Assembly: GCA_024231215.1 (NCBI GenBank)
Contig: JAAEQR010000142.1
Span: 36,593 to 100,592 of the forward strand
Direction of reading: 5' to 3'
Source of the DNA: PVC group bacterium
GTDB taxonomy: Bacteria; Omnitrophota; Gorgyraeia; B26-G9
DNA length: 64,000 bases
Shown: in pieces, positions 1 through 64,000 of the stretch
How positions within the stretch are numbered: position 1 is the stretch's first letter
Layout of the letters: each line of letters starts with the position of its first letter
The notes under the pieces: generated by a model
Seen by the model: the letters and a program-made list of their open reading frames with translations, nothing else
What the model was told of the DNA's origin: nothing
Database searches by the model: none
Position numbers and translations under genes: made by a program

Positions 1-1
1 T

Positions 2-2581
2 TTCGGGCCGGTTAAGGATTTTACTTTTCCGCAAAGTTTTTATGAAAAGGGGTTTAAACGAGCGGCTTTTCAGGCTAAGAGAAATAAGACGCCATCGGCT
101 TTTGGTTATGGGAAAATTTCTCTTAATGCTAAAGAAGATTTCTCAATGGACAGCCTGACGGGGTATGCCCAGGATGAGAAGCATTTAAGGAATCTTATCC
201 AAAAAGCTCAATCCAAAGACTTTTTAAAAAAGAAATATGATGAAAACCGGATGACACAGGAAAGATTACAGCACAATCTTTTTACTATTAGTGACGATGT
301 TATTTATAATTGCTATTGTGAGCAAACCTATTTGGATAATGTTTTAAGAGGAGGGTATCCTCTCTCAATCAAGGCAAAGGATAAGTCTTTTATTTTTCAT
401 GTCTACTCACGTAAACATGGAGATTTAGAAAGAGATTATAATAATTTTCTGACCGAGCCAACATATTTTTCCCAGGGAAATGGTAATTTTCGTGATGTGA
501 ATCAAAACCAAAGAAATGATGTTTGGTTTAACACGCAGGTTAAAGAGAATAATGTTGTTAAATTTTTTAATCTTCTACAGTTAGATGGGTTTAATCCGCT
601 GGTGGTAATCGGAACACGTTTTAAATTGAGAAGTGAAAAAATATTTGAAGAACATGCATCTGTATTTAAGAAAAAGAGTGATTTTCAGAAAGTTGTAGAC
701 TTTGCAAAGAAAGATTTTGTCCCCGGAGGATTGTTTGGCTTTTTAGATGAAAATAATATTCATTTAGCTATTAGCAATGAAAAGTTTTTGGAAACGCTTC
801 TTTCTTGTTGTGAACAAAAAGCAAATGCTGAGCATGGTGATGGTTTTTGGGTAGATCACTGGACTTATAATATGGACGCGCTGGAGTCATATTTAGCTAT
901 ATATCCGGAAGGTCTTGCTGATTTGCTTCTTAAACGGAAAACTTTTGTGTTTTTTAATAACTTTGTAAAGGTCAAACCCAGAGATGAAAAATACGTTCTT
1001 TTTGAAGGTAGTGTAAGACAGTATCGTTCTGTGTCAATGGAGGAAATGCAAGAAGATTCTCATATCAGTCATACGATTAAAAAGGATGACTGGAGAGTTC
1101 GTACAGAGTACGGAAAAGGCAGTGTTTATAAAACCACGCTATTGGTAAAAATTATTTGTTTAGTTGCAAATAAAATGGCTTCTTTTGATCCTTTTGGCTG
1201 CGGTATTGAAATGGAAGCGAATAAACCGGGCTGGTATGATTCTCTTAACGGTTTGCCTGGACTTTTTGGCTCATCAACTTGTGAAACAATGGAACTAAAA
1301 CGCCTTATTTCTTTTGTTTGTGAATCTCTTGATAGTCTAAAAGTTGAGGACAAAAATTCTTTAGTTATCCCCGAAGAAATATATGATTTTTTTATTGGGG
1401 TGGAAAACTTTGTAGATGCTTATTTAAAAAGCAAAAAGGTTACTAGGGATTCAATCTTTAGAACCAAAACGTATACGCTTAAAGAGATGTATCGTAAAAA
1501 GATACATGATGGGTTAAGTGGAACAGAGCAGAGGTTGAGTGTCGGAACCTTAAAATCAATGTTAAGAAAAATGGAGCAGAAGGTTGCTTGGGGAGTTAAA
1601 AAGGCCAAGGATAAGAAGAGCGGCTTGTTTCACACTTATTTTATTAATGAAGTTACGGATTATGAAAAGATTAAAAACCCACAGGGTAGTGGGTTTAAAA
1701 CCAGCCAGGACGGATTGTTTTGCGTAAGACCGAAGAAGTTCAAACAGGTACCGCTACCGCTTTTTCTTGAGGGGCAGGTGCATGCTTTACGGATAGCGGA
1801 GAAAAAAGATTCAACAAAGAAGCTTTATCAAAACACAAAGAAAAGCCTTCTTTATGATAAGGCTCTGCAAATGTATAAAGTTAATGCTCCTCTAAAAAGA
1901 ATGAGTGAAGAAATTGGGCGGGCGAGGATTTTTACTCCAGGATGGCTGGAGAATGAATCTATATGGCTGCATATGGAATATAAGTTTATATTAGAGTTAT
2001 TGCGGAATGGCCTGTATGATGAGTTCTTCGCTGAATTTAAAAAGGTGTTGATCCCGTATCAGCCGGCAGCACGTTACGGAAGAAGTGTTCTTGAAAATTC
2101 TTCTTTTATAGTTAGCAGTGCTTATCCGGATAAAAGACTACATGGAAATGGCTTTGTCGCACGCTTAAGCGGTTCAACAGCAGAGTTTGTGAATATGTGG
2201 CTGTGGATGAATGTGGGGCTGAATCCATTCCGCTTAAACAAAGACAAAAAGCTTGAGCTAGAGTTTAGCCCGATTTTACCTGCTTGGATGTTTACTAAAA
2301 AAGATTGTTCTTGTAAATATTATCCTAAAAAAGGGAAGGCAAAGACTGTTAATCTGGGTAAAAATGATTATGCATTTAGCTTCCTGGGAACAACTCTGGT
2401 GATATATCATAATCCAACCAGAAAAGATACCTTTGGCAAAAATGGAGTTCAAGTAAAAAAGATAAAGCTCATAGGCTCTGATGGGAAAATTGTAACACTT
2501 GATAGCCCTATAATTCCTTCGCCTTATGCCGAGCAAATAAGACAACTGCAGTATGCAAAAATAGAGATTGACTTAGGATGA
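2..2581 (+). CDS. Large conserved hypothetical protein, 5'-truncated at window edge (at least 860 aa). Possibly an (alpha/alpha)6-barrel glycosidase/phosphorylase-like fold, but this is unresolved.
   Basis: The frame of the 146..2581 ORF stays open back to nt 2 with no stop, so the gene starts upstream of the window. Motifs GDGFWVDHWTYNMDALESY and KPGWYDSLNGL faintly recall six-hairpin glycoside hydrolases. No firm family assignment is possible by eye. Confidence 0.6.
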   Translation, partial: FGPVKDFTFPQSFYEKGFKRAAFQAKRNKTPSAFGYGKISLNAKEDFSMDSLTGYAQDEKHLRNLIQKAQSKDFLKKKYDENRMTQERLQHNLFTISDDVIYNCYCEQTYLDNVLRGGYPLSIKAKDKSFIFHVYSRKHGDLERDYNNFLTEPTYFSQGNGNFRDVNQNQRNDVWFNTQVKENNVVKFFNLLQLDGFNPLVVIGTRFKLRSEKIFEEHASVFKKKSDFQKVVDFAKKDFVPGGLFGFLDENNIHLAISNEKFLETLLSCCEQKANAEHGDGFWVDHWTYNMDALESYLAIYPEGLADLLLKRKTFVFFNNFVKVKPRDEKYVLFEGSVRQYRSVSMEEMQEDSHISHTIKKDDWRVRTEYGKGSVYKTTLLVKIICLVANKMASFDPFGCGIEMEANKPGWYDSLNGLPGLFGSSTCETMELKRLISFVCESLDSLKVEDKNSLVIPEEIYDFFIGVENFVDAYLKSKKVTRDSIFRTKTYTLKEMYRKKIHDGLSGTEQRLSVGTLKSMLRKMEQKVAWGVKKAKDKKSGLFHTYFINEVTDYEKIKNPQGSGFKTSQDGLFCVRPKKFKQVPLPLFLEGQVHALRIAEKKDSTKKLYQNTKKSLLYDKALQMYKVNAPLKRMSEEIGRARIFTPGWLENESIWLHMEYKFILELLRNGLYDEFFAEFKKVLIPYQPAARYGRSVLENSSFIVSSAYPDKRLHGNGFVARLSGSTAEFVNMWLWMNVGLNPFRLNKDKKLELEFSPILPAWMFTKKDCSCKYYPKKGKAKTVNLGKNDYAFSFLGTTLVIYHNPTRKDTFGKNGVQVKKIKLIGSDGKIVTLDSPIIPSPYAEQIRQLQYAKIEIDLG

Positions 2582-2608
2582 GTGTGCTTTAAATAAAAGG
2601 GGAAGGTT

Positions 2609-2932
2609 ATGCAAAAAACAAGCGAAAAGGATTCAGCTTTTTCATTTGGAGATCACGGAGTGAAAACTCTTTTTAGCGGTACTGGATGTGAATTAGGAAT
2701 GCAGGTTTTGAAGATAGACGGAGAATCCGGAGTTTGTCTTAATAAGAAGGGAGAACAAACCATATTGCATGTTATTGAAGGCACTGGAACCATTCGTGTC
2801 AATGATGCTTTTGTATCTGTTGCTGCCGGTGATACTGTCCGGGTTGAGGAAGGGGAAATGCATAATATTATCTGCACCGGAGTTGAGTTGAAACTTGTAT
2901 ACTTAAAATGTGTTTATTCAGTCTCTGCTTAA
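2609..2932 (+). CDS. Cupin-domain protein
   Basis: Small beta-barrel signature GTGTIRVNDAFVSVAAGDTVRVEEGEMHNI is typical of cupin_2. An RBS-like GGGGAAGG lies upstream. Confidence 0.6.
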   Translation: MQKTSEKDSAFSFGDHGVKTLFSGTGCELGMQVLKIDGESGVCLNKKGEQTILHVIEGTGTIRVNDAFVSVAAGDTVRVEEGEMHNIICTGVELKLVYLKCVYSVSA

Positions 2933-2951
2933 TTTTATAGATGACTTTTAT

Positions 2952-4025
2952 TTATGTTTTTATATAGGAAGTTACATATTTACGCAGTAACTCTTTATGG
3001 GATTTGCTCATTTTTGTTTTTGCCAATGTTGTCTCAGACTGATCCAGAAGTCTTTTAATCTCATTTTTTGACGTTTGATATGCTCCGGTATTAGTAATTA
3101 TTTTTCTGATTTTTTGGAGATCAGCGTATTTTAATTTTTCATTCCCCAAGCAAGACTGTATGAATTTGCGTTCATCCCGAGAGCATCTTTTAAAAGCAAG
3201 AAATATAGGCAGTGTTTTTTTTGATTCTATGATATCACTTAAAACCGATTTTCCAATCACCTTGCTTTTTTCGAATAGTCCGATAAGATCATCCTGTATT
3301 TGAAAAGCTTCCCCTAGATATTCTCCATATTCAGCCAGAGTATTTGCTTCGGATATGCTTCCTCCGGCAAGTATGCAGCCGCAAAACAGGGGTGATTTAA
3401 ATGTATATTCTGAAGTCTTAAGAATATAATTTAAGCGGATATCACTTTTTTTTATGCAGCTAATATCAATCAACCCATTTCTTATATCCTTAAATTCTCC
3501 TGCACCGGTAAGTACAGTAGCTCTGATAAATGCTTTAAGCGCTGTTTGCATGTCTTTTGGGGGAGTTTCCAGAGATAGAAAAGCATCTATTGCCATAGCA
3601 TAAATAATATCTCCGGCAACAATACTTAAATCTTGGCCGATTTTTTCCGATTGTCTAAGTGCGCGTTGGAATATCTTGTGCAGGGTAGGCTTACCTCGTC
3701 TGGTATTTGAATTATCGATTATATCGTCATGGATAAGTAGAAAATCATGTAATAATTCAAAAGCAACGGCTGTTTTTAAAAGTTGACTGGTTATTCTCTT
3801 TTTTCTGGAATATCCAAGATAGGAAAGGGTGAAAAAAGTCGGCCGGATTCTTTTTCCGTCCCGTAGGACAAAATCCTTTATTCCACTAACGAGTAAAGAA
3901 TCAACCCGAGACAGCCGGTATTCATTCATTTTCTCCTGAACATAGCTTTTTAAAGTAGTATTGATTTTTTGTTTTAAGTCTATAAACATATGAGTTATGC
4001 TACCACAACCTGATTTTTTTAACAA
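2952..4025 (-). CDS. Polyprenyl diphosphate synthase (trans-isoprenyl diphosphate synthase family)
   Basis: First Asp-rich motif LLHDFLLIHDDIIDNSNTRRGKPT and second motif FQIQDDLIGLF are both present. The ORF track start is a TTG at 4025. An alternative ATG start is at 3989 (MFIDLKQ...). Confidence 0.85.
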   Translation of the reverse strand: MLKKSGCGSITHMFIDLKQKINTTLKSYVQEKMNEYRLSRVDSLLVSGIKDFVLRDGKRIRPTFFTLSYLGYSRKKRITSQLLKTAVAFELLHDFLLIHDDIIDNSNTRRGKPTLHKIFQRALRQSEKIGQDLSIVAGDIIYAMAIDAFLSLETPPKDMQTALKAFIRATVLTGAGEFKDIRNGLIDISCIKKSDIRLNYILKTSEYTFKSPLFCGCILAGGSISEANTLAEYGEYLGEAFQIQDDLIGLFEKSKVIGKSVLSDIIESKKTLPIFLAFKRCSRDERKFIQSCLGNEKLKYADLQKIRKIITNTGAYQTSKNEIKRLLDQSETTLAKTKMSKSHKELLRKYVTSYIKT

Positions 4026-4088
4026 TAATTAATTGAAAAAATCTAAAAGTATGTTATGATTAAAAGACCAAAAAAGGAGGGTAAGAAT

Positions 4089-4388
4089 ATGCTGGATAAG
4101 TTGAAAAACATGTTTGAAGCACAAAAGAAAATGAATGATATCAAAAAAGGCCTGGAAAAGGTTACGGTAGAGCATGAGGTTATGGGAGGAAAGATAAAAG
4201 TTTCTATGTCAGGCACCCAACAGATTCTCTCTGTAGACATAGACGATGAATACTTATCTGCAGAAAAAAAAGGTGTGCTCCAGAGATCCCTTGTAGAATG
4301 TCTTAATGGGGCTTCTGAAAAGGTCCAGAAAGTTGCGGCACAGCAGTTAAAGGCATCTATGGGAGACTTAAATATCCCGGGGCTCTAA
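4089..4388 (+). CDS. ybaB: Nucleoid-associated protein YbaB/EbfC
   Basis: MLDKLKNMFEAQKKMNDIKKGLEKVTVEHEVMGGKIKVSMSGTQQILSVDIDDEYL matches the YbaB family. A strong SD AAAGGAGGG lies 9 nt before the ATG at 4089. The track ORF start at 4056 is probably a 5' over-extension. Confidence 0.85.
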   Translation: MLDKLKNMFEAQKKMNDIKKGLEKVTVEHEVMGGKIKVSMSGTQQILSVDIDDEYLSAEKKGVLQRSLVECLNGASEKVQKVAAQQLKASMGDLNIPGL

Positions 4389-4402
4389 ATATACTAAATA
4401 CT

Positions 4403-4675
4403 ATGAGTATAACCCAAGTTCATATATATTATTCCGGCAGAGTGCACGGTGTGGGGTTTCGTTATACGGCTGAACGTATTGCGGCTAGTTGGGGTGTTGC
4501 CGGCTGGGTGCGTAATCTGCCGGACGGACGGGTTGAATTGGTTGCAGAAGCAGAGAAAAACAAGCTAAAAGGCTTCACAGAAGATTTAGAAGCTACAATG
4601 CATGCTTATATAAGAAATACCGATGTATTCTGGGAAGATGCAGAACAAGTAAAAGGTTTTACGATAAGATTCTAG
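4403..4675 (+). CDS. acyP: Acylphosphatase
   Basis: VHIYYSGRVHGVGFRYTAERIAASWGVAGWVRNLPDGRVELVAEAE contains the acylphosphatase signatures. Confidence 0.85.
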   Translation: MSITQVHIYYSGRVHGVGFRYTAERIAASWGVAGWVRNLPDGRVELVAEAEKNKLKGFTEDLEATMHAYIRNTDVFWEDAEQVKGFTIRF

Positions 4676-4877
4676 GGTATTGATCAATATATTTGTAATG
4701 TTGGCAGTGTGGGACAACCCAGAGACAGAAATTCACTTGCTAGCTATTGTATTTTTGACACGAAAAAAAAGCTTGTGGAAATAAAAAGGATTAGTTATAA
4801 TATAAAGCAAGCTCAGGATAAAATAAGGAGAGTTATAATTTGCCGGATTTTCCGGCAGATAGATTAAGTCAAGGACG

Positions 4878-5366
4878 ATGAAAAATATAATAAAAATAGT
4901 ATTAGTTTGTACAGTTATCCCGGTTTTTCTCTGTGCTTATAGGACTACTGATAGAGAAGAAAATGTGACTCAAAAATCAGAAGTTCCTACTACCCCTATT
5001 GTTGAATACGAAACAATCCCCCAGAACCACCAATCTCCCGAAGAATTGTATCTACATTATCATCTTATTATCGTAACCTCACTTGAAGAAGCGTCTACTA
5101 CTTTGGATGATAACCAATTTTGGGCATATGGGATGGGAACAAATGCATATCACTATTTAGAGCTACTCTGTGAACTTTTTAGTCCAGAGTATCAAAACAA
5201 ACTTACTCAGATATCCGAAAGTATTGCTGCCGCAACAGCTTATTTAAAAAAAGACAATCTAACCCAGATCCAAAAAAACAGGGTTAAACAAAAACTTAAG
5301 GATACAGCAAAAGTTTTGGATCGTGAGTATTCTTATGCTAAAATTGAAAACTGGTTGCAAAAATGA
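4878..5366 (+). CDS. Hypothetical secreted protein with N-terminal signal peptide
   Basis: Hydrophobic N-terminus MKNIIKIVLVCTVIPVFLCA. No recognizable domain. Confidence 0.5.
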   Translation: MKNIIKIVLVCTVIPVFLCAYRTTDREENVTQKSEVPTTPIVEYETIPQNHQSPEELYLHYHLIIVTSLEEASTTLDDNQFWAYGMGTNAYHYLELLCELFSPEYQNKLTQISESIAAATAYLKKDNLTQIQKNRVKQKLKDTAKVLDREYSYAKIENWLQK

Positions 5367-5953
5367 TTCTAAAATCAATAGCTGTTGGAGATTTGCAGGC
5401 AAATTGTTATATATTAGGTGATGAGCAGAGTAAAGAAGGGATTTTAATTGATCCCGGGGATGAGCCGACAAGAATAGAATCAGAATTAAAAGCAACGGGA
5501 ATATCATTAAAAGCTATTATTTTAACCCATGGTCACTTTGATCATACAGGTGCAGTAAATGCTTTTGATATCCCGGTATATCTGCACAAAGACGATGAGC
5601 GATTCTTAAGAATTAGCCTCTTGGGAGAAGATGTTATCGGAAATATCGACCAGTTGCAATTCTTAAACGATGGACAAAAGCTAAATTTTGGAACACTTAC
5701 TTTACACATAATACATACGCCGGGACATTCTCCCGGGGGCATTTGCTTACAGGTAGAAAATATTTTGTTTAGTGGCGATACACTGTTTGCTCAGGGAGTA
5801 GGCAGAACTGATTTACCGGGTGGTTCTTATCAGCAGCTATGTAGTTCACTTAAACATAAGTTGTTTATATTGGATGAGCATACAATTGTCTATCCCGGAC
5901 ATGGGCCACAAACAACAATAGGTGAAGAAAAAACAGGGAATTTTTACCTATGA
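5363..5953 (+). CDS. MBL-fold metallo-hydrolase (glyoxalase II-like)
   Basis: LTHGHFDHTGAV is the HxHxDH motif. Downstream metal-ligand HTPGHSPGG and GDTLF are present. There is an ATGA overlap with the upstream gene. Confidence 0.85.
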   Translation: MILKSIAVGDLQANCYILGDEQSKEGILIDPGDEPTRIESELKATGISLKAIILTHGHFDHTGAVNAFDIPVYLHKDDERFLRISLLGEDVIGNIDQLQFLNDGQKLNFGTLTLHIIHTPGHSPGGICLQVENILFSGDTLFAQGVGRTDLPGGSYQQLCSSLKHKLFILDEHTIVYPGHGPQTTIGEEKTGNFYL

Positions 5954-6474
5954 ATTTAACACGTAGAGAGATATTATTGTCTTTTATCTATCTTATTGTT
6001 GTAATTGGAATTGCATTATATTTTTTCTTTTACAAGTTTTTGTTTATTCGTCATAATAAAGTAAATACCCAAATAACATCTGTAGAAAATGCCCTGACAA
6101 AGATGAATTCGATTATGGCCAGCAAATCCATAGTCGAGAAAGAGTATAGTGTTTTTGAGAAAAAGCTATCTTCAGAAAAAGTAAAACAAACAGCCTCTAC
6201 GGAAATCTTGCAGGATATAAAAACAAAGGCAGCACAAGCCGGATTAAATGTTATTAATATAAAACCCTTTTTGTTGAAAAAAGAGGGGTTATACGGAGCG
6301 TTTGATTTTAAGTTAGAAACCGAAGGTACTCTTAAAAATATAGGTCAATTTCTATATAATCTTGATGATTCTCCGTATTTATTTACAATAAAGTACTTAC
6401 AAATGAATGCCCGGACTCAGGGGGAGCATTTGCAGGTACAGCTAATGTTAAGTGCTATTTTGGCGAAAGAGTGA
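5950..6474 (+). CDS. Pilus/T2SS assembly protein, PilO/GspM-like
   Basis: N-terminal TM helix, then a coiled-coil segment, then a small C-terminal alpha/beta domain. Lies directly upstream of the PilP-like and secretin genes with ATGA start overlap. Confidence 0.45.
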   Translation: MNLTRREILLSFIYLIVVIGIALYFFFYKFLFIRHNKVNTQITSVENALTKMNSIMASKSIVEKEYSVFEKKLSSEKVKQTASTEILQDIKTKAAQAGLNVINIKPFLLKKEGLYGAFDFKLETEGTLKNIGQFLYNLDDSPYLFTIKYLQMNARTQGEHLQVQLMLSAILAKE

Positions 6475-6478
6475 TATA

Positions 6479-6979
6479 ATGGGGGAAAAGATTACCACGA
6501 TTCCATATAAGCATCTACAGTGGTTTAATATTTTCAATATACTGCTTGTAGTATTTGCAATATTATTTGCCGGAGGGCTTCTTTGGCTGCAGTTTTTTTC
6601 CGAACCAAATATAGTTTTTAATTTTCGGCATCAAAACAGCATGTCTGAATCCGTGACGGGAATGAAATTCCTGAAAAAGCCCATGGATTATTATGAACGC
6701 ATTTTATCCCGCAAAAGATTATTTGTAGCACAGCCCGGGGTAAAACGTATTAAAAAGACAGGCCTATCTATGAGCCTGGATGTACTACTAGATGAGTTGC
6801 AATTGCAGGGAATTGTATCTGGGCCCCAAGGACCACAAGCTATTATTTTTAATGCAAAAACAAATCGTTCGCATTATTGTCAAGGCGGAGAAACAATTGG
6901 TGGCTTTATAGTAAAGGAAGTGCTACCTGATAAAGTAGTATTAGATAGAGATAACGAAGAGGTTGAATTGAAATTATGA
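6479..6979 (+). CDS. Pilus assembly protein, PilP-like
   Basis: N-terminal TM segment. C-terminal beta-sandwich-like region GIVSGPQGPQAIIFNAKTNRSHYCQGGETIGGFIVKEVLPDKVVLDRDNEEVELKL is typical of PilP. Stop overlaps the secretin start. Confidence 0.45.
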   Translation: MGEKITTIPYKHLQWFNIFNILLVVFAILFAGGLLWLQFFSEPNIVFNFRHQNSMSESVTGMKFLKKPMDYYERILSRKRLFVAQPGVKRIKKTGLSMSLDVLLDELQLQGIVSGPQGPQAIIFNAKTNRSHYCQGGETIGGFIVKEVLPDKVVLDRDNEEVELKL

Positions 6980-8478
6980 AATTCAAGATCATATGTTTAG
7001 TGCTTATATTCATGACTCTTACTGTCTCAGGATTACAGGCAGAAGATGCTACATCTTTACACATCAACTTAGATGTTAAAAATATGAGCATTATCGATGT
7101 ATTAAGATTATTAGCGGAACAGGGACAGGTGAACATTGTTGCCAGTAAAAATGTTCAGGGTCGAATCACGGCTAAATTACAAGGTATAACCGTAGAAGAA
7201 GCTTTAGGGGCAATTTTAGATGCAAATAACTTTATTTACAAAAAAGAAAATAATATCATAAAAGTGTATGCCCGGCAGGATATTTTGCAGCAGGAACAAA
7301 CCGAGAAATTAGTAAGCAGGGTATTTTTGCTTGTTCATATCAAGGCCACTGATTTTAGGCAAGTATTAAATTCCATAAAATCTGCAAGAGGACGAGTAGA
7401 AATTAATACAGTTTCTAATCAAGTAATTGTAACTGATACCTTGGAAAAGATGGCAGAAATAGAACAAATAATAGCCGATTCTGATATGAAAATGGTTACA
7501 AAAATTTATAATTTAAATTATGCTGATGCAAATAGCCTAAAAGATAAGCTTATAGAAATGATTCCGAAACAAGCCGGGGATGTTTTTGTTGATGAACGTA
7601 CAAATGGTATTGTTATAAGAGCAGTTTCAGAAACGATTGAGAAAGTTGATTTACTGATGCAAAGCTGGGATAAGCGTTCTTCCCAGGTATTGATTGAAGC
7701 AAAAATATTAGAAGTATCTTTAGATAAAACAAAAGGACTGGGAGTTAGCTGGGAATATCAATCAAGTTCCAATAACGATGCTACCAGTCTTTCTGCTAGT
7801 TTGCCGGCAAGCATAAGCGGCGGGGGCATTTTTAAGGTAGGAACATTAACACAAGATGAATATACAGTAACCATACAAGCGCTGGAAAGTTCTACTAATA
7901 CAAATATCCTATCCAACCCCAGGATTGTAGTGGTTGACAATACCGAAGCAAATATTTTAGTTGGAAGTGCGGAACCATACTTAGTTACTTATATTGACAA
8001 AGAAACTAATACCCAAACAGAAGAAACTAAATTTATTGATGTCGGAGTAAAGTTAAATGTTACTCCTAAAATCAGCAAAGACGATTATATTACCTTAAAG
8101 ATTCATCCAGAAGTAAGTTCTGCCAGAAGAGTAGCTGAAGTCAATAACGCTCTGGCGGTAGATACAACCCAAGCTGATACAACTGTGGTTGTGAAAAACG
8201 GACAAACCATTGTAATGGGGGGATTAATAAAAGACACCTCGTCAAAAGTCCAAGCCAAAGTTCCAGTTTTAGGTAGTATCCCGATTATCGGTTTGTTTTT
8301 CAGGAGTCACGCTACTGCAAAAATCAAGAAGGAAATAGTAGTTTTTATTACTCCTCATATTTTAGAAAACAGCGAAACTAGGATAACAGTTGGTGATAGA
8401 GAGCAGGCAATGAAACAAGCTATCCAGGAGGCTGCTAATAAATGGGATGAATGGGAAGGAGAAAAAGATTATGAATAA
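6976..8478 (+). CDS. pilQ: Secretin family outer-membrane channel (type IV pilus PilQ / T2SS GspD-like)
   Basis: Signal peptide plus an N0-like domain. C-terminal secretin core NPRIVVVDNTEANILVGSAEPYLVTY...VKNGQTIVMGGLI...VPVLGSIPIIGLFFRS. Confidence 0.85.
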   Translation: MKFKIICLVLIFMTLTVSGLQAEDATSLHINLDVKNMSIIDVLRLLAEQGQVNIVASKNVQGRITAKLQGITVEEALGAILDANNFIYKKENNIIKVYARQDILQQEQTEKLVSRVFLLVHIKATDFRQVLNSIKSARGRVEINTVSNQVIVTDTLEKMAEIEQIIADSDMKMVTKIYNLNYADANSLKDKLIEMIPKQAGDVFVDERTNGIVIRAVSETIEKVDLLMQSWDKRSSQVLIEAKILEVSLDKTKGLGVSWEYQSSSNNDATSLSASLPASISGGGIFKVGTLTQDEYTVTIQALESSTNTNILSNPRIVVVDNTEANILVGSAEPYLVTYIDKETNTQTEETKFIDVGVKLNVTPKISKDDYITLKIHPEVSSARRVAEVNNALAVDTTQADTTVVVKNGQTIVMGGLIKDTSSKVQAKVPVLGSIPIIGLFFRSHATAKIKKEIVVFITPHILENSETRITVGDREQAMKQAIQEAANKWDEWEGEKDYE

Positions 8479-9037
8479 TATAACACAAAGAGTGTGCGGA
8501 TTTTTTCTATTTATACTGGGCTGTGCTTTAATTATCCCGGGGATAGATTGTTATGGTATTATGCCGGCCCGAAGTCTGGAAGATATTACTCTTGCAGCAG
8601 ACAATATTGTTGTTGGCCAGGTTTTAGCTACTAACACTCTCTGGAATCAGGATAAGACTTTAATTGTTACCGAAGTAAAAGTATCTATTAGTGATGTAAT
8701 TAAAGGAGATTTTACGCAAGAAGTTTTAACCGTAGAATTTATCGGAGGGGAAATTGGAACAATAGGATTAAAAGTTTCAGATACTCCGGAGTTTCAGGCA
8801 AACGAAGAAATTGTGCTTTTTTCCAATAATATTAAAGATCGTCCTTTGGTGCAGAAAATCACGGGTAGGACTCAGGGTAAATGTAAAGTACAGGAAAATT
8901 TGGTTTCAAATATAAAAGAAGTTACAATAGCAGGCGGAAAAAAAGTTGACGATAACGGTCAAGTGTTTACGGAAGCATCAAAAACTATTCCATTAGATGT
9001 GTTTATTAGCGAAATAAAAGAGGTGCTTGTTAAGTAG
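8471..9037 (+). CDS. Hypothetical exported protein
   Basis: Hydrophobic N-terminus ITQRVCGFFLFILGCALIIPG. No recognizable domain. The start is ambiguous between 8447 and 8471. Confidence 0.45.
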   Translation: MNNITQRVCGFFLFILGCALIIPGIDCYGIMPARSLEDITLAADNIVVGQVLATNTLWNQDKTLIVTEVKVSISDVIKGDFTQEVLTVEFIGGEIGTIGLKVSDTPEFQANEEIVLFSNNIKDRPLVQKITGRTQGKCKVQENLVSNIKEVTIAGGKKVDDNGQVFTEASKTIPLDVFISEIKEVLVK

Positions 9038-9065
9038 CTCCGAGGAATAAGAGAGGAGGCATATA

Positions 9066-10316
9066 GTGAACTGCAAACGAAATGATTTATTCATATTGAC
9101 TTATTGCTTAATAATATTATTGGCTTTCCAAGCAAACGTGTTGGGGTACGGACTTACTGGTGCAAAATGGGCGGAGAGTGATTTCCCGGTCTCTTATTAT
9201 ATAAATCAAAGCGGTTCTGCCGATATTAGTGATGATAGTGAACTTACTGCAATCCGAACTTCTTTTCAAACCTGGACGAATGTTGCTGGAACAGATGCCA
9301 CGGTATCCGATCAGGGATTAACCGCAATTGAAGGAGGTGCTGGATATTCTAGTACTTACGATAGCTATAATGTTCTTTCCTGGGCAGAAGCTACAGGCAC
9401 AGCTTATACCATTGTTGAAGGTGCTCTTGCGGTTTGTATAACCTGGTACAATGTCGGAGGGACAGGATATATCTATGATTCAGATATAATTTTTAATGGG
9501 GTTGATTATACATGGACAACCACCGCTGTAGGCGGCGCAATGGACGTGCAAAATATCGCTACACATGAAATAGGACATTTTTTTGGACTAGGCGACTTGT
9601 ATGATGCAGCTGATTCTGAGAAAACTATGTATGGATACGGCTCAGCTAATGAAACTAAAAAAAGAAATTTACATGAAGATGATGTTAATGGAATAGCTTA
9701 TTTATATCCTTATGCCGGAATCCTTAATTTTAGTGCTAATAGTATTGGCTTGGCCGATAGCAGCTGGAATGTCTTAAGTTGGACAAATCCCCAAAAATCC
9801 ACATTTACAAAAACAATGATACGTTATCGCACCGATGGAGTTTACCCCACAAGTATCATCGAAGGAACACTGCTGGTAGAAAGAGCCGGAACAGTAAGCG
9901 CAACAGAAACTTATAATCATACAAATGTCAAAGCCAACACGACATACTATTACACAGCTTTTGCTTATGATTCAGTAAACGGATATAGGGAGACAGGTAT
10001 AACAAGTAAAGAAAGCGCTACTGTTTTTGGTGGCGGTGGAACAAGCGGAACAAGTAATAGCGAACGAAGCGATTGTTTTATAGCGACAGCTTGTTATGGT
10101 GATTATCATGCGCGGGAAGTATTAATATTACGCAAATTCAGGGATACTTGTTTATCCAAGGTCCAATCAGGAAGACAGTTTATTCAATCTTATTACCTGG
10201 TAGGCCCACACTTGGCCACAATAATTAATAATAACCCTAGCTTAAAAGAATTTGTACGAGCATATTTACAGCCAATTGTTAATATGGCTGAGTATTTTAC
10301 CACAGGAGGGCGCTAA
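9066..10316 (+). CDS. Secreted zinc metalloprotease, metzincin-type (HExxHxxGxxD), with an FN3-like domain and a conserved Cys-containing C-terminal module
   Basis: GTG start with RBS GAGGAGG. Signal peptide present. Catalytic HEIGHFFGLGD and a Met-turn-like TMYGYG. FN3-like middle region. C-terminus SDCFIATACYGDYHAREVLILRKFRD. Confidence 0.8.
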   Translation: MNCKRNDLFILTYCLIILLAFQANVLGYGLTGAKWAESDFPVSYYINQSGSADISDDSELTAIRTSFQTWTNVAGTDATVSDQGLTAIEGGAGYSSTYDSYNVLSWAEATGTAYTIVEGALAVCITWYNVGGTGYIYDSDIIFNGVDYTWTTTAVGGAMDVQNIATHEIGHFFGLGDLYDAADSEKTMYGYGSANETKKRNLHEDDVNGIAYLYPYAGILNFSANSIGLADSSWNVLSWTNPQKSTFTKTMIRYRTDGVYPTSIIEGTLLVERAGTVSATETYNHTNVKANTTYYYTAFAYDSVNGYRETGITSKESATVFGGGGTSGTSNSERSDCFIATACYGDYHAREVLILRKFRDTCLSKVQSGRQFIQSYYLVGPHLATIINNNPSLKEFVRAYLQPIVNMAEYFTTGGR

Positions 10317-10318
10317 TA

Positions 10319-11287
10319 ATGTTGAACAAATTTGGGCTATATATTTTTCTAATAACACTTGTTATACTGTTATCTATCTCCAGCTGTTTTGCGGCTGAAG
10401 GAGGCACTAGGCCTATTTCTATGGGAGGAGCGTTTGTTGCTATGGCTGACGATGCGCATGCAGCAACCTGGAATCCTGCAGGCATGGCATGGCAGGAAGA
10501 CTTTGAACTGAGCTATTCCGCTATTCTTACCAATAGAGATAAGTATATCAGCGGTGATTTTATCACCGACGATTATTTTGTTATATGTTCTCCTTTGAAA
10601 TCAGGGTATAAGCAAAATTTTGAATCACGTGGGGCATTTGGCATTTATTATCAGACGAGTGGATATCAACAAAACAGTACTGATACAAGTATAACTCAAC
10701 CAGGTATTTCGTATGCCCGAACAATGTTTGAAGATAACTTTGCTATAGGTATTGGAGCTAGCTACTATGATTTTGAGGTTGGTATTCCCGGAGCTAGTGA
10801 TAATGATACAGCTTTAAGTTATAATCTCGGATTTCTATGGTATCTCAATGATAAGATAACTCTGGGCTGTTTATGGGAAAACCTTAATGAACCATCCTAT
10901 TCTATTTTGGGCCTGGATAATCGGCTAACAAGAATATGGCGTCCGGGTGTTGCTTATTATTTTGATGAAGATACTGTTGTATCATTGGATATTTATGATC
11001 TTACGGGTAATACTGAAGACAAGGGTAGTGATTTTAGCCAGGATATCCGCATTGGATTTGAACATTATATGAAAGAGGATTTTTCAATACGTTTTGGCGC
11101 ACACCATCCTAATTCTAGTGTTGATTCTAGTAAATACTATTCTTTTGGAATGGGTTGGCAGCGTTCAGACTTTCTCGGAATGTACGCAGTGAATTATTAT
11201 CTAGATTATGGGTTTATATACTGGACAGATGTTCCAGCAGGCATGGAAGATTATATCCATCAATTAGGAGTAACATTAAAATTCTAA
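10319..11287 (+). CDS. Outer-membrane beta-barrel protein with a FadL/TodX (PorV-like) N-terminal motif
   Basis: Signal peptide. GGAFVAMADDAHAATWNPAGMA resembles the FadL/OMPP1 family N-terminal motif. Alternating amphipathic strands. The terminal residue is an aromatic Phe (..VTLKF). Confidence 0.6.
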   Translation: MLNKFGLYIFLITLVILLSISSCFAAEGGTRPISMGGAFVAMADDAHAATWNPAGMAWQEDFELSYSAILTNRDKYISGDFITDDYFVICSPLKSGYKQNFESRGAFGIYYQTSGYQQNSTDTSITQPGISYARTMFEDNFAIGIGASYYDFEVGIPGASDNDTALSYNLGFLWYLNDKITLGCLWENLNEPSYSILGLDNRLTRIWRPGVAYYFDEDTVVSLDIYDLTGNTEDKGSDFSQDIRIGFEHYMKEDFSIRFGAHHPNSSVDSSKYYSFGMGWQRSDFLGMYAVNYYLDYGFIYWTDVPAGMEDYIHQLGVTLKF

Positions 11288-11289
11288 AA

Positions 11290-12084
11290 ATGAAGAAAAA
11301 AATTACTTCTATAATATGTTTTGTAGTCATAATCTTTAATGCAGCCTTTATTCTTTTTTGTGTAAATAAACTAGTTGGCATTCGACAGGATCGTGTGATT
11401 ATACGAAAAGAAATAGCAGAATTAGCACGAGAAGATCAACTGATACTTCCTTCTAGTAACCCAACTTTCCCTGAGGATATCTCCATAGATCAAAACAAAG
11501 TGCTTGTTAAGGCTACTGCTTCGTTAACCCCAGACATTCCATTAAAATTGCTTGGTATTATTCAAGGCTCAAAAAACAAAGCAGTTATTGAGCTAATTAA
11601 TGAGAAAACCAATGTCATTTATAGTGAAGGCGATAAAATAGGCAAAATTCTAATTCAGAAAATATTTAAAGATAAAGTATTATTAAATATTCATGGAAAC
11701 ATTTATACGCTTGCGTTTGAAAACAGCCTTCCAGTTGAAGGAGAATTAAAAGTCCGATATTTATCTGACAATGAATTGCTTTTAAATAAAAAAACTCTTA
11801 GCTCTCACGTCCTTGATTTTGCAGGTGAAGCTAATAAATTGAAAATATCAAAAGCTGTAAATAAACAGGGGAAGGGACTAAAAGTCAGTCATATTCCACA
11901 GGACGGTTTAATTAGAGAATTAGGTTTACGTAATGATGATGTAATTAGAACCATTAACGGGATGCAAGTTGATAGTGTTCCTAAAGTTCTGTTCATAATG
12001 AACAAGTTAAAATCAACCCGCCTTATAGAGCTGGGTATAATTAGAAATGACCTGCCTTTGATGATGAAATATCAACTAATATAA
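11290..12084 (+). CDS. PDZ-domain inner-membrane protein, GspC/PilP-like
   Basis: ATG at 11290 gives MKKKITSIICFVVIIFNAAFILF, a TM segment. C-terminal PDZ GLIRELGLRNDDVIRTINGMQVDSV. The track ORF start at 11155 overlaps the upstream gene and is probably a 5' over-extension. Confidence 0.6.
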   Translation: MKKKITSIICFVVIIFNAAFILFCVNKLVGIRQDRVIIRKEIAELAREDQLILPSSNPTFPEDISIDQNKVLVKATASLTPDIPLKLLGIIQGSKNKAVIELINEKTNVIYSEGDKIGKILIQKIFKDKVLLNIHGNIYTLAFENSLPVEGELKVRYLSDNELLLNKKTLSSHVLDFAGEANKLKISKAVNKQGKGLKVSHIPQDGLIRELGLRNDDVIRTINGMQVDSVPKVLFIMNKLKSTRLIELGIIRNDLPLMMKYQLI

Positions 12085-12201
12085 CCAGCCTCCAGCTTGA
12101 CATCTTTCTAAATATATGTTATAATTAATCCGAAGGTAAGTGTTTTTTTGCCATATAATTAAATACTTTTATAATTGACATAATAATGGGCGAGGGACAC
12201 C

Positions 12202-12390
12202 ATGAATAACAATAATCTTTTTATTCAGAGACGGTTTCAGGTGCAGAAAGATTCTGGTAGCGTTCATTTTATGGGATCTATCTATATTGCTTATTATTTC
12301 TATCTCAACAGTGAATTATATGTCTCTAAATATGCCTTATGCATAAAGTTTACGAAAAAGGAATCAGAACTTAAACAATTAATGAGCTAA
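12202..12390 (+). CDS. Small hypothetical ORF (62 aa), possibly non-coding
   Basis: ORF only, in a 550-bp intergenic gap. Followed by an intrinsic terminator at 12422-12448. Confidence 0.2.
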   Translation: MNNNNLFIQRRFQVQKDSGSVHFMGSIYIAYYFYLNSELYVSKYALCIKFTKKESELKQLMS

Positions 12391-12421
12391 CTTTATATAT
12401 TGCAATAGTTTTAATTTTTAA

Positions 12422-12448
12422 AGCTTCTCAAAAAGAGGAGCTTTTTTT
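12422..12448 (+). terminator. Rho-independent terminator
   Basis: AGCTTCTC-AAAAA-GAGGAGCT forms an 8-bp stem with one G-U pair, followed by T7. It abuts the -35 of the next promoter. Confidence 0.55.
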
Positions 12449-12449
12449 A

Positions 12450-12478
12450 TTGACATTTTTGCCCAATCCTAGTAAAAT
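12450..12478 (+). promoter_or_regulatory. Consensus sigma70-type promoter (TTGACA-17 nt-TAAAAT)
   Basis: -35 TTGACA at 12450-12455, a 17-nt spacer, and -10 TAAAAT at 12473-12478. The predicted TSS is about 12485. Confidence 0.6.
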
Positions 12479-12486
12479 TATACTCT

Positions 12487-12608
12487 AGCGTTGTTGCAAA
12501 ACGCATATCTACTGCGTTACGTGCTCGCTCGCTTGTGCGATGTACAAACGAGTACGTCTCCGCGCGTGTTCGCACAAGCCTTGCATAGATACATTTTGCA
12601 ACAACGCT
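12487..12608 (+). ncRNA. Candidate structured RNA, unclassified. Either an sRNA or a 5' leader element of the M16 peptidase gene. The rod-like nested-helix architecture resembles 6S RNA but is shorter.
   Basis: A 15-bp perfect closing helix pairs AGCGTTGTTGCAAAA (12487-12501) with TTTTGCAACAACGCT (12594-12608). A 10-bp inner helix pairs GCTTGTGCGA (12531-12540) with TCGCACAAGC (12570-12579). The internal loop is asymmetric, 29 nt versus 14 nt. Local GC is about 50% against about 30% in the flanks. It sits directly downstream of the consensus promoter. Confidence 0.45.
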
Positions 12609-12635
12609 AATTTATAGCTAGGAGTGTTTAAAAGT

Positions 12636-13922
12636 ATGTATAAAAGTTCTGTTTTACCGAGTGGTTTGCAAGTTATCAGCCTGACTGATAAGAGAGTAAG
12701 TTCTGTTTCGATTGGAATTTGGATAGGAGCTGGTAGTCGTTATGAATCTGCGAAAGAAAATGGGGTTTCTCATTTTCTGGAGCACCTTGTCTTTAAGGGA
12801 ACTAAAAAAAGAACCTATCGTCAGATAAAAGAGTCCATTGAAGGAGTCGGAGGAATTCTTAATGGATTCACGGCCGAAGAACTCACTTGCTATTTAGTGA
12901 AAGTTATTGCTGGACATATGGATACAGCAATAGATGTTTTAATGGATATTGTGGTTAATCCAAGGATAACCCTCAGAGACATAGAAAAAGAGCGGCATGT
13001 GGTCTTTGAGGAAATAAAAATGTACTATGATCTGCCTAGACACCTGGCTTACGATAAACTAGTGCAATTACTTTGGCCTGCGCATCCTTTAGGCCGAAAT
13101 ATCGCCGGAACCTTTGATACGTTAAAAAAAATGTCCAGAAAAGATATTCTCAGCTATAAAAAATCACATTATAGTTTGAAGAATATAGTTATTTCCGCTT
13201 GCGGAAATATTACTCACGAAGCTATTTTACAAAAGGTAAAAAAGTTTCTTCGTAATAATCCGATAGATGTTACGGCGAGAATAGATAAACCCGTGTATAA
13301 GCCTGTAAATTTCGCGCAAAAAGAAATGCAAACTTGTTTTTTGACTAAAGATATTGAACAAACCCATTGCTATTTAGGGGTACATGCTTTGCATCGAAAC
13401 GACCCCTTACGACACGCATTGACAATTCTTCACATTATTTTGGGAGCTAATATGTCAAGCCGCCTCTTCAATGAAATCCGGGAAAAGAAAGGACTGGCTT
13501 ATGATATTGGCACTGGCATAAAGCGTTTTAGTGATACCGGAGCTTTTGTAGTTCATGCTGGTGTTAAAAAAGAAAAAACAGAAGATACTCTGAGGGTTAT
13601 CCTTAAAGAACTAAAAAAAACTTGTCAGTACAAAGTAACTAGCGAAGAATTTACTAGAGCACGTGCGTATTATACAGGACAGATTCTTATGGGAATAGAA
13701 GATACCCTTGAGCATATGCTTTTCATGGGAGAATCGTTAATGATTGATGGTGCAATTAAAAACATAAAGCAGATCATTAGAGAAATTGAGAAAGTAAGAC
13801 CTGAGGATATACAAAAAGTTGCTAGATTAATATTTATAAAAAATAATATGAACTTGGCTGTTGTCGGTCCTTTGAAAAAAAGGCAGGCTAAAACAATCAA
13901 AACAATTCTGGATGGGTTTTAA
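12636..13922 (+). CDS. M16 family zinc peptidase (pitrilysin/insulinase-like)
   Basis: Inverted zinc motif HFLEHLVFKGT (HxxEH). ATG at 12636 with SD TAGGAGTG. The track start at 12624 is a GTG. Confidence 0.85.
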   Translation: MYKSSVLPSGLQVISLTDKRVSSVSIGIWIGAGSRYESAKENGVSHFLEHLVFKGTKKRTYRQIKESIEGVGGILNGFTAEELTCYLVKVIAGHMDTAIDVLMDIVVNPRITLRDIEKERHVVFEEIKMYYDLPRHLAYDKLVQLLWPAHPLGRNIAGTFDTLKKMSRKDILSYKKSHYSLKNIVISACGNITHEAILQKVKKFLRNNPIDVTARIDKPVYKPVNFAQKEMQTCFLTKDIEQTHCYLGVHALHRNDPLRHALTILHIILGANMSSRLFNEIREKKGLAYDIGTGIKRFSDTGAFVVHAGVKKEKTEDTLRVILKELKKTCQYKVTSEEFTRARAYYTGQILMGIEDTLEHMLFMGESLMIDGAIKNIKQIIREIEKVRPEDIQKVARLIFIKNNMNLAVVGPLKKRQAKTIKTILDGF

Positions 13923-13923
13923 T

Positions 13924-14574
13924 ATGAAAAAGAACAATATTCTTATTGCACCTTCTATTCTTTCGGCTGATTTTAGCCGACTAGGGGAAGAAGTATGTTT
14001 GATCGAAAAAGCTGGAGCTGATTTAATTCACGTTGATGTTATGGACGGTCATTTTGTACCTAATATAACAATTGGTCCATGTGTTATTTCAAAACTAAAG
14101 AACAGAACAAAGCTTCCGTTAGATGTTCATTTAATGATTAAAGACCCGTTGTTTTTTCTAAATGACTTTATTAAGGCAGGAAGCTCTATTATTACTGTGC
14201 ATAGTGAAGTCTGTACACTATCTGTACTAAAAAAAATTAAAAAAATCTTGACCAAAAATAAGGTTAAGATGGGAATATCAATCAATCCCGGGACACCTTT
14301 AAAGAAAATATCTGGGGCTTTAAAATTAGCAGATATGGTTTTAATAATGAGCGTGCATCCCGGTTTTGCGGGACAGTCTTTCATGGATTGTGTGATTCCT
14401 AAAATAAGCAAACTTCGGCAGGTATACAAAGGCGATATTGAAGTCGATGGCGGGATTACAAATAAAACCGCCCCTTTGGTGCTTAAACAGGGAGCCAATA
14501 TTCTGGTCGCCGGCTCATTTATTTTTTCCGCTAAAAACAAGAAAAAAGCTATAGAAAGTTTAAAAAATGCATGA
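13924..14574 (+). CDS. rpe: Ribulose-phosphate 3-epimerase
   Basis: IAPSILSADF and IHVDVMDGHFVPNITIGP motifs. Confidence 0.9.
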   Translation: MKKNNILIAPSILSADFSRLGEEVCLIEKAGADLIHVDVMDGHFVPNITIGPCVISKLKNRTKLPLDVHLMIKDPLFFLNDFIKAGSSIITVHSEVCTLSVLKKIKKILTKNKVKMGISINPGTPLKKISGALKLADMVLIMSVHPGFAGQSFMDCVIPKISKLRQVYKGDIEVDGGITNKTAPLVLKQGANILVAGSFIFSAKNKKKAIESLKNA

Positions 14575-15955
14575 TATTAAGTTTGGAACAGATGGATTCA
14601 GAGGTATAATTGCCGAAGATTTTACTTTTTTAAATGTAGCACTTATTGGAAAAGCTATTGCTTATTATATGCGCAAAACAAAAAGTAAAACATATCAAAA
14701 GGGGTTGATCGTTGGATATGATCGTCGGTTTTTATCGGATAAGTTTGCGCAATGTATTAGCAAGGAAATAAGTGATGACGGAGTACCGGTACTACTTACA
14801 GATACCCCGGTTTCTACTCCGGCGGTAAGTGCTTACATCCGTTCTGAAGGACTCCTTGGAGGTATTATTATTACAGCCAGTCATAATCCGCCAAATTTCA
14901 ACGGAATAAAAATAAAAAATGAATTTGGGGCATCCGCAGAAAAATTTGTAACAGAAGAACTAGAGAGGTATATATCTTCAAACAAAACATTAAAGACAAA
15001 AAAAGTAAAAGCAGCTAGTATTAAAAAAGTGAAAATAATATCACCGTATATTAAGAGTATAAAAAAATACTTGGATTTTGAGCTATTGAAAAAAAACCGG
15101 TTTAATGTCGTGGTTGATGCAATGCATGGGGTAGGGCAAGGACTTGTTGAGGAAACGCTTAAAAATACCGGGTGCAAAGTAACTAGTTTGAATTCTACTC
15201 ATGACCCTCTTTTTGGCGGAGTTAATCCAGAACCAATCGCTGTGAATTTACCAGGATTAATAACCTATGTGAGAACCAATCGCTGTGATTTGGGCATAGC
15301 TTTGGACGGGGACGGCGATCGCGTGGGAGCTATGTGCCCAGACGGAAGATTTATAAATTCACATTATGCTATTTGCCTTATACTTATACATTTAATAGAA
15401 AACAGAAAATGGACAGGTAGAGTATTGAAAAGTATCAATACCACAACCATGGTCGATAAAATCACCCAGCATTACAATTTAAAATTAGAAGAGGTTCCCG
15501 TCGGTTTCAAAAATATCGCCTCAGAGATGCTAAAAGGAGATGTGTTATTGGGGGGAGAAGAGTCCGGTGGAATAGGTTTTAAAAATTATATGCCGGAACG
15601 GGACGGTGTGCTTTCCGGACTATTACTGCTGGAAATGATGGCGTATCGCAAACAATCTATTTTAAAAATTATCCAGTACATCGAAAAACGTTTTGGCAAA
15701 TATGAATACTTGCGTCGTGACCTAAAACTTAAACGAAAATTATCGTTGTCAACGATTAAGCAGCCACGATCTATCATCAAGAAAAAAGTCGTAGATATTA
15801 AAACATATGATGGGATAAAATTCATACTTGAAGATGAAAGCTGGCTTATAATCAGAGCTTCTGGGACAGAACCAATTGTACGTATTTATGCTGAATCCGG
15901 CACGTTAGAACAAACCCGGAAACTTATTGATTTTGGATGTAGGCAAGTATTATGA
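14567..15955 (+). CDS. Phosphomannomutase/phosphoglucomutase family (alpha-D-phosphohexomutase)
   Basis: Active-site TASHNPP, metal-binding ALDGDGDR and sugar-binding GGEESGG motifs. Confidence 0.85.
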   Translation: MHDIKFGTDGFRGIIAEDFTFLNVALIGKAIAYYMRKTKSKTYQKGLIVGYDRRFLSDKFAQCISKEISDDGVPVLLTDTPVSTPAVSAYIRSEGLLGGIIITASHNPPNFNGIKIKNEFGASAEKFVTEELERYISSNKTLKTKKVKAASIKKVKIISPYIKSIKKYLDFELLKKNRFNVVVDAMHGVGQGLVEETLKNTGCKVTSLNSTHDPLFGGVNPEPIAVNLPGLITYVRTNRCDLGIALDGDGDRVGAMCPDGRFINSHYAICLILIHLIENRKWTGRVLKSINTTTMVDKITQHYNLKLEEVPVGFKNIASEMLKGDVLLGGEESGGIGFKNYMPERDGVLSGLLLLEMMAYRKQSILKIIQYIEKRFGKYEYLRRDLKLKRKLSLSTIKQPRSIIKKKVVDIKTYDGIKFILEDESWLIIRASGTEPIVRIYAESGTLEQTRKLIDFGCRQVL

Positions 15956-17742
15956 AAAAAGAATTCATTAGAAACTTCTGTGTTATTGCGCATATTGATC
16001 ATGGGAAATCTACTTTAGCCGACCGTCTGATTGAGCTTACCAAAACAGTCCAAGAAAGGGAAATGCATGAGCAGCTGCTTGATAGTATGGATCTGGAAAA
16101 GGAACGCGGAATTACAATTAAGGCCTCTGCAGTAAGAATGATTTATGAAGCGGCTGATGGAGAAAAATATCAATTAAATCTTATTGATACCCCGGGACAT
16201 GTTGATTTTAGTTATGAAGTTGCTAAATCCATTTCTGCCTGTGAAGGGGTTTTGCTATTAGTTGATGCCGCACAGGGAGTTGAAGCGCAAACCGTAGCGA
16301 ATTTTTATTTAGCGCTTGATCAGGATTTGAAAATAATTCCGGTTATTAATAAGATTGATTTAGCGCATGCTAATCCGGAAGTAATACAACATCAGATCCA
16401 GGATGTTCTTTTAGTCGATGAAGAACCGTTACTAGCCAGTGCAAAAACCGGAACTGGAATCCAAGAGATTATGGAAGCTGTAGTAACCAAAATCCCTCCA
16501 CCAAAAGGAGACAAAAAAAGCTCTTTACAGGCACTAATATTTGACTCTAAGTTTGATAATTATCGAGGAGTTATTGTATATGTGCGAATAGTAAATGGCA
16601 AGATTGAGCCTAAAATGAATGTAAAATTCATGGATTCAGGAAAAATTTACGAGGTTTTAGAGACTGGGATTTTCAACCCTCAGCCGCAAAAAGTAGATAG
16701 CCTTTCTTGTGGAGAAGTAGGTTATATTTGCTGCAACATAAAAGACCCCAAGGAAGTACTCATTGGAGATACTGTAACCACAGTTAAAAACTCAGCACAA
16801 GAACCACTGCCTGGATTCAAGAAAATTAGTCCGCTTGTATTCTGCGGACTTTATCCCGTCAATAGCAAGGATTTTGATGGGTTGCGCGATGCCTTAGATA
16901 AACTAAAACTCTCTGATGTTGGATTTATTTTTGAACAGGAGAGCAGTCCATCATTTGGATTTGGTTTTCGTTGTGGTTTTTTAGGTTTGTTGCATATGGA
17001 TATTATTCAAGAACGACTAGAAAGAGAATTTGAGCTTGATCTGGTAGCAACTACACCAAGTGTTGTCTATAAAATAATCTTAAATAACGGAGAAGAACTT
17101 GAAGTTGACAATCCTTCAAAATTTCCCGATCCGAGTAAAATAGCCTATATTGAAGAACCCTATATAAAAGCGTTTATGATTGTACCACATGATTCTTTAG
17201 GTTTGGTTATCAATCTTGCACAAGCAAAACGAGGTATTTATATTAGCAAAGAGTTTTTAGACCAACAACGCATGATGCTTACTTATGAAATGCCTTTATC
17301 TGAGGTCATTATTGATTTTTACGACAAGTTAAAATCTGTAACTCGCGGTTACGGATCTTTAGATTATGAACTTATAGATTATCGTGTGACAAAATTGCTA
17401 AAGCTGGATATATTAATCAACGGAGAATTGTGTGATGCGTTATCTTTTTTAGTCCATACTGAGGGTGTTCAATATAAGGGGCGGCAGGTAGTTAGTAAAT
17501 TGAAAGAACTCATTCCCCGTCAGCTTTTTGCTGTAGCTATCCAAGCAGCTATTGGTTCTCGAATTATTGCCCGAGAAACAGTGAGGGCCATGGGGAAAAA
17601 TGTTACAGCGAAATGTTACGGCGGCGATATTAGCAGAAAAAGAAAACTTTGGGAAAAACAAAAAATGGGCCGCAAAAGAATGAAACAATTTGGAAAAGTT
17701 CAGATTCCACAGGAAGCATTTAGAGCGGTCCTTAAAATCTAA
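15952..17742 (+). CDS. lepA: Translation elongation factor 4
   Basis: IRNFCVIAHIDHGKSTLADRL at the N-terminus. Full LepA domain order, ending with the conserved C-terminal GKNVTAKCYGGDISRKRKL. Confidence 0.95.
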   Translation: MKKEFIRNFCVIAHIDHGKSTLADRLIELTKTVQEREMHEQLLDSMDLEKERGITIKASAVRMIYEAADGEKYQLNLIDTPGHVDFSYEVAKSISACEGVLLLVDAAQGVEAQTVANFYLALDQDLKIIPVINKIDLAHANPEVIQHQIQDVLLVDEEPLLASAKTGTGIQEIMEAVVTKIPPPKGDKKSSLQALIFDSKFDNYRGVIVYVRIVNGKIEPKMNVKFMDSGKIYEVLETGIFNPQPQKVDSLSCGEVGYICCNIKDPKEVLIGDTVTTVKNSAQEPLPGFKKISPLVFCGLYPVNSKDFDGLRDALDKLKLSDVGFIFEQESSPSFGFGFRCGFLGLLHMDIIQERLEREFELDLVATTPSVVYKIILNNGEELEVDNPSKFPDPSKIAYIEEPYIKAFMIVPHDSLGLVINLAQAKRGIYISKEFLDQQRMMLTYEMPLSEVIIDFYDKLKSVTRGYGSLDYELIDYRVTKLLKLDILINGELCDALSFLVHTEGVQYKGRQVVSKLKELIPRQLFAVAIQAAIGSRIIARETVRAMGKNVTAKCYGGDISRKRKLWEKQKMGRKRMKQFGKVQIPQEAFRAVLKI

Positions 17743-17763
17743 CTGTAAACAAAGGATAAACCT

Positions 17764-18324
17764 ATGTATTTTAAATTAAAATCGTTTTTCCAGAAACATT
17801 GGCCAATTATTCGCGAGTACGGAGAATCTTTGCTTATAGCATTTGTATTGGCTATGATTATACGTACTTTTATTGTACAAGCATTTAAAATACCTACTGG
17901 ATCAATGATCCCTACTTTAATTGAGGGAGATAGAATATTAGTTAATAAGTTTATTTACAAATTTCGCGATCCGGAAAATGGAGAAGTAATTGTTTTTAAA
18001 TATCCGGAGGATCCTAAAATTGATTTTATTAAACGTCTGATTGCTTCGGAAAAAGAAACACTTGAGATAGAAAACGGAAGAATTTATTTGAACGGAGAAC
18101 AAACCAAAAACCCAAACATAAATGCACGTTTTTATTATAATCGAGGGCCTTACGGACAAATTGGACAAGCTATTGATATTCCTGAAGAAAACTATTATGT
18201 ACTCGGGGACAATAGTAAAAATAGCCGCGATTCACGATATTGGGGATTTGTGCCTAAAAAAAACATGGTCGGTAAAGCGATAGTTATATATTGGCCTCCG
18301 CACCGCATTAGGATTATTGAATAA
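17764..18324 (+). CDS. lepB: Signal peptidase I
   Basis: Catalytic-Ser region GSMIPTL, then GDRILVNKF and YYVLGDNSKNSRDSRYWGFVP. Confidence 0.9.
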   Translation: MYFKLKSFFQKHWPIIREYGESLLIAFVLAMIIRTFIVQAFKIPTGSMIPTLIEGDRILVNKFIYKFRDPENGEVIVFKYPEDPKIDFIKRLIASEKETLEIENGRIYLNGEQTKNPNINARFYYNRGPYGQIGQAIDIPEENYYVLGDNSKNSRDSRYWGFVPKKNMVGKAIVIYWPPHRIRIIE

Positions 18325-18327
18325 ACT

Positions 18328-18885
18328 ATGAATATTGCTAATTGGATTTCAATTTTTAGGATAATATTGATACCATTCTTTATCAGCGCAGTTGTCTATT
18401 ATAGCCCAGATAAAGATTATCTACGATATGTCGCATTAAGTATTTTTTTATTGGCCGTGATTAGCGATGGGATTGACGGATACATCGCTCGTACTAAAAA
18501 ACTGAAAACTGTACTAGGATCTTTTTTAGATCCTATGGCGGACAAGCTTTTGCTTAGCTCTAGCTTTATAACTTTATCTTTAGCAAATAATATTCCCTTG
18601 GAAATACGGCTTCCATTGTGGGTTCCTATTTTGTTTATTTCACGTGATATAATTTTAATGTTAGGTTCCTTTTTAATACATGTTATAACCGGAAAACTAA
18701 CAATATCCCCTAGTATTTTGGGGAAACTTACAACATTATTTCAAATGGCTACAATAATATTTATTTTATTACAGCTGCCTTTTTCTTTTTGGATATGGAA
18801 CACTGCTGTTTTTTTTACAGTTGTGTCCTGTTTTGATTATATTCTTAAAGGTAATAAACAACTTAACAACAATCTACATTCTTAA
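18328..18885 (+). CDS. pgsA: CDP-alcohol phosphatidyltransferase (CDP-diacylglycerol--glycerol-3-phosphate 3-phosphatidyltransferase-like)
   Basis: DGIDGYIARTKK...FLDPMADKLL matches the CDP-OH phosphatidyltransferase motif DG(x2)AR(x8)G(x3)D(x3)D. Multiple TM helices. Confidence 0.8.
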   Translation: MNIANWISIFRIILIPFFISAVVYYSPDKDYLRYVALSIFLLAVISDGIDGYIARTKKLKTVLGSFLDPMADKLLLSSSFITLSLANNIPLEIRLPLWVPILFISRDIILMLGSFLIHVITGKLTISPSILGKLTTLFQMATIIFILLQLPFSFWIWNTAVFFTVVSCFDYILKGNKQLNNNLHS

Positions 18886-18893
18886 TAAAAATT

Positions 18894-20219
18894 ATGGAAA
18901 AAGAAAATATAGTTGCTATAATCGGCCGACCAAATGTAGGGAAGTCTTGTTTATTTAATCGGATAGTAGGTAAGCGACAGGCTATTGTAGAATCAACGAG
19001 TGGAATTACTCGAGATCGGGTATTCTCACACGTCTCGTGGAATGAAAAAAGTTTTATGCTCGTAGATACAGGTGGGCTGCATTTTGAAGAAACCGATAGC
19101 ATAACTACTTCGGTTGTTACCCAAACTCAAAAAGCAATAACGTCAGCAGATATCGTTCTTTTTGTTGTGGACTCAAAAAGCGGGTTAGTTGCTCTGGATA
19201 TTGAACTGGCATCGTTTTTGAGAAGATTTGATAAAAAAATAATCTTGGTTATAAATAAAGTTGATAATATCTCCCGGGTTGAAGACCATAGTGAATTCTA
19301 TGAACTGGGATTTTCCGATGTCTGTTTTGTTTCAGCGTTGCATAATATCAATATTGATGAACTCTTAGATGAAGTTGTTTTACGTTTAAACCCCGAAGGT
19401 AGCGCAGCATCTGATCCGGAAGTTAAATTTAAAATTGCTTTGATTGGCCGGCCAAATGTCGGAAAATCATCATTTTTAAATGGTCTTTTAAAAGAAGAAC
19501 GGGTGATCGTTCATGATGCACCAGGAACAACAAGAGATACTATAGATACTATTTTGGAAGTAAATGGTGAAAAACTGATCTTGATTGATACTGCCGGGAT
19601 TCGAAAGGGGAGCAAAACTAAAGAAAGCATAGATGTATATTCCCGCTCAAGGACTATCCAAGCTATTAAACGATCGGATATCTGCCTTGTCCTTGTAGAT
19701 GCAAAGCAGGGGATTCTAACGGATGACCTGCATACATTTAGTTTAGTCCAAGAAGAAAAAAAATGTTGTGTTATAGCTATAAATAAGATGGACCTAGTAG
19801 ATATAAAATTAAAAGATTGTGAGCATACAATCTCTCAAAAAGCAGCGTTTATGCGTTTTGCTTTTAGCATGCTTTGTTCGGCCAAAGAATGCAAAAACCT
19901 ATATGCGGCTATTACACATGCTCAGCACGCTTGGGTTAATCGAAAACGAAAGATATCACAGAATTCACTAATGAATACTTTGAAGATGATAAATGAACAT
20001 AAAAAAAGTGTTAGTGTTCGTGGTGGGAGATTAAAACTCAATTATCTTACACAAGTCAAGGCCGGACATCCTACATTTGTACTGATCGTAAATAATCCAG
20101 ATATTGCCAGTAAGCCATTTTTAAGATACATCGAGGGTGTTTTGCGAAAAGAATATGATTTTCAGGGATCACCAATTACGATTCATGTAAGAAAGAAAGT
20201 TAGAAGAAAGCAAGAATAA
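18894..20219 (+). CDS. der: Ribosome-associated GTPase Der/EngA
   Basis: Two tandem G domains: IIGRPNVGKSCLFNRI and LIGRPNVGKSSFLNGL. C-terminal KH-like domain. Confidence 0.9.
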   Translation: MEKENIVAIIGRPNVGKSCLFNRIVGKRQAIVESTSGITRDRVFSHVSWNEKSFMLVDTGGLHFEETDSITTSVVTQTQKAITSADIVLFVVDSKSGLVALDIELASFLRRFDKKIILVINKVDNISRVEDHSEFYELGFSDVCFVSALHNINIDELLDEVVLRLNPEGSAASDPEVKFKIALIGRPNVGKSSFLNGLLKEERVIVHDAPGTTRDTIDTILEVNGEKLILIDTAGIRKGSKTKESIDVYSRSRTIQAIKRSDICLVLVDAKQGILTDDLHTFSLVQEEKKCCVIAINKMDLVDIKLKDCEHTISQKAAFMRFAFSMLCSAKECKNLYAAITHAQHAWVNRKRKISQNSLMNTLKMINEHKKSVSVRGGRLKLNYLTQVKAGHPTFVLIVNNPDIASKPFLRYIEGVLRKEYDFQGSPITIHVRKKVRRKQE

Positions 20220-20231
20220 AAGGATTAACTA

Positions 20232-20843
20232 ATGATAAAATTACTGACCGGTATAATTTTTAGTTATTTATGCGGCGCTATTCCCGCTGCATATATTGCC
20301 GCAAAGTTCTTAAAAGGCGTTGATATTCGGGAATATGGTAGCGGAAATGTAGGAGCTACCAACGCATTGCGTACTTTGGGAAAATTACCCGGGATACTGG
20401 TACTACTTTTTGATATCTTAAAAGGAGTTTTTGCCGTAACAATCTTAAGCCGAATTTTCATGCCGGAAAGCGGTTTCTCCATAGAACTGGTAAAAGCTGT
20501 TTTGGGTGTCAGTGTGGTTTCAGGACATGTATTTAATGTCTTTCTGAGGATGAAAGGCGGTAAAGGGGTTGCAACAAGTGCTGGTGTTTTGCTCGGCTTA
20601 GCTCCAACCTCAATCCTTATGGGAGCAATCATATTTTTTATAACAGTTGGGGTAACCAGATATGTTTCTTTGGGATCTATACTTTCAAGCATAGGTATAC
20701 CCTTTTATATGTTTTTATCCGGGGAGCATTACAGTTATGTCATTGCAAGTGCCTTATTATGTATTCTTATTGTTGCCAAGCATAAATCGAATATAAAAAG
20801 ATTAATAACCCGAAGTGAACGAAAGGTTTTTAATAAAAAATGA
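20232..20843 (+). CDS. plsY: Glycerol-3-phosphate acyltransferase PlsY
   Basis: GSGNVGATNALRTLG motif. Polytopic membrane protein. Confidence 0.9.
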   Translation: MIKLLTGIIFSYLCGAIPAAYIAAKFLKGVDIREYGSGNVGATNALRTLGKLPGILVLLFDILKGVFAVTILSRIFMPESGFSIELVKAVLGVSVVSGHVFNVFLRMKGGKGVATSAGVLLGLAPTSILMGAIIFFITVGVTRYVSLGSILSSIGIPFYMFLSGEHYSYVIASALLCILIVAKHKSNIKRLITRSERKVFNKK

Positions 20844-21829
20844 ATATATCAATAATCGGTGACGGAGGTTGGGGAACAGCACTTGCTTTACTTTTGACAC
20901 GCAAAGGGTTTAAAGTAATGGTATGGGGAGCGTTCCCTGAGTATACAAATCTTTTAACCAAAAAAAGAGAAAATGTGAAATTTTTACCCGGCATAAAAAT
21001 TCCTAAACAAGTATTGTTTACCAATGATTTGAAACTTGTTTTGAATAAACCTAATCTTGTTATCCTAGCTGTTCCTTCTAAATATTTAAAAAATGTTTTA
21101 AAAAAAATAAAACGTTTTAAAATAGCTAAATTTGATTTTTTGACTGTTGTTAAAGGCATTGATGAGACAACTAAGCTGCGTATGTCGCAAATTATACGAC
21201 AAGAATTAGGCAATGTTTCCTTAGCTGTACTATCCGGACCTAATATTGCAACAGAGGTTGCTCGGGGAATTCCTTCTGCTTCGGTCTGTAGTTCTAGAAA
21301 TAAACGGTTATCTGCTAAAGTACAGGATATTTTTATGTCTAAGTTCTTTCGTGTTTATACTAATACTGATGTTGCCGGAGTAGAATTAGGGGGAGCTTTG
21401 AAAAATATCATTGCTATTGCCTGTGGAATTTCCGACGGGTTAGGATTCGGCACCAATACTAAAGCGGCATTACTAACGCGGGGGCTTGCTGAAATTTCTC
21501 GGTTAGGAGTCTCTATGGGGGCGAAATCTTCGACCTTTAGCGGACTCTCAGGAATGGGCGATTTAGTAACGACCTGTCTGAGTCAAAAAAGTCGCAATCG
21601 CTGGCTGGGAGAAGAATTAGGAAAGGGAAGAAAACTAAAAACAATACTCAAACAAACAGAGATGGTTGTAGAGGGGGTAACTACAACAAAATCCGCGCTC
21701 AAAACAGCGAAACATTATAAGGTTGAGATGCCTATAACCAGAGAGGTATATAAAGTCCTTTTTCAGGGTAAAGATCCACGTACTGCAGTTCAATCGTTAA
21801 TGGTTAGAAAAAAAAGACAAGAAGGATAA
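20840..21829 (+). CDS. gpsA: NAD(P)H-dependent glycerol-3-phosphate dehydrogenase
   Basis: MNISIIGDGGWGTALALLL Rossmann N-terminus with the GpsA fold. ATGA overlap with plsY. Confidence 0.9.
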   Translation: MNISIIGDGGWGTALALLLTRKGFKVMVWGAFPEYTNLLTKKRENVKFLPGIKIPKQVLFTNDLKLVLNKPNLVILAVPSKYLKNVLKKIKRFKIAKFDFLTVVKGIDETTKLRMSQIIRQELGNVSLAVLSGPNIATEVARGIPSASVCSSRNKRLSAKVQDIFMSKFFRVYTNTDVAGVELGGALKNIIAIACGISDGLGFGTNTKAALLTRGLAEISRLGVSMGAKSSTFSGLSGMGDLVTTCLSQKSRNRWLGEELGKGRKLKTILKQTEMVVEGVTTTKSALKTAKHYKVEMPITREVYKVLFQGKDPRTAVQSLMVRKKRQEG

Positions 21830-21905
21830 TCGGGTTATTTCACTTGAAATTAAATGGATTTTATTATAACCTATAGTAGATTATTAGAGATATACATATT
21901 TATAT

Positions 21906-21983
21906 CGGGGCGTGGCGCAGTTTGGCTAGCGCGCTTGAATGGGGTTCAAGAGGTCGGTGGTTCAAGTCCACTCGCCCCGACCA
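21906..21983 (+). tRNA. tRNA-Pro (anticodon GGG), CCA encoded
   Basis: Cloverleaf: acceptor stem CGGGGCG pairs with CGCCCCG. D-stem GCGC/GCGC. Anticodon stem CTTGA/TCAAG with loop ATGGGGT, giving anticodon GGG and G37. T-arm GGTGG-TTCAAGT-CCACT. Discriminator A followed by CCA. Confidence 0.85.
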
Positions 21984-22021
21984 TTTTAATATAATTGTAG
22001 CTATACAGATAGGAATTGATT

Positions 22022-22474
22022 ATGGACGAAAATATACATTATCATCCTAAGGGAGAAGATACGGGAGAACGACGCAAGTTTTTACGTATCAACGCTAATT
22101 TTGTGGTTAGCTATCATGAACATCCGGGAAAAGTCAACAATACTGATATGACCTTAACTCGCAATATTAGTTTAGGCGGGATTTGTTTTACAAGTGACAA
22201 AGACTTTGAACTCGGGGCTATTTTAAAGATCATTTTGCGTTTGCCAAAAGTAACAAAACAAATAGAATTCTTAGGAGCAGTAGTTTCTACTAAGCAAGAA
22301 AATGGTAAAAATTCCATATTTGACATCGGGGTGAAATTTGTGGAAGCAGAGGAAGAAGACCTTTATATTTTGCAAAACATACTTAAAGAATGTGCTTCTT
22401 CTGGTAATAAAAATAATTTAATTATAAGTATAGAAGAAAAATCAGAAAAAGAAAAAAAAGATGAAGATAGTTAA
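22022..22474 (+). CDS. PilZ domain protein (c-di-GMP binding)
   Basis: RRKFLR is the RxxxR motif and NISLGGICF is the D/NxSxGG motif. A Lys/Glu-rich C-terminal tail. The ATG at 22022 is preferred. The track start is a TTG at 22016. Confidence 0.8.
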   Translation: MDENIHYHPKGEDTGERRKFLRINANFVVSYHEHPGKVNNTDMTLTRNISLGGICFTSDKDFELGAILKIILRLPKVTKQIEFLGAVVSTKQENGKNSIFDIGVKFVEAEEEDLYILQNILKECASSGNKNNLIISIEEKSEKEKKDEDS

Positions 22475-23756
22475 TATTGGATTAATTGGTTTTGGGACTA
22501 TTGGGGCTGGAGTGGTAAAAGTATTAAAAAAGAAAACAACCACTTTACAAAAAAAGCGGGGCATAAAATTACAGTTGAAGTATGTCTGTGATCAGGACAT
22601 TTCAACTTCACGTGGGATCAGTGTAGATAAAAAAATATTAACCACTGATGTTGAAAAGGTGTTAAATGATCCGAATATAGATATTGTAATTGAATTAATC
22701 GGCGGCATTCATCCAGCCAAAGAGTTTATCCTAAAAGCAATAAAAAACAAAAAACATGTGGTTACTGCAAATAAAGCTCTCTTAGCAGAACATGGAGGGG
22801 AAATATTCGATGCCGCAGCTAAAAACAATGTAGAGATCTATTTCGAAGCAAGTGTAGGTGGAGCAATCCCCATAATAAAATCTCTAAGAGAAGGATTAGT
22901 AGCTAATCAAGTACAAAATATTTTTGGTATTATTAACGGCACTTCAAATTATATCCTCTCTCAAATGTCGTTGAAAGGCTGTGATTTTAAAACCGCACTT
23001 AGGGAAGCTCAGGATAGAGGATATGCTGAAAAAGACCCGCGTTTAGATATTAACGGAATGGATTCAGCCCATAAAATAGCGATTTTAACAAAACTCTGTT
23101 TTAGTAAAAAAGTTGATTTTAAAAACATCTATGTTGAAGGAATTGATGAAGTTGGCCTTCAAGATATAAAATATGCAGATGACTTAGGCTATTGCATTAA
23201 ACTCCTGGCTATTGCCAAAAAATCAGGTGATGAATTTGAAATTCGGGTACATCCAACTCTTCTGCCTAAAAAACATTTATTATCAAGCGTTAACGGAGTA
23301 TTTAATGCCATATTCATTAATAGTGATTTTGCCGGAGATATGCTTTTATACGGGCAAGGCGCAGGACAACTTCCTACCGCAAGTGCGGTTGTCAGTGATT
23401 TACTTGAAATTGCTAATAAAATCGATAATCCTAATTCAATAAGTTTTTCAAATATGGATAGGGAAGTACCTTTGAGAAAAATGCGATCTATAGACAATGT
23501 AGAAACTCGTTATTATCTTAGATTTTCCGCACTTGATGAACCTGGTGTTTTATCTAAAATAGCTCAAATCTTAGGAAAACAAAATATTAGCATATACAGT
23601 GTTATTCAAAAAGGCCGACGACAGGCTCAAGCAGTATCAATAGTAATGATGATTCATGAAGCAAAAGAAAAGAATCTTCGCAGGGCTTTAGCCCAACTTG
23701 ATAAGCTGCCAATAATAAAAAGAAAAACCATCGCAATCCGTGTAGAAAGAGGCTAG
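22461..23756 (+). CDS. hom: Homoserine dehydrogenase
   Basis: N-terminal NAD-binding IGLIGFGTIGAGV, a central catalytic domain and a C-terminal ACT domain. Confidence 0.9.
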   Translation: MKIVNIGLIGFGTIGAGVVKVLKKKTTTLQKKRGIKLQLKYVCDQDISTSRGISVDKKILTTDVEKVLNDPNIDIVIELIGGIHPAKEFILKAIKNKKHVVTANKALLAEHGGEIFDAAAKNNVEIYFEASVGGAIPIIKSLREGLVANQVQNIFGIINGTSNYILSQMSLKGCDFKTALREAQDRGYAEKDPRLDINGMDSAHKIAILTKLCFSKKVDFKNIYVEGIDEVGLQDIKYADDLGYCIKLLAIAKKSGDEFEIRVHPTLLPKKHLLSSVNGVFNAIFINSDFAGDMLLYGQGAGQLPTASAVVSDLLEIANKIDNPNSISFSNMDREVPLRKMRSIDNVETRYYLRFSALDEPGVLSKIAQILGKQNISIYSVIQKGRRQAQAVSIVMMIHEAKEKNLRRALAQLDKLPIIKRKTIAIRVERG

Positions 23757-23763
23757 AGAGAAT

Positions 23764-24828
23764 ATGAAGTGGCAGGGATTAATTAATAAATATAAAGAAT
23801 ATTTACCGGTTAGCAACAAAACACCGATTGTAAGTTTAAACGAAGGAAATACCCCGCTAATTTTCGCTCCGCATATAAGCAGTCTTATCGGTGAAAAAAT
23901 TAAAGTTTTTCTAAAATACGAAGGTTTGAATCCCACTGGATCTTTTAAAGACAGAGGGATGACCATGGCAATTTCTAAGGCATTAGAAGATGGTGCACAT
24001 GCGGTAATGTGTGCATCGACCGGAAATACTTCTGCATCTGCTGCTGCATATAGCGCGCGTGCCGGACTCAAATGCATAGTTTTAATTCCCAAGGGAGCAA
24101 TTGCTCTGGGAAAGTTAGCACAAGCACTTATCCATAAAGCTCATGTAATTGCTATTGACGGTAATTTTGACGATGCCTTGACCTTGGTAAAAGAAATAAC
24201 CAATAAATATCCTGTAACATTAGTCAATTCACTAAACCCCTATCGTATTGAAGGACAAACAACCGGGGCATATGAGGTCTGTGATCAATTAGGCAGCCCT
24301 CCTGATATTCTATCTATCCCGGTAGGGAATGCCGGAAACATTACTGCTTATTGGAAAGGGTTTAAACGTTATCAGGAGGCTGGAAAAATAGAATCATTGC
24401 CTAAAATGTTAGGTTTTCAGGCCGCAGGAGCCGCGCCGATTGTTAATAAGAAAATAATCGAAGATCCTAAAACTATTGCCACGGCCATAAAAATAGGTAA
24501 TCCTGCTAGCTGGCAATCTGCTGAAGCTGCGCGTGATGAATCTAACGGGCTAATTGATTCAGTAACAGATGAAGAAATTTTAAACGCTTACAAAATACTT
24601 TCAAGCAAAGAAGGCGTATTTGTAGAACCAGCATCTGCGGCTTCTGTGGCGGGAATATTAAAGCTTGCCCAAAACAATTACTTCACTGAAAATGACGAAT
24701 ATAATATTGTTTGCGTACTTACCGGGCACGGATTAAAAGATCCTGACCGGGCGATTAAAAGTATTGAGGAACCGGTAATCATTCCGGCTAAAGTCGAATC
24801 GGTATTAAAGGAAATAGGTTTTGAATAA
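23764..24828 (+). CDS. thrC: Threonine synthase
   Basis: PLP-lysine motif NPTGSFKDRGM and SLNEGNTPLI. Confidence 0.9.
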   Translation: MKWQGLINKYKEYLPVSNKTPIVSLNEGNTPLIFAPHISSLIGEKIKVFLKYEGLNPTGSFKDRGMTMAISKALEDGAHAVMCASTGNTSASAAAYSARAGLKCIVLIPKGAIALGKLAQALIHKAHVIAIDGNFDDALTLVKEITNKYPVTLVNSLNPYRIEGQTTGAYEVCDQLGSPPDILSIPVGNAGNITAYWKGFKRYQEAGKIESLPKMLGFQAAGAAPIVNKKIIEDPKTIATAIKIGNPASWQSAEAARDESNGLIDSVTDEEILNAYKILSSKEGVFVEPASAASVAGILKLAQNNYFTENDEYNIVCVLTGHGLKDPDRAIKSIEEPVIIPAKVESVLKEIGFE

Positions 24829-24830
24829 CC

Positions 24831-26048
24831 ATGAAAAAAGCTGCAAAGAAATTCATAGTATTGGTAGCCGACGGGATGGCTGACTATCCTTTAGATGAGC
24901 TTGGAAATAGAACCCCATTAGAAGTTGCCAGAACTCCAAACATGGACTATCTGGCGAAAAACGGAAAAATTGGACAGGCCCAGTTTGTTCCAGAAGGGAT
25001 GGTTCCCGGAAGTGATGTTGCAAACTTATCTATATTTGGCTATGATCCCAAACAATATTATTGTGGACGAGGGCCTTTGGAAGCCACAAATTTAGGTGTC
25101 CATTTAAACGAAGATGAAGTAGCCTTCCGCTGTAACTTTATTACAATTGAAAATGATATCTTGGTTGATTATAGTGCCGGACATATCTCGACAAAAGAAG
25201 CCACGGTTTTAATTAAGTTCCTTAACAGCAAATTATCTGACCAAATCATTCGTTTTCACCCGGGTATTAGCTATCGACATCTAATGATCATAAAAGGAAA
25301 CATCAAAGAATTGATGAATCTTTCCTGTGTTCCACCACATAATATCATGGGTAAAAAATTTTCCGAGCATTTACCAAAAGGTTCAGGTAATCAGCCTATC
25401 TTAGATATCATGAAAAAATCACAAGAAATATTGTGTCTTCACGATATCAATCAAGTACGCATAGACTTAAAAGAAAACCCAGCTAACATGATCTGGCTTT
25501 GGGGGCAAGGGAAAAAAATAGATTTTCCTTCTTTTAAAGAAAAGTATGGGCTTTCCGGATCGGTAATTTCTGCGGTTGATTTAATAAAAGGCATTGGCCG
25601 CTCTTTTGGATTAGATGCCATAAACGTACCCGGAGCAACGGGATATTATGATACTAATTATGAGGGCAAAGCAGAACATGCTGTAAAAAGTTTAGAAAAA
25701 AAAGATTTTGTATTTGTACACGTTGAAGCTCCGGATGAAGCTGGCCACAATGGAGATGTTAGAGCAAAAATCTCATCCATTGAAAACTTTGATCGATATG
25801 TAGTAGGAACGGTCTTATCAGCTTTTAAAGATACCCCCAACACTCGTATTCTAATTTCGCCGGATCACCCAACCCCGGTTGCTTTAAAAACGCACACTTC
25901 AGATCCTGTTTGTTTCTTAATGTATGGACAGGGAATTCAAAAAGATGAATTCGAAATCTATAACGAAACCACAGCAAAAAACAGTCAGATAATCTTCCAA
26001 AAAGGACATGAATTAATGGATATGTTTATCAAAGACGAAAATATCTAG
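24831..26048 (+). CDS. Cofactor-independent phosphoglycerate mutase (apgM) family protein. In this hom-thrC context, likely the proposed non-orthologous homoserine kinase.
   Basis: apgM-type N-terminus KFIVLVADGMADYPLDELGNRTPLEVARTPNMDYLA and a metalloenzyme domain VHVEAPDEAGHNGD. Immediately downstream of thrC, with 2 nt spacing. Confidence 0.75.
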   Translation: MKKAAKKFIVLVADGMADYPLDELGNRTPLEVARTPNMDYLAKNGKIGQAQFVPEGMVPGSDVANLSIFGYDPKQYYCGRGPLEATNLGVHLNEDEVAFRCNFITIENDILVDYSAGHISTKEATVLIKFLNSKLSDQIIRFHPGISYRHLMIIKGNIKELMNLSCVPPHNIMGKKFSEHLPKGSGNQPILDIMKKSQEILCLHDINQVRIDLKENPANMIWLWGQGKKIDFPSFKEKYGLSGSVISAVDLIKGIGRSFGLDAINVPGATGYYDTNYEGKAEHAVKSLEKKDFVFVHVEAPDEAGHNGDVRAKISSIENFDRYVVGTVLSAFKDTPNTRILISPDHPTPVALKTHTSDPVCFLMYGQGIQKDEFEIYNETTAKNSQIIFQKGHELMDMFIKDENI

Positions 26049-26146
26049 ATTCTTTTAAATCTGTCATAACTTCACGCAAATACACAACTAATTGGAAACA
26101 AATGCCTTACAAGTCAGTAGCACGTAATGTTTTTCCATACCTCGAC

Positions 26147-26175
26147 TTGACACACTAAAAAGGATATGATATACT
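26147..26175 (+). promoter_or_regulatory. Sigma70-type promoter (TTGACA-17 nt-TATACT) driving the riboswitch leader
   Basis: -35 TTGACA at 26147-26152, a 17-nt spacer, and -10 TATACT at 26170-26175. Confidence 0.5.
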
Positions 26176-26235
26176 TATTATAGGATTTAAAAAACATTTT
26201 AATTTGTTGCGGATAAATTAGTATTATTTGTATCC

Positions 26236-26325
26236 GAAAAGGCAAACCCTGAGAAATCAGGGGGCGCAAAGCTACGGGTCTGTTAGCAGATGCTATGATC
26301 GCCGGGCGCACCGATAACGTTCTAG
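26236..26325 (+). promoter_or_regulatory. Candidate cyclic-di-GMP-I (GEMM) riboswitch aptamer
   Basis: GGCAAACC, then hairpin CCCUGA-GAAA-UCAGGG with a GNRA loop, then GGGGCGCAAAGCUACGGGUCU. This closely parallels the conserved P2 region of the V. cholerae Vc2 aptamer (GGCAAACC..GAAA..GGGACGCAAAGCCUCCGGCCU). It is GC-rich relative to the flanks. Confidence 0.55.
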
Positions 26326-26337
26326 CAAGCTTATGAT

Positions 26338-26377
26338 AGCCGAGCTGCCGAAGTATACGCAGTTGCGGCTTTTTTTA
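26338..26377 (+). terminator. Intrinsic terminator, likely the riboswitch expression platform
   Basis: AGCCGAGCTGC-CGAAGTATAC-GCAGTTGCGGCT forms an 11-bp stem with one bulge, followed by T7. Confidence 0.5.
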
Positions 26378-26420
26378 TTCTAAACCTAATATATAAGGAA
26401 GGGAGGTGATAAGCATAGCC

Positions 26421-26546
26421 ATGAAAAAAATTCAAAAAAGGGATACACACATTATATTATTTATATTTTCTATATTATTATCTGAAACATCTATATTTTC
26501 TTTAACATATTATCTATTTATATATCAAATCAGGAGGCTAATATGA
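26421..26546 (+). CDS. Candidate 41-aa hydrophobic leader/uORF peptide, translationally coupled to the giant gene
   Basis: The ATG at 26421 gives MKKIQKRDTHIILFIFSILLSETSIFSLTYYLFIYQIRRLI. Its stop TGA overlaps the ATG of the downstream gene (ATGA at 26543-26546). The SD-like GGGAGGTGA is far from the start, about 11-14 nt. Not in the ORF track because it is under 60 aa. Confidence 0.25.
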   Translation: MKKIQKRDTHIILFIFSILLSETSIFSLTYYLFIYQIRRLI

Positions 26547-29500
26547 AAATCTTACGTTATTATACCCTTGCAGTTGTTTTTTGTTTCTTAGCAAATGTGA
26601 TCCTGTCAGTACCCGGTGCTAATGCCCAAACCCATGATGAGCTTTTAGATAGCGGGCTTAGCCAGGAAGTGTTACAAGGCTTATTCAATTCTAATGAGCC
26701 GATCAGTAATCAAAGTGACGCTGCCAATCTTTCCCAGAGTGAAATTGCACCGCCCCCTTTAGTTATCACTACATCCGGTGGTGACATTTATCTACTTCAA
26801 GGTGATGGTGTTAAAGCCAAGATGAAGATAGATCAGCAAGGCACTTTAGAAACAACCTATTCTCTTGACGGTGCTGACTACAAAATGATCAATGAGTTTG
26901 GTGAAGAATTTCATTATGAATACTCCCCGGACGGACAAACAGTACAAATTCTAAATGCCAATAACGAAGTTGTTGGAGAACACTCATTTGAATTGGGCAA
27001 AGCAACCGCATTTTCCGCCCAGGGCAAAATAACTTACCAATATTCTGATGATGGACTTAATCGCTTAGTGACCTCCACAGATGAATGGGGCAATGTTACT
27101 CATTATGACGACTTAAGCCGTCCCACAACAATTACAGACACAGATGGCAACGTTGTCGGAGAATACAAGTTTGATTCTAAGGGTCGGATGCAATCTTTTA
27201 CCGATCGTACCGGAAATGTCACAGTTTTTAATTCCGACGGAATCCGTCCTTTATATACTAAAAATGCACAAGGCACAAAAACTCAGGAATACCGTTATGA
27301 TAGCGACGGACATCTTGACGCGGTAATGAATATTACCAATGGACAAATAACCGAAGTAGAAAATGGATATTACACAGTAACTTATGATACAGTTGAAGTG
27401 CTCAATGATGACGGCACTGTAATGACTGATGAAAACGGTGAAGCAGTACTTGAATATGTTGCAGTCGGCGTATATTCTTATGATACGGCTGGAAATGTAG
27501 AATCTGTTAGCGATCTTGGAATGGGAGGAGTAATTACAGGCTTTACAGAGTATGATGATTACGGAAGAGTTTGTGCTTCCTATAATGCTGAAGGCACTAA
27601 GGTTCAAGAATACAAATATAATGAACATGGTTTCTTGGAAATGACTATATCACTGGGAGCAGTTGATCCATTGGCTGGAGAGCAAACTGTTTTAACTTAT
27701 ACAATATTTGACGGTAATGGTCGTCCAAGTGAAGTATGGCAGCTTGGTGATGGGGAAAACGACAAGATAAAAATCCAAGAATACGTGTATAAAGAAAATG
27801 GTCTTCTGGATATAACCGTTTCTTATGGTATAGAACGGGATGATCAAGGAAATGCAGTACTTAATGATGCCGGAAACTACATTTATTTTGAAACATCAAA
27901 AACTGTTTATGATAAAAAAGGCCGTCCTGAAGCTGTATATGGGATGGTTCGCAATGAAGCTAGCGAATTAGTTGTAGATAGCGATGGAAAACCGGTGCTG
28001 GAGATACAGCAAAAGTACGTCTATAATAAGGAAGGTTTTTTATCTAAAACGATATCTTACGGATTTAACGGTGCAAAAACAGGAGAAACAGTATTTGACG
28101 CATACAGCCGTCCGGTAGAATCTTATAATAGCACCGGGGCTTTAACCCAAACCTATACTTATCGTGAAGACGGTTTCTTAGCTCAAACTTCCAATTATGG
28201 AGACGCGGGAACATTAACCGGATATACACTATATGATGCAAAGGGCAAACCTACCGATGTATTTAATCATGAAGGCAGTCTTGTCCAAAAATATATATAT
28301 GATGAAAATGGTTCAATGATAATGAGCTTAAGCTTATCTTCCGAAGAAGGTGTGAATGACTTAATAGCTGCTACAATTCAGGATAAAACTGCCATTGCTG
28401 ATCTATGGAATAGCGATTGGGATTCAACTTATGACTTTCTTGATCCTGACAATAAGCTTACTTCAGAATATTTAACTTCTGTTGCATGGACAGCTTTAGC
28501 TGACGGTGATATTGAAAAAGCAAAAGCATTTACATTAAAATGCATCCAGACTTTTTCAGGAGAAGCTTTGTCTCAGCAAAAAAGTTTAGATGAACTACCA
28601 ACCGGGCCTGGAATTTCCCAAAATTGGGCCGTAAATGATGTTGGTACTTGTTATAATATTCTAGGTTTGGCTTTAGAGGAAGAAGGCGCTGTTGATGCCG
28701 CAGTAAGCGCATATAAAATACAAGCTTCTGATTTTGGCTATGCACAGGCCTATGACCCGGCAGAAGGCAGCTATTGGCTGGTAAGCGACGGGTCTAAAAA
28801 ACAGTTAGGAGAACTAAACGTAGAAACATCTGTTGTAACTGGATACACTATGTTTGGTGGAGACTCAAAACCAGTTGCTTCATATCAGTTTTATGAAAAA
28901 TTCGATGAGAATGGAGTAAGCCTTGGTGTGCAGGCAACAAAAGTGCAGGAATATGTATACTCCTATGAAGGTAAAACAAAAAATAAGGAAACCGGAGAAT
29001 ATTCAATGGTAACAAAATACTCTGGTTTTGTGCAAAAAACCAGCAACTATGGAGATTTCGATGCTGATACCGGAGAGCAGGTCGTAACCGGTTATACTGT
29101 GTTTGATAAGCTTGGACGTCAACAAAAAACATATAACGACGAAGATCAAGCTGTTCAATCCTACCAATATTCAAATGAAGGTTTTTTAAAAAGCACTGTT
29201 AGTTATGGCCAAAATGGCGTAAGAACAGGAACTACTATTTTTGATAGCTATTCACGTCCAGTTGCCAGCTTCAATATGATGGGTACAAGTACTGGCAAGA
29301 TGCCTAAATCATTTATCCAGGCTCTTAGTAATGGATTAACTAACGAAGAATTAAGTTCTCAAGAATGGCAGCCTTACTTAAAAGGCCTCAGTCAAACCTT
29401 TGAATACGGTAGTGATGGATTCTTAAGCAGCAGCAAATCTTATGGAGAAGCCATAGAAATCAAGGTTACTGATTTTGACGGATTTGCTTCATCTATGGGA

Positions 29501-32500
29501 TCCAGGAAAGGCGATGCTGAATATAAAGCTAAGTATGATTTCAACGAAGATGGAAGTATCAATACAGCAGATATGACTATCTTTAACGACGCCTTTTCCG
29601 GCATAATGGAATTCTCCGAGACTTATGGCTCTACATCAGACGGTCCTGGTCTTTACTTAGCGAAATATGATTATGACAGCGATGGAGATGTAGACAAAAC
29701 GGATCTAAGAGTATTCGCTAAGACATTTGAAAATACAGCAAAATACAGCCCTACCTGGACTGGAGTAACTCACTATGATAAATATGGGAAGGCTGACAAA
29801 GTAATCAATGTTATTACAGACGAGGATGGAAATCCGACTGAAGGTATTATGGTACAACAATATGAATATAATACCCGCGGTTTCATGGAAAAATCTGTTT
29901 CCTATGGAGTTGTAACAGACGATAATGGCACTATAATTATGGATGGAGATACTCCAATTGCCTTGGCCACTGGATACACATTGTTTGATGCTAAATCTCG
30001 GCCGGTATCTACATATAGTATTTATTCTTCTGCTACAACACAACCTCAAGAATCCAAAGTCCAGGATTATGTATATGAAGAAGGTTTTTTAGTTAAAACC
30101 GTCAACTATGGAGATATTGATGCAGAAACAGGTAATGCGGTAGAAACCGGATATACTGAATTTGATAGATATGGGCGTCAAACAGTATCGTATAATGAAT
30201 CCGATCAAAAAGTATCAACATTTAAATATTCTTCCCAGGGCTTTTTGAACGAAACATATAACTACGGAAAAAACGGAGCATTCCAGGGAAAAACAACATT
30301 TAATAAGAGTGGTCGCCCTGTAGAAGCCTACAACATGTATGCAAGTAGAAACGGCAAAGAAACCGGGTTGACTCAAAAATTTAACTACAATGAATATGGC
30401 CTTATGAGTCATAGTGAAACTTTTGGAGAAAACCAGACTCTAACCGGAACAACGTATTATAATGGTTATGGAAAAGGTTTACGGGTAGAAAACGAAAAAG
30501 GCTTTGTTATTTCCTCTTATCATTATAACGAACGCGGTTTTATGGAAAAAACACAAAGTCTTGCTTTTGTAGAAGTAACTGACCCGGAAGAGATCGCACA
30601 GCTTCAAGACAGCGGACTGTATGTAGAAATCACAACAACAGACGATAGTACTAATGAAACAGTAACAGCCGGCGGATTTTACGCAGTAACCGGTCATACA
30701 GAATTCGACGCATATTCACGTCCCACAGACTCCTACCAATGCTACTGGGATACTCAAGGGGAAGGTGAAAGAGTTAAAGTTCAGGAATACAAGTACGAAG
30801 ATGGCTTCTTAGTAGAAACTATAACTTTAGGCAGACCGGATGAAACAGGAGCTCAACAGCAAACAGGCCGTACTGAATTTGACAAGTATGGACGTCAGGT
30901 AGCATCATATAATGAATTTGATGAGCTTACAACAAAATACAAATACTCTACTCAAGGGTTTCTCTCAGGAACCAGCAACCATGGAGCACGTGGAGTTATT
31001 ACCGGTAAAACTGAAATCGGAGCTTTAGGAAAACCAACTGGAGCTTATAATCAAAAAGGAACCTTAGTTCAGTCTTTCAACTATGATAGTGTTACCGGTC
31101 AATTAACCGGAAGCACATCTTATGGAGAACCTGATGCCGAAACCGGAAATCCTACATTAACCGGTACTACTACATATGATGCCTATGGTAAAGCAACTGC
31201 AGCATATAATGATAAAGGAGCTCAAGTACAAAAATATGTATACGATAACCAGGGATTTATGTTAGAAACCGTTAGCCTGGGCGATGACATAGGACAAGGC
31301 CCGGTAGAAACAGGCCGAACAGTGTATGATCATGCCAGCCGGCCAATGGAATCTTATACTATCTCAGCTAGCGGAGTAGAAACTAAAGTTCAGGTATTTG
31401 TATACAATAGTGCAGTTAATTTATCTAATTATGAACAATATATTGCAAATCCAACTGATGCTCAGTTTGCAGAGACGGAAACCGGGTTCTTGACGACTAC
31501 ATTCAGTCATGGCAAAAATAACCACTTGGCTGGGTATACGAAGTTCAATAACTATGGACAACAAGAAGCATCATATAATGAGTTTGATGAGATGACTGTT
31601 GCATTCAAATATTCCAAGTCAGGCTTCATGACTGAATCCTGGAATTACACTATCAACAAAACTCGTACAGGTGTAACCTCATATAGTGCAACAGGAAGGC
31701 CAGACGCTTCATATAATGAAAAAGGCGCTGTAATCCAGGAATTCAATTACAATGACAATGGGTTTTTGGTATCTACAAACGGTTATGGAGATCTGGATGA
31801 AAACGGTGATCCTACATTAACACAAACCACACATTATGATGAATTTGGAAAACAAACACATAGCATGAATATAGATGGTGCTATTTCCCAAACTTTCCAT
31901 TATGATGATGCTGGTTTTCTTGAAAGATCAACCGGCTGGGCACAACGTGAAGATACTCCGGATACTCTTATCTGGTATGAAGTCTTAGATCAAGGATATG
32001 CCGTGGAAACTAGTTATACACTGTACAATGATGCATCCAGACCTTCTGAATCATACAGTGTATATGAAGGTGCCTCTGGAAAAACAGAAATGAAAACACA
32101 AGAGTTTATTTACAACACAGGCGTTGATGAAACCAATTATCAGGCATACATGGAAAATCCAGAAGCATTCAGCGAGACTGTAACCGGATTCATGACACAG
32201 TCTGTAACTTTCGCTCTAAATAACAGCAGTGTAGATGCGGAAGGAAATCTTGTATTTACCGATTCTTACTCACACGTAGATGAAGAAAGCGGTATTACTA
32301 CTGCCAATGAATTAGGCTCTGAAGTAATTGTCTCTGGGTTGACTTCGTACAATCGATATGGTCGTCCGGATACAACTTACAATCATGAGGGGCAAAAAGT
32401 TTCCGTAAGTAAGTACAATCAAAACGGTTTCCTGCAACAAACTGAAAATTACGGAGATAACGGTGCTATTACCGGTAAATTGCTATACAACGCAGCTGGC

Positions 32501-33427
32501 AGACCAACCGAAGCATTAAACCACAAAAACGTCAAAGTAACAGAATACTTCTATAACGATCAAGGTGGGTTAGACGTTACTTTAAACTACAACAATGGAA
32601 CTATAACCCAAAGAACAGAATATGACATATATTCTAAGGCAACAGCTTCTTACCAGCTTTTCTCAGGAAAAGAAGGTAACAAATTTGGAGAACAGCAGGG
32701 ATATCAATATGATGCCTCAGGAACCGCTAACTATGATGTAAATAATCCTACTGCACGTGGCAGCGGAACATTAACCCAGCAAAGTTACTATAATGAATTC
32801 GGGTTAATGAAGGCTTCTGTTACTTACGGAAGAAGTGGAAAAGAGACCAGTTATGTTGTATTCGATAAATATCAAAGACCAGTTGAAGTATATAACATAT
32901 CTCCTGATAATCAAAACGGTCGCGATACAATTTTGTCCAGCATCATTGTGCAAAGCGAAAACGTTTATACGGGAGAAGCTGCTGCTAACCTGGGATCAGC
33001 TAGAGTTCAAAGCTACAACTATAATGCAAATGGCTTTATGACCTCAACGATCTCTTATCAGAGATCAAAGGACTACGATGATCAGGGTAATCCGGTGGCT
33101 GACGGAACTTGGGAAAAAGAAACCTCAATCACTTACTATGCAAGTAACGGGCAACAAATAAACACATTCTTGCTAAAAGATGGGGTACAGGCTAATCTCG
33201 CAAAACCTGATCACACAGTCGGTGCAAAACAAGCTGAATACAAGTACAACACTAATGGGTTCTTAGACAGAGCCTATAATTATCAGGATAATTCTCAGAC
33301 AGGATACACCAAATATGATGATAGCGGAAGACAAACAACAAGCTACAATGATAAAGGCACTGCTGTCAATGCTTACTGGTATAATTCAAATGGGTTCTTG
33401 ATTGGTAGTACCTCGCTGGGACAGTAG
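26543..33427 (+). CDS. Giant secreted repeat protein (2,294 aa). Built from about 40 degenerate YD/RHS-like repeats with a central dockerin-like Ca-binding pair. Putative surface or extracellular protein.
   Basis: Signal peptide MKILRYYTLAVVFCFLANVILSVPGANAQ. Recurring unit of about 45 aa: TGYTxFDxYGRQxxSYNExDQxVxxYKYSxxGFLxxTxNYGxNG. Dockerin-like segments KYDFNEDGSINTADMTIFNDAF and KYDYDSDGDVDKTDLRVFAKTF. Cys-free and rich in G, Y, T and N. SD CAGGAGG precedes the ATG. Confidence 0.85.
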   Translation: MKILRYYTLAVVFCFLANVILSVPGANAQTHDELLDSGLSQEVLQGLFNSNEPISNQSDAANLSQSEIAPPPLVITTSGGDIYLLQGDGVKAKMKIDQQGTLETTYSLDGADYKMINEFGEEFHYEYSPDGQTVQILNANNEVVGEHSFELGKATAFSAQGKITYQYSDDGLNRLVTSTDEWGNVTHYDDLSRPTTITDTDGNVVGEYKFDSKGRMQSFTDRTGNVTVFNSDGIRPLYTKNAQGTKTQEYRYDSDGHLDAVMNITNGQITEVENGYYTVTYDTVEVLNDDGTVMTDENGEAVLEYVAVGVYSYDTAGNVESVSDLGMGGVITGFTEYDDYGRVCASYNAEGTKVQEYKYNEHGFLEMTISLGAVDPLAGEQTVLTYTIFDGNGRPSEVWQLGDGENDKIKIQEYVYKENGLLDITVSYGIERDDQGNAVLNDAGNYIYFETSKTVYDKKGRPEAVYGMVRNEASELVVDSDGKPVLEIQQKYVYNKEGFLSKTISYGFNGAKTGETVFDAYSRPVESYNSTGALTQTYTYREDGFLAQTSNYGDAGTLTGYTLYDAKGKPTDVFNHEGSLVQKYIYDENGSMIMSLSLSSEEGVNDLIAATIQDKTAIADLWNSDWDSTYDFLDPDNKLTSEYLTSVAWTALADGDIEKAKAFTLKCIQTFSGEALSQQKSLDELPTGPGISQNWAVNDVGTCYNILGLALEEEGAVDAAVSAYKIQASDFGYAQAYDPAEGSYWLVSDGSKKQLGELNVETSVVTGYTMFGGDSKPVASYQFYEKFDENGVSLGVQATKVQEYVYSYEGKTKNKETGEYSMVTKYSGFVQKTSNYGDFDADTGEQVVTGYTVFDKLGRQQKTYNDEDQAVQSYQYSNEGFLKSTVSYGQNGVRTGTTIFDSYSRPVASFNMMGTSTGKMPKSFIQALSNGLTNEELSSQEWQPYLKGLSQTFEYGSDGFLSSSKSYGEAIEIKVTDFDGFASSMGSRKGDAEYKAKYDFNEDGSINTADMTIFNDAFSGIMEFSETYGSTSDGPGLYLAKYDYDSDGDVDKTDLRVFAKTFENTAKYSPTWTGVTHYDKYGKADKVINVITDEDGNPTEGIMVQQYEYNTRGFMEKSVSYGVVTDDNGTIIMDGDTPIALATGYTLFDAKSRPVSTYSIYSSATTQPQESKVQDYVYEEGFLVKTVNYGDIDAETGNAVETGYTEFDRYGRQTVSYNESDQKVSTFKYSSQGFLNETYNYGKNGAFQGKTTFNKSGRPVEAYNMYASRNGKETGLTQKFNYNEYGLMSHSETFGENQTLTGTTYYNGYGKGLRVENEKGFVISSYHYNERGFMEKTQSLAFVEVTDPEEIAQLQDSGLYVEITTTDDSTNETVTAGGFYAVTGHTEFDAYSRPTDSYQCYWDTQGEGERVKVQEYKYEDGFLVETITLGRPDETGAQQQTGRTEFDKYGRQVASYNEFDELTTKYKYSTQGFLSGTSNHGARGVITGKTEIGALGKPTGAYNQKGTLVQSFNYDSVTGQLTGSTSYGEPDAETGNPTLTGTTTYDAYGKATAAYNDKGAQVQKYVYDNQGFMLETVSLGDDIGQGPVETGRTVYDHASRPMESYTISASGVETKVQVFVYNSAVNLSNYEQYIANPTDAQFAETETGFLTTTFSHGKNNHLAGYTKFNNYGQQEASYNEFDEMTVAFKYSKSGFMTESWNYTINKTRTGVTSYSATGRPDASYNEKGAVIQEFNYNDNGFLVSTNGYGDLDENGDPTLTQTTHYDEFGKQTHSMNIDGAISQTFHYDDAGFLERSTGWAQREDTPDTLIWYEVLDQGYAVETSYTLYNDASRPSESYSVYEGASGKTEMKTQEFIYNTGVDETNYQAYMENPEAFSETVTGFMTQSVTFALNNSSVDAEGNLVFTDSYSHVDEESGITTANELGSEVIVSGLTSYNRYGRPDTTYNHEGQKVSVSKYNQNGFLQQTENYGDNGAITGKLLYNAAGRPTEALNHKNVKVTEYFYNDQGGLDVTLNYNNGTITQRTEYDIYSKATASYQLFSGKEGNKFGEQQGYQYDASGTANYDVNNPTARGSGTLTQQSYYNEFGLMKASVTYGRSGKETSYVVFDKYQRPVEVYNISPDNQNGRDTILSSIIVQSENVYTGEAAANLGSARVQSYNYNANGFMTSTISYQRSKDYDDQGNPVADGTWEKETSITYYASNGQQINTFLLKDGVQANLAKPDHTVGAKQAEYKYNTNGFLDRAYNYQDNSQTGYTKYDDSGRQTTSYNDKGTAVNAYWYNSNGFLIGSTSLGQ

Positions 33428-33461
33428 GTATTACAATTAAAGATCCAGATGCAGCTGTTTT

Positions 33462-33498
33462 AGCAAAAGCCCCTTGGTAACCCCAAGGGGCTTTTGCT
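33462..33498 (+). terminator. Terminator hairpin after the giant gene
   Basis: AGCAAAAGCCCCTTGG-TAACC-CCAAGGGGCTTTTGCT is a perfect 16-bp stem. Confidence 0.6.
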
Positions 33499-33637
33499 AT
33501 ACAACATCCTAGCAGCAAGTTTTCCTTGAATTACTTGCTAACTTATTGTAAAATAATATCATTAATCACAGGATATATATTATTTAATAAGAAATCAACC
33601 CAAGCACGCTTAATGTGCATAAGTAAAGCACCTATAA

Positions 33638-34438
33638 ATGTTTATAAACTTTTTATCACAAAAAGACCTTTTTCTGATTGCCGGACCCTGCGTAATTGAG
33701 TCTGAAAAAATGTGTCTGGAACATGCAATGGTTATTAGTAAGCTCTGCAAACAACTGCATATTCCTTATATTTTTAAAGCCAGTTATGATAAAGCCAACC
33801 GAACTTCTATTGATTCTTTTCGCGGTTTGGGAATAAAAAAAGGATTATCTGTACTAAAAAAAATTAGGAAAAATCTACGAATTCCGGTTCTGAGCGATGT
33901 ACATAGTATAGAGGAGATCAAAAGCGTCGCAGAAGTCGTAGACATTATTCAAATCCCCGCCTTATTATGTCGACAAACAAACCTGATACTTGCTGCGGCA
34001 AAAACTAAAAAAATAATTAATATAAAAAAAGGGCAATTTATGGCCCCTTTTGATATGCTCTCTGTAATAAAAAAAGTTGAAAGCACCGGCAATAAAAAAA
34101 TACTTCTTACGGAAAGAGGAACGTGTTTCGGATATAATAATCTGGTCAGTGACATGAGAGCTATCCCCATAATGAAAAAAACCGGATATCCTGTTATTTT
34201 TGATGCTACCCATAGTGTTCAATTACCCGGCGCTGGTCGAGGCAAATCCTCCGGAAAAAGAGAGTTTGTCGAACCTCTAGCATTAAGTGCGATTGCCGCT
34301 GGAAGTAATGGGTTGTTTCTAGAAGCACATAAAACTCCGCAAAAAGCACTTTGTGATGGTCCTAATATGGTTGATTTTAAACTATTGGAACGTATATTGA
34401 AAAAAGCTAAACAAATCAGAAAGATAATAAATGGGTGA
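33638..34438 (+). CDS. kdsA: 3-deoxy-8-phosphooctulonate (KDO-8-P) synthase
   Basis: DLFLIAGPCVIESE and the DAHP/KDO8P synthase TIM-barrel motifs VIFDATHSVQLPG. Confidence 0.9.
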   Translation: MFINFLSQKDLFLIAGPCVIESEKMCLEHAMVISKLCKQLHIPYIFKASYDKANRTSIDSFRGLGIKKGLSVLKKIRKNLRIPVLSDVHSIEEIKSVAEVVDIIQIPALLCRQTNLILAAAKTKKIINIKKGQFMAPFDMLSVIKKVESTGNKKILLTERGTCFGYNNLVSDMRAIPIMKKTGYPVIFDATHSVQLPGAGRGKSSGKREFVEPLALSAIAAGSNGLFLEAHKTPQKALCDGPNMVDFKLLERILKKAKQIRKIING

Positions 34439-35399
34439 GCAAAAATTTCAAAAAATAGCAAAACAGGTATTACGAACTGAAGCCAAAGCAATCACGGATC
34501 TCTTGCCCCGGATTGATAAAAAATTTGATAAGGCAGTTAACCTCATTTCCCTTTGCAATGGTCGGATTGTAATAACAGGCATGGGCAAACCAGGAATAAT
34601 CGGAGCAAAAATTTCAGCAACCTTAGCAAGTCTGGGCGTACCTAGTTTATTTCTTCACCCAGCAGATGCAGTGCACGGCGATCTAGGCAGAGTAACAAAA
34701 GAAGATATTGTAATTGCTATATCCAATAGCGGTCAAACCGAAGAAATTGTGCGTCTTTTACCCATAATTAAAAAAATTGGTTCTACGCTTATCTGTTTAA
34801 CGGGAAACCCTAAATCTCTACTTGCCCAGTATAGCGATATTACCCTGAATGTAGGGGTGAAAAAAGAAGCTTGTCCTTTTAATTTAGCCCCTACAGCCAG
34901 TACTACCGCAACCTTGGCGATGGGAGATGCGCTAGCATTGGCTGTTCTGATAAAAAGAGGATTTAAAATTGAAGATTATGCTTTTTACCATCCCGGAGGA
35001 AGCTTAGGCAAAAAATTATTACAAGTAAAAGATCTTATGAGAAAAGGCAAAGACAACCCTATTGTAAACGAAACAACTAAGGTTAAGACAGTTCTTCTCC
35101 ATATTACTAAATCCAGGGCCGGCTGTGCAGTTGTGGTTAATAAAAAACGAGAGCTTATCGGCATTTTTACCGATGGAGATTTGCGCAGGCACATTGAAAA
35201 TGAAGCCAATCTCCTAGAAAAAGATGTGAAATCTGTAATGACTAAAAATCCAATGGTAATAAATAAAGAAAAACTAGCGGTTGAAGCACTGAAAATATTA
35301 AAGGAAAGAAAAATCGATGAATTGCCAGTGGTAGATGATCGTAAGCATCCGGCCGGTCTTTTAGATGTACAAGATTTACTTAAAGCAGGTATAATATGA
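34431..35399 (+). CDS. kdsD: Arabinose-5-phosphate isomerase (SIS plus tandem CBS domains)
   Basis: SIS domain GRIVITGMGKPGIIGAKISATLASLG, then two CBS domains. Confidence 0.85.
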   Translation: MGEQKFQKIAKQVLRTEAKAITDLLPRIDKKFDKAVNLISLCNGRIVITGMGKPGIIGAKISATLASLGVPSLFLHPADAVHGDLGRVTKEDIVIAISNSGQTEEIVRLLPIIKKIGSTLICLTGNPKSLLAQYSDITLNVGVKKEACPFNLAPTASTTATLAMGDALALAVLIKRGFKIEDYAFYHPGGSLGKKLLQVKDLMRKGKDNPIVNETTKVKTVLLHITKSRAGCAVVVNKKRELIGIFTDGDLRRHIENEANLLEKDVKSVMTKNPMVINKEKLAVEALKILKERKIDELPVVDDRKHPAGLLDVQDLLKAGII

Positions 35400-35914
35400 T
35401 GAATCAAAAAGCAGAAAAGATAAAAATAGTAATTGTTGATGTGGACGGGGTGCTGACTAACGGAACAATTATCTATGGCAATTTTGGTGATGAATACCGC
35501 TCTTTTTCGGTACATGACGGCATGGGCTTTGCTTTGCTGCATCGAACAGGAATTAAATCGGCAATTATAACTGCTAAGTCATCAAGAGCAGTTAGCAAAA
35601 GAGCTAAGGAATTGAAAATAAATCTTGTTTTTAAAAACGTGAAAAATAAACTCTTAGTATTTAAAAAATTATTGAAGAGATTAAAGCTAAAGCCAGAAGA
35701 AGCCTGTTACATAGGGGATGATTTACTTGATCTTGCTACTATACAAGCAGCCGGGTTTTCAATAACAGTTCCTCAGGCATGTAAAGAAGTAAAAGAAGCA
35801 GCTCATTATATAACCCAGAAAAATGCCGGGGCAGGTGCTGTAAGAGAGGCAATTGAGCTTATTCTTAAAGCTCAGAGCAAATGGCCTGCACTGATCAAAA
35901 CCTTTGAAAGTTAA
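35396..35914 (+). CDS. kdsC: KDO-8-phosphate phosphatase (HAD superfamily)
   Basis: KIVIVDVDGVLTNG contains the DxDGV HAD motif I. YIGDDLLDL is the KdsC-type small HAD. Confidence 0.85.
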   Translation: MMNQKAEKIKIVIVDVDGVLTNGTIIYGNFGDEYRSFSVHDGMGFALLHRTGIKSAIITAKSSRAVSKRAKELKINLVFKNVKNKLLVFKKLLKRLKLKPEEACYIGDDLLDLATIQAAGFSITVPQACKEVKEAAHYITQKNAGAGAVREAIELILKAQSKWPALIKTFES

Positions 35915-35916
35915 AA

Positions 35917-36645
35917 ATGGAAGAACACCTTTTAAAAACAGATTCTTTAGAAAAATCATATCGTCACAGAAAAATTGTTGACTCAGTCAGTATTCACATA
36001 AAAAAGGCAGAAGTCGTAGGTTTGCTAGGTCCAAACGGTGCGGGAAAAACTACGACATTTTATATGATTGTTGGTCTAATTTCACCGGATAACGGAAAGA
36101 TTTTTTTTGATAATAAAGATATCACCCGAATGGCTATGTATAAACGAGCTCGTTGTGGTATTGGGTATTTATCTCAGGAACCATCGATTTTCAGAAAGCT
36201 GACTGTAGAAGAAAATATTATGGCAGTTCTACAAACTTTAAAGATAAATAAGGCTGAACGCAAAAGACGATTAGAACAACTATTAGAAGAATTAAAAATG
36301 ACCTCTCTGGCTAAAAGCCAGGCATTAACCCTTTCCGGGGGAGAACGCCGTAGGCTTGAAATTACTCGCTGCCTGGTCACCAACCCGTCATTCATTTTGC
36401 TCGATGAACCGTTCAGTGGAGTTGATCCTATAGCTGTCTTTGAAGTACAACAAATTATTGCCGATTTAAAAAAGAAAGGCTTAGGGATATTACTAACTGA
36501 TCATAATGTACGCGAAACACTAAGCATCACAGACCGAAGTTATATAATGACTCAGGGCAAAATCCTGATGTCCGGAACTGCCCAGGATTTAATAAGCAAT
36601 CCAGAAGCAAAAAAGATATACCTGGGTGAAAAATTTGTCATGTAA
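35917..36645 (+). CDS. lptB: LPS export ABC transporter ATP-binding protein
   Basis: Walker A GPNGAGKTT, ABC signature LSGGERRRLEI and Walker B ILLDEP. Adjacent to the kds genes. Confidence 0.85.
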   Translation: MEEHLLKTDSLEKSYRHRKIVDSVSIHIKKAEVVGLLGPNGAGKTTTFYMIVGLISPDNGKIFFDNKDITRMAMYKRARCGIGYLSQEPSIFRKLTVEENIMAVLQTLKINKAERKRRLEQLLEELKMTSLAKSQALTLSGGERRRLEITRCLVTNPSFILLDEPFSGVDPIAVFEVQQIIADLKKKGLGILLTDHNVRETLSITDRSYIMTQGKILMSGTAQDLISNPEAKKIYLGEKFVM

Positions 36646-36655
36646 GGTTATTATA

Positions 36656-36684
36656 TTGACCTTAAAACAATTTAATGATAGTAT
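36656..36684 (+). promoter_or_regulatory. Possible sigma70-type promoter (TTGACC-17 nt-TAGTAT) for the hpf-ptsN operon
   Basis: -35 TTGACC at 36656-36661, a 17-nt spacer, and -10 TAGTAT at 36679-36684. Confidence 0.3.
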
Positions 36685-36721
36685 TACAATATTATTCTAT
36701 TTGTGAGAGGAGGAAAGAGTT

Positions 36722-37090
36722 TTGCAAGTAACTATAACCGGAAGACATTTTAGTGTAACACAATCTTTAAAAGAATATATTCATAAAAAGGTGGATCGAT
36801 TCAATAAATATTCCAGTAATATTATCGAAACACACGTGGTTTTGGGCGTAGAAAAATATCGCAATTTTGCCGAAATATCTGTATTCGGCAAACAACTCAA
36901 AATTACGGAAAAAAAAGAAAATGAAACAATGTATGCAGCAATCGATGATGTATGTACCGGCTTAGAAAAAGCTTTAAGTCGTCATAAAGACAAAATAAAA
37001 GGACATCGAAAAAAAGACAGCGATAAATATAAAGTGGACGTAGATGAAGAGGGAGGCTATACAGATGAAGATAATGGACTTTTTGAGTGA
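36722..37090 (+). CDS. hpf: Ribosome hibernation promoting factor
   Basis: MQVTITGRHFSVTQSLKEYIHKKVDRFNKY is the YfiA/HPF fold. TTG start with RBS GAGAGGAGG. Confidence 0.85.
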   Translation: MQVTITGRHFSVTQSLKEYIHKKVDRFNKYSSNIIETHVVLGVEKYRNFAEISVFGKQLKITEKKENETMYAAIDDVCTGLEKALSRHKDKIKGHRKKDSDKYKVDVDEEGGYTDEDNGLFE

Positions 37091-37526
37091 AAAGGCATTG
37101 TGCGCTGATCTAAAGGCAACAACAAAAAAAGAAATCATAGAAGAACTAGTCAGTTCCTTGGTTGATGCTCAAATAATCAAAGATAAGAGCAAACTAATAA
37201 AGATTCTTCTAGAAAGAGAATCCCTGGGATCTACCGGTATTGGGCAAGGCGTAGCAATCCCTCATGGTAAATCAGAAAGCGTAAAAAAATTAGTTGCCGC
37301 CTTTGGGTTATCTAAAAATGGTGTAAACTTCGATTCTTTAGACGGAGAACCAGTATATATCTTTTTTCTTCTCGTTGCGCCGGAAGATTCAGCCGGACCT
37401 CATCTAAAAGCTTTGGCTAGAATTTCCCGACTTTTAAAAGACAAATATTTTAGAGATACACTGCGTTCAGCTAAGGACGAAAAGATGCTTGCAAAAATAA
37501 TTAAGCAAGAAGACTCAAGAAAATAA
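37065..37526 (+). CDS. ptsN: PTS IIA-like nitrogen regulatory protein (EIIA-Ntr)
   Basis: EIIA-2 fold with phospho-His motif GIGQGVAIPHGK. The start is ambiguous between 37044, 37065 and 37074, and all candidates overlap the hpf 3' end. Confidence 0.8.
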   Translation: MKIMDFLSEKALCADLKATTKKEIIEELVSSLVDAQIIKDKSKLIKILLERESLGSTGIGQGVAIPHGKSESVKKLVAAFGLSKNGVNFDSLDGEPVYIFFLLVAPEDSAGPHLKALARISRLLKDKYFRDTLRSAKDEKMLAKIIKQEDSRK

Positions 37527-37529
37527 AAA

Positions 37530-38780
37530 ATGCGCATTCTGAAATGGTTATATCCAGGAATGAAAGTAAAGCGCTGGATTTTTTTAAGTGCTTTAGGTAT
37601 CATTTTAGTAGTCTGCGGAACAATACAGTGGATAAAACAATGGGAGAATAATAATATTTCTCTCTTTGGAGCCGCGTTACTGATTATCGGTATTATTTTA
37701 CTCATTATCGGCTCTAAGCAGATGACCAAATCATTTATTACGTTATTTGCTCCGTTATATCAAGAAAAAGAGTTAGTTGATATTGTTTATAAAAAACGAC
37801 AGTTGAGTCGCGGCCCCCGCATTGTAGTCATTGGCGGAGGAACCGGACTTTCCGTTCTTTTACATGGACTTAAGTCATATACTTCTAATCTGACCGCCAT
37901 AGTAACTGTAGCTGATGACGGTGGCAGCTCAGGTAGATTAAGACAACAATTTGATATTCTTCCCCCGGGAGACATTCGAAACTGTTTAGTCGCATTAGCT
38001 GAAGCAGAACCGTTAATGCGAGATCTTTTTCAATTTCGTTTCCAGGAAGGGACAGAATTAGCTGGACATAATTTCGGCAACCTTTTCATAACTGCCATGA
38101 CAAAAATCGCTGGTGATTTTGAAAAAGCAATTAAGGAATCAAGTAAGGTTTTAGCAATCAGCGGACAGGTTATTCCTTCAACCTTAAAAAGAGTTACCCT
38201 GGTAGCTGAACACACTGACGGGACAAAAACTTATGGAGAAACAAGAATATCTAAAAGTACAAGTCCTATTAGCCAGGTTCATCTAATGCCGGAGGAGTGT
38301 TTACCAACAGAAGATGCACTTGAAGCAATAAATAATGCAGAAGCCATTGTGCTAGGACCAGGTAGTTTATATACCAGTATACTGCCAAATTTGATTATAA
38401 AAAATATTCCGGAAGCGATAAATAAGGCTAAAGCAATAAAAGTCTATGTTTGCAACGTAATGACTCAATCAGGAGAAACTGATGATTTTACAGCATATGA
38501 CCATATTAAAGCGATACAAGCACATGCTAAAAGTAAGATTATTGATTACAGTATTGTAAACACGGGCACTGTTCCAAAAGAGTTCTTGAAAAAATATAAG
38601 AAAGAAGGCGCAGTTCCAGTAAAACCAGATATTGCCCAGATTGAAGCAGCAGGCATTAATGTTATTGCTGATAATGTAATTAGTACAAAAGATCATGTTC
38701 GGCATAATTCTGAGAAAATAGCCAAAAATATTATTGATCTTGTAGAAGAAATAAGATCCAAAAATGCTGTTTATGTATAA
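37530..38780 (+). CDS. YvcK/CofD-like (UPF0052, gluconeogenesis factor family) protein with an N-terminal membrane extension
   Basis: RIVVIGGGTGLSVLLHGLK...VADDGGSSGRLR. Two N-terminal TM helices. Confidence 0.8.
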   Translation: MRILKWLYPGMKVKRWIFLSALGIILVVCGTIQWIKQWENNNISLFGAALLIIGIILLIIGSKQMTKSFITLFAPLYQEKELVDIVYKKRQLSRGPRIVVIGGGTGLSVLLHGLKSYTSNLTAIVTVADDGGSSGRLRQQFDILPPGDIRNCLVALAEAEPLMRDLFQFRFQEGTELAGHNFGNLFITAMTKIAGDFEKAIKESSKVLAISGQVIPSTLKRVTLVAEHTDGTKTYGETRISKSTSPISQVHLMPEECLPTEDALEAINNAEAIVLGPGSLYTSILPNLIIKNIPEAINKAKAIKVYVCNVMTQSGETDDFTAYDHIKAIQAHAKSKIIDYSIVNTGTVPKEFLKKYKKEGAVPVKPDIAQIEAAGINVIADNVISTKDHVRHNSEKIAKNIIDLVEEIRSKNAVYV

Positions 38781-38800
38781 ACTACTTTGTTTGGAGAATT

Positions 38801-39094
38801 ATGAACCAACCATCTAAATCTGTTACAAAGAATGTAGTTATAAAAAATAAAACTGGTCTTCATGCTCGTCCAGCGGCTGTATTTGTACAGGTGGCTAATA
38901 AATTCGATAGTGAAATCTCTGTACAAAAAGGCAAACAGAAGATTAACGGAAAATCAATCATGGGAGTACTCATGCTTGCCGCAGGACAGGGACAGGAAGT
39001 AATAATCGTCGCGGATGGTCCGGACGCAGAAATTGCGGTAAAAGAACTGGAAAAAATTCTTTTGAGTGATGATGATGAAAAAAAAATTAGATAG
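38801..39094 (+). CDS. ptsH: Phosphocarrier protein HPr (NPr-like)
   Basis: His15 motif TGLHARPAAVFV. Ser46 region GKSIMGVLMLAAGQGQEV. Confidence 0.85.
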   Translation: MNQPSKSVTKNVVIKNKTGLHARPAAVFVQVANKFDSEISVQKGKQKINGKSIMGVLMLAAGQGQEVIIVADGPDAEIAVKELEKILLSDDDEKKIR

Positions 39095-40829
39095 AAAAAT
39101 AATTAAGGGAGTTGCAGCATCCCCGGGCATAGCTATTGGCCGAGTATACCTTTGGGATAGCGAAGACTATAATATCCATACTTATCCAGTAAAAGAGTCC
39201 TCTTTAGCTACGGAAATTGTGCGTTTTGAAGAAGCATTAATTAAGACGCGTGCAGAAATAATAGATATTCAGAAAAAGCTATCTAAGGAAATGGGTGTTG
39301 AGCACGCGGAAATTTTTAACGCACATCTTCTGGTATTAGAAGACCGAATGCTAATCGAAGAGGTTATTAATAAAATAAAGAAGGAACGCGTAAACGTTGA
39401 ACGAATTTTTGTCGAAGTTCTGAAAAAATACTGTGATATTTTCTCCAAAATGGATGATGAATATTTAAGGGAGCGGTTGATAGATATCCAGGATGTTGGT
39501 AAACGTGTTGTGCGCAACCTTTTGGGCAAACAAAAAACGGAATTATTTGATTTAGGAGAACAAGTTGTTGTTGTCGCAACAAATCTTTCGCCATCTGATA
39601 CAGCTCTAATGCAAAAAGATGAAGTTATCGGATTTGCTACCGATATGGGTGGCCGCACTTCTCATACAGCAATTTTAGCACGTTCTCTGGAAATCCCGGC
39701 GGTTGTTGGATTAAAAACTCTAACCCCTGGAGCATTAAAAGGTAACAGTATCATTATCGATGGGAATAATGGGATTGTAATAATCAATCCCAAAACTTCC
39801 GATATAAAAAAATATAAAATAGAAAAAAAGAACTTTGAAAATTTCGAACGCGGTCTTTCCCGGTTAAAAAGCCTGCCATCTATAACAAAAGATAAACATA
39901 CTGTCCAAGTTGGTGCAAATATAGAATTTCCAGAAGAAATGACCTCTGTACTCTCACACGGAGCAGAGGGCATAGGTCTTTATCGAACTGAATATATGTT
40001 CCTGAATCGGCCGGATTTCCCCAGTGAAGAAGACCACTTTAAAGCTTATAAAAAAGTAGCTCAATGTATGCAAAAAAAACCTGTAGTTATTCGAACTATG
40101 GATTTAGGCGGCGATAAATTTGCTTCTCATCTAAATTTTCCGTTAGAAATGAATCCTCTAATGGGAATGCGAGCAATTCGGTTTTGTCTGGCCCGACCTA
40201 GTATTTTTAAGACACAGTTGGCCGGGATATTACGAGCCAGCGTTTACGGCAATTTGAAAATAATGTATCCCATGATTTCCGGAGTAGAAGAATTGCAGCA
40301 AGCAAATTTGATATTACAAGAAGTCAAAACAGATCTTAAGAAAAAAGGCATTCCTTTTGACGAAAAGATTGAAGTTGGGATTATGATTGAAGTACCGTCT
40401 GCAGCACTTATCGCTGATATTCTAGCCAAGGAAGTTGACTTCTTCAGTATCGGAACAAATGATCTGATTCAGTACGCACTTGCTGTAGATAGAACAAATG
40501 AAAAAATAACATATCTGTATGAGCCAGCACATCCTGCGGTATTGCGAATATTAAAATCTATTATAGACACAGGACACCAAGCAGGTATATGGGTTGGCAT
40601 GTGCGGAGAAATGGCTTCAGAACCACCGTTCATATTACTTCTTTTAGGATTAGGGCTTGATGAATTCAGCGCAAGTGCAGTATCTGTTCCTGAAATAAAG
40701 AAAGTCATTCGTTCTGTTACTTATGAACAGGCAAAAAAAATTGCAGACAAAGTGCTACAGTTTTCAACCGCTTCTCAGATTGAAAGCTATACAAGAACAA
40801 AATTAGGCGAAATTATCTATAACAAATAA
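39066..40829 (+). CDS. ptsI: Phosphoenolpyruvate-protein phosphotransferase (Enzyme I)
   Basis: GVAASPGIAIGRV, phospho-His region GGRTSHTAILARSLEIPAVVG, and a PEP-utilizing C-terminal domain. The start is one of four consecutive ATGs at 39066-39075. Confidence 0.9.
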   Translation: MMMMKKKLDRKIIKGVAASPGIAIGRVYLWDSEDYNIHTYPVKESSLATEIVRFEEALIKTRAEIIDIQKKLSKEMGVEHAEIFNAHLLVLEDRMLIEEVINKIKKERVNVERIFVEVLKKYCDIFSKMDDEYLRERLIDIQDVGKRVVRNLLGKQKTELFDLGEQVVVVATNLSPSDTALMQKDEVIGFATDMGGRTSHTAILARSLEIPAVVGLKTLTPGALKGNSIIIDGNNGIVIINPKTSDIKKYKIEKKNFENFERGLSRLKSLPSITKDKHTVQVGANIEFPEEMTSVLSHGAEGIGLYRTEYMFLNRPDFPSEEDHFKAYKKVAQCMQKKPVVIRTMDLGGDKFASHLNFPLEMNPLMGMRAIRFCLARPSIFKTQLAGILRASVYGNLKIMYPMISGVEELQQANLILQEVKTDLKKKGIPFDEKIEVGIMIEVPSAALIADILAKEVDFFSIGTNDLIQYALAVDRTNEKITYLYEPAHPAVLRILKSIIDTGHQAGIWVGMCGEMASEPPFILLLLGLGLDEFSASAVSVPEIKKVIRSVTYEQAKKIADKVLQFSTASQIESYTRTKLGEIIYNK

Positions 40830-40844
40830 AACAAATTAAAATAT

Positions 40845-41582
40845 ATGCAAATACTTGTATTAGCAGCAGGATACGCTACAAGACTATATCCTTTAACAAA
40901 ACATTGGCCAAAACCGTTACTTTTGGTAAAAGAAAAACCAATAATTTCGCACATTATTGATAATGCGCAAAAATTACAGGATATAACGGAAATAATTGTT
41001 GTTACAAACGACAAATTTGTTGAATATTTTCAAAAATGGGCAGAAACTTATAATTGTTCAGCAAAAATAACGGTCTTAAGTGATAAAACTACGTCCGAAG
41101 ATAATCGCTTAGGAGCAATTGGGGATATAGCCTACGTTCTTAGAAATCATTCTATAACTGAGGACTTATTAGTGATCGGCGGCGACAACCTATTTTCTTT
41201 TGATTTGACAGCTTTTGTTGATTTTGCACAAAACAAAAAAGACGCCTGCACAGTTGGACTATACAACATATTTGACCTGGAAAAAGTTAGATATTATGGG
41301 ATTGTTACAGTTAATGATACTGGGAAAGTAGTTGATTTCGAAGAAAAACCGCAGAAAAGTTTATCTACCCTTATTTCAATGTGTCTGTATTATTTTCCGT
41401 ATAAGCGTTTGGAATTAATCCCGGAATATTTAAAAAATAATAGTAGTCATGACGCACCCGGCAATTACATACGCTGGCTGCATAACATAATCGATGTTTG
41501 GGGCTATGAACTAAAAGGGGACTGGTATGATATTGGGGATATTGATACCTTTTATCATTCAAATGTAACCTTTAAAGACTAA
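40845..41582 (+). CDS. Sugar-phosphate nucleotidyltransferase
   Basis: MQILVLAAGYATRLYPLTKHWPKPLL is the G-x-G-T-R-L NTP-transferase motif. Confidence 0.8.
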   Translation: MQILVLAAGYATRLYPLTKHWPKPLLLVKEKPIISHIIDNAQKLQDITEIIVVTNDKFVEYFQKWAETYNCSAKITVLSDKTTSEDNRLGAIGDIAYVLRNHSITEDLLVIGGDNLFSFDLTAFVDFAQNKKDACTVGLYNIFDLEKVRYYGIVTVNDTGKVVDFEEKPQKSLSTLISMCLYYFPYKRLELIPEYLKNNSSHDAPGNYIRWLHNIIDVWGYELKGDWYDIGDIDTFYHSNVTFKD

Positions 41583-41602
41583 GGCTCTTTTAAAAGAGCC
41601 TT
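41581..41602. terminator. Perfect 22-nt palindrome hairpin (bidirectional terminator-like)
   Basis: AAGGCTCTTTTAAAAGAGCCTT starts at the stop codon of the upstream gene. Confidence 0.45.
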
Positions 41603-41718
41603 AAGGGGGGATGAGTCCCCCTAGCGGAAATATGCAGTCCATTTTAAATAAATAAAAAATTGACTGCATATTACTAAGGATGGATGGGAACCACTAAAAT
41701 GAAAGGAAAGGTTTTTTT

Positions 41719-42876
41719 ATGAAAAAAGTATATTATTCTACATCCGAATCAGTAGCATGCGGTCATCCGGATAAATTATGCGATCAGGTTTCTGATGCTG
41801 TACTGGATGAGGTTTTAAGACAAGATAAGTGGGGCAGAGTAGCATGTGAAACATATGTTACTATGGGATTAATCATCATCGGCGGAGAAATCACAACTAA
41901 AGCATATGTCGATATACATTCACTGGTGAGAAATGTTGTAAAAGGAATTGGATATAGTCATCCAAAATACGGCTTTGACTATAATACTTGTGCAATACTA
42001 AATGCGATTCATAATCAATCTCCGGATATCGCTATGGGAGTTGATACCGGTGGGGCAGGTGACCAGGGAATGATGACCGGCTATGCCTGCAAAGAAACTC
42101 CGGAACTTATGCCTCTTGCGCTTATGTTGAGTCATAAATTAGTAGCAAAAATGAAAGAAGTTCGGGATAAGAAAATATTGAAATATTTAGGGCCCGACGG
42201 AAAAGCTCAGGTTACAGTACGATACGAAGATGATAAACCTGTAGAAGTTACTTCTGTTGTTTTGGCTTGCCAGCACACAGAAGAAGTTCTTAATCCGGCA
42301 AAAACTCACATGAATAAAAAAGCACGGCAGGAAATAATTGATATCATTGGTAAGCCGGTCCTGAAAAAATGGATCGGTAAAAACACTAAGTTTCACATAA
42401 ATGAAACAGGGAAATTTGTTGTAGCCGGACCTCAATCTGACACCGGAATGACCGGCAGAAAGATTGTTGTTGATACATACGGTGGTGTTGTTCCTGTAGG
42501 CGGCGGTGCTTTTTCCGGGAAAGACCCAACCAAAGTTGACCGTTCTGCAGCATATATGGGGCGTTATATAGCTAAGAATGTTGTTGCTAGCGGACTTGCA
42601 GACAAATGTTATATCCAGGTAGCTTATTGTATAGGCATGAGTGATCCTCTTTCTGTATTTGTCGATACATATGGTACGGGTAAAGTATCTGATGAGAAAA
42701 TAATCAAATTAATTAAAAGTAATTTTTCCCTAAAACCAAAGGGGATTATAAAAGAACTTGATCTATTAAAGCCTATTTATCAGAAAACAGCCTGTCACGG
42801 ACATTTCGGCAGAAACGAAAAATCATTCACATGGGAACGCACTGATAAAGCAGCTAAACTGCGTAAAGCAGCTTAA
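41719..42876 (+). CDS. metK: S-adenosylmethionine synthetase
   Basis: [43 protein letters not shown] and the other MetK signature motifs. Confidence 0.95.
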
Positions 42877-42890
42877 AAGGAGGCATTAAT

Positions 42891-44306
42891 ATGGCTACGG
42901 CATTAGGAGACTACAAAATCAAAGATATTAATCTTGCTGATTTTGGAAGAAAAGAAATTACCATAGCAGAGCATGAAATGCCAGGACTGATGGCTATACG
43001 TGAGAAATATAAAAAAGAAAAACCTCTCACCGGTGTCAGGATTATGGGTTCATTGCATATGACTATTCAAACCGCAGTTCTTATCGAAACCCTGACTGAC
43101 CTCGGAGCTGATGTGCGTTGGGCCAGCTGTAATATATTTTCGACACAAGACCACGCAGCAGCTGCTATCGCAAAATCAGGCGTGCCGGTATTTGCCTGGA
43201 AAGGGGAAACTCTAAAGGAATATTGGTGGTGTACAGAGCAAGCGCTTTCCTTTCCTGAAGGGAAAGGTCCCCAGCTTATAGTAGATGACGGGGGAGACGC
43301 AACATTAATGATCCATCTTGGCGCAGCCGCAGAAAAAGACATGGCTGTATTAGAACGCGCACCCGGTGGACCAGATGAGGCAGAGCTTATGTCTATTCTC
43401 AAAGAAACCTTGAAAGAAAACAAAGATAAATGGACTCAGATCGTAAAAGACTGGAAAGGCGTATCCGAAGAAACCACAACCGGAGTACATCGTCTTTATC
43501 AAATGATGGAAAAGGGAGAATTACTAGTTCCGGCGATCAACGTAAATGATTCGGTCACAAAGTCTAAATTTGATAACCTCTATGGCTGTCGAGAATCACT
43601 TGCTGATGGTATTAAGAGAGCAACCGATGTAATGATGGCTGGTAAAGTTGCTGTTGTCTGTGGCTACGGGGATGTGGGTAAAGGCTCAACTCAATCTTTA
43701 GACGGTTTCGGAGCTCGCGTTATTGTAACTGAGATAGATCCAATTTGCGCCTTGCAAGCAGCAATGGCCGGGCTTGAAGTTACTACACTCGAAGACACTC
43801 TCGGCCGTGGTGATATATATGTAACAACTACCGGTAATAAAAATGTTATTACTGCTGAGCATATATCAAAAATGAAAGATCAGGCTATTGTCTGCAATAT
43901 CGGACACTTTGATAACGAAATTGAAGTTGTAGCTTTGGAAAATTATCCGGGGATAAAAAAGGTTAATATCAAGCCGCAGGTAGATAAGTATATTTTCCCA
44001 GACGGAAAAGAAATATACCTGCTGGCTGAAGGAAGACTTGTTAATTTAGGCTGTGCAACCGGGCATCCTTCGTTTGTAATGTCCAATTCTTTTACTAATC
44101 AAGTCTTGGCACAAATTGATCTTTGGAAGAATAAAGATACGTATAAACCCGAAGTTTATAGGCTTTCAAAATCTCTGGATGAAGAAGTAGCCAGATTGCA
44201 TCTAGAAAAAATCGGGGTGAAATTAACCAAATTAACCAAAGAACAAGCGGACTATCTCGGTGTTCCAGAAAATGGTCCGTATAAACCAGAACACTATCGA
44301 TATTAA
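42891..44306 (+). CDS. ahcY: Adenosylhomocysteinase
   Basis: [28 protein letters not shown] at the N-terminus and the NAD-binding GYGDVGKG. Confidence 0.95.
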
Positions 44307-44330
44307 ACAAAAAGGAGGAATAAGAAAAAA

Positions 44331-45338
44331 ATGACGTCATATAAGGATTTAGGTTTTGTAAATACAAAAGAAATGTTCAAAAAAGCAATGGCCGGCAAAT
44401 ATGCTGTTCCTGCTTATAACTTCAATAACATGGAACAGATCCAGGCAATTATCGTTGCTTGCGTAGAAACACAGTCACCGGTAATTTTGCAGGTTTCCAG
44501 CGGAGCCCGTAAATACGCAAACCAAACGTTGCTTCAATACATGGCACAGGGTGCGGTAGAAATGATGAAGAAGCTAGCAGCAGAAAAAGGCCTTAAAGAA
44601 GTCCCAATCGCTTTACATCTGGACCATGGAGACACTTTTGAACTTTGCAAGTCATGTATCGAATCCGGATTTTCTTCTGTCATGATCGACGGTTCACACC
44701 ATTCATTTGAGAAAAACATTGAATTAACAAAACAGGTGGTTGATTATGCGCATCAGTATGATGTAACTGTAGAAGGAGAACTTGGAGTTTTAGCCGGAAT
44801 CGAAGATGATGTAGTTGCTGAGAAATCAACCTACACTAAGCCTGAAGAAGTAGTTGAATTTGTAAAAAAAACCGGGGTTGATTCATTAGCTATTTCCATC
44901 GGGACATCACATGGAGCTAATAAATTCAAGCCTGAACAGTGTACTCAAAATGAAGACGGAGTTTATATTCCACCAGCGCTGCGATTTGATATCTTAGAAG
45001 AAATAGAGAAACAAATACCCGGCTTTTCTATCGTACTACATGGATCATCATCTGTACCGGTAGAAGCAGTAAAAATGATCAATGAAAACGGCGGCGCTTT
45101 AAAAGATTCCGTAGGAATCCCGGAAGAACAGATTCGCAAAGCAACAAAATCAGCTGTATGCAAGGTAAACATTGATTCTGACGGCCGTCTCTGGATGACT
45201 GCTGCAGTTCGAAAACACTTTGGTGAGAAACCGGCAGATTTTGATCCGCGTAAATACTTAGGACCAGCCAGAGAAGCACTTGTTAAAATGTACGCAAGTA
45301 AAAATCAAAACGTTCTCGGTTCAGCCGGAAACGTCTAA
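44331..45338 (+). CDS. fba: Class II fructose-bisphosphate aldolase
   Basis: VPIALHLDHGDTFE and HGSSSVP zinc and substrate motifs. Confidence 0.9.
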   Translation: MTSYKDLGFVNTKEMFKKAMAGKYAVPAYNFNNMEQIQAIIVACVETQSPVILQVSSGARKYANQTLLQYMAQGAVEMMKKLAAEKGLKEVPIALHLDHGDTFELCKSCIESGFSSVMIDGSHHSFEKNIELTKQVVDYAHQYDVTVEGELGVLAGIEDDVVAEKSTYTKPEEVVEFVKKTGVDSLAISIGTSHGANKFKPEQCTQNEDGVYIPPALRFDILEEIEKQIPGFSIVLHGSSSVPVEAVKMINENGGALKDSVGIPEEQIRKATKSAVCKVNIDSDGRLWMTAAVRKHFGEKPADFDPRKYLGPAREALVKMYASKNQNVLGSAGNV

Positions 45339-45358
45339 AATAGCTCTGTAGTAGACAA

Positions 45359-45398
45359 AGAAGCAACTTCTTAAAAAAAGGGGTTGCTTCTTTTTTTG
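45359..45398 (+). terminator. Rho-independent terminator after fba
   Basis: AGAAGCAAC with a 15-nt loop and GTTGCTTCT, followed by T7. Confidence 0.55.
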
Positions 45399-45449
45399 TT
45401 TTGGAATAAAAACAAAACTAATGCTATAATAACTTTACAGGAGGGAAAT

Positions 45450-46421
45450 ATGAATAAACAGGATTGGTTTCGTAAGAAATTTTCCCGTAAACAGTTTTTA
45501 CAACTGTTGGGAGCAGGAGCAGGTTTTTTAGCCTCTGAGAATATACTTCTTAAAGCCGCATTGGCCTTTTCTAAATCAGATACTTCTCCTGGAAGGAAAA
45601 AAGGGGGACTGACCGGTAATTATGATCTAGTATCAGCAACCGGAGAAAATCCGTACCAGATGACTGTAAAAGCAATCAAGGCTATGGGCGGAATGAAAAA
45701 ATTCGTTAATCCAGGAAGCGTAGTTCTGATAAAACCCAATATTGCATGGGACCGTACTCCAGAACAAGCCGCAAACACAAATCCGGAAGTTGTTGCCGCA
45801 TTAATTGACTTATGTTTACAATCCGGAGCAAAACGAGTCAATGTTTTTGATAGCCCCTGCAATAATGCTCAGCGCACATATCAAAACAGCGGGATTGAAA
45901 AAATAGCAAAAGAACATGGCGCTAATGTCTTCTTTGCCAATACATGGAATGTAGTCCGGGCGAAATTCCCGTATGAAAGCCCGATGCAAGATTGGCCTGT
46001 ATTTCGAGAAGCACTGGAGTGTGACACATTTATCAATGTCCCGGTAATGAAACACCATAGGCTTACAAAACTTACTCTATCGATGAAAAATCTTATGGGA
46101 GTATGTTCCGGAAATAGAGGAAATATTCATACAGATATAGGTAGAAAATTAGTAGATATAACGACATTTATTAATCCTGATTTAACGGTCATCGACGCTT
46201 ATCGAGTATTAGTTCGCAATGGCCCGGTAGGAGGGAATTTAGATGATGTTGTCTATATGAAACAGCTACTTATCGGAACAGATCCCACCCTAACAGATGC
46301 ATATGCTAGCACACTCTTGGATATCGATCCATTAACAGTGCCATATATACAAAATGCTATAGACCGCGGAATAGGAAGTATTGATTTTAAAAAAGCGAAC
46401 ATTTTAAAGATTACCGCATGA
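45450..46421 (+). CDS. DUF362-family protein with Tat-like signal peptide
   Basis: ATG at 45450 with SD AGGAGGG. N-terminus MNKQDWFRKKFSRKQFLQLLGAGAGFLAS is a Tat-like RK variant. Conserved DUF362 core. The track start at 45384 is probably an over-extension. Confidence 0.6.
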   Translation: MNKQDWFRKKFSRKQFLQLLGAGAGFLASENILLKAALAFSKSDTSPGRKKGGLTGNYDLVSATGENPYQMTVKAIKAMGGMKKFVNPGSVVLIKPNIAWDRTPEQAANTNPEVVAALIDLCLQSGAKRVNVFDSPCNNAQRTYQNSGIEKIAKEHGANVFFANTWNVVRAKFPYESPMQDWPVFREALECDTFINVPVMKHHRLTKLTLSMKNLMGVCSGNRGNIHTDIGRKLVDITTFINPDLTVIDAYRVLVRNGPVGGNLDDVVYMKQLLIGTDPTLTDAYASTLLDIDPLTVPYIQNAIDRGIGSIDFKKANILKITA

Positions 46422-47950
46422 GCAATAAAAAACTTGTTCTTATCCGCCGAATATTGCAGACAGCTTTCTTATTGCTGTTTATCTATATTCTTTGGACTAC
46501 TACATATCCGCTTACCGGAAAAATTCCTTCTGCATTATTTTTTAACGCTGATCCGCTGATTATGATTACCACAGCTCTTAGTGAAAGACTCCTACTCCCG
46601 GGATTACTCGGGACTTTTCTGTTAATATTATTAACGTTTTTAGGGGGGAGATTCTTTTGCGGATGGATCTGTCCGTTAGGAACTGTTATTGATTTTTGCG
46701 GACGAATTAAAAGAAAAAAGCAGGTGCTAGAAGAAACAGAGAATAAAAAAGTCCGTCGAGTTAAATTCTATATTTTATCGGGAATACTTATAAGTGCTTT
46801 ATTCGGCATTCAGATCGCTTGGATAGTAGATCCGACTGTGATAATGGGAAGGTTTGTTTCACTTAATCTAATTCCCACGACTACACTAATTTTGGATAAG
46901 TTTTTTATTTTTATTCTGCAAACTATTGAGGGAAGGTATGAGCCTCTATTTGATTTCTATCGAGAAATGAAAGCGTCACTACTTGGAGTTAAAACTACTT
47001 ATTTTTCTCATTCAGGAATTGTCTTTGTCTTTTTTCTAATTATTACCTCCGCAGCATTTTTCATTTCCCGCTTATGGTGCAGAACGCTGTGTCCCCTGGG
47101 AGCTTTCTATGCGGTAATCGCTAAACATTCACGATTGCGCCGCGTCGTAGATAAGTGTGTTGACTGCGGCAAATGCCATACTAACTGCCGGATGGGAGCG
47201 ATAAAAAAAGATAATATTCATTATCTAAGCGATGAATGTATTTTATGTATGGATTGTATTTATGAGTGTCCTCCGAAATCAACCCGTTTTACCTTTAAGC
47301 AAGGGGATTTACAATCTAATACACATGCTTCGGGAATATCGAGAAGAAACTTCTTGATTTTTTTAAGCACCGCAACGCTTCCCCTTTTAGGGATGGGCCA
47401 AAAGAAACCATCTCTAAAAGATATAAACATTCGACATCCCCGCATTATTCGTCCACCCGCAGCATTAAAAGAAGAAGAGTTTCTAAACCGTTGCGTACGC
47501 TGTGGCAATTGCATGAAGGTATGCCCGACAAACGGATTACAACCGGTTATGGTTGAAGCCGGTTCTCGCAGTATATGGACCCCGCGGCTTGTTCCGGAAA
47601 TAGGTTATTGTGAATATAATTGCACCCAATGCAGCCAGGTATGCCCCACCGGAGCAATTAAACAATTACCTCTGGAACAAAAACAAAAGGTAAAACTAGG
47701 TATCGCAAAAATTGACCGGGAGATATGTCTGCCATGGAAAAAAAACAAAGAATGCATTGTTTGTGAAGAACATTGTCCTATCCCGGATAAAGCAATTAAA
47801 ATAAAAGAGGAACTTATAAATGGTAAAATAGTCTTGCGCCCGGAAATAGATGAAGATTTGTGTACCGGCTGCGCTATTTGCCAAACTAAATGCCCGGTAG
47901 AACCAAGAAGAGCCGTAAAAATTTCCCCGAAAAAAAGTGATAGGTTTTAA
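46418..47950 (+). CDS. Membrane-bound polyferredoxin (NapH/MauN/CcoG-like N-terminus plus multiple 4Fe-4S ferredoxin motifs)
   Basis: RFFCGWICPLGTVID is the NapH-type motif. At least four CxxCxxCxxxCP clusters: CVDCGKCHTNC, CILCMDCIYECP, CVRCGNCMKVCP, CTQCSQVCP and CTGCAICQTKCP. TM helices. ATGA overlap with the DUF362 gene. Confidence 0.8.
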   Translation: MSNKKLVLIRRILQTAFLLLFIYILWTTTYPLTGKIPSALFFNADPLIMITTALSERLLLPGLLGTFLLILLTFLGGRFFCGWICPLGTVIDFCGRIKRKKQVLEETENKKVRRVKFYILSGILISALFGIQIAWIVDPTVIMGRFVSLNLIPTTTLILDKFFIFILQTIEGRYEPLFDFYREMKASLLGVKTTYFSHSGIVFVFFLIITSAAFFISRLWCRTLCPLGAFYAVIAKHSRLRRVVDKCVDCGKCHTNCRMGAIKKDNIHYLSDECILCMDCIYECPPKSTRFTFKQGDLQSNTHASGISRRNFLIFLSTATLPLLGMGQKKPSLKDINIRHPRIIRPPAALKEEEFLNRCVRCGNCMKVCPTNGLQPVMVEAGSRSIWTPRLVPEIGYCEYNCTQCSQVCPTGAIKQLPLEQKQKVKLGIAKIDREICLPWKKNKECIVCEEHCPIPDKAIKIKEELINGKIVLRPEIDEDLCTGCAICQTKCPVEPRRAVKISPKKSDRF

Positions 47951-47969
47951 TAAGGAGAGGGGAAATAAC

Positions 47970-49058
47970 CTATTTCTTCACTGTCTCAATCAGCCACATC
48001 CCAACGATAAAAAAGATTATATTCGTAAGCCAGGCAGCCAGAATAGGCGGTAAAATACCAACCTTGCCCAGAGAAAGACTTATCGCATGAACTGTCCAAT
48101 AGCTAAAACTCACCACGATACTTATCGTAACTCCTAATAAAGTACTGGCATTTCTCTTCTGGGTTAGGGTAAAGGGCACAACAAAAAAGATAACAATAAC
48201 ATTCGCCATCGGGAAAGCAATCTTACTATAAAATTCAACCAACTCTTTACGAGCTTTAAATCCGTTACGTTGTAACCGCCGAATATATTTTTTTAAACGC
48301 CAGTATCCCATAAAACTAGGCTGGACATTAGCTCTTTTTATATCTTTAGGTTCTTCATCAATCACAATCACTTTTTCCGTATAATGTGTCGGAGCAGTGG
48401 ATAAAGCCCCATCTGCATATTCACTAATTATACAGTCATAAAAAATCCAATAACCTTCTACCCACTGAACTCTTTTAGCTACTATCTGTTTTGCCAGCTG
48501 ATTTTGAGTATTATTTTCAGATATGATTACATTATTCATCTGCTGACGTTTTGTATCATACCTATTGATAATAAAGATCCGGTTGTGAGAACCATAAAGA
48601 GTAATATCCTTCATTATCGTATTGGCTTCTTTTTTCGCGGTCGGCTTAAAATACGTCTCTTTAAGATTTATCGAGTGCAAATAGGACTCCGGTTTAACAA
48701 CCTCATTTACCGTAAAATTAAAAATGCCCATCAAGATACCAAACCCGACAAAAATACCGATAACACTCCATAAGTTCATACCGATCGCTTTTATTGCCAT
48801 TATTTCATTATGTTTATTTAAAGTACTCAGCGTATAAATAGAAGCCAATATAATTATAATCGGACTAATCTGAACAAAAATAAAAGGAGTAAGTGAAAGA
48901 TAATAATCACAAAGCACAAATAAGGGCACTTTAGCCTTTACAATCTCATCTAACTGTTCGAAAAGATCAATAATCCAGGAAAGTGAAATGAAAAGAATAA
49001 GACACCAGAAATATGGCTTTAAAAATTCACCAAGTATATATTTTTTTATAATCTTCAT
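47970..49058 (-). CDS. LPS export permease, LptF/LptG (YjgP/YjgQ) family
   Basis: Six-TM permease with a periplasmic beta-jellyroll insert. Tandem with a paralog. Confidence 0.75.
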   Translation of the reverse strand: MKIIKKYILGEFLKPYFWCLILFISLSWIIDLFEQLDEIVKAKVPLFVLCDYYLSLTPFIFVQISPIIIILASIYTLSTLNKHNEIMAIKAIGMNLWSVIGIFVGFGILMGIFNFTVNEVVKPESYLHSINLKETYFKPTAKKEANTIMKDITLYGSHNRIFIINRYDTKRQQMNNVIISENNTQNQLAKQIVAKRVQWVEGYWIFYDCIISEYADGALSTAPTHYTEKVIVIDEEPKDIKRANVQPSFMGYWRLKKYIRRLQRNGFKARKELVEFYSKIAFPMANVIVIFFVVPFTLTQKRNASTLLGVTISIVVSFSYWTVHAISLSLGKVGILPPILAAWLTNIIFFIVGMWLIETVKK

Positions 49059-49060
49059 AA

Positions 49061-50155
49061 TTAATCTTCAAGTACCTTGAAAGTCAGAAAAATACCAGCA
49101 ACCAACAATACTATATTTGGTAGCCATACACCAAGCACCGGATCCATTTTACCACGCAAAGCAAGGCTTTCACCCAAAGCCATAATTAAATAATACAACA
49201 AGCAGATAACCAAACTAAGGCCAAATCCTAAAGAACGTTCTCTGCGCTTGACCCGGATAGCCAAAGGCATACCGATTAAAACAAATGCCAGACTGCTAAA
49301 AGACAGGGAGAACTTCCGGTAAAGCCCTACTATCAAAGGCGTTACATCAACGTTGATTTTCTTCATCGCCTCGATCTCATTTTTTAGCTCATTGATCGTC
49401 ATATCCGATACTTTTTTATAAAGCTCTCGCATAGTTTGTTCTTCATTTAAATATAACGTGAGGTGATACTTTTTGAAATTAAATTTATAGAACTGTTCCG
49501 GATCTTCGAAATTTGGCTCATCTGCTGTACCATTTCTCAATTCTAATTTTAACGCGTTTTTTTCCGGAATAGGAATAAATGCACCTGATTGAGCTATGAT
49601 CGTCCGCGTCGGTTTATCACTATGCGGCTGGTAAATACGCACATCGTACATTGTATCATCGTGTATCTTATAAATAAAGATTATATGATTTTTAAATGCT
49701 TTAATGAATGACTTTTCTTCTAAATACGCAGTTGGTTTTTTTATACCGATTTCCTGTACTATATTACGCATTGTATAATGCGATTTAGGTATGAGCGAAT
49801 CATTAAAATAGAGACATAAGAGACTAAACATTATCCCAACACAAAGCAAACTAAAAATAATAGAGTACAAACTAATTCCGCTGGAACGCAAAGCCGTGAT
49901 CTCATTATCAAACGCCATGCGTCCAAAGGTTAAAAGTGTTGCCGTCAGAATAGAAATCGGTATCGAGAAAACAAGAAGCGAAGGCAAAAGGGAAAGAAAT
50001 AAACCAAAAACATCTTTAGGGGTTACACCTTTGGCAATAATCATTTCCGCCAACTTTACCAGATTGCCAACTACGAGTACAAAGCTGATCACAACTATCG
50101 ACAAAACTAAAAGCGAAAACCATTCTGAGAGTATATAATTTTTTATAATCTTCAT
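49061..50155 (-). CDS. LPS export permease, LptF/LptG (YjgP/YjgQ) family
   Basis: Paralog of the adjacent gene. MKIIKNYIL... The same N-terminus is shared by both. Confidence 0.75.
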   Translation of the reverse strand: MKIIKNYILSEWFSLLVLSIVVISFVLVVGNLVKLAEMIIAKGVTPKDVFGLFLSLLPSLLVFSIPISILTATLLTFGRMAFDNEITALRSSGISLYSIIFSLLCVGIMFSLLCLYFNDSLIPKSHYTMRNIVQEIGIKKPTAYLEEKSFIKAFKNHIIFIYKIHDDTMYDVRIYQPHSDKPTRTIIAQSGAFIPIPEKNALKLELRNGTADEPNFEDPEQFYKFNFKKYHLTLYLNEEQTMRELYKKVSDMTINELKNEIEAMKKINVDVTPLIVGLYRKFSLSFSSLAFVLIGMPLAIRVKRRERSLGFGLSLVICLLYYLIMALGESLALRGKMDPVLGVWLPNIVLLVAGIFLTFKVLED

Positions 50156-50158
50156 ATA

Positions 50159-50881
50159 TTATCTAGCCATAGTAACAACAGTAACCTTAGAAGCTCCTGC
50201 CTGTTTTAATGCTTCAGCACAAGCATTAGCGGTTGCTCCGGTTGTGAAAATATCGTCTATTAATAATACCGATTTCCCGGTAAATACCTGCGAATGTTTA
50301 CATCCGAATGCTTCCCGCATATTTTCAAAACGTTCAACTTTAGTCAATTCAAACTGAGACCGGGTATTTTTCACTCTTATTAGCGATTTAAAATCGAAGG
50401 GGGTTGTGGAAAACTCCGATGTTTTACGCGCAAAAAATTCCGCTTGATTAAAACCTCTTTCCAGACGCCTTTTTTTGTGCAACGGTACTGCGGTAATTAT
50501 ATCCATTTCCCTTATATTTAAATGAGCCTGAATAAACCGTGTCATTAAACTGCCAAGCTCTGTTGCTAATCTTACTTTGCGTTTATATTTGAGCATATGC
50601 AAACATTTTCTCAATGTACCTGTATAATTACAAACACTTAAGGCCCGATCAAAACTATATTGCTCCGGCCGACAAAAGTCACATCGACGATCATGAAACC
50701 CTTTAGACTTTCCGCAATAACGGCAAAAGGGAGCCAGGGTTAAGTTTATATTTGTAAAACATTCCCGGCACAAAGCCTCTTGAACTGAAAATATTCGTTT
50801 TTTACAAACAGGGCATACTGACGGAAATATAACATTTAATAAAGCAGCCAAATACCATTTTCCCGTGCTAAACAACTTCAT
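50159..50881 (-). CDS. comF: ComF family protein (phosphoribosyltransferase domain)
   Basis: N-terminal Zn-finger CPVCKK...CRECF. PRTase motif VLLIDDIFTTGATANA. Confidence 0.8.
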   Translation of the reverse strand: MKLFSTGKWYLAALLNVIFPSVCPVCKKRIFSVQEALCRECFTNINLTLAPFCRYCGKSKGFHDRRCDFCRPEQYSFDRALSVCNYTGTLRKCLHMLKYKRKVRLATELGSLMTRFIQAHLNIREMDIITAVPLHKKRRLERGFNQAEFFARKTSEFSTTPFDFKSLIRVKNTRSQFELTKVERFENMREAFGCKHSQVFTGKSVLLIDDIFTTGATANACAEALKQAGASKVTVVTMAR

Positions 50882-51044
50882 ATCACCCCAATCCGCAAGC
50901 CTTTACTATAACATAAAATGTGGGATTTTTCAAATAAGCTACTATATACAAACCCCGCGCTGGATAGCACAAAATAGCGCGGGGCAATAAAATAACTATC
51001 CGCCACAAAGCTTGGCGGATTTAAATTTACCTGTACAGATAAAT

Positions 51045-52202
51045 TTAAAAACTCGGCTCGATACAGAATGTTTTAAACTTACCTGATCTCTGAAACCCAC
51101 CAATTATAAACATCAGATTAGTCATATATTTCATCTTACACCAGGTAAAGAAATGCTTATGCGGCTTCATCAATGTGCAAACATGGAAAAAGTGATACGC
51201 ATAGAATACGGTTAATATTACACAAGAAATAGCTGTGATCAACAATCCGGCACCACCAATCCCCAGCGATAACAATATAGCACAGATAACCGTAATCAAC
51301 GCAGTAAGATTCATAAGATGAAAATTACCTATATATATGAATCCTTTTATCGGGAAAGGTATTTTAAGTATCGGCAGTTTCGGCCAAGCACCAAAGGTCT
51401 GAAAAATAAATTCCATATTATTTGCCGCGTGTTTAGCTAAAAGGGGAGCATGCGCTTTCCCATAAGTCATCCATACTTTTTTCAGTGCTGGAAAATCAGC
51501 CCGGTGCATATGATCTACTTTTGATTTAGGTTCAAAGTAGAGCTTCCAACCATGTGCTTGAATCTGCAAGCCAAATTCAATATCTTCGCCTGTGGGTTCA
51601 GCCCAGAAACTAGCCTTTGCCTGTTCAATTGCTTCTTTGCGATAAGCTGCATTAGCTGTAACAAAAAAATAAGCCCGATGTCCAGCGATCTGGGTGGGAG
51701 ATTTATCTGTTAGAGGAGGAAAATATCCGTCTTTGATTGTAAAGCCGTAGCGTGGTGCCACCATATTAAAACGAAAATGTTCACAATATAATTCCGTAAG
51801 ATTATTCGGGTCAACCCGCAAAGTATAAATTTCTCCACCAACAATTCCGATTTTAGGATCTTTATCAAAAACCGCTAACATATCGGTTATCCAACTCTCA
51901 CACGGAGCACAATCTCCATCGGTAAAAAATATAAAATCACCTTTTACTGCCCCCAGGGCTTTATTCCGGGCATAGCCAGGGGAGGGACAATTAGGAACCT
52001 CTACCAATTTAATAAAAGCATGCTTTTTCTGCCATTCCCGAATAACATCTAGGGTTTTATCAGTACTCCCGCCGTCAGAAATAACAAGCTCCATTTTATC
52101 CCGGGGATAATTAACATTCAGCAAATATTCAAAAGTCTTTTCTAATGTACGCTCTGCATTTCTAACCGGTATAATAATTGAAATAAACGGTGTGTTTGCC
52201 AC
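51045..52202 (-). CDS. Family 2 glycosyltransferase with C-terminal membrane helices
   Basis: ISIIIPVRNAERTLEKTFEYL...VISDGGSTDKT and a DxD region FFTDGDCAP. C-terminal TM segments. Confidence 0.8.
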   Translation of the reverse strand: MANTPFISIIIPVRNAERTLEKTFEYLLNVNYPRDKMELVISDGGSTDKTLDVIREWQKKHAFIKLVEVPNCPSPGYARNKALGAVKGDFIFFTDGDCAPCESWITDMLAVFDKDPKIGIVGGEIYTLRVDPNNLTELYCEHFRFNMVAPRYGFTIKDGYFPPLTDKSPTQIAGHRAYFFVTANAAYRKEAIEQAKASFWAEPTGEDIEFGLQIQAHGWKLYFEPKSKVDHMHRADFPALKKVWMTYGKAHAPLLAKHAANNMEFIFQTFGAWPKLPILKIPFPIKGFIYIGNFHLMNLTALITVICAILLSLGIGGAGLLITAISCVILTVFYAYHFFHVCTLMKPHKHFFTWCKMKYMTNLMFIIGGFQRSGKFKTFCIEPSF

Positions 52203-52341
52203 AATGCCCTCCTTTTGGTAATAAAAGCACTAAATAAGCCACTCCTTGCATTAAAAGTCCTATAACATGTTATAAAATTACATAAGATGATTTATTATAA
52301 ACATTCAGCGAAGTACTTGTCAAGCAGTAAAAATAAGCATA

Positions 52342-52370
52342 TTGACAGTATAAGTTTTTTATACTATAAT
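52342..52370 (+). promoter_or_regulatory. Consensus sigma70 promoter (TTGACA-17 nt-TATAAT)
   Basis: -35 TTGACA at 52342-52347, a 17-nt spacer, and -10 TATAAT at 52365-52370. It lies 33 nt upstream of the TonB-like gene. Confidence 0.6.
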
Positions 52371-52403
52371 ATGTTATCAGAGAAGGAGATGTAAAGATTA
52401 CGA

Positions 52404-53102
52404 ATGGAGTCAAAAAATAATATTTTCAAAACTACTTTTTTGATATCTTTAGCTTTCCACGCAATAATTTTATTTCCCTTGCCGGAATTCAAACAATCTG
52501 TGGCCGATAAAGATACTCCTTACAAAGTAAGTTATTTAAGCTTACCAATTCCACAAAAAATAATAAAAAATATCACCCCTTCAACTAAAAAAACGCGAAA
52601 AAAATCTTCTATAACTAAAAAGAAAAAAGTTGCATCTGCTAAATCTAAAACCAAAAAAACCGTTAAAAAGATCATAAGAAGAAAAGTTGCGCAGAGAAAA
52701 AAGAGACAAGGGACAAAAATACAAAACATTACAAAACCAACCGCGGTTGAAAAAAAGACAACACCTGAAATAACAACAAGTGAAAAAACACTAAACAACT
52801 CTTTGCGAGACAATAAATCATACGTTAATTATTATAAAATAATTAATCAGCAGCTAAGAGAATCCGTCATTTACCCTGAATATTTTTCTGAAGGAAAAGT
52901 CGCAGTATCATTTGTAGTTACCGCAGACGGTAATCTGCGAAGTATAGAAATTGAAGGTGATAATTCCGACCATGATACAGCACTCAGAGAAACAGCAGTT
53001 CAAATTGTTAAAAAAGCATCACCGTTTCCTCCTTTTCCAGAAACTCTGCGACGGATTCAACTCATGTTTAATGTTGTAATTTCCTTCCAGGAACAAGGCT
53101 GA
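52404..53102 (+). CDS. TonB-like energy transducer (TonB C-terminal domain)
   Basis: N-terminal TM segment, a Lys/Thr-rich linker, and a C-terminal TonB fold YPEYFSEGKVAVSFVVTADGNLRSIEI. Confidence 0.7.
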   Translation: MESKNNIFKTTFLISLAFHAIILFPLPEFKQSVADKDTPYKVSYLSLPIPQKIIKNITPSTKKTRKKSSITKKKKVASAKSKTKKTVKKIIRRKVAQRKKRQGTKIQNITKPTAVEKKTTPEITTSEKTLNNSLRDNKSYVNYYKIINQQLRESVIYPEYFSEGKVAVSFVVTADGNLRSIEIEGDNSDHDTALRETAVQIVKKASPFPPFPETLRRIQLMFNVVISFQEQG

Positions 53103-53130
53103 TACTTAACATATATACCTAAAGCAAACC

Positions 53131-53865
53131 ATGTACAAAAAAAGAATTTATCAAACTTCTGTTTATAATGACGATTTGATTCGTTTCCAAACGGATTACT
53201 ATGAAAGCAATCTATTTATATGCGCAAAAAATAATCTCCAAAAAGAAGCTTTAACCACTCTAAAACAGTATCATACGCAAATAACCAACCACATAGAAAA
53301 AAATCCGCTGTTTAAAGATACTTTGGAACCACTGCCGCCTGATAAAAACGCGCCGGCTATAATAAAGAAAATGTTAAGTGCCGCAAAAAAAGCAAATGTC
53401 GGCCCCATGGCTACCGTAGCCGGAGCAATTGCTGAATTTATCGGTAAGGATCTGCTTAACTTCAGTGACGAAATTATTGTCGAAAACGGAGGAGATATAT
53501 TCATTTGTGTTAAAAAAGATCGTAAAATAGGCATATTTTCCGGGATTAACAGCATCTATAACCAGCTCAGCCTAAAGATAACTGCGATTGATACACCCTG
53601 CGGAATATGTACTTCCAGTGGTAAACTAGGGCATTCATTAAGCTTTGGACAAAGCAAAGCAACCATTGTCTTAGCCAAATCAGCCGCAGTAGCTGACGGG
53701 TTTGCTACATCTATCGGAAATGTAATTCAAGAAGATGCCGATGTACCTAAAATCTTGAAAAATCTAAAAAAAAATAAAGCCATCCTAGGCGCTGTTATCA
53801 TAACTGAAAACCATTTTGGCGCATACGGTAAGGTTCAATTTGAGATCATTGACAAGCCTGTATAA
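53131..53865 (+). CDS. UPF0280/ApbE-like family protein (tentative)
   Basis: GPMATVAGAIAEFIGKDLL and VADGFATSIG are reminiscent of ApbE-like UPF0280 proteins. Confidence 0.4.
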   Translation: MYKKRIYQTSVYNDDLIRFQTDYYESNLFICAKNNLQKEALTTLKQYHTQITNHIEKNPLFKDTLEPLPPDKNAPAIIKKMLSAAKKANVGPMATVAGAIAEFIGKDLLNFSDEIIVENGGDIFICVKKDRKIGIFSGINSIYNQLSLKITAIDTPCGICTSSGKLGHSLSFGQSKATIVLAKSAAVADGFATSIGNVIQEDADVPKILKNLKKNKAILGAVIITENHFGAYGKVQFEIIDKPV

Positions 53866-53953
53866 CCTTGTTATAATAAAGACTACGAAAAATCCAAAAA
53901 ACGGGAAAAAACCAAAAGACGCAAAAACTAGCCAAAAATAGACGTAAACCAGT

Positions 53954-56545
53954 ATGAGATTTAAAAAATATTTCGTTTTGCTACTATGTAGCATTCTTTT
54001 TACTTTTTTAGCCTGCCATAGCAAGTATGCTCATGCCGAAACAATTAAAAAATATACCTTAGAAAACGGCATGGTTGTACTTATCCAGGAAAATCCAGAG
54101 CATAAACTCGTTGCCTTAGAAATGATTGTCAAAACCGGTAGTATTTTTGAAGGACAGTGGCAGGGAAGCGGAATTGCACATTTAGTTGAACATATGCTCT
54201 TTAAAGGTACGCCCACACGTCCCATCACCAAAATCGAAGAAGATCTACAGACTTTAGGCGGCTCAATTAATGGATATACTTCACATCAATTCACCGGATT
54301 CCCGATAATTGTTCCTTCCGGTAATTTCGACGAAGGACTTGATATCCTACAGGATATGATTAGAAATCCTCTTTTTGATAAAACTGAATTAGAAAAAGAA
54401 AAACAGGTTATTTTAAATGAAATACGATTAAATCAGGATGATCCGCAAAGATATCTCGTGAGAACTTTCTGGAACAATATGTATGAGACCGCTCCTTACA
54501 ACCTTCCGGTAATCGGATTAGAACCCTTATTTCTACAACTTGCAAAAGAAGATATCACCCTGTTCCATGAAAAATGGTATATACCTAATAATATGATCCT
54601 GTCAATCGCCGGCGATGTAGAAGCCGCGGTTATACTGGATAAAATAAAAAAAGTTTTTGCTGAATTTCAAATGCAGCCATATCCACAGATACTTGTTCCC
54701 GGAACAATCCGATTTCAATCGGAAAAAGAACATTATGAAGAATTGGACATAAATGTTTCTTATTTAATGCTCGGATTCCCCAGTGTTGATATAAATCACC
54801 CGGACTCAACCAGCTTAGACATAATCGCCGGAATTTTAGGACAGGGAGAAGGATCCCGGTTATATAAAAAATTACTTAAAGAACAATCGTTAGTCTACTC
54901 TGTAAACGCCTATAATTACACACCAAAATTCCCAGGAATATTTGCTGTGCAATGCGTGCTTGAGGAAGAAAATACATCTTCAGTCATTAATGCGTTATTT
55001 AAAGAAATAGAGTTACTAAAGAAAAAACCCTGTCCTGTTCTGGAACTTGAAAAAACAAAAAATATCTATCTAAGCGATTATTTATTTTCACGCCAGACAA
55101 TAGAATCTCAGGCTCAAACAGCCGGACAGGATCAGGCATATAGCAGCGATCCTTACTTTACTGAAAAATACCTCACTCGCATTACCGCAGTAACCTCTCA
55201 AGATGTACAGCGATGCGCAAAAAAATATTTTAATCCTAAAAATATGGTCAAAGTACTGTTAGGCCCTAAAGGAGAACCTACCAGTCCAAACAAAGCTCAA
55301 GTCACGTTACAAGGAGAAACAAAAAAAATAGTGTTACCTAATGGACTAACCCTCTTGCTTAAAGAAAACACTTCTCATCCCACAGTTTCGATGCAGGCAA
55401 TATTCGGAGGAGGAGTAAGAAACGAAAATGAAACTACTAATGGGTTATTTAATTTATTAAGTAGTATGCTAATACGTGGAACTAAACGTTACAATGCCGA
55501 AACACTTACCGCAACGGTTGAAGGGATGGGCGCAAGCCTTGCTCCTTTCAGTGGGTATAACAGCTTCGGGGTAAGTCTATCGGTATTGAGCAAGCATACT
55601 GATGCTGGGCTGGACATTTTAATTGACCTTATTTTGAACTCCACTTTTCCGGAAAAAGAACTGGAAATAGAACGACGGCTTGCACTCAAGGGTATTCAGA
55701 TTCAAAACGATGATATCTTTCAAAATACAATCAACCGATTACGCGAAACACTGTTTACTCAATATCCTTATCGTGTTACTACTTTAGGACAAACCGGTAG
55801 CGTTGAAAACATTAACCAAAAACAATTAACTGCAAATTATAAAAAATTCTGCGCCCCCAACAACTGTGTTTTGGCAATATTCGGGGATATTGATACAGAA
55901 AAAATAGAATCTTTAATTAGAAAAAAAACAAAAAATTGGAAAAAAACTACAATCGAACAAGTTGTATATCCGGAAGAACCTACTCTTAAAAACAGAAAGA
56001 TTATAGAAAATCAGCGTGATAAAAATCAGGCTGTGGTCATGATCGGATTCCCGGGACCCCATCTAGGAAATAACGAACGTTTTGGCTTAGAATTTTTAAA
56101 CCACATTCTCACAGCCTCCGGCTCAATTCTTTACGAACAAATCCGGGAAACACTAGGTTTAGCTTATACCTTAGGCGGAGGTATTGTTTCCGGACTTGAT
56201 ACGGGATATTTTTACATATATATAGCCACTGAACCAGAATCTACAGATTTGGTTATTTCTATTGTAGAAAAAGAAATCGAAAAGTTAAGAAACAGTCTCT
56301 TAGATAAAAACTTAATTAATAAAAACAAAACCGATATCATCGGAAAACAAAGAATTCGATTACAAACTAATTCAGCCATAAGCTTTATATCTGCGCTGAA
56401 TGAACTTTACGGGCTGGGATATAAACATCATGAAAAATTTGAAACAGTGATCAAATCACTCGATCAAACATATTTACAAACAATAGCGAAAAAGTATCTA
56501 AATATAAACAAAAGTGTAGTAGTAATAACAAAAAAAGAGTTCTAA
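53954..56545 (+). CDS. Secreted tandem (double-unit) M16 zinc peptidase
   Basis: Signal peptide. HLVEHMLFKGT is the HxxEH motif in unit 1. A second inactive-type M16 unit follows (about 430 aa each). Confidence 0.85.
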   Translation: MRFKKYFVLLLCSILFTFLACHSKYAHAETIKKYTLENGMVVLIQENPEHKLVALEMIVKTGSIFEGQWQGSGIAHLVEHMLFKGTPTRPITKIEEDLQTLGGSINGYTSHQFTGFPIIVPSGNFDEGLDILQDMIRNPLFDKTELEKEKQVILNEIRLNQDDPQRYLVRTFWNNMYETAPYNLPVIGLEPLFLQLAKEDITLFHEKWYIPNNMILSIAGDVEAAVILDKIKKVFAEFQMQPYPQILVPGTIRFQSEKEHYEELDINVSYLMLGFPSVDINHPDSTSLDIIAGILGQGEGSRLYKKLLKEQSLVYSVNAYNYTPKFPGIFAVQCVLEEENTSSVINALFKEIELLKKKPCPVLELEKTKNIYLSDYLFSRQTIESQAQTAGQDQAYSSDPYFTEKYLTRITAVTSQDVQRCAKKYFNPKNMVKVLLGPKGEPTSPNKAQVTLQGETKKIVLPNGLTLLLKENTSHPTVSMQAIFGGGVRNENETTNGLFNLLSSMLIRGTKRYNAETLTATVEGMGASLAPFSGYNSFGVSLSVLSKHTDAGLDILIDLILNSTFPEKELEIERRLALKGIQIQNDDIFQNTINRLRETLFTQYPYRVTTLGQTGSVENINQKQLTANYKKFCAPNNCVLAIFGDIDTEKIESLIRKKTKNWKKTTIEQVVYPEEPTLKNRKIIENQRDKNQAVVMIGFPGPHLGNNERFGLEFLNHILTASGSILYEQIRETLGLAYTLGGGIVSGLDTGYFYIYIATEPESTDLVISIVEKEIEKLRNSLLDKNLINKNKTDIIGKQRIRLQTNSAISFISALNELYGLGYKHHEKFETVIKSLDQTYLQTIAKKYLNINKSVVVITKKEF

Positions 56546-57465
56546 TGTTAAATTTATCAACGTCCTGGAACGCATCCAGCCATAAAAGCGGATATACGAT
56601 CATCGAAGAAATTAAAAAAGCGGGATTTACTGCAGTTGAGTTAAGTTTTCATATTTCGCAAATAACACTGAAAGAAATTCTGGAATTAAAAGAAAAAGAG
56701 GACATCCGAATTAATAGTGTCCACAATTTCTGTCCGGTTCCAGATGAATACAAAAACATAAAATTCACACCGGATTACTTTTCTTTAGCAAGCGATGATG
56801 AAAAACAACGACAAAAAGCCGTAAAATTAACCTTGCAATCTATACATACAACTAAAAAAACCGGCGCCAGAGCACTGGTAATTCATGCCGGCCGAGTAGA
56901 AATGGAACAAAAAACCAAGGAATTAATCAAACTTTATAACAAAGACGGGAAAGATACAGAAGAATATATCCAACTCATCGAACAAATAAAAACTGAACGC
57001 AAGAATAAAGCTGGGAAACATTTCAAAGCAATTATTCACAGTTTGGAAACATTGTTAATTGAAGCAGATAAAATAGATATTGATCTCTGCCTGGAAAACA
57101 GATATTATTACCGGGAAATCCCATCCCTGGAAGAATTTGATAGAATTTTCGACCATTTCTCAAACCACAAGCATTTATTCTATTGGCACGATGTAGGCCA
57201 TGCTCAGGTAGCAGATAACCTCGGGCTTGCTTCTCACGCAGAATTTTTAAAACGCTATGGTGATAAGATGTATGGGATTCATCTGCACGACGTAACAGGA
57301 GCTAAAGACCATCAAGCTCCCGGACAGGGAAAATATGATTTCAATCTATTAAAACCATATTTAAAAAAAGATGATATAATAAAAGTTATTGAAGTTCACC
57401 AGCCTACAAGCACCAAACAACTTATATCCGGAGCTTCTTATCTGAAAAATATAGGAATTGTGTAA
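56545..57465 (+). CDS. Sugar phosphate isomerase/epimerase (xylose isomerase-like TIM barrel)
   Basis: AP-endonuclease-2/xylose-isomerase-like pattern: VELSFH, LVIHAG, LCLEN and HLHD. Confidence 0.55.
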   Translation: MLNLSTSWNASSHKSGYTIIEEIKKAGFTAVELSFHISQITLKEILELKEKEDIRINSVHNFCPVPDEYKNIKFTPDYFSLASDDEKQRQKAVKLTLQSIHTTKKTGARALVIHAGRVEMEQKTKELIKLYNKDGKDTEEYIQLIEQIKTERKNKAGKHFKAIIHSLETLLIEADKIDIDLCLENRYYYREIPSLEEFDRIFDHFSNHKHLFYWHDVGHAQVADNLGLASHAEFLKRYGDKMYGIHLHDVTGAKDHQAPGQGKYDFNLLKPYLKKDDIIKVIEVHQPTSTKQLISGASYLKNIGIV

Positions 57466-57467
57466 AA

Positions 57468-58271
57468 ATGGACAGAAAAGCTATTGTTGCAGGTCACTTT
57501 TATCCCAAGACCCAGGAATCACTAAAAAAGAATCTTGAACAATTGATAGATAAAACACAAGTAACCAAAGATGCTCTAGCGGTTATTATGCCTCATGCTG
57601 GGTACAGCTATTCCGGCGCAATAGCTGGAAAAACCATATCTCAGATAAAGGTAAAAGACACAGCAATAATTCTAGGACCGAATCATACGGGTCTTGGCAT
57701 GCCTTATAGCCTAGTGAACGAAGGCACGTGGACAACCCCTTTAGGAAAAATAAAAATCAACCAAGAATTAGCTGATTTACTGCTTGCTAACTCTGAACAT
57801 ATAAAAAATGATGAAACATCCCATGTGTATGAGCATTCAATTGAAGTCGAATTACCATTTCTGCAATATCTAAATAATGCAATAAATATCGTTCCAATGA
57901 TTATTTCTGATTTCAATATTAAATATCTTCAGATTGTAGGAGAGCAAATAGCAAAGGCAATTAAAACATACTCACAGCCTACACTTATAGTCGCAAGCAC
58001 AGATATGACCCATTATGAGCCACACGACCAGGCTAAAGAGAAAGATTTAAAAGCTATTGATGCTATTTTAGAACTAGATCCCAAAAAATTACATTCTGTG
58101 GTAACAGAAAATAAAATCTCCATGTGCGGGCTAGCACCTGTTACTACAACTCTGTTTGCCTGTAAAGCATTGGGAGCGACTAAAGCAGAGCTTATAGGCT
58201 ATACGACTAGCGGAGAGCTCTCAGGAGATTATGACAATGTTGTCGGTTACGCGGGAATTGTAATCAAATAA
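57468..58271 (+). CDS. MEMO1-family protein (AmmeMemoRadiSam system protein B-like)
   Basis: AIVAGHFYP, MPHAGYSYSG and ILGPNHTG are MEMO1 hallmarks. Confidence 0.8.
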   Translation: MDRKAIVAGHFYPKTQESLKKNLEQLIDKTQVTKDALAVIMPHAGYSYSGAIAGKTISQIKVKDTAIILGPNHTGLGMPYSLVNEGTWTTPLGKIKINQELADLLLANSEHIKNDETSHVYEHSIEVELPFLQYLNNAINIVPMIISDFNIKYLQIVGEQIAKAIKTYSQPTLIVASTDMTHYEPHDQAKEKDLKAIDAILELDPKKLHSVVTENKISMCGLAPVTTTLFACKALGATKAELIGYTTSGELSGDYDNVVGYAGIVIK

Positions 58272-58283
58272 AAGGAGAATATC

Positions 58284-58640
58284 ATGACCGAAAAAAAAGT
58301 GGATGAAGGATGGAAAGAAAAAGCAGCAACAGAAAAAGAAACACCGCAAACACCGGTTGACGAAGAAATAGAACAGCCGCAACAGCAGCAGCAAATGCCT
58401 CCGGTTGACTTTAGCTTATTTATTTCCAGTTTGGGAATGCAAGCTTTGCTATCACTGGGAGAAATAGAAAACCCAATGACTAACAAAAAAGAACAAGATC
58501 TTATTCAAGCCAAGTATCTTATTGATACCATGGAAATGATCCAGGGAAAAACAACCGGAAACTTAACTGATGACGAACAAAAAATGCTAGATCAGATACT
58601 ATACGAATTAAGGATGAAATTTGTATCCATTTCAAAATAA
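58284..58640 (+). CDS. DUF1844-like small acidic protein
   Basis: PPVDFSLFISSLGMQALLSLGEIENPMTNKKEQDLIQAKYLIDTMEMIQGKTTGNLTDDEQKMLDQILYELRMKFV. Confidence 0.45.
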   Translation: MTEKKVDEGWKEKAATEKETPQTPVDEEIEQPQQQQQMPPVDFSLFISSLGMQALLSLGEIENPMTNKKEQDLIQAKYLIDTMEMIQGKTTGNLTDDEQKMLDQILYELRMKFVSISK

Positions 58641-58644
58641 GTAT

Positions 58645-58673
58645 TTGTAATAGATGCAGGTTAAGTTTATAAT
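58645..58673 (+). promoter_or_regulatory. Sigma70-type promoter for recA (TTGTAA-17 nt-TATAAT)
   Basis: -35 TTGTAA at 58645-58650, a 17-nt spacer, and -10 TATAAT at 58668-58673. No CTGT-N8-ACAG LexA box is evident. Confidence 0.5.
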
Positions 58674-58712
58674 AAAAGTTCAAAATATCTAACTTCAGAA
58701 GGGAGTAAGATC

Positions 58713-59750
58713 ATGAAAAAAAGAGATGTAGAAACCATAAAAGATGACAAAAACCAGGGCGGATCAGAAAAACTAAAAGCGCTTGACTTGGCTTTGAGCC
58801 AGATAGAAAAACAGTTTGGCAAAGGCTCTATTATGAAATTAGGAGCAGATACCAAGCTTAATATAGAATCTATTCCGACCGGATCTTTAACGCTTGATAT
58901 TGCCTTGGGTATCGGCGGAGTTCCTCGCGGCAGAGTAGTAGAAGTATACGGGCCTGAATCAAGCGGAAAAACTACGCTGAGCATAAGTATTGCAGCTCAA
59001 GCTCAAAAAAAAGGCGGAGTTGCAGCATTCATCGATGCAGAACATGCATTTGACCCGTCTTATGCCAAAAAACTAGGAATAAACTTAGATGAACTTTTAA
59101 TCTCTCAACCCGATACAGGTGAACAAGCTTTAGAAATTGCCGAAACATTGGTTAGAAGTAATGCTGTAGACGTGATAATTGTTGATTCCGTAGCCGCGTT
59201 AACTCCTAAAGCGGAGATTGAAGGAGATATGGGTGACTCCCACATGGGCTTACAAGCACGTCTTATGTCACAAGCTCTGCGAAAATTAACCGCAGCAATC
59301 TCAAAATCCAAAACCTGCGTAATCTTCATTAATCAAATCCGCATGAAAATCGGGGTTATGTTTGGCAACCCAGAAACAACTACAGGAGGAAGAGCTTTAA
59401 AATTTTACGCTTCCGTACGTCTTGATATCAGAAGAATCGAAACATTAAAAGTCCAGGACGTAGTCACCGGCACTCGAGTTCGAGTCAAGGTAGTGAAAAA
59501 CAAAGTTGCTCCGCCATTCCGTCAGGCTGAATTTGAAATTTTACACGCAGAAGGAATATCACGTGAATCTGATATTATTGATCTGGGAATACGACACGGG
59601 CTAATTCTAAAATCCGGAGCATGGTTTACATGCGGTGAAGAAAAACTGGGGCAGGGAAAAGAAAACGCAAAGGCTTTCTTAAGAGAAAACAAAAAACTAA
59701 CAGCTGAGCTTGAAAAAAAGATACGAGAACAAACAGACGCAAAAAAGTAA
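58713..59750 (+). CDS. recA: Recombinase A
   Basis: [29 protein letters not shown]. Full RecA core. Confidence 0.95.
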
Positions 59751-59753
59751 AAA

Positions 59754-61193
59754 ATGCTAAAAAACAGTAAAAAGCTAACAATCTATCGCTTAAGCATGTA
59801 TGTTTTGCTAATAGGGGGATTTGTGTTTGTCTCCCAATTACCTGCTTTATCAGCAACTGATTTACTATTACAAATTGAACAAAAAACATCCAGACTAGCT
59901 GAAGATGTAGGTAAAGCTGTCGTCAGTATTAGTACCGAGAGAACAGAGATCATAAAAGAACAGGATCGTTCTTTCGGAGACGAATATTATGAACGTTTTT
60001 TTCAAGACTTTCTCTACGGGAAAATAGCACAACGCGCTTATAAAAAAATCGGCCTAGGCTCAGGCGTAATTATCGATAGTCAAGGGCACATAATAACTAA
60101 TGAGCATATAATCAGCAATGCTGATAAGATAATCGTCACACTTACTGATGGCCGACAATTTCAAGCAAATATAAAAGGATCTAACTATGCGACTGATTTA
60201 GCTATCATAAAAATTAATGCGCCTGATATCCATCATGCAAAAATAGGAAATTCCGACAGTATAAAACCGGGACAACTGGCTTTTGCGCTCGGAAATCCTT
60301 TTGGTTTTGCAGTCGAGAAACCAGAACCAAGTATAAACTTCGGTATTATTAGCGCATTAAATCAGTCTTTACCAAAAATTGCACAAAGCGATCGGGTCTA
60401 TAAAAAGCTGATTCAAACTGATGCAGGAATCAATATCGGCAATTCAGGCGGCCCATTAGTTAATATTCACGGTGAAGTTATCGGGATAAACGTTGCTGTT
60501 TACAATGCCAGTCGTGGAACGAATGGAATTGGTTTTGCCATTCCAAGCAACTCCGCAAAATTGATTTTAGATAATATTATACAAGGAGAAGAAATCCTTT
60601 ACGAATGGCTGGGAATTAACATCCACGATCTAAATCCAGCTCTGGCAAACTATTTTGGTTTAAGTAAGCCCCGCGGTGTTTTAGTAGCTGGAGTTCGTCC
60701 GGGAAGTCCGGCAGAAAAAGCCGGTTTTGAAGAAAAAGATATTATTTTCAAATTTAATCGGGAAAAAGTAAAAAACACTCTGGAATTTATCGACAGTATA
60801 AAAAAAAGAAAGACCGGAGCCAAACTAAAAGTTAAAGTTATCCGAAGAACTATTATCCGGGAACTAAATTTAACTATTGGTAAACGTCCAACAGGTATCA
60901 ATAAAAACAAACAAAAAAAGCTTTCTAAGACATCGGGGCAACTTAAAAAACAAAACCTAAATATCCCAGAATGGCGCGGCCTGGAAGTAAAGAAAGAACA
61001 AGGTGGCATAACTATAGTCAATGTCCGCCAGAATAGTTCGGCAGAGACAGGTGGACTAAAACAAGGCGATATTATCAATGCGGTTGACGCATTCGAAATA
61101 AAGACCCTGGATGATTACAAAAAAGCAATTGATACAGCTTCCGGAAATGTGTTGATTAAAACCCAACACGGGTATTTAGTTATTACCGAATAA
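59754..61193 (+). CDS. Periplasmic serine endoprotease DegP/HtrA family (trypsin domain plus 2 PDZ)
   Basis: Catalytic triad context HIITNEH, DLAIIKI and GNSGGPLVN. Two PDZ domains. Confidence 0.85.
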   Translation: MLKNSKKLTIYRLSMYVLLIGGFVFVSQLPALSATDLLLQIEQKTSRLAEDVGKAVVSISTERTEIIKEQDRSFGDEYYERFFQDFLYGKIAQRAYKKIGLGSGVIIDSQGHIITNEHIISNADKIIVTLTDGRQFQANIKGSNYATDLAIIKINAPDIHHAKIGNSDSIKPGQLAFALGNPFGFAVEKPEPSINFGIISALNQSLPKIAQSDRVYKKLIQTDAGINIGNSGGPLVNIHGEVIGINVAVYNASRGTNGIGFAIPSNSAKLILDNIIQGEEILYEWLGINIHDLNPALANYFGLSKPRGVLVAGVRPGSPAEKAGFEEKDIIFKFNREKVKNTLEFIDSIKKRKTGAKLKVKVIRRTIIRELNLTIGKRPTGINKNKQKKLSKTSGQLKKQNLNIPEWRGLEVKKEQGGITIVNVRQNSSAETGGLKQGDIINAVDAFEIKTLDDYKKAIDTASGNVLIKTQHGYLVITE

Positions 61194-61195
61194 CT

Positions 61196-61678
61196 ATGAA
61201 AAAAACATTAGGGCAGGCAAAAAACTACGCGTTTAGGCTTTTAAATTTTCGTTTGCGCAGCAAAAGAGAAGTTAAAAATAAGCTTAAAAGCAAAGATTTT
61301 CCTACTCACATCATTAAAGAAGTACTTGATTTTTTAGTCGATTTAAGGTATGTTGATGACTTAAATTTCGCACAATTATGGGTCAGCAGTAGACTGCGTA
61401 CAAAACCGCGCAGCAAACGCTTTCTCAGATACGAATTGCTGAAAAAAGGGGTCAATAAGGAAATTATCGAAACAGTATTAGCCCCGATTGATTCTGCGCA
61501 GGAAATAACAATCGCACGAGAAGCCGCAGAAAATAAAATGCGAACGCTAAAAAAGCTGGATAAAGCCGTCATTAAGCGCCGATTATTTGGTTATTTACAA
61601 CGACGCGGATTTTCCGCTCAGATAACAATACAAATTGCAAAAGAACTATTGGAAAAAATGGAAAACCATGAAAAGTAA
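61196..61678 (+). CDS. recX: RecA regulator RecX
   Basis: Three-helix repeat protein LRYVDDLNFAQLWVSSRL. Conserved position with recA and alaS. Confidence 0.8.
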   Translation: MKKTLGQAKNYAFRLLNFRLRSKREVKNKLKSKDFPTHIIKEVLDFLVDLRYVDDLNFAQLWVSSRLRTKPRSKRFLRYELLKKGVNKEIIETVLAPIDSAQEITIAREAAENKMRTLKKLDKAVIKRRLFGYLQRRGFSAQITIQIAKELLEKMENHEK

Positions 61679-64000
61679 CGAAGTAAGAAGTAAATTTTTA
61701 AAATTCTTTAAATCTAAAGATCATAAAATAGCCAAGAGTGATTCATTAGTACCGCAAAATGATCCTTCTGTACTGTTTACATCCGCGGGGATGAACCAGT
61801 TTAAAGAACAGTTCATGGGTAAAATCACTGATTTTAGCCGCGCTGCAAGCTCACAAAAGTGTATGCGAACAGCTGATCTGGTAAATGTAGGAAAAAGCCC
61901 GACACATCATACCTTTTTTGAAATGCTTGGTAATTTCTCTTTTGGCGACTACTTTAAAACCGAAGCGATCAGCTGGGCCTGGGAGTTCGTGACTAAAGTG
62001 CTATCTTTACCCAAAGAACGACTTTGGATATCAGTTTATCATAAAGACCAGGAAGCTTATGATATATGGACTAAAACAATCAAGATCCCTAAAGAACGAA
62101 TAGTTAAGCTAGGGGATAAAGACAATTTCTGGCCGGCTAATGCACCCACAGACGGTCCTAATGGGCCGTGCGGGCCATGCTCTGAGATATTCTATGATTG
62201 GACCGAAAATTACGGTTGCAAAAAACCTGATTGTAATCCTGCTTGTGACTGTGGTAGATTCACTGAAATATGGAATTTAGTATTTACTCAATATAATCGG
62301 CAGTCTGATGGCAGTCTCAATCCATTGCCAAGCAAAAACATCGATACCGGTATGGGCTTAGAACGTATTACCAGTGTAATGCAAGATAAACGCGAAAACT
62401 ATGATACAGATCTATTTGTTCCGATCATTAACGCGATAAAAGAAAACTTAAAAAGAGAAAACATCACTCCGGATAATGCTTGGCTTGACAGTCAGGCTAA
62501 AGCAATTGCCGATCATATCAGAGCAGTAACATTTGCAATCACCGATGGGGTTATCCCGTCAAATGAAAGTCGTGGATATGTAATTAGAAAACTTATTCGA
62601 AGATCAATTATGTATCTTAAACAAACCGGGTTTGAAAAACCATTTTGCTATAAATTGGTATATGTAATTGCAGATAACATGAAAGAGCCTTACCCTGAAG
62701 TATTAGAACGACATGAAAATATCGCCGGCATACTTAAAAAAGAAGAGGAGATGTTCTGGGCCATACTTAAAGAACGAGCTCCGCAGGCAGATGAAGCATT
62801 TAAAGCATTAGTAGCTAAATCAAAAAACGGTGCAGATGCTGCACAACTCGCATTTAATCAATACGATACCTTTGGGGTACCGTTAGAAATAAGCAAAGAA
62901 ATAGCTCGAAAATACAATCTGGTTATTTCTGATGATGACTTTGAAAAAGAAATGGATAAACAAAGAGAACGCTCACGCAGCGGCACACAAATCGCCGGAG
63001 AAATTTTCGCTAAGACCACCGGACACCTGATTCAAGGTATAAAGAGTGACTTTATCGGATATGATAGCCTGTCCGCAGAATCTAAGGTCATCGCGATCAT
63101 AAAAAATGATGCTCTAGTTGATGAAGCAGAAAAAAACGAAGAGGTAGACATCATCTTAGCCAAAACACCGTTTTATGCGGAAGCCGGCGGCCAGATAGGC
63201 GATACAGGACTTATCAGTGCAGATGATTTTAGTGCTGAAGTAATTAACACTATAAAAGTTGATGCCGCAATATTGCACAGAGTAAAAATCAAAAAAGGAA
63301 CTATAAAAAAAGGTTCAACTGTTCTGGCTGAAGTAAATAAGGGATTTCGTTTTTTAACCATGCGCAATCATACCGCAACCCATATTCTACAATACGCACT
63401 CAGAAAAACTTTAGGTAAAAACGTTGAACAGTCAGGGTCATATGTTACCCCTGAAAAACTACGCTTTGATTTTACGCACCTTGAGCAATTATCACCTAAA
63501 ACTATTGCTGAGATTGAAAATTTAGTTAATGAATGTATCTGGGATAATTATCCGGTACATACAAACATCACGAGCATTAATGAAGCAAAGGAAAAAGGAG
63601 CATTAGCTTTCTTTCAGGAAAAATACGGAGATACGGTACGCGTTGTTTCCGTGGAAAATCACTCCCAGGAATTATGCGGGGGAACACATGTAAATGCCAC
63701 CGGAGAAATAGGCTTATTTAAAATTACTTCCGAAAGCTCCATTGCCCAGGGTATCAGGCGCATTGAAGCAGTCACTAGTAAAGAAGCATTCAACCGTGCC
63801 CAGGAAAAAGAAAAGACTATATCAGAGATAAGCCGGCTTTTTAAAACATCTCCGGAAAACCTTATAAGTACGGCTCAGAAGCTGGCTGAACAGGTTAAAA
63901 CGCAGGAAAAAGAATTAGCAAAGCATAAAAAAACGTCAGCCTCACAAGAAGCTGATACACTACTTGATTCTGCGCAAAATATAAACAACATAGCGGTCAT
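61668..64000 (+). CDS. alaS: Alanine--tRNA ligase (3'-truncated at window edge)
   Basis: The ATG at 61668 gives MKSNEVRSKFLKFFKSKDHKIAKSDSLVPQNDPSVLFTSAGMNQFKEQFMG. Class II motifs and Zn-binding HxxxH/C region later. The ORF runs off the window, so it is absent from the ORF track. Confidence 0.9.
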   Translation, partial: MKSNEVRSKFLKFFKSKDHKIAKSDSLVPQNDPSVLFTSAGMNQFKEQFMGKITDFSRAASSQKCMRTADLVNVGKSPTHHTFFEMLGNFSFGDYFKTEAISWAWEFVTKVLSLPKERLWISVYHKDQEAYDIWTKTIKIPKERIVKLGDKDNFWPANAPTDGPNGPCGPCSEIFYDWTENYGCKKPDCNPACDCGRFTEIWNLVFTQYNRQSDGSLNPLPSKNIDTGMGLERITSVMQDKRENYDTDLFVPIINAIKENLKRENITPDNAWLDSQAKAIADHIRAVTFAITDGVIPSNESRGYVIRKLIRRSIMYLKQTGFEKPFCYKLVYVIADNMKEPYPEVLERHENIAGILKKEEEMFWAILKERAPQADEAFKALVAKSKNGADAAQLAFNQYDTFGVPLEISKEIARKYNLVISDDDFEKEMDKQRERSRSGTQIAGEIFAKTTGHLIQGIKSDFIGYDSLSAESKVIAIIKNDALVDEAEKNEEVDIILAKTPFYAEAGGQIGDTGLISADDFSAEVINTIKVDAAILHRVKIKKGTIKKGSTVLAEVNKGFRFLTMRNHTATHILQYALRKTLGKNVEQSGSYVTPEKLRFDFTHLEQLSPKTIAEIENLVNECIWDNYPVHTNITSINEAKEKGALAFFQEKYGDTVRVVSVENHSQELCGGTHVNATGEIGLFKITSESSIAQGIRRIEAVTSKEAFNRAQEKEKTISEISRLFKTSPENLISTAQKLAEQVKTQEKELAKHKKTSASQEADTLLDSAQNINNIAV

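Follow-up and report, generated by a model that had tools for sequence, protein, structure and literature searches.

A swappable-head protease and a FadL/PorV-fold barrel form a conserved gene pair in a secretin-containing operon of Omnitrophota

How is a protease with a conserved C-terminal module related to the small outer-membrane barrel encoded directly behind it? The question is raised by a metagenome-assembled PVC-group genome assigned to Omnitrophota, from which a stretch of 64 kb (the window) was analysed. An earlier note on this DNA had read the two proteins as a possible cargo and shuttle pair, with the module as a T9SS-like tag for export or anchoring. Each sequence feature that it quoted was found in its place; the start that it gave, nt 8471, is an internal ATG of a gene for a 196-aa protein beginning at nt 8447. 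Our analysis established the gene content of the locus, the family and fold assignments, the synteny, an exchange of the catalytic head of the protease and the distribution of the module.

The operon and its conserved neighbours

Positions 8447-12084 encode, on the forward strand (+) like all genes described here, a 196-aa accessory protein, an M10 metzincin with an FN3-like domain and a C-terminal module, a 14-stranded barrel of FadL/PorV fold and a GspC-like protein with a TM segment and a PDZ domain. Genes for PilO-like, GspC-HR-like and secretin proteins lie directly upstream; the region makes up the distal half of an operon conserved in Omnitrophota, in which the order is PilO/GspM-like, GspC-HR-like, secretin, protease unit, barrel and GspC-PDZ. 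The operon is surrounded by housekeeping genes. Since LPS export and Kdo genes are encoded in the window, an outer membrane is expected. Within these 64 kb, we found neither a pseudopilin, GspE or GspF gene nor any T9SS component.

Our comparison covered 14 orthologous barrel loci (the window, L001, L003, L004, L005, L089-L092, L095 and L169-L172). Upstream of the cluster, a 162-aa protein with a hydrophobic N-terminus (nt 4878-5366) is conserved in place, with genes for 161-163 aa at the matching position in L001, L003, L004, L005, L169 and L170; it had no NCBIfam match and no Pfam match reaching a family cutoff (only a chance-level one, E 0.028). It is followed by an MBL-fold, glyoxalase II-like hydrolase (nt 5363-5953; TIGR03413 90.7 bits, below cutoff), which is syntenic with the cluster, every long locus having a Lactamase_B gene upstream of pilO. 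The PilO/GspM-like bitopic inner-membrane protein (nt 5950-6474; Pfam PilO 30.1 bits, cutoff 22; T2SSM_b 26.8 bits, cutoff 21.7) is kept in all loci with upstream sequence available. The GspC-HR/PilP-like protein (nt 6452-6979; Pfam T2SSC 28.4 bits, cutoff 27), with a TM segment and an HR domain and no PDZ domain, has a conserved position upstream of the secretin. The secretin itself (nt 6976-8478; STN, Secretin_N and Secretin domains, Pfam Secretin 163.3 bits) scored below cutoff with both subtype models (GspD 261.9, cutoff 351; PilQ 261.2, cutoff 284) and immediately precedes the protease unit in each of the ten loci with upstream sequence available.

At the distal end, the GspC-like protein (nt 11290-12084) combines an N-terminal TM segment, read by eye, with HR and PDZ domains, its family matches being sub-threshold (GspC_delta 59.6 bits, below 150; TIGR01713 41.9, below 101.6; T2SSC 25.8 bits, below 27; PDZ_2 19.7 bits). 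Orthologues follow the barrel in L001, L003, L172, L089 and L090, beside both types of protease head described below; the gene is absent in 6 of the 14 loci (L004, L005, L091, L092, L169, L170) and was also undetected in L171. A conserved 62-aa ORF (nt 12202-12390) of uncertain cluster membership lies downstream. ORFs of 63-76 aa were called at its position in L002-L005 and L169-L172, the likeness being judged by eye from the translations in L004 and L005 and by position and length only in the remaining loci.

A constant tail and alternating heads beside the barrel

The protease gene (nt 9066-10316, 416 aa) starts with a signal peptide and an M10 metzincin head (nt 9066-9725; Pfam Peptidase_M10 43.5 bits, cutoff 24, aa 35-214), which contains the motif HEIGHFFGLGD (aa 167-177, nt 9564-9596) and the Met-turn TMYGYG (aa 187-192, nt 9624-9641) and whose best PDB sequence matches are MMP catalytic domains. 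The stalk begins with an FN3-like domain (aa ~221-315) and a Gly/Ser-rich linker (nt 9726-10073; Pfam fn3 E=0.015, sub-threshold). It continues into a CFI-box-CTERM domain (nt 10074-10316; NF041770 CFI_box_CTERM 80.9 bits, cutoff 40, aa 337-405) with the signature CFIATACYG...LRKFRD (aa 337-360, nt 10074-10145), and the protein ends in TTGGR. Most CFI-box proteins carry a trailing membrane helix; the protease of the window has none. The protease appears to be a modular, Sec-exported protein.

Five of the 14 loci have a catalytic head of the M10 type, and the other 9 a gingipain-type C25 peptidase. The last 195 residues, comprising the FN3-like domain, linker and CFI-box, align across M10- and C25-headed proteins at 35-55% identity (87% in one close pair), so that across these loci the tail is constant while the head alternates. 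Two alternatives are mounted on the same stalk: an M10 metzincin, which comes with a separate 196-aa protein, or a C25 cysteine peptidase that brings its own propeptide. The separate protein, u190 (nt 8447-9037), is an exported accessory protein whose gene begins before the secretin gene has ended, and it matched no Pfam or NCBIfam family and no PDB entry. Its HMM matched only the window, L001, L003 and L095, and never a locus with a C25 head; the fifth M10 locus, L172, is outside this count, since its contig does not extend to the position before the protease gene. We infer that u190 is a latency or inhibitor partner of the M10 head.

The barrel (nt 10319-11287, 322 aa, about 14 strands by DSSP) has GGAFVAMADDAHAATWNPAGMA at aa 36-57, and its N-terminal hatch motif, WNPAG (nt 10469-10483), the FadL hatch motif, is invariant across 32 sequences. 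In a Foldseek search, the AlphaFold2 model (pLDDT 86.7) retrieved FadL/TodX (FadL E 3e-10) and T9SS PorV, the latter with the best TM-scores (6H3I_F, 0.66/0.62). The FadL/PorV likeness claimed previously is thus confirmed at the level of the predicted fold, with HMM family scores below curated cutoffs: 49.4 bits for NF033709 PorV/PorQ (cutoff 90) and 24.3 bits for Toluene_X (cutoff 29.7). The NCBIfam PorV/PorQ and PorV2 models match weakly, and all PorV models remain below cutoff.

In all 14 loci, a protease with the FN3 and CFI-box tail is encoded immediately upstream of the barrel, and the orthologous barrels share 49-67% identity with that of the window, depending on the measure. The protease and the barrel are thus a tightly conserved pair in this Omnitrophota lineage. 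In the window, the barrel starts 2 nt past the protease stop codon, and in the five loci read for spacing, protease stop and barrel start are overlapping or 1-4 nt apart; the barrel is probably translationally coupled to the protease.

The CFI-box outside the locus

The AlphaFold2 model of the CFI-box (pLDDT 83.7) is all-α, with four helices, and the module had no PDB match by sequence or fold. When its profile was searched against 1.84 billion cluster representatives, 27,637 from many phyla matched at E<=1e-3, of which 17,638 reached E<=1e-10. The module had been described as recurrent and poorly characterised, and this holds: an NCBIfam model exists and about 27,600 clusters match it, and we found no paper on CFI-box-CTERM, a family curated in NCBIfam and unpublished. 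Among the 150 best listed matches, the module ended at most ~20 residues from the C-terminus in 145 and was followed by 31-1050 residues in 5.

CFI-box proteins occur in assemblies of Dehalococcoidia, Parcubacteria, Saccharibacteria and Firmicutes, and some of the lineages bearing the module are commonly considered to have no outer membrane. The module is also found on proteins that have no signal peptide and are apparently cytoplasmic, so a dedicated role in outer-membrane docking cannot hold for the module in general. Further large CFI-box proteins are present in Omnitrophota (L043, L080, L081). No recurrent enzyme neighbour of CFI-box genes was found, and to our knowledge no cognate sortase has been described.

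The co-occurrence of module and barrel that the earlier note predicted holds for the orthologous loci but not beyond them. A search of 80 loci seeded on the CFI-box, six of them further Omnitrophota loci, found no barrel of this family at a distance of up to 6 kb; the flanks fetched for 75 distant barrels (at most 7 kb) contained no CFI-box ORF. Other neighbours did recur. The CFI-box gene is followed by gspC and then gspD in L050 and L075, where gspC exceeds the Pfam cutoffs for T2SSC and PDZ, and by gspC in L043 and L080 (4 of the 80 loci); L032 and L046 have a secretin in the vicinity of the CFI-box gene. L043 has a secretin cluster with a GspC-PDZ gene like that of the window, and neither the protease nor the barrel. 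In 7 loci, CFI-box genes lie upstream of outer-membrane barrels of the MXAN_2562 family. Adjacency to gspC/gspD in several phyla, together with the MXAN_2562 barrels, is a more general link of the CFI-box than the FadL/PorV barrel.

Docking and its alternatives

The position of a swappable-head protease between secretin and barrel genes suggests a dedicated export-and-docking unit. The best reading, to which we assign a probability of about 0.45, is a secretin-linked, modular protease docked at the outer membrane, with the barrel as its dedicated partner. The barrel would bind the constant stalk of FN3-like domain, Gly/Ser linker and helical CFI-box, and the protease would travel to the outer membrane, or to exposure on the cell surface, via the adjacent T2SS-like secretin/GspC machinery, with u190 possibly keeping the M10 head latent. 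This reading is supported by the conserved pairing, the head swap, the tight spacing, the operon context and the barrel fold, as well as by the independent CFI-box links and by the precedent of FadL-type barrels, documented docking platforms for surface proteins in BamG-BamH and PorV (PMC12578637). It is weakened by the lack of GspE, GspF and pseudopilin genes in the window, by the absence of GspC-PDZ from several loci, by the sub-cutoff scores of the barrel and GspC-like proteins with the PorV, FadL and GspC models, and by the occurrence of the CFI-box away from barrels and on apparently cytoplasmic proteins. Conserved adjacency could also reflect co-regulation instead of binding.

Alternatively, the protease may be a T2SS-type cargo that leaves through the adjacent secretin with the GspC-PDZ protein as adaptor. 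The CFI-box would be a generic C-terminal domain for anchoring or sorting, of the 'choice-of-anchor' type, and the barrel no receptor, but, for instance, an importer of hydrophobic products of proteolysis or an accessory of the secretin or outer membrane. The gspC, gspD and secretin neighbours of CFI-box genes, the L043 cluster and the retained hatch motif, which fits a transport role, all point this way. So do related passenger domains that bear other NCBIfam CTERM anchors in myxosortase- and rhombosortase-dependent proteases: the myxosortase-dependent MXAN_2677/2678 family matches the M10 head at 81.8 bits, and one giant CFI-box protein resembles myxosortase- and rhombosortase-dependent M36 peptidases. 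GlyGly-CTERM, found on rhombosortase-dependent T2SS cargo such as V. cholerae VesB, MXYO-CTERM and PEP-CTERM are C-terminal sorting domains associated with secretin export and surface retention. Unlike these short tripartite signals, the CFI-box is a folded domain of ~70 aa, and the TM tail is missing at this locus. We regard this explanation as doubtful, as it does not account for the retention of the barrel beside the constant tail through the head swap, T2SS ATPase and pseudopilin genes are not found nearby, and the sample of gspC-adjacent CFI-box genes is small. A periplasmic housekeeping or pilus-related protease, acting for example on secretin or pilus components, with the barrel and GspC-like proteins co-transcribed and non-interacting, would suit the housekeeping surroundings, the PilO-, PilP- and PilQ-like genes and a tail-less CFI-box protein that could be soluble in the periplasm. 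This is improbable: the swap from one protease class to an unrelated one suggests generic degradation over specific processing, latency devices such as the C25 propeptide and a separate accessory protein would be typical of exported degradative proteases, and the tight coupling to the barrel is left unexplained.

More improbable still is an attachment complex resembling PorU/PorV, in which a barrel-anchored, sortase-like protease cleaves or attaches other CFI-box proteins. In Bacteroidota, porU adjoins porV and PorU retains its own CTD, and the other large CFI-box proteins of Omnitrophota could be substrates. The C25-headed proteins do match PorU, a sortase model, at 70-72 bits and PorU2 at 52 bits, but the PorU cutoff of 420 is far higher, and the generic C25 model together with Propeptide_C25 explains the matches. 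A swap from cysteine peptidase to zinc metalloprotease would also be hard to square with an acyl-enzyme transpeptidase mechanism, and T9SS context is missing from the window. The general model of the earlier note, in which PorV-like shuttle barrels across lineages read the CFI-box as a T9SS-CTD-like export tag, draws on the PorV TM-scores, the weak PorV/PorQ and PorV2 matches and the conserved local pairing. It is largely refuted by the co-occurrence counts and hardly tenable given the sub-cutoff PorV scores, the lineages and signal-peptide-free proteins that carry the module, the lack of a T9SS core gene in the window and the all-α model, as opposed to the β-sandwich of T9SS CTDs (PMC11285876).

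At the level of the locus, the gene pair still resembles the PorV shuttle with its CTD cargo and the PorU-PorV attachment complex in having a small FadL-fold barrel, with PorV 6H3I_F and 8GL6_F as best structural matches, beside a protease with a conserved C-terminal domain, which in 9 loci is a C25 peptidase. It differs from the T9SS of Bacteroidota in its predicted helical module, in its secretin and GspC-like neighbours in place of SprA/PorKLMN, in its phylum and in the absence of a general link between tag and barrel. T9SS type-B CTD proteins have a dedicated PorP/SprF-like barrel adjacent, proposed as a surface anchor for the cargo (PMC9143113); a cargo gene likewise stands here beside its own barrel gene, but the barrel family and tag fold are others, T9SS is lacking and the adjacency is limited to one orthologous locus. 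In MXAN_2561/MXAN_2562 (NF045522/NF040596), a C-terminally anchored secreted protein also precedes a small outer-membrane barrel, an arrangement shared by the 7 CFI-box loci above, but the barrel families are unrelated (hhalign probability 0.1%), the passengers are others and the CFI-box proteins of those 7 loci mostly have a TM tail. The barrel's fold matches also include BamG of the Bacteroidota BAM complex (9HJM_F, 9HIV_F), of which a paralogous BamG2-BamH2 pair is encoded in one operon (PMC12578637); the partner there is a lipoprotein within BAM, whereas the present pair has no linkage to BamA, though a distant homologue in L006 sits by TamB-BamA-Skp.

Gene content of the protease-barrel operon

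The protease gene (9066-10316, +) is preceded by genes for a PilO/GspM-like protein (5950-6474, +), a T2SSC/HR-domain protein without a PDZ domain (6452-6979, +), a secretin (6976-8478, +) and u190, a 196-aa exported protein with no family match (8447-9037, +). It is followed by the genes of the barrel (10319-11287, +) and of a GspC-like protein with TM, HR and PDZ regions (11290-12084, +). Further upstream, a 162-aa protein with no family match (4878-5366, +) and an MBL-fold hydrolase (5363-5953, +) are encoded. In all long orthologous loci this gene pair (4878-5953, +) lies 5' of the pilO-like gene, and it may be part of the protease-barrel operon. Housekeeping genes (M16 peptidase, rpe, pgm, lepA, lepB and others) lie downstream, and, given the Kdo, LPS-transport and TonB-like genes that the window also carries, an outer membrane is to be expected.

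A 540-bp gap 3' of the GspC-PDZ gene holds a 62-aa ORF (12202-12390, +; MNNNNLFIQRRFQVQ...YIAYYFY...YVSKYALC). ORFs of 63-76 aa were called at the same position in the related loci L002-L005 and L169-L172, which span both protease clades described below, and the two translations that were read (L004 and L005) look alike by eye. Elsewhere in the window, a c-di-GMP-I-GGC riboswitch (RF03167; 26232-26353, +; 67.9 bits, gathering score 59) was located about 190 nt 5' of the gene for a secreted giant protein of 2294 aa (26543-33427), whose sole family match is a weak one to dockerin. A PilZ-domain protein is encoded nearby (22016-22474), and together with the riboswitch this suggests that the giant surface protein is under c-di-GMP control.

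All the motifs that the earlier note had quoted were found in the window where it had placed them. The head of the protease is a Peptidase_M10 / matrixin domain (PF00413, 43.5 bits against a Pfam cutoff of 24), with MMP catalytic domains as its closest PDB sequence matches. Asp replaces the third His of HExxHxxGxxH in its zinc motif, HEIGHFFGLGD, and the Met-turn TMYGYG is present. The tail module, CFIATACYG...LRKFRD, corresponds to CFI_box_CTERM (NCBIfam NF041770, 80.9 bits, cutoff 40), which matches at the C-terminus over all 69 model positions (aa 337-405 of 416). The protein ends 11 residues past this match, or 3 past that of our local CFI-box HMM, without a hydrophobic tail. An AlphaFold2 model of the CFI-box, built from a 46-sequence alignment, consists of four helices (pLDDT 83.7) and had no significant PDB match by fold or by sequence. 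We also considered whether the protease belongs to the myxosortase-dependent MXAN_2677/2678 family (NF041905) and rejected this assignment, as it scored 81.8 bits against a cutoff of 250 and its tail is a CFI-box, not MXYO-CTERM.

The barrel sequence is that of GY853_07220 (100% identity), from a metagenome-assembled 'PVC group bacterium', and nearly all of its close relatives are annotated as Candidatus Omnitrophota. Its AlphaFold2 model (pLDDT 86.7) shows about 14 strands by DSSP and an N-terminal hatch, in a FadL-like fold. Foldseek matched the model to FadL and TodX with E-values of 3e-10 to 1e-7 (FadL 3DWO 3.3e-10, TodX 3BRZ 8.5e-8), while the highest TM-scores among the matches listed were those of T9SS PorV (6H3I_F 0.66/0.62, 8GL6_F 0.63/0.56); Bacteroidota BamG was also among the fold matches. 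The hatch motif WNPAG, of the FadL/TodX NPA type, is invariant in 32 aligned barrel sequences. The suggestion that the barrel is FadL/PorV-like is therefore upheld by the predicted fold but not by the curated family models, all of which stayed below threshold: PorV/PorQ NF033709 (49.4 bits, cutoff 90), T9SS PorV NF033710 (19.2, cutoff 250), PorV2 NF052325 (32.3, cutoff 325) and Toluene_X PF03349 (24.3, Pfam cutoff 29.7, covering aa 40-86 only). Distant barrel homologues also occur in Firmicutes assemblies, in unrelated contexts. In one such assembly with evident outer-membrane genes (L006, 1-8969), a homologue of 29% identity ends a TamB - BamA - Skp - unknown - LpxD cluster, an arrangement that recalls the BamA-associated, FadL-like BamG of Bacteroidota.

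The secretin (PF00263) is well supported by Pfam (Secretin 163.3 bits, Secretin_N 65.3, STN 35.7), with scores of 261.9 against GspD TIGR02517 (cutoff 351) and 261.2 against PilQ (cutoff 284). The GspC-like protein has the architecture of GspC, namely a hydrophobic N-terminus by eye, a T2SSC HR domain (aa 82-143) and a PDZ domain (aa 192-255), and its family scores are all below threshold (TIGR01713 41.9 against 101.6; NF041515 59.6 against 150; T2SSC PF11356 25.8 against 27). The window ORFs scanned included no GspE, GspF, pseudopilin or pilin and no T2SS ATPase or platform family; such genes could lie elsewhere in the genome.

A conserved tail and barrel with exchangeable protease heads

By looking up contigs and by scanning metagenomes with the barrel as seed, we assembled 14 distinct orthologous barrel loci, including the window, and scored them with local HMMs; their barrels are 49-67% identical to the window barrel depending on the measure. 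The pairing of cargo and barrel that the earlier note had suggested for this locus was borne out throughout: in 14/14 loci, the gene directly 5' of the barrel ends in the FN3-like domain, the Gly/Ser linker and the CFI-box. The pair is thus real and lineage-specific. In the five loci that were read, the stop codon of the protease gene and the start codon of the barrel gene overlap or are separated by 1-4 nt. A secretin was found directly 5' of the protease unit in all ten loci that reach far enough, and a GspC-PDZ gene lies 3' of the barrel in six, with both head types represented.

The head of the protease, on the other hand, differs between loci. Five carry the M10 head (the window, L001, L003, L095 and L172), and the remaining nine (L004, L005, L089-L092, L169-L171) carry a gingipain-type Peptidase_C25 head. 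The full-length C25 proteins scanned scored 193-210 bits against Peptidase_C25 and contained their own Propeptide_C25, and the C25-headed relatives matched NF041770 with 71.6-79.4 bits. When the last 195 aa were compared, the tails of the M10 and C25 types could be aligned from a point slightly N-terminal to the FN3-like block as far as the C-terminus, with identities of 35-55% and one close pair at 87%. In the tail tree the M10-headed loci formed a single clade, and in the barrel tree they clustered together and with one C25 locus, a pattern that fits a single replacement of the head on a vertically inherited unit of tail and barrel.

Four of the five M10 loci carry the u190 gene; in L172, the position 5' of the protease is off the contig. 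Both head types may possess a latency device, as their architecture would allow, in the form of an internal propeptide in the C25 proteins and of the separate, exported u190 beside the M10 head. The u190 protein had no PDB match, and its profile did not match the C25-headed proteins, so that no sequence similarity between u190 and the C25 propeptide was seen.

Proposed docking at the outer membrane and comparison with the T9SS

Having observed the architecture, predicted fold, synteny and distribution of the protease-barrel unit, we read it as a secretin-linked, outer-membrane-docked modular protease; contact between the two proteins, the export route and surface exposure are what we infer from these observations. 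In this model, the protease would be exported by Sec, would then pass through the secretin/GspC route, and its constant FN3/CFI-box stalk would be captured by the dedicated FadL/PorV-fold barrel. FadL-type barrels have precedents as docking platforms in BamG-BamH and PorV (PMC12578637), and adjacent cargo and barrel genes have one in the type-B CTD/PorP pairs of the T9SS (PMC9143113).

The earlier note had proposed C-terminal-tag-dependent export or anchoring by analogy with the CTD-PorV pair of the T9SS. What stands of this analogy is a lineage-specific cargo-barrel pair that would work alike, and the 14-stranded FadL-like fold is common to the window barrel and PorV; the operon is nevertheless not a T9SS CTD-PorV system. 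T9SS CTDs are β-sandwiches (PMC11285876), whereas the tail of the window cargo is modelled as all-α, and the scanned ORFs of the window included no T9SS family or component. Compared with PorU/PorV and the cargo/PorP pairs, the Omnitrophota operon would work alike while being built from different parts. Literature searches for PorV2/PorU2, and for a T9SS in Omnitrophota, returned nothing relevant among the matches listed.

The same comparison raises the possibility that the protease itself has a sortase-like role, as PorU does in the T9SS. Such a mechanism needs a covalent acyl-enzyme intermediate, which a metalloprotease does not form. Because the metalloprotease head is interchangeable with a cysteine peptidase head in orthologous loci, a sortase-like role is unlikely. 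The C25-headed relatives likewise remained far below the cutoff of the PorU model (NF033707, 48.6-72.5 bits against 420) and fit a generic C25 peptidase with Propeptide_C25; their identification as PorU was rejected. We retain the reading of a protease docked at the outer membrane: a conserved operon in which a plug-and-play protease is combined with a secretin and with a barrel dedicated to it suggests a compact means of exporting a protease and holding it there. Bacteria of the Omnitrophota are abundant, often ultra-small and uncultivated. Some of their lineages have been reported to be host-dependent or to prey on other cells, and we know of no account of the way in which degradative enzymes come to be placed on their surface.

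Distribution and gene neighbours of the CFI-box

CFI-box-CTERM is a known and curated but unstudied domain of a very large family. As anticipated, the module proved recurrent and poorly characterised: its profile matched 27,637 cluster representatives at E<=1e-3, 17,638 of them at E<=1e-10, so that it is not unique to this protein, and full-text literature searches turned up no published study of it. These figures rest on a full HMMER search, since word-indexed searches found almost nothing (three matches for the 91-aa tail, and none beyond the query for the GspC-PDZ protein). In 145 of the 150 best listed matches, no more than about 20 residues follow the CFI-box; in the other five, 31-1050 residues do.

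A scan of genomes with the CFI-box alignment gave at least 588 confirmed cases among the 600 candidate stretches listed, of which 80 loci were kept. They come from Bacteroidota, Proteobacteria, Myxococcota, Nitrospirota, Planctomycetota and Omnitrophota, and also from Dehalococcoidia/Chloroflexi, Parcubacteria, Saccharibacteria and Firmicutes assemblies, which are groups generally regarded as lacking an outer membrane. In most of these loci, and in most secreted members, a TM helix and basic tail of 25-40 aa follow the CFI-box; this extension lies outside the NF041770 model and is absent from the protease.

A general link between module and barrel across genomes was rejected after searches starting from each of the two. 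With barrel HMMs that reach homologues down to about 25% identity, no window-type barrel was found within 6 kb of the CFI-box in any of the 80 loci, six other Omnitrophota loci included, and no CFI-box ORF was found near distant barrels (<=30% identity) in 75 loci with at most 7 kb of flank fetched. All-vs-all clustering of neighbours in the 80 loci also yielded no recurrent enzyme that could be a cognate 'sortase'; judged by eye, the clusters of 8 to 11 loci resemble spurious ORFs read out of frame across a conserved gene family of high GC content.

Two outer-membrane themes among the neighbours are based on small numbers and are to be taken as leads, not statistics. An outer-membrane β-barrel gene of the MXAN_2562 family lies directly 3' of the CFI-box gene in L020, L028, L033, L040, L077 and L086, and in L068 the two are joined in one stop-free reading frame, which brings this arrangement to 7/80 loci, from several proteobacterial classes and related phyla. 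Two such members scanned against NF040596 scored 128 and 235 bits (cutoff 100). Homology of these barrels to the window barrel was rejected (hhalign probability 0.1%).

The second theme is an association with gspC/gspD, seen in 4-5 of the 80 loci. GspC, with T2SSC and PDZ above the Pfam cutoffs, is encoded directly 3' of large CFI-box proteins in two Omnitrophota loci (L043, 803-8312; L080, 340-7018), in Brocadiaceae (L050, 1-9599) and in Hydrogenedentes (L075, 1-12206); in L050 and L075, the next gene encodes the secretin GspD. In L032 and L046, too, a secretin gene flanks that of a CFI-box protein, and 1/75 control loci also contained a secretin. L043 further contains a PilO-HR-secretin-GspC-PDZ cluster like that of the window without protease and barrel, which suggests that the pair was inserted into a pre-existing secretin operon.

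Other CFI-box passengers match 'choice-of-anchor' domains and myxosortase- or rhombosortase-dependent M36 peptidases of NCBIfam, and a myxosortase-dependent family of proteases is similar to the M10 head; by these names, the CFI-box occupies the place of a C-terminal anchor or sorting domain. It is conceivable, if rather improbable, that the CFI-box is a widespread structural C-terminal signal which directs folded periplasmic proteins to GspC-PDZ/secretin (T2SS-like) export and to retention on dedicated outer-membrane barrels. Were this so, the Omnitrophota protease-barrel operon would be its most compact self-contained case, encoding the cargo together with its adaptor, pore and anchor, and T2SS-type systems would gain a recognisable cargo tag, which to our knowledge they have long been missing. 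The gspC-gspD neighbours, the two unrelated barrel families, the lineages regarded as lacking an outer membrane and the apparently cytoplasmic proteins are the first genomic leads found for the role of CFI-box-CTERM, and they make this role testable.

The last of these are small Zn-ribbon-like, Sel1/TPR-like and DnaJ-like proteins (by eye) that end in a CFI-box and have no apparent signal peptide (loci L009, L014, L016 and L023; proteins P0125, P0130, P0132 and P0148), so the domain is not restricted to exported proteins. Two further ORFs (P0124, 2009 aa; P0126, 1142 aa) contain two complete units apiece, every unit consisting of a signal-peptide-like start, a passenger, a Gly-rich linker, the CFI-box and a TM tail; these are either tandem genes run together where a stop codon is missing or proteins that truly consist of two units.

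Follow-up and report, generated by a model that had tools for sequence, protein, structure and literature searches.

A solitary MITE-like palindrome as a candidate insertion in the 5′ leader of an M16 peptidase operon of Omnitrophota

A GC-rich nested palindrome of 124 bp was found between the promoter and the Shine-Dalgarno sequence of an M16 peptidase operon. The reading that we favour, with modest confidence, is that of a solitary MITE-like palindromic DNA insertion, which would have entered at a TA about 8 nt past the -10 hexamer in one Omnitrophota lineage and would be co-transcribed as a 5′-terminal hairpin. In an initial annotation the same locus had been described as a promoter-driven structured RNA, either a 6S-like rod or a cis-acting leader, thermosensor or processing site. 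All coordinates given here are positions in the 64-kb window, which is the whole stretch of DNA that was analysed (64,000 nt; PVC group bacterium, GCA_024231215.1 JAAEQR010000142.1:36593-100592).

The M16 protein encoded in the window was 100% identical to MCP4649853.1, which is encoded on a 497,756-bp contig of a PVC group bacterium MAG. The other close matches were all from Omnitrophota, the nearest being 63% identical. The start of the gene was assigned to ATG 12636 and not to GTG 12624, because the orthologues too begin with MYK. The M16-rpe-pgm-lepA operon has housekeeping functions. Upstream of it, the terminator that had been placed at 12422-12448 was indeed present, with its stem at 12420-12444 followed by a T-run. 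Directly after this terminator we also recovered the TTGACA-17-TAAAAT promoter of the earlier description, with TTGACA at 12450-12455, a spacer of 17 nt and TAAAAT at 12473-12478 (consensus match 11/12). This promoter overlaps the T-run of the small-ORF terminator. The features of the locus are collected in Table 1.

Table 1. Features of the M16 locus and of the palindromic element (positions in the 64-kb window)
Feature	Position	Strand	Remarks
Small ORF, 62 aa, conserved	12202-12390	+	Upstream of the terminator; 68-80% identical to same-position ORFs in seven Omnitrophota loci
Intrinsic terminator of the small ORF (10-bp stem, 5-nt loop, T-run)	12420-12451	+	Stem 12420-12444
Sigma-70-type promoter of the M16 operon (TTGACA-17-TAAAAT)	12450-12478	+	-35 and -10 columns invariant in the orthologue alignment
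GC-rich nested palindrome, 124 bp, TA at both termini	12486-12609	.	Absent at the orthologous site in seven loci; single-copy in the window
Left terminal inverted repeat TAGCGTTGTTGCAAAA	12486-12501	.	
Middle helix, 5′ side, TATCTA(C)TGCG	12506-12516	+	Partner 12582-12591 (MFE structures)
Inner 10-bp inverted repeat (perfect), GCTTGTGCGA (12531-12540) and TCGCACAAGC (12570-12579)	12531-12579	+	Encloses the apical GTAC-AAACGA-GTAC
Middle helix, 3′ side, TGCATAGATA	12582-12591	+	MFE structures
Right terminal inverted repeat TTTTGCAACAACGCTA	12594-12609	.	Pairs with the left arm over its full length
M16 Shine-Dalgarno sequence, AGGAG	12620-12624	+	Outside the hairpin
M16 (insulinase/pitrilysin family) peptidase gene, first in the M16-rpe-pgm-lepA operon	12636-13922	+	

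The locus was compared with seven orthologous loci (L001-L004 and L069-L071) from six distinct relatives, which are distant, their M16 proteins being 51-63% identical. In all seven loci a small ORF of 63-65 aa was found at the corresponding position and the M16-rpe-pgm-lepA operon was kept, as was the promoter, in sequence (TTGACA-17-TA(A/C)AAT) and in position. The terminator was kept in L001, L002, L003, L069, L070 and L071. Judged by this alignment, the M16 promoter and the terminator are real and ancestral, and the small-ORF terminator together with the promoter can be taken as the conserved frame around the inserted element. However, the hairpin was absent from the promoter-RBS interval in seven out of seven orthologous loci, and a covariance model built from the element gave no match in them. 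Between the -10 hexamer and the ATG the relatives have about 48-57 nt, an AT-rich and weakly structured stretch, compared to 157 nt in the window. The interval between the small ORF and the ATG had a GC content of 23-34% in the relatives, and of 36-37% in L003 and L004, which bear an extra segment. Since the frame is conserved but the hairpin is missing in all relatives, the latter represents an insertion of about 122 nt that is specific to this lineage when set against every relative found. As the element occurs in no relative, covariation cannot be assessed. The earlier suggestion of a conserved RNA element, for which conservation and covariation in related genomes had been named as the check, therefore fails at the orthologous site of every relative found.

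When positions 12488-12609 are taken out, the window reads TAAAAT-TATACTC-TA-ATTTATAG. This is colinear with TAAAAT-CTATAAGTTAAGTA in the relatives, whose leaders often start with the conserved CTATAAGTTAAGTA. The colinearity of this reconstructed empty site points to the TA inside TTAA as the target. Both termini of the element are TA, and because TA is self-palindromic, a target-site duplication is indistinguishable from a terminal inverted repeat (TIR) that begins with TA.

The outer helix had initially been given 15 bp. Its partner arm does lie 92 nt away and is perfect, but the complementarity extends over 16 of 16 bp. With the composition of the window, chance would supply about 0.009 perfect inverted repeats of 16 bp within 250 nt over its full length, and all other local inverted repeats in the 64 kb are shorter than the element. 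The second perfect 10-bp inverted repeat inside the outer helix is present as sequence, and the apical GTAC-AAACGA-GTAC motif was located at 12542-12555. The element begins 8 nt past the -10 hexamer and ends 10 nt before the Shine-Dalgarno sequence; its end was correctly placed just before the M16 ATG, at a distance of 26 nt instead of 27 nt. Two frames, +2 and -1, run through the element without a stop codon, and 124 bp leave no room for a transposase. The GC content was 0.51 in 12500-12599 (0.51-0.54 for the element), compared to 0.37 in the window overall and 0.24-0.29 in the intergenic DNA on either side, in agreement with the contrast of about 50% to about 30% described before. The composition of the element is foreign to the surrounding intergenic DNA. 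Elsewhere in the window, a GC peak at 4405-4593 was checked as a possible RNA gene; this was ruled out, as the peak appears to lie in the coding sequence of an acylphosphatase-like ORF, judging from translation reading and from synteny with L003.

The + strand RNA (128 nt) was predicted to fold with a minimum free energy (MFE) of -53.3 kcal/mol, compared to -33.8 ± 3.35 kcal/mol for dinucleotide shuffles (z = -5.82). None of the 200 shuffles was as stable (0/200), and the fold thus passed the comparison with shuffled controls that had been proposed for it. The - strand folded equally well or better, with -58.0 compared to -53.3 kcal/mol for 128 nt and -57.0 compared to -52.3 kcal/mol for 124 nt, and the z-score of the 128-nt folds was the same on both strands. 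Given that the fold is no weaker on the reverse strand, the palindrome is a property of the DNA and not of one RNA strand. Selection on the sense RNA would not be expected to produce such equal folding of both strands, which argues against it.

The long helices are entirely Watson-Crick. In the predicted helix about 27 bp are coaxial: 16 bp are followed by a 1x1 mismatch, a single bp, a bulge of 2 nt, 6 bp, a bulge of 1 nt and finally 4 bp. The 29/14-nt internal loop that had been proposed is not fully open: in the MFE and centroid structures the two presumed loop regions are partly paired, via TATCTA(C)TGCG with UGCATAGATA. Similarly, the inner 10-bp repeat holds as an inverted repeat in the sequence but hardly as a helix of the + strand RNA, in which its pair probability was only 1-2%, since a different fold of the centre is favoured by 4.4 kcal/mol. 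This alternative fold consists of GAUGUAC/GUACGUC plus flanking pairs. In a 196-nt fold that included the gene start the hairpin was unchanged and the Shine-Dalgarno sequence AGGAG was not drawn in. On heating to 50 °C the predicted MFE was still -38 kcal/mol, and at 70 °C it was -19 kcal/mol. The hairpin would not melt at physiological temperatures and leaves the Shine-Dalgarno sequence unsequestered, and the thermosensor reading was dropped.

Rfam 15 was searched with the whole window at gathering thresholds and with 12300-12750 at E ≤ 10. At gathering thresholds the only matches in the window were a tRNA (21906-21980) and a c-di-GMP-I-GGC riboswitch (26232-26353). At E ≤ 10 no 6S, riboswitch, leader or thermometer family covered the element; the scan with the 6S model RF00013 and other models, which had been suggested as a check, was thus negative. 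Weak matches to Phe_leader and tsr31 were attributed to chance and were driven by the upstream terminator, while an RsaD-like match covered a partial stem only. A riboswitch or attenuator was rejected for want of an expression platform: the hairpin is self-contained, the Shine-Dalgarno sequence stays outside it in the 196-nt fold, and behind the stem neither a terminator nor a U-tract was found. A riboswitch or leader with covariation was likewise rejected, the orthologous leaders being short, AT-rich and unstructured, with no homologue to align. Of the proposal of a cis-acting leader, it holds that the element would be a transcribed 5′ leader in the literal sense, but it shows no regulator features, with a free Shine-Dalgarno sequence and no U-tract. 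Other structured elements were considered as well. From the sequence, an attC site (no R′/R″ core sites) and a REP/RAYT element (no GTAG-type head, wrong size) were discarded, and a retron, bridge RNA or omega-RNA was discarded in view of the lack of an adjacent RT, IS110 recombinase or TnpB.

Further copies of the element were searched for in the window and in public collections. In the 64-kb window, which is gene-dense with about 8 intergenic gaps of more than 100 nt, no second copy was detected by a pattern search with 3 mismatches, blastn with word size 7, nhmmer --max or the covariance model with filters off. All that these searches recovered was the element itself, on either strand; the next best window match was a terminator hairpin at 33461-33499 with 15.9 bits. 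Plasmids and phages gave no match with blastn in a distant mode, and JGI metagenome contigs gave 0 matches to a 12+12 arm pattern. A metagenome scan with the 18-mer terminus returned 56 single-arm matches, about the number estimated for chance; the best 40 of the 56 extend over only 18-21 nt, and among these 18-mer matches none had both arms at one locus. In viral contigs we obtained two identical unrelated matches, and 0 matches with the inner-helix pattern.

In GTDB representative genomes, an 11+11 arm pattern found 6 palindromes in unrelated taxa and with unrelated interiors. They were rejected as homologues, as only their arms contribute to the 24-35 bits that they score with the covariance model. 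The long arm complementarity of these six palindromes stems from ascertainment: every inverted repeat in which the 11-mer occurs will fit the two halves of such a pattern. At the protein level, a search with the two open frames gave no word-sharing candidates. The lone protein match (E = 8.7e-4) was to a repetitive 552-aa protein, in 4 stretches with 34% identity, and was judged to be chance; from its own sequence we take this protein to be eukaryote-type sulfotransferase-like. No transposase was found among the 10 window ORFs of 329-385 aa that were scanned, which gave housekeeping-type Pfam matches throughout, one of them DUF362. In the literature, no paper was found in which Omnitrophota and miniature inverted-repeat elements are mentioned together.

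Bacterial MITEs are described as elements of 100-200 bp with TIRs, 5′-TA-3′ termini, a target duplication and an end-to-end stem-loop, and many of them have frames that are open across the element (PMC2229807). The palindrome resembles them in its size of 124 bp without transposase coding, its perfect TIRs (16/16 bp, 12486-12501 and 12594-12609), its end-to-end stem-loop (-53.3 kcal/mol on the + and -58.0 kcal/mol on the - strand, z = -5.8 each), its two open frames and its presence/absence pattern, being missing in the seven loci from six distinct relatives. With regard to copy number, we found one copy in the 64-kb window, the part of the source genome that was covered, and none in the other public collections scanned. 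Multiple dispersed copies are a defining property of MITEs, and the lack of a second copy in the window and in these collections counts against the MITE reading.

The closest known systems are the Correia/NEMIS elements of Neisseria, which share with the palindrome a length of about 100-155 bp, long perfect TIRs, TA at the termini or target and an end-to-end stem-loop; they too are often found between a promoter and a gene and are co-transcribed, and the Correia hairpin is an RNase III substrate (PMC2229807, PMC10969869, PMC2649163). However, Correia elements are present in more than 100 copies per genome and have a family consensus, an IHF site and outward promoters, whereas the element has one known copy and no internal promoter was detected in it. 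Their TIRs measure about 24-26 bp compared to 16 bp here, and there is no sequence similarity. The RUP elements of Streptococcus pneumoniae and the ERIC/IRU elements of enterobacteria, which have lengths of 107-127 bp, are likewise imperfect palindromes with TA termini (PMC2229807). They are co-transcribed with adjacent genes and influence the stability of the mRNA; for RUP, mobilisation in trans by a TA-targeting IS630-family transposase has been suggested (PMC2229807). In contrast to the element, for which no parent IS or second copy was found, RUP and ERIC/IRU are multi-copy and have a known or proposed parent IS. Unlike RUP, the element also has a GC content well above that of the host.

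The main alternative is that the hairpin, although lineage-specific, is a selected cis-acting 5′-UTR element that tunes the expression of M16-rpe-pgm-lepA as a stabiliser, protein-binding site or processing site. We consider this unlikely, yet it deserves weight. The long helices are perfect and the placement is exact, from about +1 to 10 nt before the Shine-Dalgarno sequence; a GC-rich segment in an AT-rich genome is a classic signature of structured RNA, and a harmful insertion in a housekeeping operon would probably have been purged. However, no relative conserves the element, Rfam holds no match to it, and it lacks an expression platform, having a free Shine-Dalgarno sequence, no terminator or antiterminator and a fold that keeps -19 kcal/mol at 70 °C. 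Moreover, the more stable fold is that of the antisense strand, which argues against selection on the sense RNA, and a recent insertion explains the perfect helices equally well. A selected lineage-specific leader is in any case compatible with a mobile origin. A site that acts at the DNA level, i.e. an operator pair, a cruciform or a recombination site over the transcription start that controls the promoter, appears quite improbable. The palindrome is symmetric in DNA and lies at +1 to +124, and the IHF sites that Correia elements may contain modulate a promoter close by (PMC10969869). Against this, no similar site occurs elsewhere in the window, the relatives use the same promoter without the element, and no regulator or recombinase gene adjoins it. 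In addition, the arms are 92 bp apart and the inner repeats are nested non-concentrically, which is unlike known operators.

The initial comparison with 6S RNA leads to another alternative, an independent small RNA that acts as a 6S-like RNA polymerase decoy or otherwise in trans and is released from the operon transcript by processing. We regard this as very unlikely. Like 6S RNA (RF00013), the element is predicted to be a mostly double-stranded rod with internal loops and has a sigma-70-type promoter, which is strong and lies immediately upstream; its stability would allow a processed fragment to accumulate. On the other hand, no Rfam family including RF00013 matched it at E ≤ 10, and the open central bubble typical of 6S is not kept, as the supposed 29/14-nt regions are mostly paired with each other. 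6S RNAs are about 150-200 nt long (typically about 180 nt) and are broadly conserved across bacteria, whereas the element measures 124 nt, about 60 nt less, and was found in one genome only. It also has no 3′ end of its own: it sits in a 5′ UTR, no terminator precedes the Shine-Dalgarno sequence 10 nt and the ATG 26 nt downstream, and in relatives without the element the promoter is that of the M16 operon itself. Taken together, these observations speak against the 6S-like reading. Finally, the source is a metagenome-assembled genome and the element is present in one assembly only, so that a chimeric or fold-back insertion during assembly or sequencing has to be considered. This is the least probable of the explanations and can be set aside with some assurance: the inserted sequence is new and not an inverted copy of the flanks, it is located exactly between an intact conserved promoter and RBS with clean TA junctions, and chimeric reads do not yield nested imperfect palindromes.

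According to the MITE-like reading, a mobile palindrome would have inserted at the TA (inside TTAA) downstream of the -10 hexamer of the M16 operon promoter, and transcription from the conserved promoter would place the hairpin at the extreme 5′ end of the operon mRNA. Since the element begins at about +1, the mRNA would begin with a near-perfect hairpin topped by an apical domain. With the helix beginning 8 nt past the -10 hexamer, a TSS deduced from the promoter would leave 0-4 nt unpaired at the 5′ end. The translation signals are left free, and therefore the likely effect would be post-transcriptional. The hairpin might shield the 5′ end from 5′-end-dependent decay by RppH, RNase E or RNase J in an ompA-like manner. 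5′-terminal stem-loops stabilise mRNA against this type of decay, according to the account of Emory et al. 1992 given in PMC7509114. The ompA leader of E. coli and the ermC/aprE-type leaders of B. subtilis resemble the element in having a 5′-terminal hairpin with few unpaired nt and a free Shine-Dalgarno sequence downstream. However, ompA-type hairpins are short (about 10-15 bp) and native to their leaders, whereas the element is a 124-nt nested palindrome that is absent in orthologues and whose position at the 5′ end is deduced. Alternatively, the hairpin might serve as a substrate for RNase III, like the transcribed Correia/NEMIS repeats (PMC10969869, PMC2229807, PMC2649163). In the case of a Correia element just downstream of the mtrCDE promoter, RNase III cleaves at the TIRs (PMC10969869). 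By analogy with these systems, the hairpin probably alters the stability of the operon mRNA. In either case a changed level of operon mRNA would be a by-product of the insertion and not an ancestral regulatory device.

A more far-reaching idea is that the element may found an undescribed structured RNA or MITE family specific to Omnitrophota that was recruited as a 5′ module; we give this only a slim chance. If true, the module could be, for instance, one that is processed into a stable RNA of about 124 nt with a function in trans, or a portable mRNA-stability cassette, and more copies or homologues would be present in the source MAG or in unsampled relatives.

If the MITE-like reading is true, the locus would represent an ordinary event, the arrival of a small palindromic mobile element in a 5′ UTR, in a poorly studied phylum. 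It would also call for caution, as in an AT-rich genome a GC-rich intergenic element with a significant fold that follows a perfect promoter is not necessarily a conserved RNA gene or riboswitch; comparison of orthologous loci quickly settles such cases. Because one genome has the insertion and its relatives do not, the M16-rpe-pgm-lepA operon would offer a natural test case for the effect of a long 5′-terminal hairpin on a housekeeping operon.

In all Omnitrophota loci fetched, the M16 peptidase was preceded directly by a protein of 62-65 aa with the sequence pattern MNNNNLFIQRRFQVQ...GSxYIAYYFY...ELYVSKYAL...TK. This small protein is better conserved than its neighbour, with 68-80% identity versus 51-63% for the M16 peptidase. 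No significant match was found for it in Pfam, NCBIfam or among PDB sequences. In the window the small ORF has its own promoters, a leader of about 75 nt and its own terminator, the last of which was also found in the relatives.

The genes on the other side of the small ORF are not the same in all loci. The upstream block of the window contains an ORF of 196 aa that matches no Pfam family, a matrixin-like peptidase (M10), and FadL/TodX-like and T2SS-C-like ORFs, both of which score under the Pfam cut-off. This block is largely kept ahead of the small ORF in the relative L001, while a beta-lactamase-fold protein occupies that position instead in L003 and L004. On its left side, the conserved small-ORF/M16 unit thus has varying neighbours among Omnitrophota.

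Features and their coordinates in the window and in the other loci (L)
Feature	Locus	Position	Strand	Remark
Block upstream of small ORF	window	8447-12084
Small-ORF consensus promoters	window	12097-12125; 12148-12175
Small ORF	window	12202-12390	+	conserved upstream neighbour of M16 peptidase
Small ORF, relatives	L001	2673-2864
	L002	2656-2853
	L003	2544-2741
	L069	1166-1363
	L070	1156-1353
	L071	1147-1344
c-di-GMP-I-GGC riboswitch	window	26232-26353	+	67.9 bits, gathering score 59
2294-aa ORF	window	26543-33427	+
Perfect 17-bp GC-rich hairpin	window	33461-33499		TAGCAAAAGCCCCTTGG, 5-nt loop, CCAAGGGGCTTTTGCTA
LptF/LptG permease paralogues, tandem	window	47970-50164	-
Long hairpins, about 105-120 nt	L005	3756-3866
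	L009	675-796
	L010	3917-4030

In L003 (2790-2925), a GC-richer segment of about 110 nt separates the small-ORF terminator from the M16 promoter, and L004 is near-identical. Immediately 3′ of this terminator is a degenerate TTGACG remnant, with the complete TTGACA-17-TAAAAT promoter further downstream. The intergenic spacer has thus received a different insertion in another lineage.

Long hairpins were also seen in three unrelated genomes (Anaerolineae, Endozoicomonas and Lentisphaerae). Their 14-22-bp arms by chance include GTTGTTGCAAA, and their interiors are unrelated to the palindrome upstream of the window's M16 gene; the shared 11-mer is attributed to the self-complementary search pattern, which selects any inverted repeat containing it.

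Within the window, the top non-self match of the covariance model built from the palindrome (15.9 bits) was the 17-bp hairpin. It lies 34 nt beyond the stop codon that ends the 2294-aa ORF, and its simplest reading is a terminator or 3′ stabiliser. Elsewhere, the LptF/LptG paralogues share a 35-nt stretch, 89% identical, that spans the start codon of each gene and the sequence upstream of it (49033-49067, 50130-50164).

The 2294-aa ORF begins about 190 nt downstream of the riboswitch and carries internal repeats that have diverged from one another; they belong to families D1, D2 and D4 and lie at 28-33 kb. The upstream riboswitch and these repeats suggest that it encodes a giant repeat protein controlled by c-di-GMP.

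Follow-up and report, generated by a model that had tools for sequence, protein, structure and literature searches.

Class-I c-di-GMP riboswitches lie upstream of surface, pilus or signalling genes (PMC7266159). An earlier note proposed such a riboswitch, with a terminator platform, ahead of the gene for an unusually large secreted repeat protein in the DNA of an uncultured Omnitrophota bacterium (B26-G9; assembly GCA_024231215.1, contig JAAEQR010000142.1). The whole 64,000-nt stretch that was analysed is called the window here, and the proposed unit occupies its positions 26147-33498 on the + strand. The locus raises the questions of whether this leader is a genuine riboswitch, which ligand it would read, in which direction it would act, and what kind of protein it would control. 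The predicted pairing of riboswitch and giant gene is borne out by a covariance-model match, by stem covariation and by its recurrence in 15/15 related loci having upstream DNA. This sequence evidence supports a genuine class-I c-di-GMP riboswitch of known kind before a giant secreted YD-repeat (Rhs-like) protein, with a leader architecture that is possibly new in one respect: a second copy of the 3' half of the sensor.

Organization and Conservation of the Unit

The main features of the unit are as follows.

26147-26175, + strand: sigma-70-type promoter (-35 TTGACA at 26147-26152, 17-nt spacer, extended -10 TGaTATACT at 26167-26175)
26230-26358, + strand: predicted class-I c-di-GMP aptamer, long form "L," including P1 (Rfam match at 26232-26353, with covariation)
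26338-26376, + strand: leader intrinsic terminator, overlapping the aptamer (11-bp consensus stem in 13 leaders)
26543-33427, + strand: giant gene, encoding a predicted secreted YD-repeat protein of 2,294 aa
33462-33498, + strand: terminator hairpin of the giant gene (perfect 16-bp stem)

The promoter, TTGACA-17-TATACT, matches the consensus at 11/12 positions, carries the extended -10 TG and is the top-scoring site in 8.2 kb. Three orthologous leaders (L001-L003) retain its TTGAC and TGATATACT unchanged even though the encoded proteins are merely 43-45% identical, so that the promoter proposed earlier stands. Transcription from this strong site is predicted to start near 26182 and would give a leader of ~360 nt.

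A search for orthologous loci recovered the same riboswitch-gene pairing throughout (L001-3, L005, L011, L027, L029, L044, L046-48, and L050-53; the L029 leader is identical in text to that of L003, and both are counted among the 15). Orthologs of the giant gene encode 2,160-2,303 aa and are restricted to Omnitrophota/PVC MAGs. In the ortholog loci examined the gene order is hom / PALP gene / apgM / (cstA) / giant gene / kdsA / kdsD / kdsC, with the giant gene between apgM and kdsA every time, and the leader promoter and leader terminator are conserved wherever examined.

The Aptamer and Its Ligand

The Rfam match at 26232-26353 scores 67.9 bits on RF03167 (gathering score 59), and ortholog leaders score 36.7-64.1 bits on RF01051 (gathering score 35). 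Specifically, P1 pairs 26230-26236 with 26349-26358, the P1a hairpin (26247-26262) is capped by a GAAA loop, and in P2 strand X (26270-26280) pairs with strand Y2 over 26335-26346. Across the 21 pairs of the aptamer alignment, 96.3% of cells are paired, and the covariation score was reached by none of 500 shuffles. Compensatory changes occur in all six P1a pairs (six pairs overall) and P1 covaries between loci; the P2 core hardly varies, which leaves it uninformative for covariation. The two-hairpin fold expected of a GEMM aptamer, i.e., P1a with its GNRA loop plus P2, is thus present and supported by covariation. The aptamer was rightly located by the earlier note, but its limits of 26236-26325 were not: the Rfam match runs 28 nt farther, and 26325 is wrong as a 3' limit because the true P2 and P1 3' strands lie beyond it and were cut off. 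The RNA at 26230-26358 is accordingly redrawn, and we infer that it binds c-di-GMP.

The choice of Rfam model bears on this ligand assignment. A class-I clan match above gathering was found where RF01051 had been expected, but the best model for the window is RF03167, the c-di-GMP-I-GGC variant, which is also top-scoring for L010, L011, and L027. Were this taken at face value, the aptamer might bind something other than c-di-GMP, such as c-AMP-GMP or an unknown ligand recognized by the "GGC" variant class. Model alignment, however, places G26241, A26268, and C26348 at the equivalents of G20, A47, and C92, which we take, from Vc2 structures, to be the ligand-contacting positions, and this pocket is canonical. 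The consensus lines of RF03167 and RF01051 (CGC-G-AAG versus CGC-A-AAG) are separated in the core by a single position, position 47 after the GC pair, where the window has A (...GGCGCAAAG... against ...GACGCGAAg... in RF03167). The altered pocket nucleotide of the variant is therefore absent, which rules out the "GGC variant" reading, given that the meaning of "GGC" is our own interpretation of these two consensus lines; Weinberg 2017 NAR contains no description of the c-di-GMP-I-GGC variant. c-AMP-GMP aptamers, for their part, are distinguished by G20 changed to A (PMC9481103), whereas the window has G at that position. A second member of clan CL00126 also exceeds its own gathering threshold on 26232-26353, and RF01051 is the best model for most orthologous leaders. 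RF03167 probably wins on account of the directly adjoining P1 (AUCCGAAAA), a feature that its model contains and that only these sequences possess. Taken with the canonical pocket, these points make a different ligand very unlikely.

Terminator Overlap and the Sign of Regulation

The stem of the leader terminator, which is the RNAalifold consensus of the 13 leaders, pairs 26338-26348 with 26359-26370 (G26365 bulged) around a loop at 26349-26358, ends in seven U (26370-26376) and by itself amounts to -14.6 kcal/mol. It had been described at 26338-26377 as a separate module following the aptamer. Folding and consensus uphold the terminator (26338-26376) but not the separateness, as its 5' arm is at once the P2 3' strand plus the C92 equivalent, making 11 nt common to the two structures, and the terminator loop contains the P1 3' strand. 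Because the aptamer and the terminator share 26338-26348, they compete for this segment and the element would work as a switch.

As the shared segment is the aptamer 3' strand and the terminator 5' arm, a transcriptional ON switch is predicted. When c-di-GMP is absent, the terminator would form and transcription would halt at ~26376; when it is bound, P1 and P2 would be locked, the terminator blocked and the polymerase free to read on. The read-through transcript would carry an AT-rich spacer with a short translated ORF and then the 2,294-aa gene with its own strong Shine-Dalgarno sequence, the product of which would be exported by Sec and serve in surface or extracellular binding or as a scaffold, without toxin cargo. 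This layout, in which the aptamer 3' strand doubles as the terminator 5' arm and bound ligand prevents termination, is that of terminator-overlap ON riboswitches such as the pbuE adenine riboswitch and the c-di-GMP-dependent ON switches before Clostridioides adhesin/pilin genes, and with the latter it also shares a large surface-type protein as its target.

At -49.6 kcal/mol the terminator state lies below the apo long aptamer (-39.0 kcal/mol), so the default would be OFF and turning ON would need a high-affinity ligand. In the unconstrained minimum free energy structure of the full leader (-51.5), the long P2 is present and the terminator is not, which means that the two states are close in energy and that the sign of regulation depends on modest margins. 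Both the ON sign and the termination itself are thus predictions of the folding model. Overall, we judge it probable that aptamer-terminator competition controls an exported YD-repeat protein as an ON switch.

At the far end of the unit, the proposed perfect 16-bp hairpin was confirmed by folding (-32.5 kcal/mol, z = -8.6); its inner GC stem, GCCCCTTGG/CCAAGGGGC, lies between AAAA and TTTT in the layout of a bidirectional terminator. The automated terminator scan lists neither this hairpin nor the leader terminator, missing the latter because its stem is bulged and the former because it is a long perfect stem without a trailing T-run; folding confirmed both.

A Second Copy of the Aptamer 3' Half

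Two further elements are nested within the long aptamer.

26297-26319, + strand: Y1, a 23-mer (GATCGCCGGGCGCACCGATAACG) within the distal region of P2, conserved in ortholog leaders
26232-26316, + strand: nested short aptamer-like fold "S" (54.0 bits on RF03167 with Y2 excluded)

Y1 lies in a distal P2 insertion of ~54 nt and imperfectly duplicates the aptamer 3' strand Y2 (GATAGCCGAGCTGCCGAAG, 26335-26353). It is unique within the window, and leaders that were found via the protein, not via a sequence pattern, keep it with little or no change. A metagenome search with a 21-mer returned 40 matches, 26 of which were GC-rich, lacked the aptamer core and were discarded; 14 further aptamers carry Y1. 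The putative Y1-type subclass is found ahead of three or more gene families, which encode the YD-repeat protein, PilB and MshEN-PilZ proteins, and secreted proteins of 165 aa.

With Y1 as its 3' strand, the same 5' half and a mini-hairpin AGC-AGAU-GCU (26285-26294) make up S, which is compatible with the terminator (S plus terminator, -45.0 kcal/mol). The existence of S permits the opposite sign of regulation. Were S the ligand-binding aptamer, Y2 would be a mere antiterminator strand, paired with X when ligand is lacking; c-di-GMP would lock X on Y1, leaving Y2 free for the terminator 3' arm and the gene off. The score of S by itself on the clan model agrees with such an OFF switch, as do the leaders L009 and L047, which lack the distal P1 "CG" and in which Rfam places the aptamer 3' end on Y1, and L046, where the distal strand has G at the C92 position while Y1 retains C. 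Conservation is also stricter in Y1 than in Y2, and antiterminator strands in riboswitch expression platforms typically resemble the strand they replace. However, S plus terminator is more stable than L, so the apo RNA would terminate anyway and no ligand-dependent competition would arise. Moreover, at conserved positions Y1 does not follow the family consensus (AG bulge to CG, closing U to G, and one extra base), whereas Y2 fits it exactly; L outscores S by 14 bits despite a 45-nt insertion; and the distal P1 and the L1:L2 helix enclosing Y1 show compensatory variation between loci. Considering the compatibility and joint stability of S with the terminator and the consensus violations of Y1, we down-weighted the OFF switch and hold it to be unlikely.

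The ON switch in its two-state form gives Y1 no role, and the real mechanism is probably more elaborate. A purely thermodynamic decoy was rejected: once the terminator is formed, ViennaRNA favours the insertion's own hairpin (-49.6) over X:Y1 (-45.0), so equilibrium energies give a decoy no support and any role of Y1 would have to be kinetic. The aptamer is complete at 26358 and the terminator 3' arm starts at 26359, which leaves virtually no interval for the decision between them. We tentatively entertain a three-part switch, i.e., a subclass of class-I c-di-GMP riboswitches with two alternative 3' halves (Y1 and Y2) for each 5' half. Y1, transcribed first, might complete S as a defective look-alike (non-binding or weakly binding) that occupies the 5' half while the terminator forms, and only c-di-GMP would pull the RNA into L via Y2, dismantling the terminator. 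If true, such a built-in decoy could make the switch less leaky or alter its kinetic decision window where the aptamer abuts the terminator 3' arm, and Y1 could show how an ON switch without a time window between aptamer and terminator works.

The Short Upstream ORF

Between the terminator and the giant gene lie two translation features.

26421-26546, + strand: upstream ORF (uORF), ATG at 26421 to TGA at 26546, 41 codons (46 from GTG at 26406)
26532-26537, + strand: main-gene Shine-Dalgarno AGGAGG, 5 nt before the ATG (equivalent GAGGAGG in orthologs)

The uORF is preceded by GGGAGG at 26401-26406, and its TGA overlaps the main ATG (26543) as ATGA. It was noticed earlier as a hydrophobic ORF whose stop lies over the main start. 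The ORF itself is real enough—only 1.7% of spacer shuffles hold an ATG ORF as long, and a Shine-Dalgarno-preceded ATG ORF recurs right after the terminator in most of the 13 tabulated ortholog leaders—but its peptide is not conserved among those leaders: the length varies from 11 to 56 codons, and neither the sequence nor the stop position is retained. The "hydrophobic" character follows from U-rich codons in a spacer of 26% GC. Nucleotide differences between orthologs fall on the three codon positions as 11/15/10 and 3/4/3, without the third-position bias that would be a sign of coding selection, and a profile search of the peptide found no family match.

Control might still be mainly translational or coupled, with uORF translation mattering more than read-through, either by delivering ribosomes to the giant gene when they terminate at or close to its start, or by shielding the AT-rich leader from Rho. 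Besides the recurrence of the ORF, the frame is open over 35 codons in L001 and L002 despite 36 nt differences, and the stop/start overlap is found in the window and in L046. Yet L047 and L050 have no uORF and that of L052 has just 11 codons, the position of its stop varies between -81 and +4 with respect to the main start, and the main gene is equipped with an optimal AGGAGG-5 nt-ATG of its own. Coupling through the uORF could add to the riboswitch and cannot replace it; as the main mode of control we find it quite improbable.

The YD-Repeat Protein

The giant ORF was found as proposed. It had been called an uncharacterized repeat protein; the repeats are there, but by fold they are YD repeats of the Rhs type. 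Behind a predicted Sec signal peptide (aa ~1-29, ANA|Q), through which the protein would be exported, YD-type repeats extend over aa ~75-2294; a helical insertion (aa ~610-730) and a dockerin-like pair of Ca-binding loops (aa ~998-1057) break up the series. About 40 beta-hairpin repeats (TxYDxxGRP ... QxYxYNxxGFL) can be counted, with ~42 regular-expression matches. In profile searches, TIGR01643 reaches E = 0.044 and 14.3 bits against an NCBIfam cutoff of 15.8, and PF05593 is unreported for the window protein at E <= 0.01, though it is listed for several orthologs ("faint" where its strength is given). The AlphaFold model of the C-terminal half consists entirely of beta-hairpins (pLDDT 84.9, pTM 0.75), the second half-model has pLDDT 73.8, and for each half the top 40-46 Foldseek matches are all Rhs, Tc, teneurin or SGS1 (E ~1e-34 to 1e-13), so the predicted models carry the YD beta-hairpin repeat fold.

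The repeats thus resemble those of Rhs, Tc-toxin BC, and teneurin shells (Foldseek E down to 4e-34 against RhsA, Tse5, TcdB2-TccC3, and teneurins), and Tse5 is also a weak sequence match. The predicted half-structures match these shells locally, without a global shell match. NCBIfam and Pfam return no Rhs-associated core (the PxxxxDPxGL aspartyl autoprotease) in the giant protein, the DPxG[LWIV] motif is absent over its whole length, and it has no C-terminal toxin domain, the C-terminus being a YD repeat (...WYNSNGFLIGSTSLGQ). The dockerin-like pair scores 21.9 bits on PF00404 (cutoff 22.9; aa 998-1057); two DxNxDGxIxxxD-like Ca-binding loops are readable (DFNEDGSINTAD and DYDSDGDVDKTD), and one ortholog is annotated as dockerin-containing. 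Most plausibly, this protein would bind or act as a scaffold, either at the cell surface or outside the cell.

The PilZ Gene Upstream

The earlier note also pointed to a standalone PilZ receptor gene 4 kb upstream.

22016-22474: PilZ ORF (PF07238, E = 2.5e-13, 50.7 bits)

A standalone PilZ gene is indeed encoded there. It shares 14 nt with hom, which together with apgM and a threonine-synthase-like gene of the PALP family lies between it and the unit. We rejected its membership in the riboswitch module, which only proximity would suggest, since the gene lies in a housekeeping cluster; its bearing on the unit is to indicate that the organism uses c-di-GMP.

Relation to Known Systems and Implications

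The aptamer is alike to GEMM-I (RF01051; Vibrio cholerae Vc2) in its two hairpins, the GAAA tetraloop of P1a, the receptor-bearing P2, and the G20/A47/C92-type pocket. It differs in that the P2 insertion has an invariant core that copies the aptamer 3' strand and so permits a nested alternative fold, and in its host phylum, Omnitrophota, in connection with which no discussion of riboswitches was found in the searchable literature. Tandem c-di-GMP switches occur before surface-anchor genes (PMC9481103); here, by contrast, a single aptamer is combined with an internal decoy-like copy, Y1, and a near-zero decision window.

Large or giant surface ORFs have been described in Omnitrophota, some with non-cellulosomal dockerins, a module proposed there to act in cell-cell adhesion (PMC10066038; bioRxiv 10.64898/2026.06.07.730766). 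The protein described here shares with them the phylum, a large secreted repeat architecture and a dockerin-like module. At 2.3 kaa it is much smaller than the "giant" ORFs (>6.7 kaa), and unlike them its gene is conserved, single-copy and fixed in chromosomal position, with a nameable regulatory input. A YD-repeat architecture is unmentioned in either source, and on the regulation of such large surface proteins in Omnitrophota the searchable literature yielded nothing.

The Omnitrophota are bacteria without cultured representatives, ultra-small for the most part and probably dependent on hosts, and a role in attachment is ascribed to their large surface proteins. For a conserved, phylum-restricted YD-repeat protein of 2.2-2.3 kaa, this locus names a testable regulatory input, c-di-GMP. 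The giant protein would thereby be marked as part of the organism's decision to attach or not, and the known regulon of c-di-GMP riboswitches would be extended to toxin-less Rhs-type repeat proteins.

Identity and conservation of the aptamer

Rfam matches at gathering thresholds in the 64-kb window comprise one tRNA and one class-I c-di-GMP aptamer. The leader in which this aptamer lies contains the following features:

26147–26175, + strand: promoter, TTGACA-17-TATACT with an extended −10 TG; top-scoring site in the 8.2 kb scanned
26232–26353, + strand: class-I c-di-GMP aptamer (RF03167, 67.9 bits)
26338–26376, + strand: leader terminator; 26338–26348 pairs with 26359–26370 (G26365 bulged, loop 26349–26358), then seven U
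26421–26546, + strand: uORF of 41 codons, its TGA overlapping the main ATG

The promoter, already proposed from the sequence, is upheld by conservation as well as score: TTGAC and TGATATACT are invariant in an alignment with three orthologous leaders whose downstream proteins are 43–45% identical. An earlier note had also placed a GEMM-like aptamer at 26236–26325; the class-I c-di-GMP aptamer is real, but its 3′ limit was wrong, as the element reaches 28 nt past 26325 and the additional segment (GAUAGCCGAGCUGCCGAAG) comprises the P2 3′ strand, the C92-equivalent and the beginning of the P1 3′ strand. Similarly, the Rfam check proposed there yields a class-I clan match above gathering—with a second model of the clan also above its own threshold—though the top model is RF03167 (the “GGC” variant) and not RF01051. 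The core of the two consensus lines (cmscan) differs only at CGC-G-AAG (RF03167) vs CGC-A-AAG (RF01051), and the window has A, which argues for an ordinary c-di-GMP pocket and against that of the “GGC” variant. RF03167 probably outscores because it also models an immediately adjacent P1, common to the window and three related loci (L010, L011, L027; L-numbers denote metagenome or MAG loci with the orthologous gene, a related aptamer or both). The ligand-contact positions, which we take from the Vc2 structures to be G26241, A26268, and C26348, are the canonical set. The G at the G20 position disfavors c-AMP-GMP specificity (PMC9481103). The element is very probably a class-I c-di-GMP riboswitch.

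Across 13 non-identical leaders, 96.3% of cells are paired in the aptamer structure. P1a shows compensatory changes in 6/6 pairs, with an observed covariation score reached by none of 500 shuffles, while P2 is nearly invariant and hence uninformative on covariation. Outer P1 is likewise compensatory between loci (GUAU/AUAC in the window; UAUAUC/GAUAUA in L002 and others; CCUUAU/AUAAGG, within AUAAAGG, in L010).

The exact window protein is already listed in databases, annotated as hypothetical and assigned to a “PVC group bacterium” MAG, and its full-length relatives (~34–68% identity; 2,160–2,303 aa, one of 2,981 aa) derive only from Omnitrophota MAGs or metagenome/assembly records. The giant gene lies between apgM (followed in some by cstA) and kdsA-kdsD-kdsC in every locus examined except L047, where the upstream neighbors are kept and the downstream gene is different. 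The orthologous-locus search that had been suggested found a class-I c-di-GMP aptamer ~100–260 nt before the start codon in 15/15 related loci with upstream DNA (L001–3, L044, L046–48, L050–53, L005, L011, L027, and L029, which shares its leader text with L003). On comparative grounds, this argues strongly that riboswitch and giant gene act as one functional unit. A tRNA precedes the riboswitch by the same ~4.3 kb in the window (21906–21980) and L027 (3864–3938), so its spacing to the giant gene is conserved.

Leader terminator and sign of regulation

The terminator read earlier at 26338–26377 is real but is not separate from the aptamer: its 5′ arm is the aptamer 3′ strand, which makes the two structures mutually exclusive. 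The RNAalifold consensus of 13 aligned leaders is the terminator, and together with the covariance match, the P1a/P1 covariation and the recurrence among related loci, this supports a predicted c-di-GMP-responsive unit with a terminator platform. In ViennaRNA, terminator plus P1a (−49.6 kcal/mol) is more stable than the complete apo aptamer with P1 (−39.0 kcal/mol), so termination would be the default; the unconstrained MFE (−51.5) retains the long P2, and the two states are thus close in energy. Specifically, in apo RNA the terminator would form and stop transcription, keeping the aptamer in place would take tightly bound c-di-GMP, and rising c-di-GMP would lead to read-through. This architecture makes an ON switch the probable sign of regulation.

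A consensus terminator scan lists neither 26338–26376 nor the hairpin at 33462–33498; the former stem is bulged and the latter is long and perfect but lacks a trailing T-run, and for such stems this negative is uninformative. The hairpin after the giant gene, also claimed earlier, is confirmed by folding as a convincing terminator. Upstream, CGGAUA (26210–15) is complementary to UAUCCG (26231–36) of the P1 5′ strand (window 26208–26236), and a hairpin of 26208–16 with 26224–32 is predicted in the terminator state (ViennaRNA); this pairing may be an anti-P1 element.

A second copy of the aptamer 3′ half

All these aptamers carry a distal P2 insertion (~54 nt in the window, 26281–26334). The core of this insertion, Y1 (GAUCGCCGGGCG(C/U)ACCGA(N)AACG, 26297–26319), is invariant or near-invariant, including in leaders found only via the protein, and Y1 with its preceding bases (GCUAUGAUCGCCGGGCGCACCGA) imperfectly duplicates the true aptamer 3′ half (GCUUAUGAUAGCCGAGCUGCCGA). 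A metagenome scan with the Y1 21-mer returned 40 loci, 14 of which are class-I aptamers (GC 33–51%); the remainder were rejected as GC-rich unrelated sequence. A mini-hairpin (AGC-AGAU-GCU) lies between the P2 5′ strand (26270–26280) and Y1, and copy and hairpin together make 26232–26316 a complete, normal-sized aptamer look-alike. With the distal strand removed, this short form still scores 54.0 bits with the Rfam model, and Y1 is where Rfam itself places the model 3′ end in L009 and L047. Y1 departs from the family consensus at highly conserved positions (AG bulge to CG, closing U to G, one additional base), and these departures are themselves invariant.

The Y1 flanks can pair, with bases differing by locus (GCUA/UAGC, GCUAU/AUAGC, GCUAA/UUAGC, UUGC/GCAA, GUG/CAC, AUGUGCA/UGUACAU), and this compensatory variation supports the long form, with Y1 at the apex of a lengthened P2. 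That the short form instead drives an OFF switch seems improbable, considering that short form and terminator are compatible (jointly −45.0 kcal/mol, ViennaRNA) and can coexist. An appealing idea is that Y1 acts as a decoy, occupying the 5′ half during terminator formation; if real, this role would be kinetic. The insertion’s own hairpin is 4.6 kcal/mol better than the Y1-held 5′ half, which places equilibrium energies against the decoy. A subclass of three-part switches defined by this duplication of the 3′ half is conceivable but, in our view, doubtful. In the L046 leader (2676–2835), the distal strand (GCTGGCGAA) has G at the C92-equivalent while the proximal copy keeps ACCGA, representing either a specificity/mechanism variant or an assembly error.

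The uORF

The uORF had been described as hydrophobic; its 41 codons and its stop over the main ATG stand, while its peptide is not conserved and its hydrophobicity reflects the U-rich codons of a spacer with 26% GC. An SD-preceded ATG lies just 3′ of the terminator in most of the 13 ortholog leaders tabulated (L047 and L050 are without a uORF; in L044 the nearest purine-rich run is ~15 nt upstream of the ATG). These ORFs span 11–56 codons, and their ends are scattered between 81 nt upstream and 4 nt downstream of the main start; one continues in frame into the main ORF. This variability, orthologous differences spread evenly over codon positions (11/15/10 and 3/4/3) and the lack of a family match in a protein family profile search argue against conservation as a protein. 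Translation of the spacer may matter via coupling or Rho protection; the main gene has its own AGGAGG-5 nt-ATG.

The target protein and other window genes

aa ~610–730: helical segment (AlphaFold model)
aa 998–1057: dockerin-like calcium-loop pair (21.9 bits vs a cutoff of 22.9)
22016–22474: PilZ-domain ORF (Pfam), with a 14-nt overlap with hom, then a PALP-family (threonine-synthase-like) gene and apgM

The giant 2,294-aa secreted repeat protein first noticed in the sequence proves to be of YD-repeat type, with a predicted Sec-type signal peptide (MKILRYYTLAVVFCFLANVILSVPGANA/Q). Its ~42 half-repeats (TxYDxxGRP and QxYxYNxxGFL) cover the whole length and are barely detected by sequence profiles. 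AlphaFold models both halves as beta-hairpin runs (C-terminal half pLDDT 84.9, pTM 0.75; N-terminal half pLDDT 73.8), and the top Foldseek matches (E down to 4e-34) are exclusively Rhs effectors, Tc-toxin BC components, teneurins, and SGS1. Both halves thus resemble Rhs/Tc/teneurin proteins, yet unlike Rhs toxins the protein is without a toxin, and we reject that label in favor of a toxin-less YD-repeat protein. A surface-binding or scaffold role would fit the signal peptide and dockerin-like module, and is also consistent with how large Omnitrophota proteins are viewed in the literature (PMC10066038).

The standalone PilZ gene that the earlier note attached to the unit does encode a PilZ domain but is not demonstrably part of the riboswitch unit; as gene content, it shows that the organism uses c-di-GMP. 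Elsewhere in the window, four small ORFs in the same orientation lead up to a PilQ-type secretin (6976–8478; Secretin, Secretin_N, and STN domains), and the cluster (4878–8478) looks like one for type IV pilus assembly. The 811-aa ORF at 146–2581 has no Pfam family at E ≤ 1e-5.

Related riboswitches and novelty

Y1-bearing aptamers also precede genes for two other proteins, an MshEN-domain ATPase of PilB/GspE type (aptamer at L009, 6511–6720) and an MshEN+PilZ protein (aptamer at L010, 5878–6100); here, c-di-GMP riboswitches would control predicted c-di-GMP receptors. In five further loci (L019, L023, L030, L033, L038), aptamers of this riboswitch subclass are followed by a secreted-protein family of ~162–184 aa with no Pfam match, an N-terminus like MLKGNFWIKL, STGPP in 2/3 members printed and a C-terminal PNC in 2/3. 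In L001 (2610–2720), L002, L003, L050, and L052, two extra hairpins, UCCGUGAAUAACGGA and CUGCYG-loop-YAGCAG, stand between the P1 5′ strand (UAUAUCCGAAAA) and G20; the second hairpin’s 5′ arm, CUGCCG, repeats the aptamer 3′ end, another possible alternative pairing. L046 (2700–2770), L047 (2785–2860), and L048 (1680–1745) carry a 40–75-nt insertion between P1a (..GGGGAC) and GCAAAG. Judging from these sequences, class-I aptamers of this lineage can accommodate sizeable insertions at several of their junctions. L007 (3681–3900) is a tandem, with a canonical class-I aptamer (3681–3767) directly followed by a Y1-bearing element with an atypical P1a region.

The portions of the Omnitrophota/Omnitrophica literature searched contain no riboswitch in the phylum and no c-di-GMP link to these proteins, and the few papers matching Omnitrophota with riboswitch or c-di-GMP concern, by title and abstract, other subjects. 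The literature searched held no paper combining c-di-GMP, riboswitch, and “YD repeat,” and two Omnitrophota genome papers make no mention of riboswitch, c-di-GMP or RHS. A class-I c-di-GMP riboswitch before a surface-type gene is known in kind; what differs from known systems, and is new here, is the Omnitrophota host, the YD-repeat target family and perhaps the second, nested 3′ half.

Follow-up and report, generated by a model that had tools for sequence, protein, structure and literature searches.

The 64,000-nucleotide stretch of DNA that we analysed (the window) carries on its forward strand a riboswitch of the c-di-GMP-I (GEMM-I) class in which a single aptamer 5' half can close with either of two 3' halves, a proximal one nested inside P3 (copy b) and a distal one that overlaps an intrinsic terminator (copy a), and this arrangement is conserved in related sequences. 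The riboswitch is real and belongs to an ordinary class, with an expression platform that represents a recurrent and apparently undescribed variant. Sequence arguments suggest both a direction of switching and a role for copy b: with a probability of about 0.5, we read the element as an ON switch in which the 5' half and copy a sense the ligand, and in which the nested copy b probably acts as a built-in competitor strand. The coordinates of the features are collected in Table 1.

Table 1. Features of the riboswitch leader and of the reading frames behind it, in window coordinates
Feature	Position	Strand	Description
Sigma-70-type promoter candidate	26147-26175	+	-35 TTGACA 26147-26152, 17-nt spacer, TG-extended -10 TATACT 26170-26175
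Upstream hairpin H0	26210-26236	+	CGGAUA 26210-26215 with UAUCCG 26231-26236; dG -5.3; direct repeat D3
Full c-di-GMP-I aptamer	26232-26353	+	5' half plus distal 3' half (copy a); Rfam alignment, RF03167
Equivalent of G20 of Vc2	G26241	+	alignment to covariance model
P2 hairpin	26242-26267	+	outer GC/GC pairs, AAA bulge, CCCUGA/UCAGGG stem, GAAA tetraloop 26253-26256
Equivalent of A47	A26268	+	alignment, model CGCGAAgC vs sequence CGCAAAGC
S1, P3 5' strand	26270-26287	+	AGCU-A-CGGGUC plus receptor-side strand CUGUUAGC; pairs with copy b or copy a
Hairpin Hb	26291-26327	+	copy b on its own tail and spacer; dG -9.4; excludes copy b-S1 pairing
Copy b, proximal 3' half	26292-26318	+	GCUAUGAUCGCCGGGCGCACCGAUAAC; compact aptamer-like fold with 5' half
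Copy a, distal canonical 3' half	26329-26358	+	GCUUAUGAUAGCCGAGCUGCCGAAGUAUAC; P3 3' strand, junction GC, P1 3' strand
Intrinsic terminator	26339-26376	+	26339-26348 with 26359-26369, then U7 26370-26376; dG -13.0
Equivalent of C92	C26348	+	model alignment; also final base of terminator 5' arm
Small hydrophobic candidate ORF	26421-26546	+	41 aa from ATG; stop overlaps start of large gene (ATGA)
Large gene, putatively riboswitch-regulated	26543-33427	+	2294-aa protein

A search of the whole window with cmscan against Rfam 15 returned a single riboswitch locus, a match to RF03167 (c-di-GMP-I-GGC) that covered model positions 1-80 of 80 and scored 67.9 bits (gathering score 59, E 6e-14), bearing out an earlier note, made from the sequence without database searches, which had proposed a c-di-GMP-I riboswitch with a terminator at this place. 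A second family of clan CL00126 also reached its own gathering score in the window and was masked by clan competition; because six of the eight closest relatives (L121, L131, L146, L177, L208, and L235) match RF01051, at 62-80 bits relative to a gathering score of 35, we infer that the masked family was RF01051. The covariance-model score that the earlier note had named as a check is thus above threshold in the window under RF03167 and in these relatives under RF01051. The strings it had quoted, GGCAAACC (26241-26248), CCCUGA-GAAA-UCAGGG (26247-26262), and GGCGCAAAGCUACGGGUCU (26263-26281), all lie where it had placed them, and the element is, as it had said, a GC-rich segment amid AT-rich flanks, with 54% G+C relative to 28% and 22.5% in the flanks and 37% in the window as a whole.

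Alignment to the model places the canonical triplet of ligand contacts, G/A/C, at G26241, A26268, and C26348, which we take to be G20, A47, and C92 in the numbering of Vc2; presumably the G20 equivalent contacts one guanine of the ligand and the C92 equivalent pairs with the second. A C in exactly the register of C26348 after the P3 core was present in 110 of 112 independently sampled aptamers. P2 was supported by compensatory changes in five of its six stem pairs among eight relatives. P3 with its tetraloop receptor, a helix on which the earlier note had made its proposal depend and which it had left unlocated, can form in two alternative ways; it has the expected bulges and a receptor-type strand, UAUGAU, and is invariant or pairable in all eight relatives. 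The receptor 3' strand UAUGAU occurs in both copies, and the 5' strand is CUGUUAG in the window as opposed to CUAAAG or CUAAGG in 8/8 relatives; the integrity of the tetraloop-receptor contact, compared by eye on the alignment for the two states across relatives, was mixed and did not discriminate between them. In P1, the only firm pairs are G26236-C26349 and C26235-G26350. The A/U-rich extension, 26230-26233 with 26355-26358, showed no specificity over swapped partners, as P1 beyond the two G-C pairs contributed -2.0 to -2.3 kcal/mol with own and swapped partners alike and with either copy, and the sequences of the relatives gave no signal of P1 covariation with copy a or copy b. By every sequence-level test that we applied, the element is a member of the c-di-GMP-I class and an ordinary aptamer of it, and its sequence signature points to c-di-GMP as the ligand.

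Since RF03167 was the best-scoring family, a specificity variant with a ligand other than c-di-GMP, either c-di-GMP-I-GGC or the cGAMP-sensing GEMM-Ib, had to be weighed, and we consider it very improbable. The c-di-GMP-I-GGC variant is said to have been defined by Weinberg et al. in 2017, and from the model consensus we take its name to denote a G instead of an A at position 47. The window shares the overall fold of RF03167, but the variant-defining G after CGC in the model (CGCGAAgC) is replaced by A26268 (CGCAAAGC), and the GGC assignment was rejected. All 127 aptamers sampled from one genome per species likewise had an A at this position, with a search pattern that permitted A or G. Canonical A-type aptamers (L007, L123, L143, L226, and L113) were also best matched by RF03167, while near relatives of the window matched RF01051, so that RF03167 comes out on top through clan competition, which is no diagnosis of specificity; judged by sequence, the high score reflects the lineage-typical P3 rather than a variant signature. 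This is a pitfall for annotation, as Rfam clan competition labels canonical aptamers of this lineage "GGC variant" without the variant base. An A at the G20 position would presumably indicate a cGAMP sensor; G26241 is present where that signature needs an A, and the cGAMP riboswitch was rejected as well. The operons of relatives, moreover, code for PilZ and MshEN c-di-GMP receptors, which also speaks against an altered ligand.

In the Rfam alignment, positions 26281-26334 form a 54-nucleotide insertion in the P3 loop, and this insertion contains the second copy of the aptamer 3' half. The earlier note had missed this second 3' half inside the "loop", as it had the end of the aptamer at 26353 and the overlap with the terminator. 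The aligned repeat (D2) consists of UUAGCAGAUGCUAUGAUCGCCGGGCGCACCGAUAAC in copy b (26283-26318) and CUAGCAAGCUUAUGAUAGCCGAGCUGCCGAAGUAUAC in copy a (26322-26358), with 28 identical columns over 36-37 positions, a value equalled in 1 of 2000 shuffles. When the window was cut at 26322, so that copy a was absent, Rfam still matched model positions 1-80, now at 26232-26316 with 54.0 bits and an E value of 1.7e-12, and therefore one 5' half can close with either 3' half. We rejected a tandem riboswitch, since there is one 5' half, one P2, and a single Rfam locus, and the repeat spans only the two segments just given.

The two copies differ in their fit to the class. Copy a ends in UGCCG, the commonest form among the 112 independently sampled aptamers; the junction of copy b is one nucleotide too long, with an A at the C92-equivalent position, where 110 of the 112 have C, and copy b also has an A-G mismatch at the P3 closing pair. 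Copy b can instead pair with its own tail and the spacer, forming hairpin Hb. The apical pair of Hb, 26305-26311, is changed from G-C to A-U in L146 and L226 (two related sequences, so that this covariation may reflect a single event), and base 26311 is the one that would take the role of C92 were copy b the sensor, which suggests that what constrains this C-like position of copy b is pairing within Hb rather than the ligand.

Only copy a, of the two 3' halves, overlaps the terminator. The terminator stem has 10 bp, seven of them G-C pairs, with G26365 bulged and a 10-nucleotide loop between the arms GCCGAGCUGC and GCAGUUGCGGC; a simple terminator scan confined to loops of 3-8 nucleotides missed it on account of this loop. 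The earlier note had described an 11-bp hairpin followed by T7, of which the T7 stands and the stem length does not, and it had set the hairpin 15 nucleotides beyond the aptamer. The hairpin does not lie beyond the aptamer at all: the terminator 5' arm is itself the P3 3' strand of the aptamer (26340-26346) together with G26347 and C26348 of the junction. Aptamer and terminator are therefore mutually exclusive, in keeping with the attenuation platform that the earlier note had recognised, and the terminator stem is conserved in eight relatives.

Upstream of the aptamer, the promoter candidate agrees with 11 of 12 consensus positions in addition to the TG and is the best site in the region; its position would put the start of transcription near 26182. 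The segment from 26182 to 26377 would then be the mRNA 5' leader of a 2294-aa secreted repeat protein, containing the c-di-GMP-I riboswitch and the intrinsic terminator, a reading to which we give even odds as part of the ON explanation with a competitor. H0 persists in the minimum free energy (MFE) structure of every growing, ligand-free transcript, where it holds the P1 5' strand of the aptamer, and in these models it may serve to sequester that strand. The minus-strand ORF of 65 aa (26114..26311) that the earlier note had seen overlapping the element is present and has no Pfam family match.

The MFE structure of the whole leader was not significant (z-score -0.68) and paired the A-run with the U-tract; as we treated this pairing as an artefact, constrained and stepwise folds were used. 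In the stepwise folds, S1 was paired with copy b (P3b) when the transcript ended at 26318, Hb had appeared at 26338, at ends from 26348 to 26365 the partner of S1 was copy a and Hb sat on top (-45.9), and the terminator prevailed at 26369 (-50.9), ahead by about 5 kcal/mol. The local energies were -22.6 for P3a with Hb relative to -24.2 for P3b (-11.2) plus the terminator (-13.0). The arrangements thus differ by no more than a few kcal/mol, a balance that a switch would be expected to show and that would suit either direction; likewise, the constrained secondary-structure energies, with all states within about 10 kcal/mol, did not decide between ON and OFF.

We propose that the ligand-binding fold would consist of the 5' half (the P1 5' strand, P2 with its GAAA loop, and S1) closed by copy a. 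Binding of c-di-GMP at G26241, A26268, and C26348 would lock P3 and the junction, and the locked P3 would keep 26339-26348 from pairing with 26359-26369, so that the terminator would be absent and transcription would read through (ON). Copy b, as a slightly degenerate built-in competitor, would pair with S1 first during transcription, and its own tail and the spacer, by forming Hb, would then remove it from S1. Once the terminator stripped S1 from copy a, copy b would offer S1 an alternative partner, with the result that a very stable aptamer would not be leaky. With the terminated and read-through folds nearly iso-energetic, it would be ligand binding that decides the outcome.

To look for the dual-3'-half layout elsewhere, metagenomes were scanned with a pattern in which one P3 5' strand had to precede two 3'-half cores spaced 15-45 nucleotides apart, a distance too short for a second 5' half. 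The layout was found in at least 120 metagenome stretches, with 108 distinct full-length examples among the matches listed; the pattern also required a canonical copy 2 (distal), so that the constancy of copy 2 in this set carries no weight. Among the listed dual-copy examples with a hairpin and a U-run, the terminator 5' arm started at base 1 or 2 of the distal copy in 61 of 84, and the tail of the proximal copy was UGCCG or UACCG in 88 of the 108 listed examples of the wider family. In a genome sample chosen by the 5' half alone, the layout occurred in L120 and in two sequences labelled Omnitrophota, L007 and L014. The subtype of the window, with the copy-1 tail GCGCACCGAUAAC, is common to eight sequences (L121, L131, L146, L149, L177, L208, L226, and L235). 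Rfam used the distal copy in all eight of these close relatives, with matches about 120-150 nucleotides long, and preferred the proximal copy in L007, L143, L014, and L123.

Within the close set, both versions of P3 were pairable in 8/8 sequences without variation, and the core of copy b was invariant. The wider set was more informative: in the 22 sequences in which a three-base segment of S1 had changed, full pairing was kept with copy 1 (proximal) in 17 and with copy 2 in 17, as opposed to 14% (copy 1) and 21% (copy 2) in controls with partners taken from other sequences. Both S1 pairings therefore appear to be under selection, which argues against copy b as a relic. The examined loci yielded four usable unbiased dual-copy examples, in L007, L014, and L081 and at another site in L214, a number that does not settle the direction of switching. 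Two Omnitrophota sequences have a single copy: in L065 the terminator 5' arm lies over the P3 3' strand and the junction, as it does in the window, and in L113 it lies over the junction and the P1 3' strand. A terminator arm on the aptamer's own 3' part is the standard ON layout.

Several lines of evidence favour an ON switch with copy a as the sensor. Copy a scores higher than copy b despite the 54-nucleotide insertion (67.9 vs 54.0 bits), Rfam picks the distal copy in every close relative, copy a has the commonest junction while copy b is overlong, with A for C and the A-G mismatch, and the C-like position in copy b changes together with its partner in Hb; L113 and L065, moreover, show the standard ON layout, and the regulated genes are of kinds usually induced by c-di-GMP. 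Giant surface proteins and c-di-GMP receptors are in general more usually induced than repressed by it. It is less likely, in our estimate, that the sensor is instead the compact fold in which the proximal copy b closes the 5' half, in an OFF switch. In such a switch, the spacer would capture copy b as Hb when ligand was absent, and pairing of S1 with copy a would act as an antiterminator and allow read-through; with c-di-GMP, the compact aptamer would be locked and the freed copy a would pair with 26359-26369, stopping transcription. That copy b completes an aptamer match together with the 5' half (54 bits, E 1.7e-12) is in its favour, and so are the order of synthesis, copy b being made first and its S1 pairing being the MFE structure at transcript end 26318, and the canonical form of the proximal copy in most listed members of the wider family, in four of which it is also the choice of Rfam. 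The energetic balance of the two states suits this direction as well, and resemblance of the terminator 5' arm to the aptamer 3' strand would be expected of an S1-based antiterminator. An antiterminator strand, on the other hand, would have no need to retain the features of a true 3' half (its bulges, junction GC, and CGAA), and the one-nucleotide excess in the junction of copy b sets it apart from 110 of 112 aptamers. Against the ON reading it may be noted that copy b, as the earlier transcribed of the two, would be the first to encounter the ligand, that ligand-bound copy b would favour termination, and that the proximal copy is canonical in those 88 of 108 listed examples.

A simpler account, which keeps the ON direction and copy a as the sensor, would have copy b be the leftover of an old internal duplication that now, as Hb, extends P3 at its apex and plays no part in switching. 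The P3 of GEMM-I does tolerate long insertions (L011, L108, and L016), Rfam treats copy b simply as one of these, and in the models the pairing of copy b with S1 was only transient, the final terminated MFE structure leaving copy b in Hb. We nevertheless regard this account as improbable. The core of copy b is invariant in eight relatives, though the downstream proteins have diverged to about 50% identity, and its full potential for pairing with S1 is kept in all of them; across the wider family, S1 and the proximal copy covary (17/22 vs 14% in controls), and the layout recurs in those 120 or more metagenome stretches.

The gene that the riboswitch would control codes for a 2294-aa protein with an N-terminus that, read by eye, resembles a signal peptide, and with YD/RHS-like repeats and a dockerin/EF-hand-like segment; the Pfam matches, Dockerin_1 at 21.9 bits and RHS_repeat at E 0.016, were both below threshold. 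When its first 500 aa were searched against GTDB genomes, 122 pattern matches were obtained and none was confirmed, and its first 600 aa gave no match at E <= 1e-5 in an index of 5.8 billion proteins. In L131, the dual-copy riboswitch precedes an ortholog of this protein (50% identity over 1116 aa), so that riboswitch, duplicate, and gene are conserved together. The 41-aa ORF between riboswitch and gene had no Pfam match and no significant similarity to the corresponding stretch of L131. Among the other relatives, the genes downstream code for PilZ (L235, the second gene after the riboswitch), MshEN-PilZ (L149), and PAS-GAF-HD_5 (L165), and other riboswitches precede giant surface-type proteins; in many, the riboswitch is followed by a small protein, about 110 aa long, that by eye resembles PilX or a pilin, a likeness that Pfam did not bear out. 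Upstream of the riboswitch in the window lie hom, a gene for a threonine-synthase-like PLP enzyme, and apgM, and downstream lie kdsA, kpsF, kdsC, and lptB, which indicate that the host is a diderm bacterium. No GGDEF, EAL, or HD-GYP gene was found among the 28 window proteins scanned. Through the riboswitch, an uncultured diderm bacterium would place an orphan surface-type protein under c-di-GMP control.

Duplication of half an aptamer, with the copies competing for one 5' half, was not described in a survey of tandem riboswitches, in a review of expression platforms, or in our full-text searches, which together covered part of the literature; the architecture is probably novel. More tentatively, and at somewhat less than even odds, we suggest that the duplicate is a selected, undescribed module, that it marks a distinct GEMM-I expression-platform architecture common in Omnitrophota-like uncultured bacteria (a term taken from the labels of the most similar aptamers, L113, L065, L007, and L014), and that the result is a switch with three states (competitor-bound, apo, and holo). 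If real, it could set the threshold for c-di-GMP, and the ligand might be captured before the terminator-linked strand is transcribed. Copy b, if functional, would be a natural internal competitor strand that keeps the ON and OFF folds in balance in an aptamer that binds very tightly. The dual-copy design can be tested directly by standard termination assays.

Among the closest known systems is the c-di-GMP-I class itself (RF01051; type example Vc2 of Vibrio cholerae), with which the window shares the three-helix junction, the GAAA tetraloop of P2, the GGCAAACC and CGCAAAGC motifs, the bulges of P3, the G/A/C contact triplet, the position in a 5' leader, and an association with surface and pilus genes and with c-di-GMP signalling genes. 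It differs in the second 3' half nested in P3, in a P1 made up of two G-C pairs and an A/U-rich extension, with a 5' strand complementary to a segment of H0, and in the atypical receptor-side strand CUGUUAG. The add adenine riboswitch of Vibrio vulnificus is a three-state switch with an apo fold that is incompetent for binding; as there, alternative pairing of an aptamer strand in the window would give a ligand-incompetent state that tunes the response, but class and ligand differ, the element's own 3' half is nearly copied in the competitor, and the switch acts through termination of transcription. In Bacillus thuringiensis, Bc2 lies upstream of cap (collagen adhesion), where a terminator represses and c-di-GMP relieves the repression (PMC4933901). 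The order of parts is alike, a single aptamer and then an intrinsic terminator before a large adhesin-type gene; a duplicated 3' half is undescribed in Bc2, whereas in the window the distal one of two copies supplies its P3 3' strand as the terminator 5' arm. Tandem c-di-GMP-I riboswitches are known as 347 doublets and 12 triplets (PMC9481103), and Bc3-5 is one such tandem (PMC4759541). They too repeat aptamer sequence within one leader, but what they repeat is the whole aptamer, usually with a platform for each, whereas the window repeats only the 3' half, about 37 nucleotides; unlike the aptamers of a tandem, both copies in a layout of the window type compete for a single 5' half, with their cores 15-45 nucleotides apart.

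The genes behind the riboswitches of relatives bear on c-di-GMP itself in three loci whose riboswitch is dual-copy, with one aptamer 5' half and two 3' halves. From their domain content, the PilZ protein of locus L235 and the MshEN+PilZ protein of L149 are predicted to be c-di-GMP receptors under c-di-GMP riboswitch control. The PAS-GAF-HD_5 protein of L165 is likely an HD-GYP protein, and would probably be a phosphodiesterase under the same kind of control. In six close relatives (L121, L146, L177, L208, L226, and L235) a conserved protein of ~165 aa, with the N-terminal segment IIQALLLTQVDFALA, is encoded immediately 3' of the riboswitch; it has no Pfam match, and an equivalent is absent from the window.

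Features of the window and of relative loci (L numbers)
Feature	Locus	Position	Remarks
Small-ORF run	window	4878-8478	secretin last
Secretin	window	6976-8478	Secretin, Secretin_N, STN domains
tRNA gene	window	21906-21980	Rfam RF00005, 58.2 bits; shortly upstream of hom-thrC-apgM cluster
Hairpin H0	window	26210-26215 paired with 26231-26236	P1 5' strand sequestered
Hydrophobic small ORF, 41 aa	window	26421-26546	between terminator and giant gene
PilZ protein	L235	5645-6028	behind dual-copy riboswitch
MshEN+PilZ protein	L149	6073-6918	behind dual-copy riboswitch
PAS-GAF-HD_5 protein	L165	1520-3127	behind dual-copy riboswitch
~165-aa protein gene	L121	1793-2293	
~165-aa protein gene	L177	1273-1767	
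~165-aa protein gene	L235	5111-5596	
Dual-copy relative with P2 insertion	L229	684-802	
Dual-copy relative with P2 insertion	L225	1853-1986	

In the window, the stop of the 41-aa ORF overlaps the ATG of the giant 2294-aa ORF (26543-33427) as ATGA; by eye, a candidate purine-rich, Shine-Dalgarno-like GGGAGG lies 5' of the small ORF. When the N-terminal 500-600 aa of the giant protein were used as query, relatives were found neither in GTDB species genomes nor in a word-indexed set of 5.8 billion proteins. An ortholog with 50% identity is present on metagenome contig SDBU01000001.1 (L131), and carries an in-frame N-terminal extension similar in character to the 41-aa ORF, the similarity between the two not being significant (E 0.07). 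Domain matches of the giant protein were RHS_repeat and dockerin-like only, all sub-threshold. Elsewhere, the cluster ending in the secretin gene probably encodes a type IV pilus or type II secretion system.

The aptamers of L007, L123, L143, L226, L113, and the window (26232-26353) were labelled 'c-di-GMP-I-GGC' (RF03167), yet have A at the variant position. This label on canonical c-di-GMP-I aptamers of the lineage is an annotation pitfall, arising because RF03167 outscores RF01051 in clan competition.

Eight dual-copy relatives (L229, L225, L127, L150, L161, L209, L213, and L233), scoring only 37-49 bits with RF01051, have a P2 insertion of 52-68 nt holding a stretch that resembles the P2 3' strand plus junction (for example, GGCGGACGC versus GGGGACGC); therefore, duplicating part of an aptamer's own strands may be a device that recurs in the lineage.

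In the window, a direct repeat lies within 26202-26240 (AUUUGUUGCGGAUAA at 26202-26216 versus AUUUGUAUCCGAAAA at 26226-26240), and GUUGCGG at 26206-26212 exactly matches 26362-26368, a section of the terminator 3' arm. In the leaders of five close relatives (L121, L131, L177, L208, and L235), two extra hairpins break the P1-P2 junction, and AUCCG occurs twice, followed by CGGAU. Judged from sequence, this AUCCG/CGGAU arrangement would constitute a 5'-side competitor, analogous to H0 of the window.
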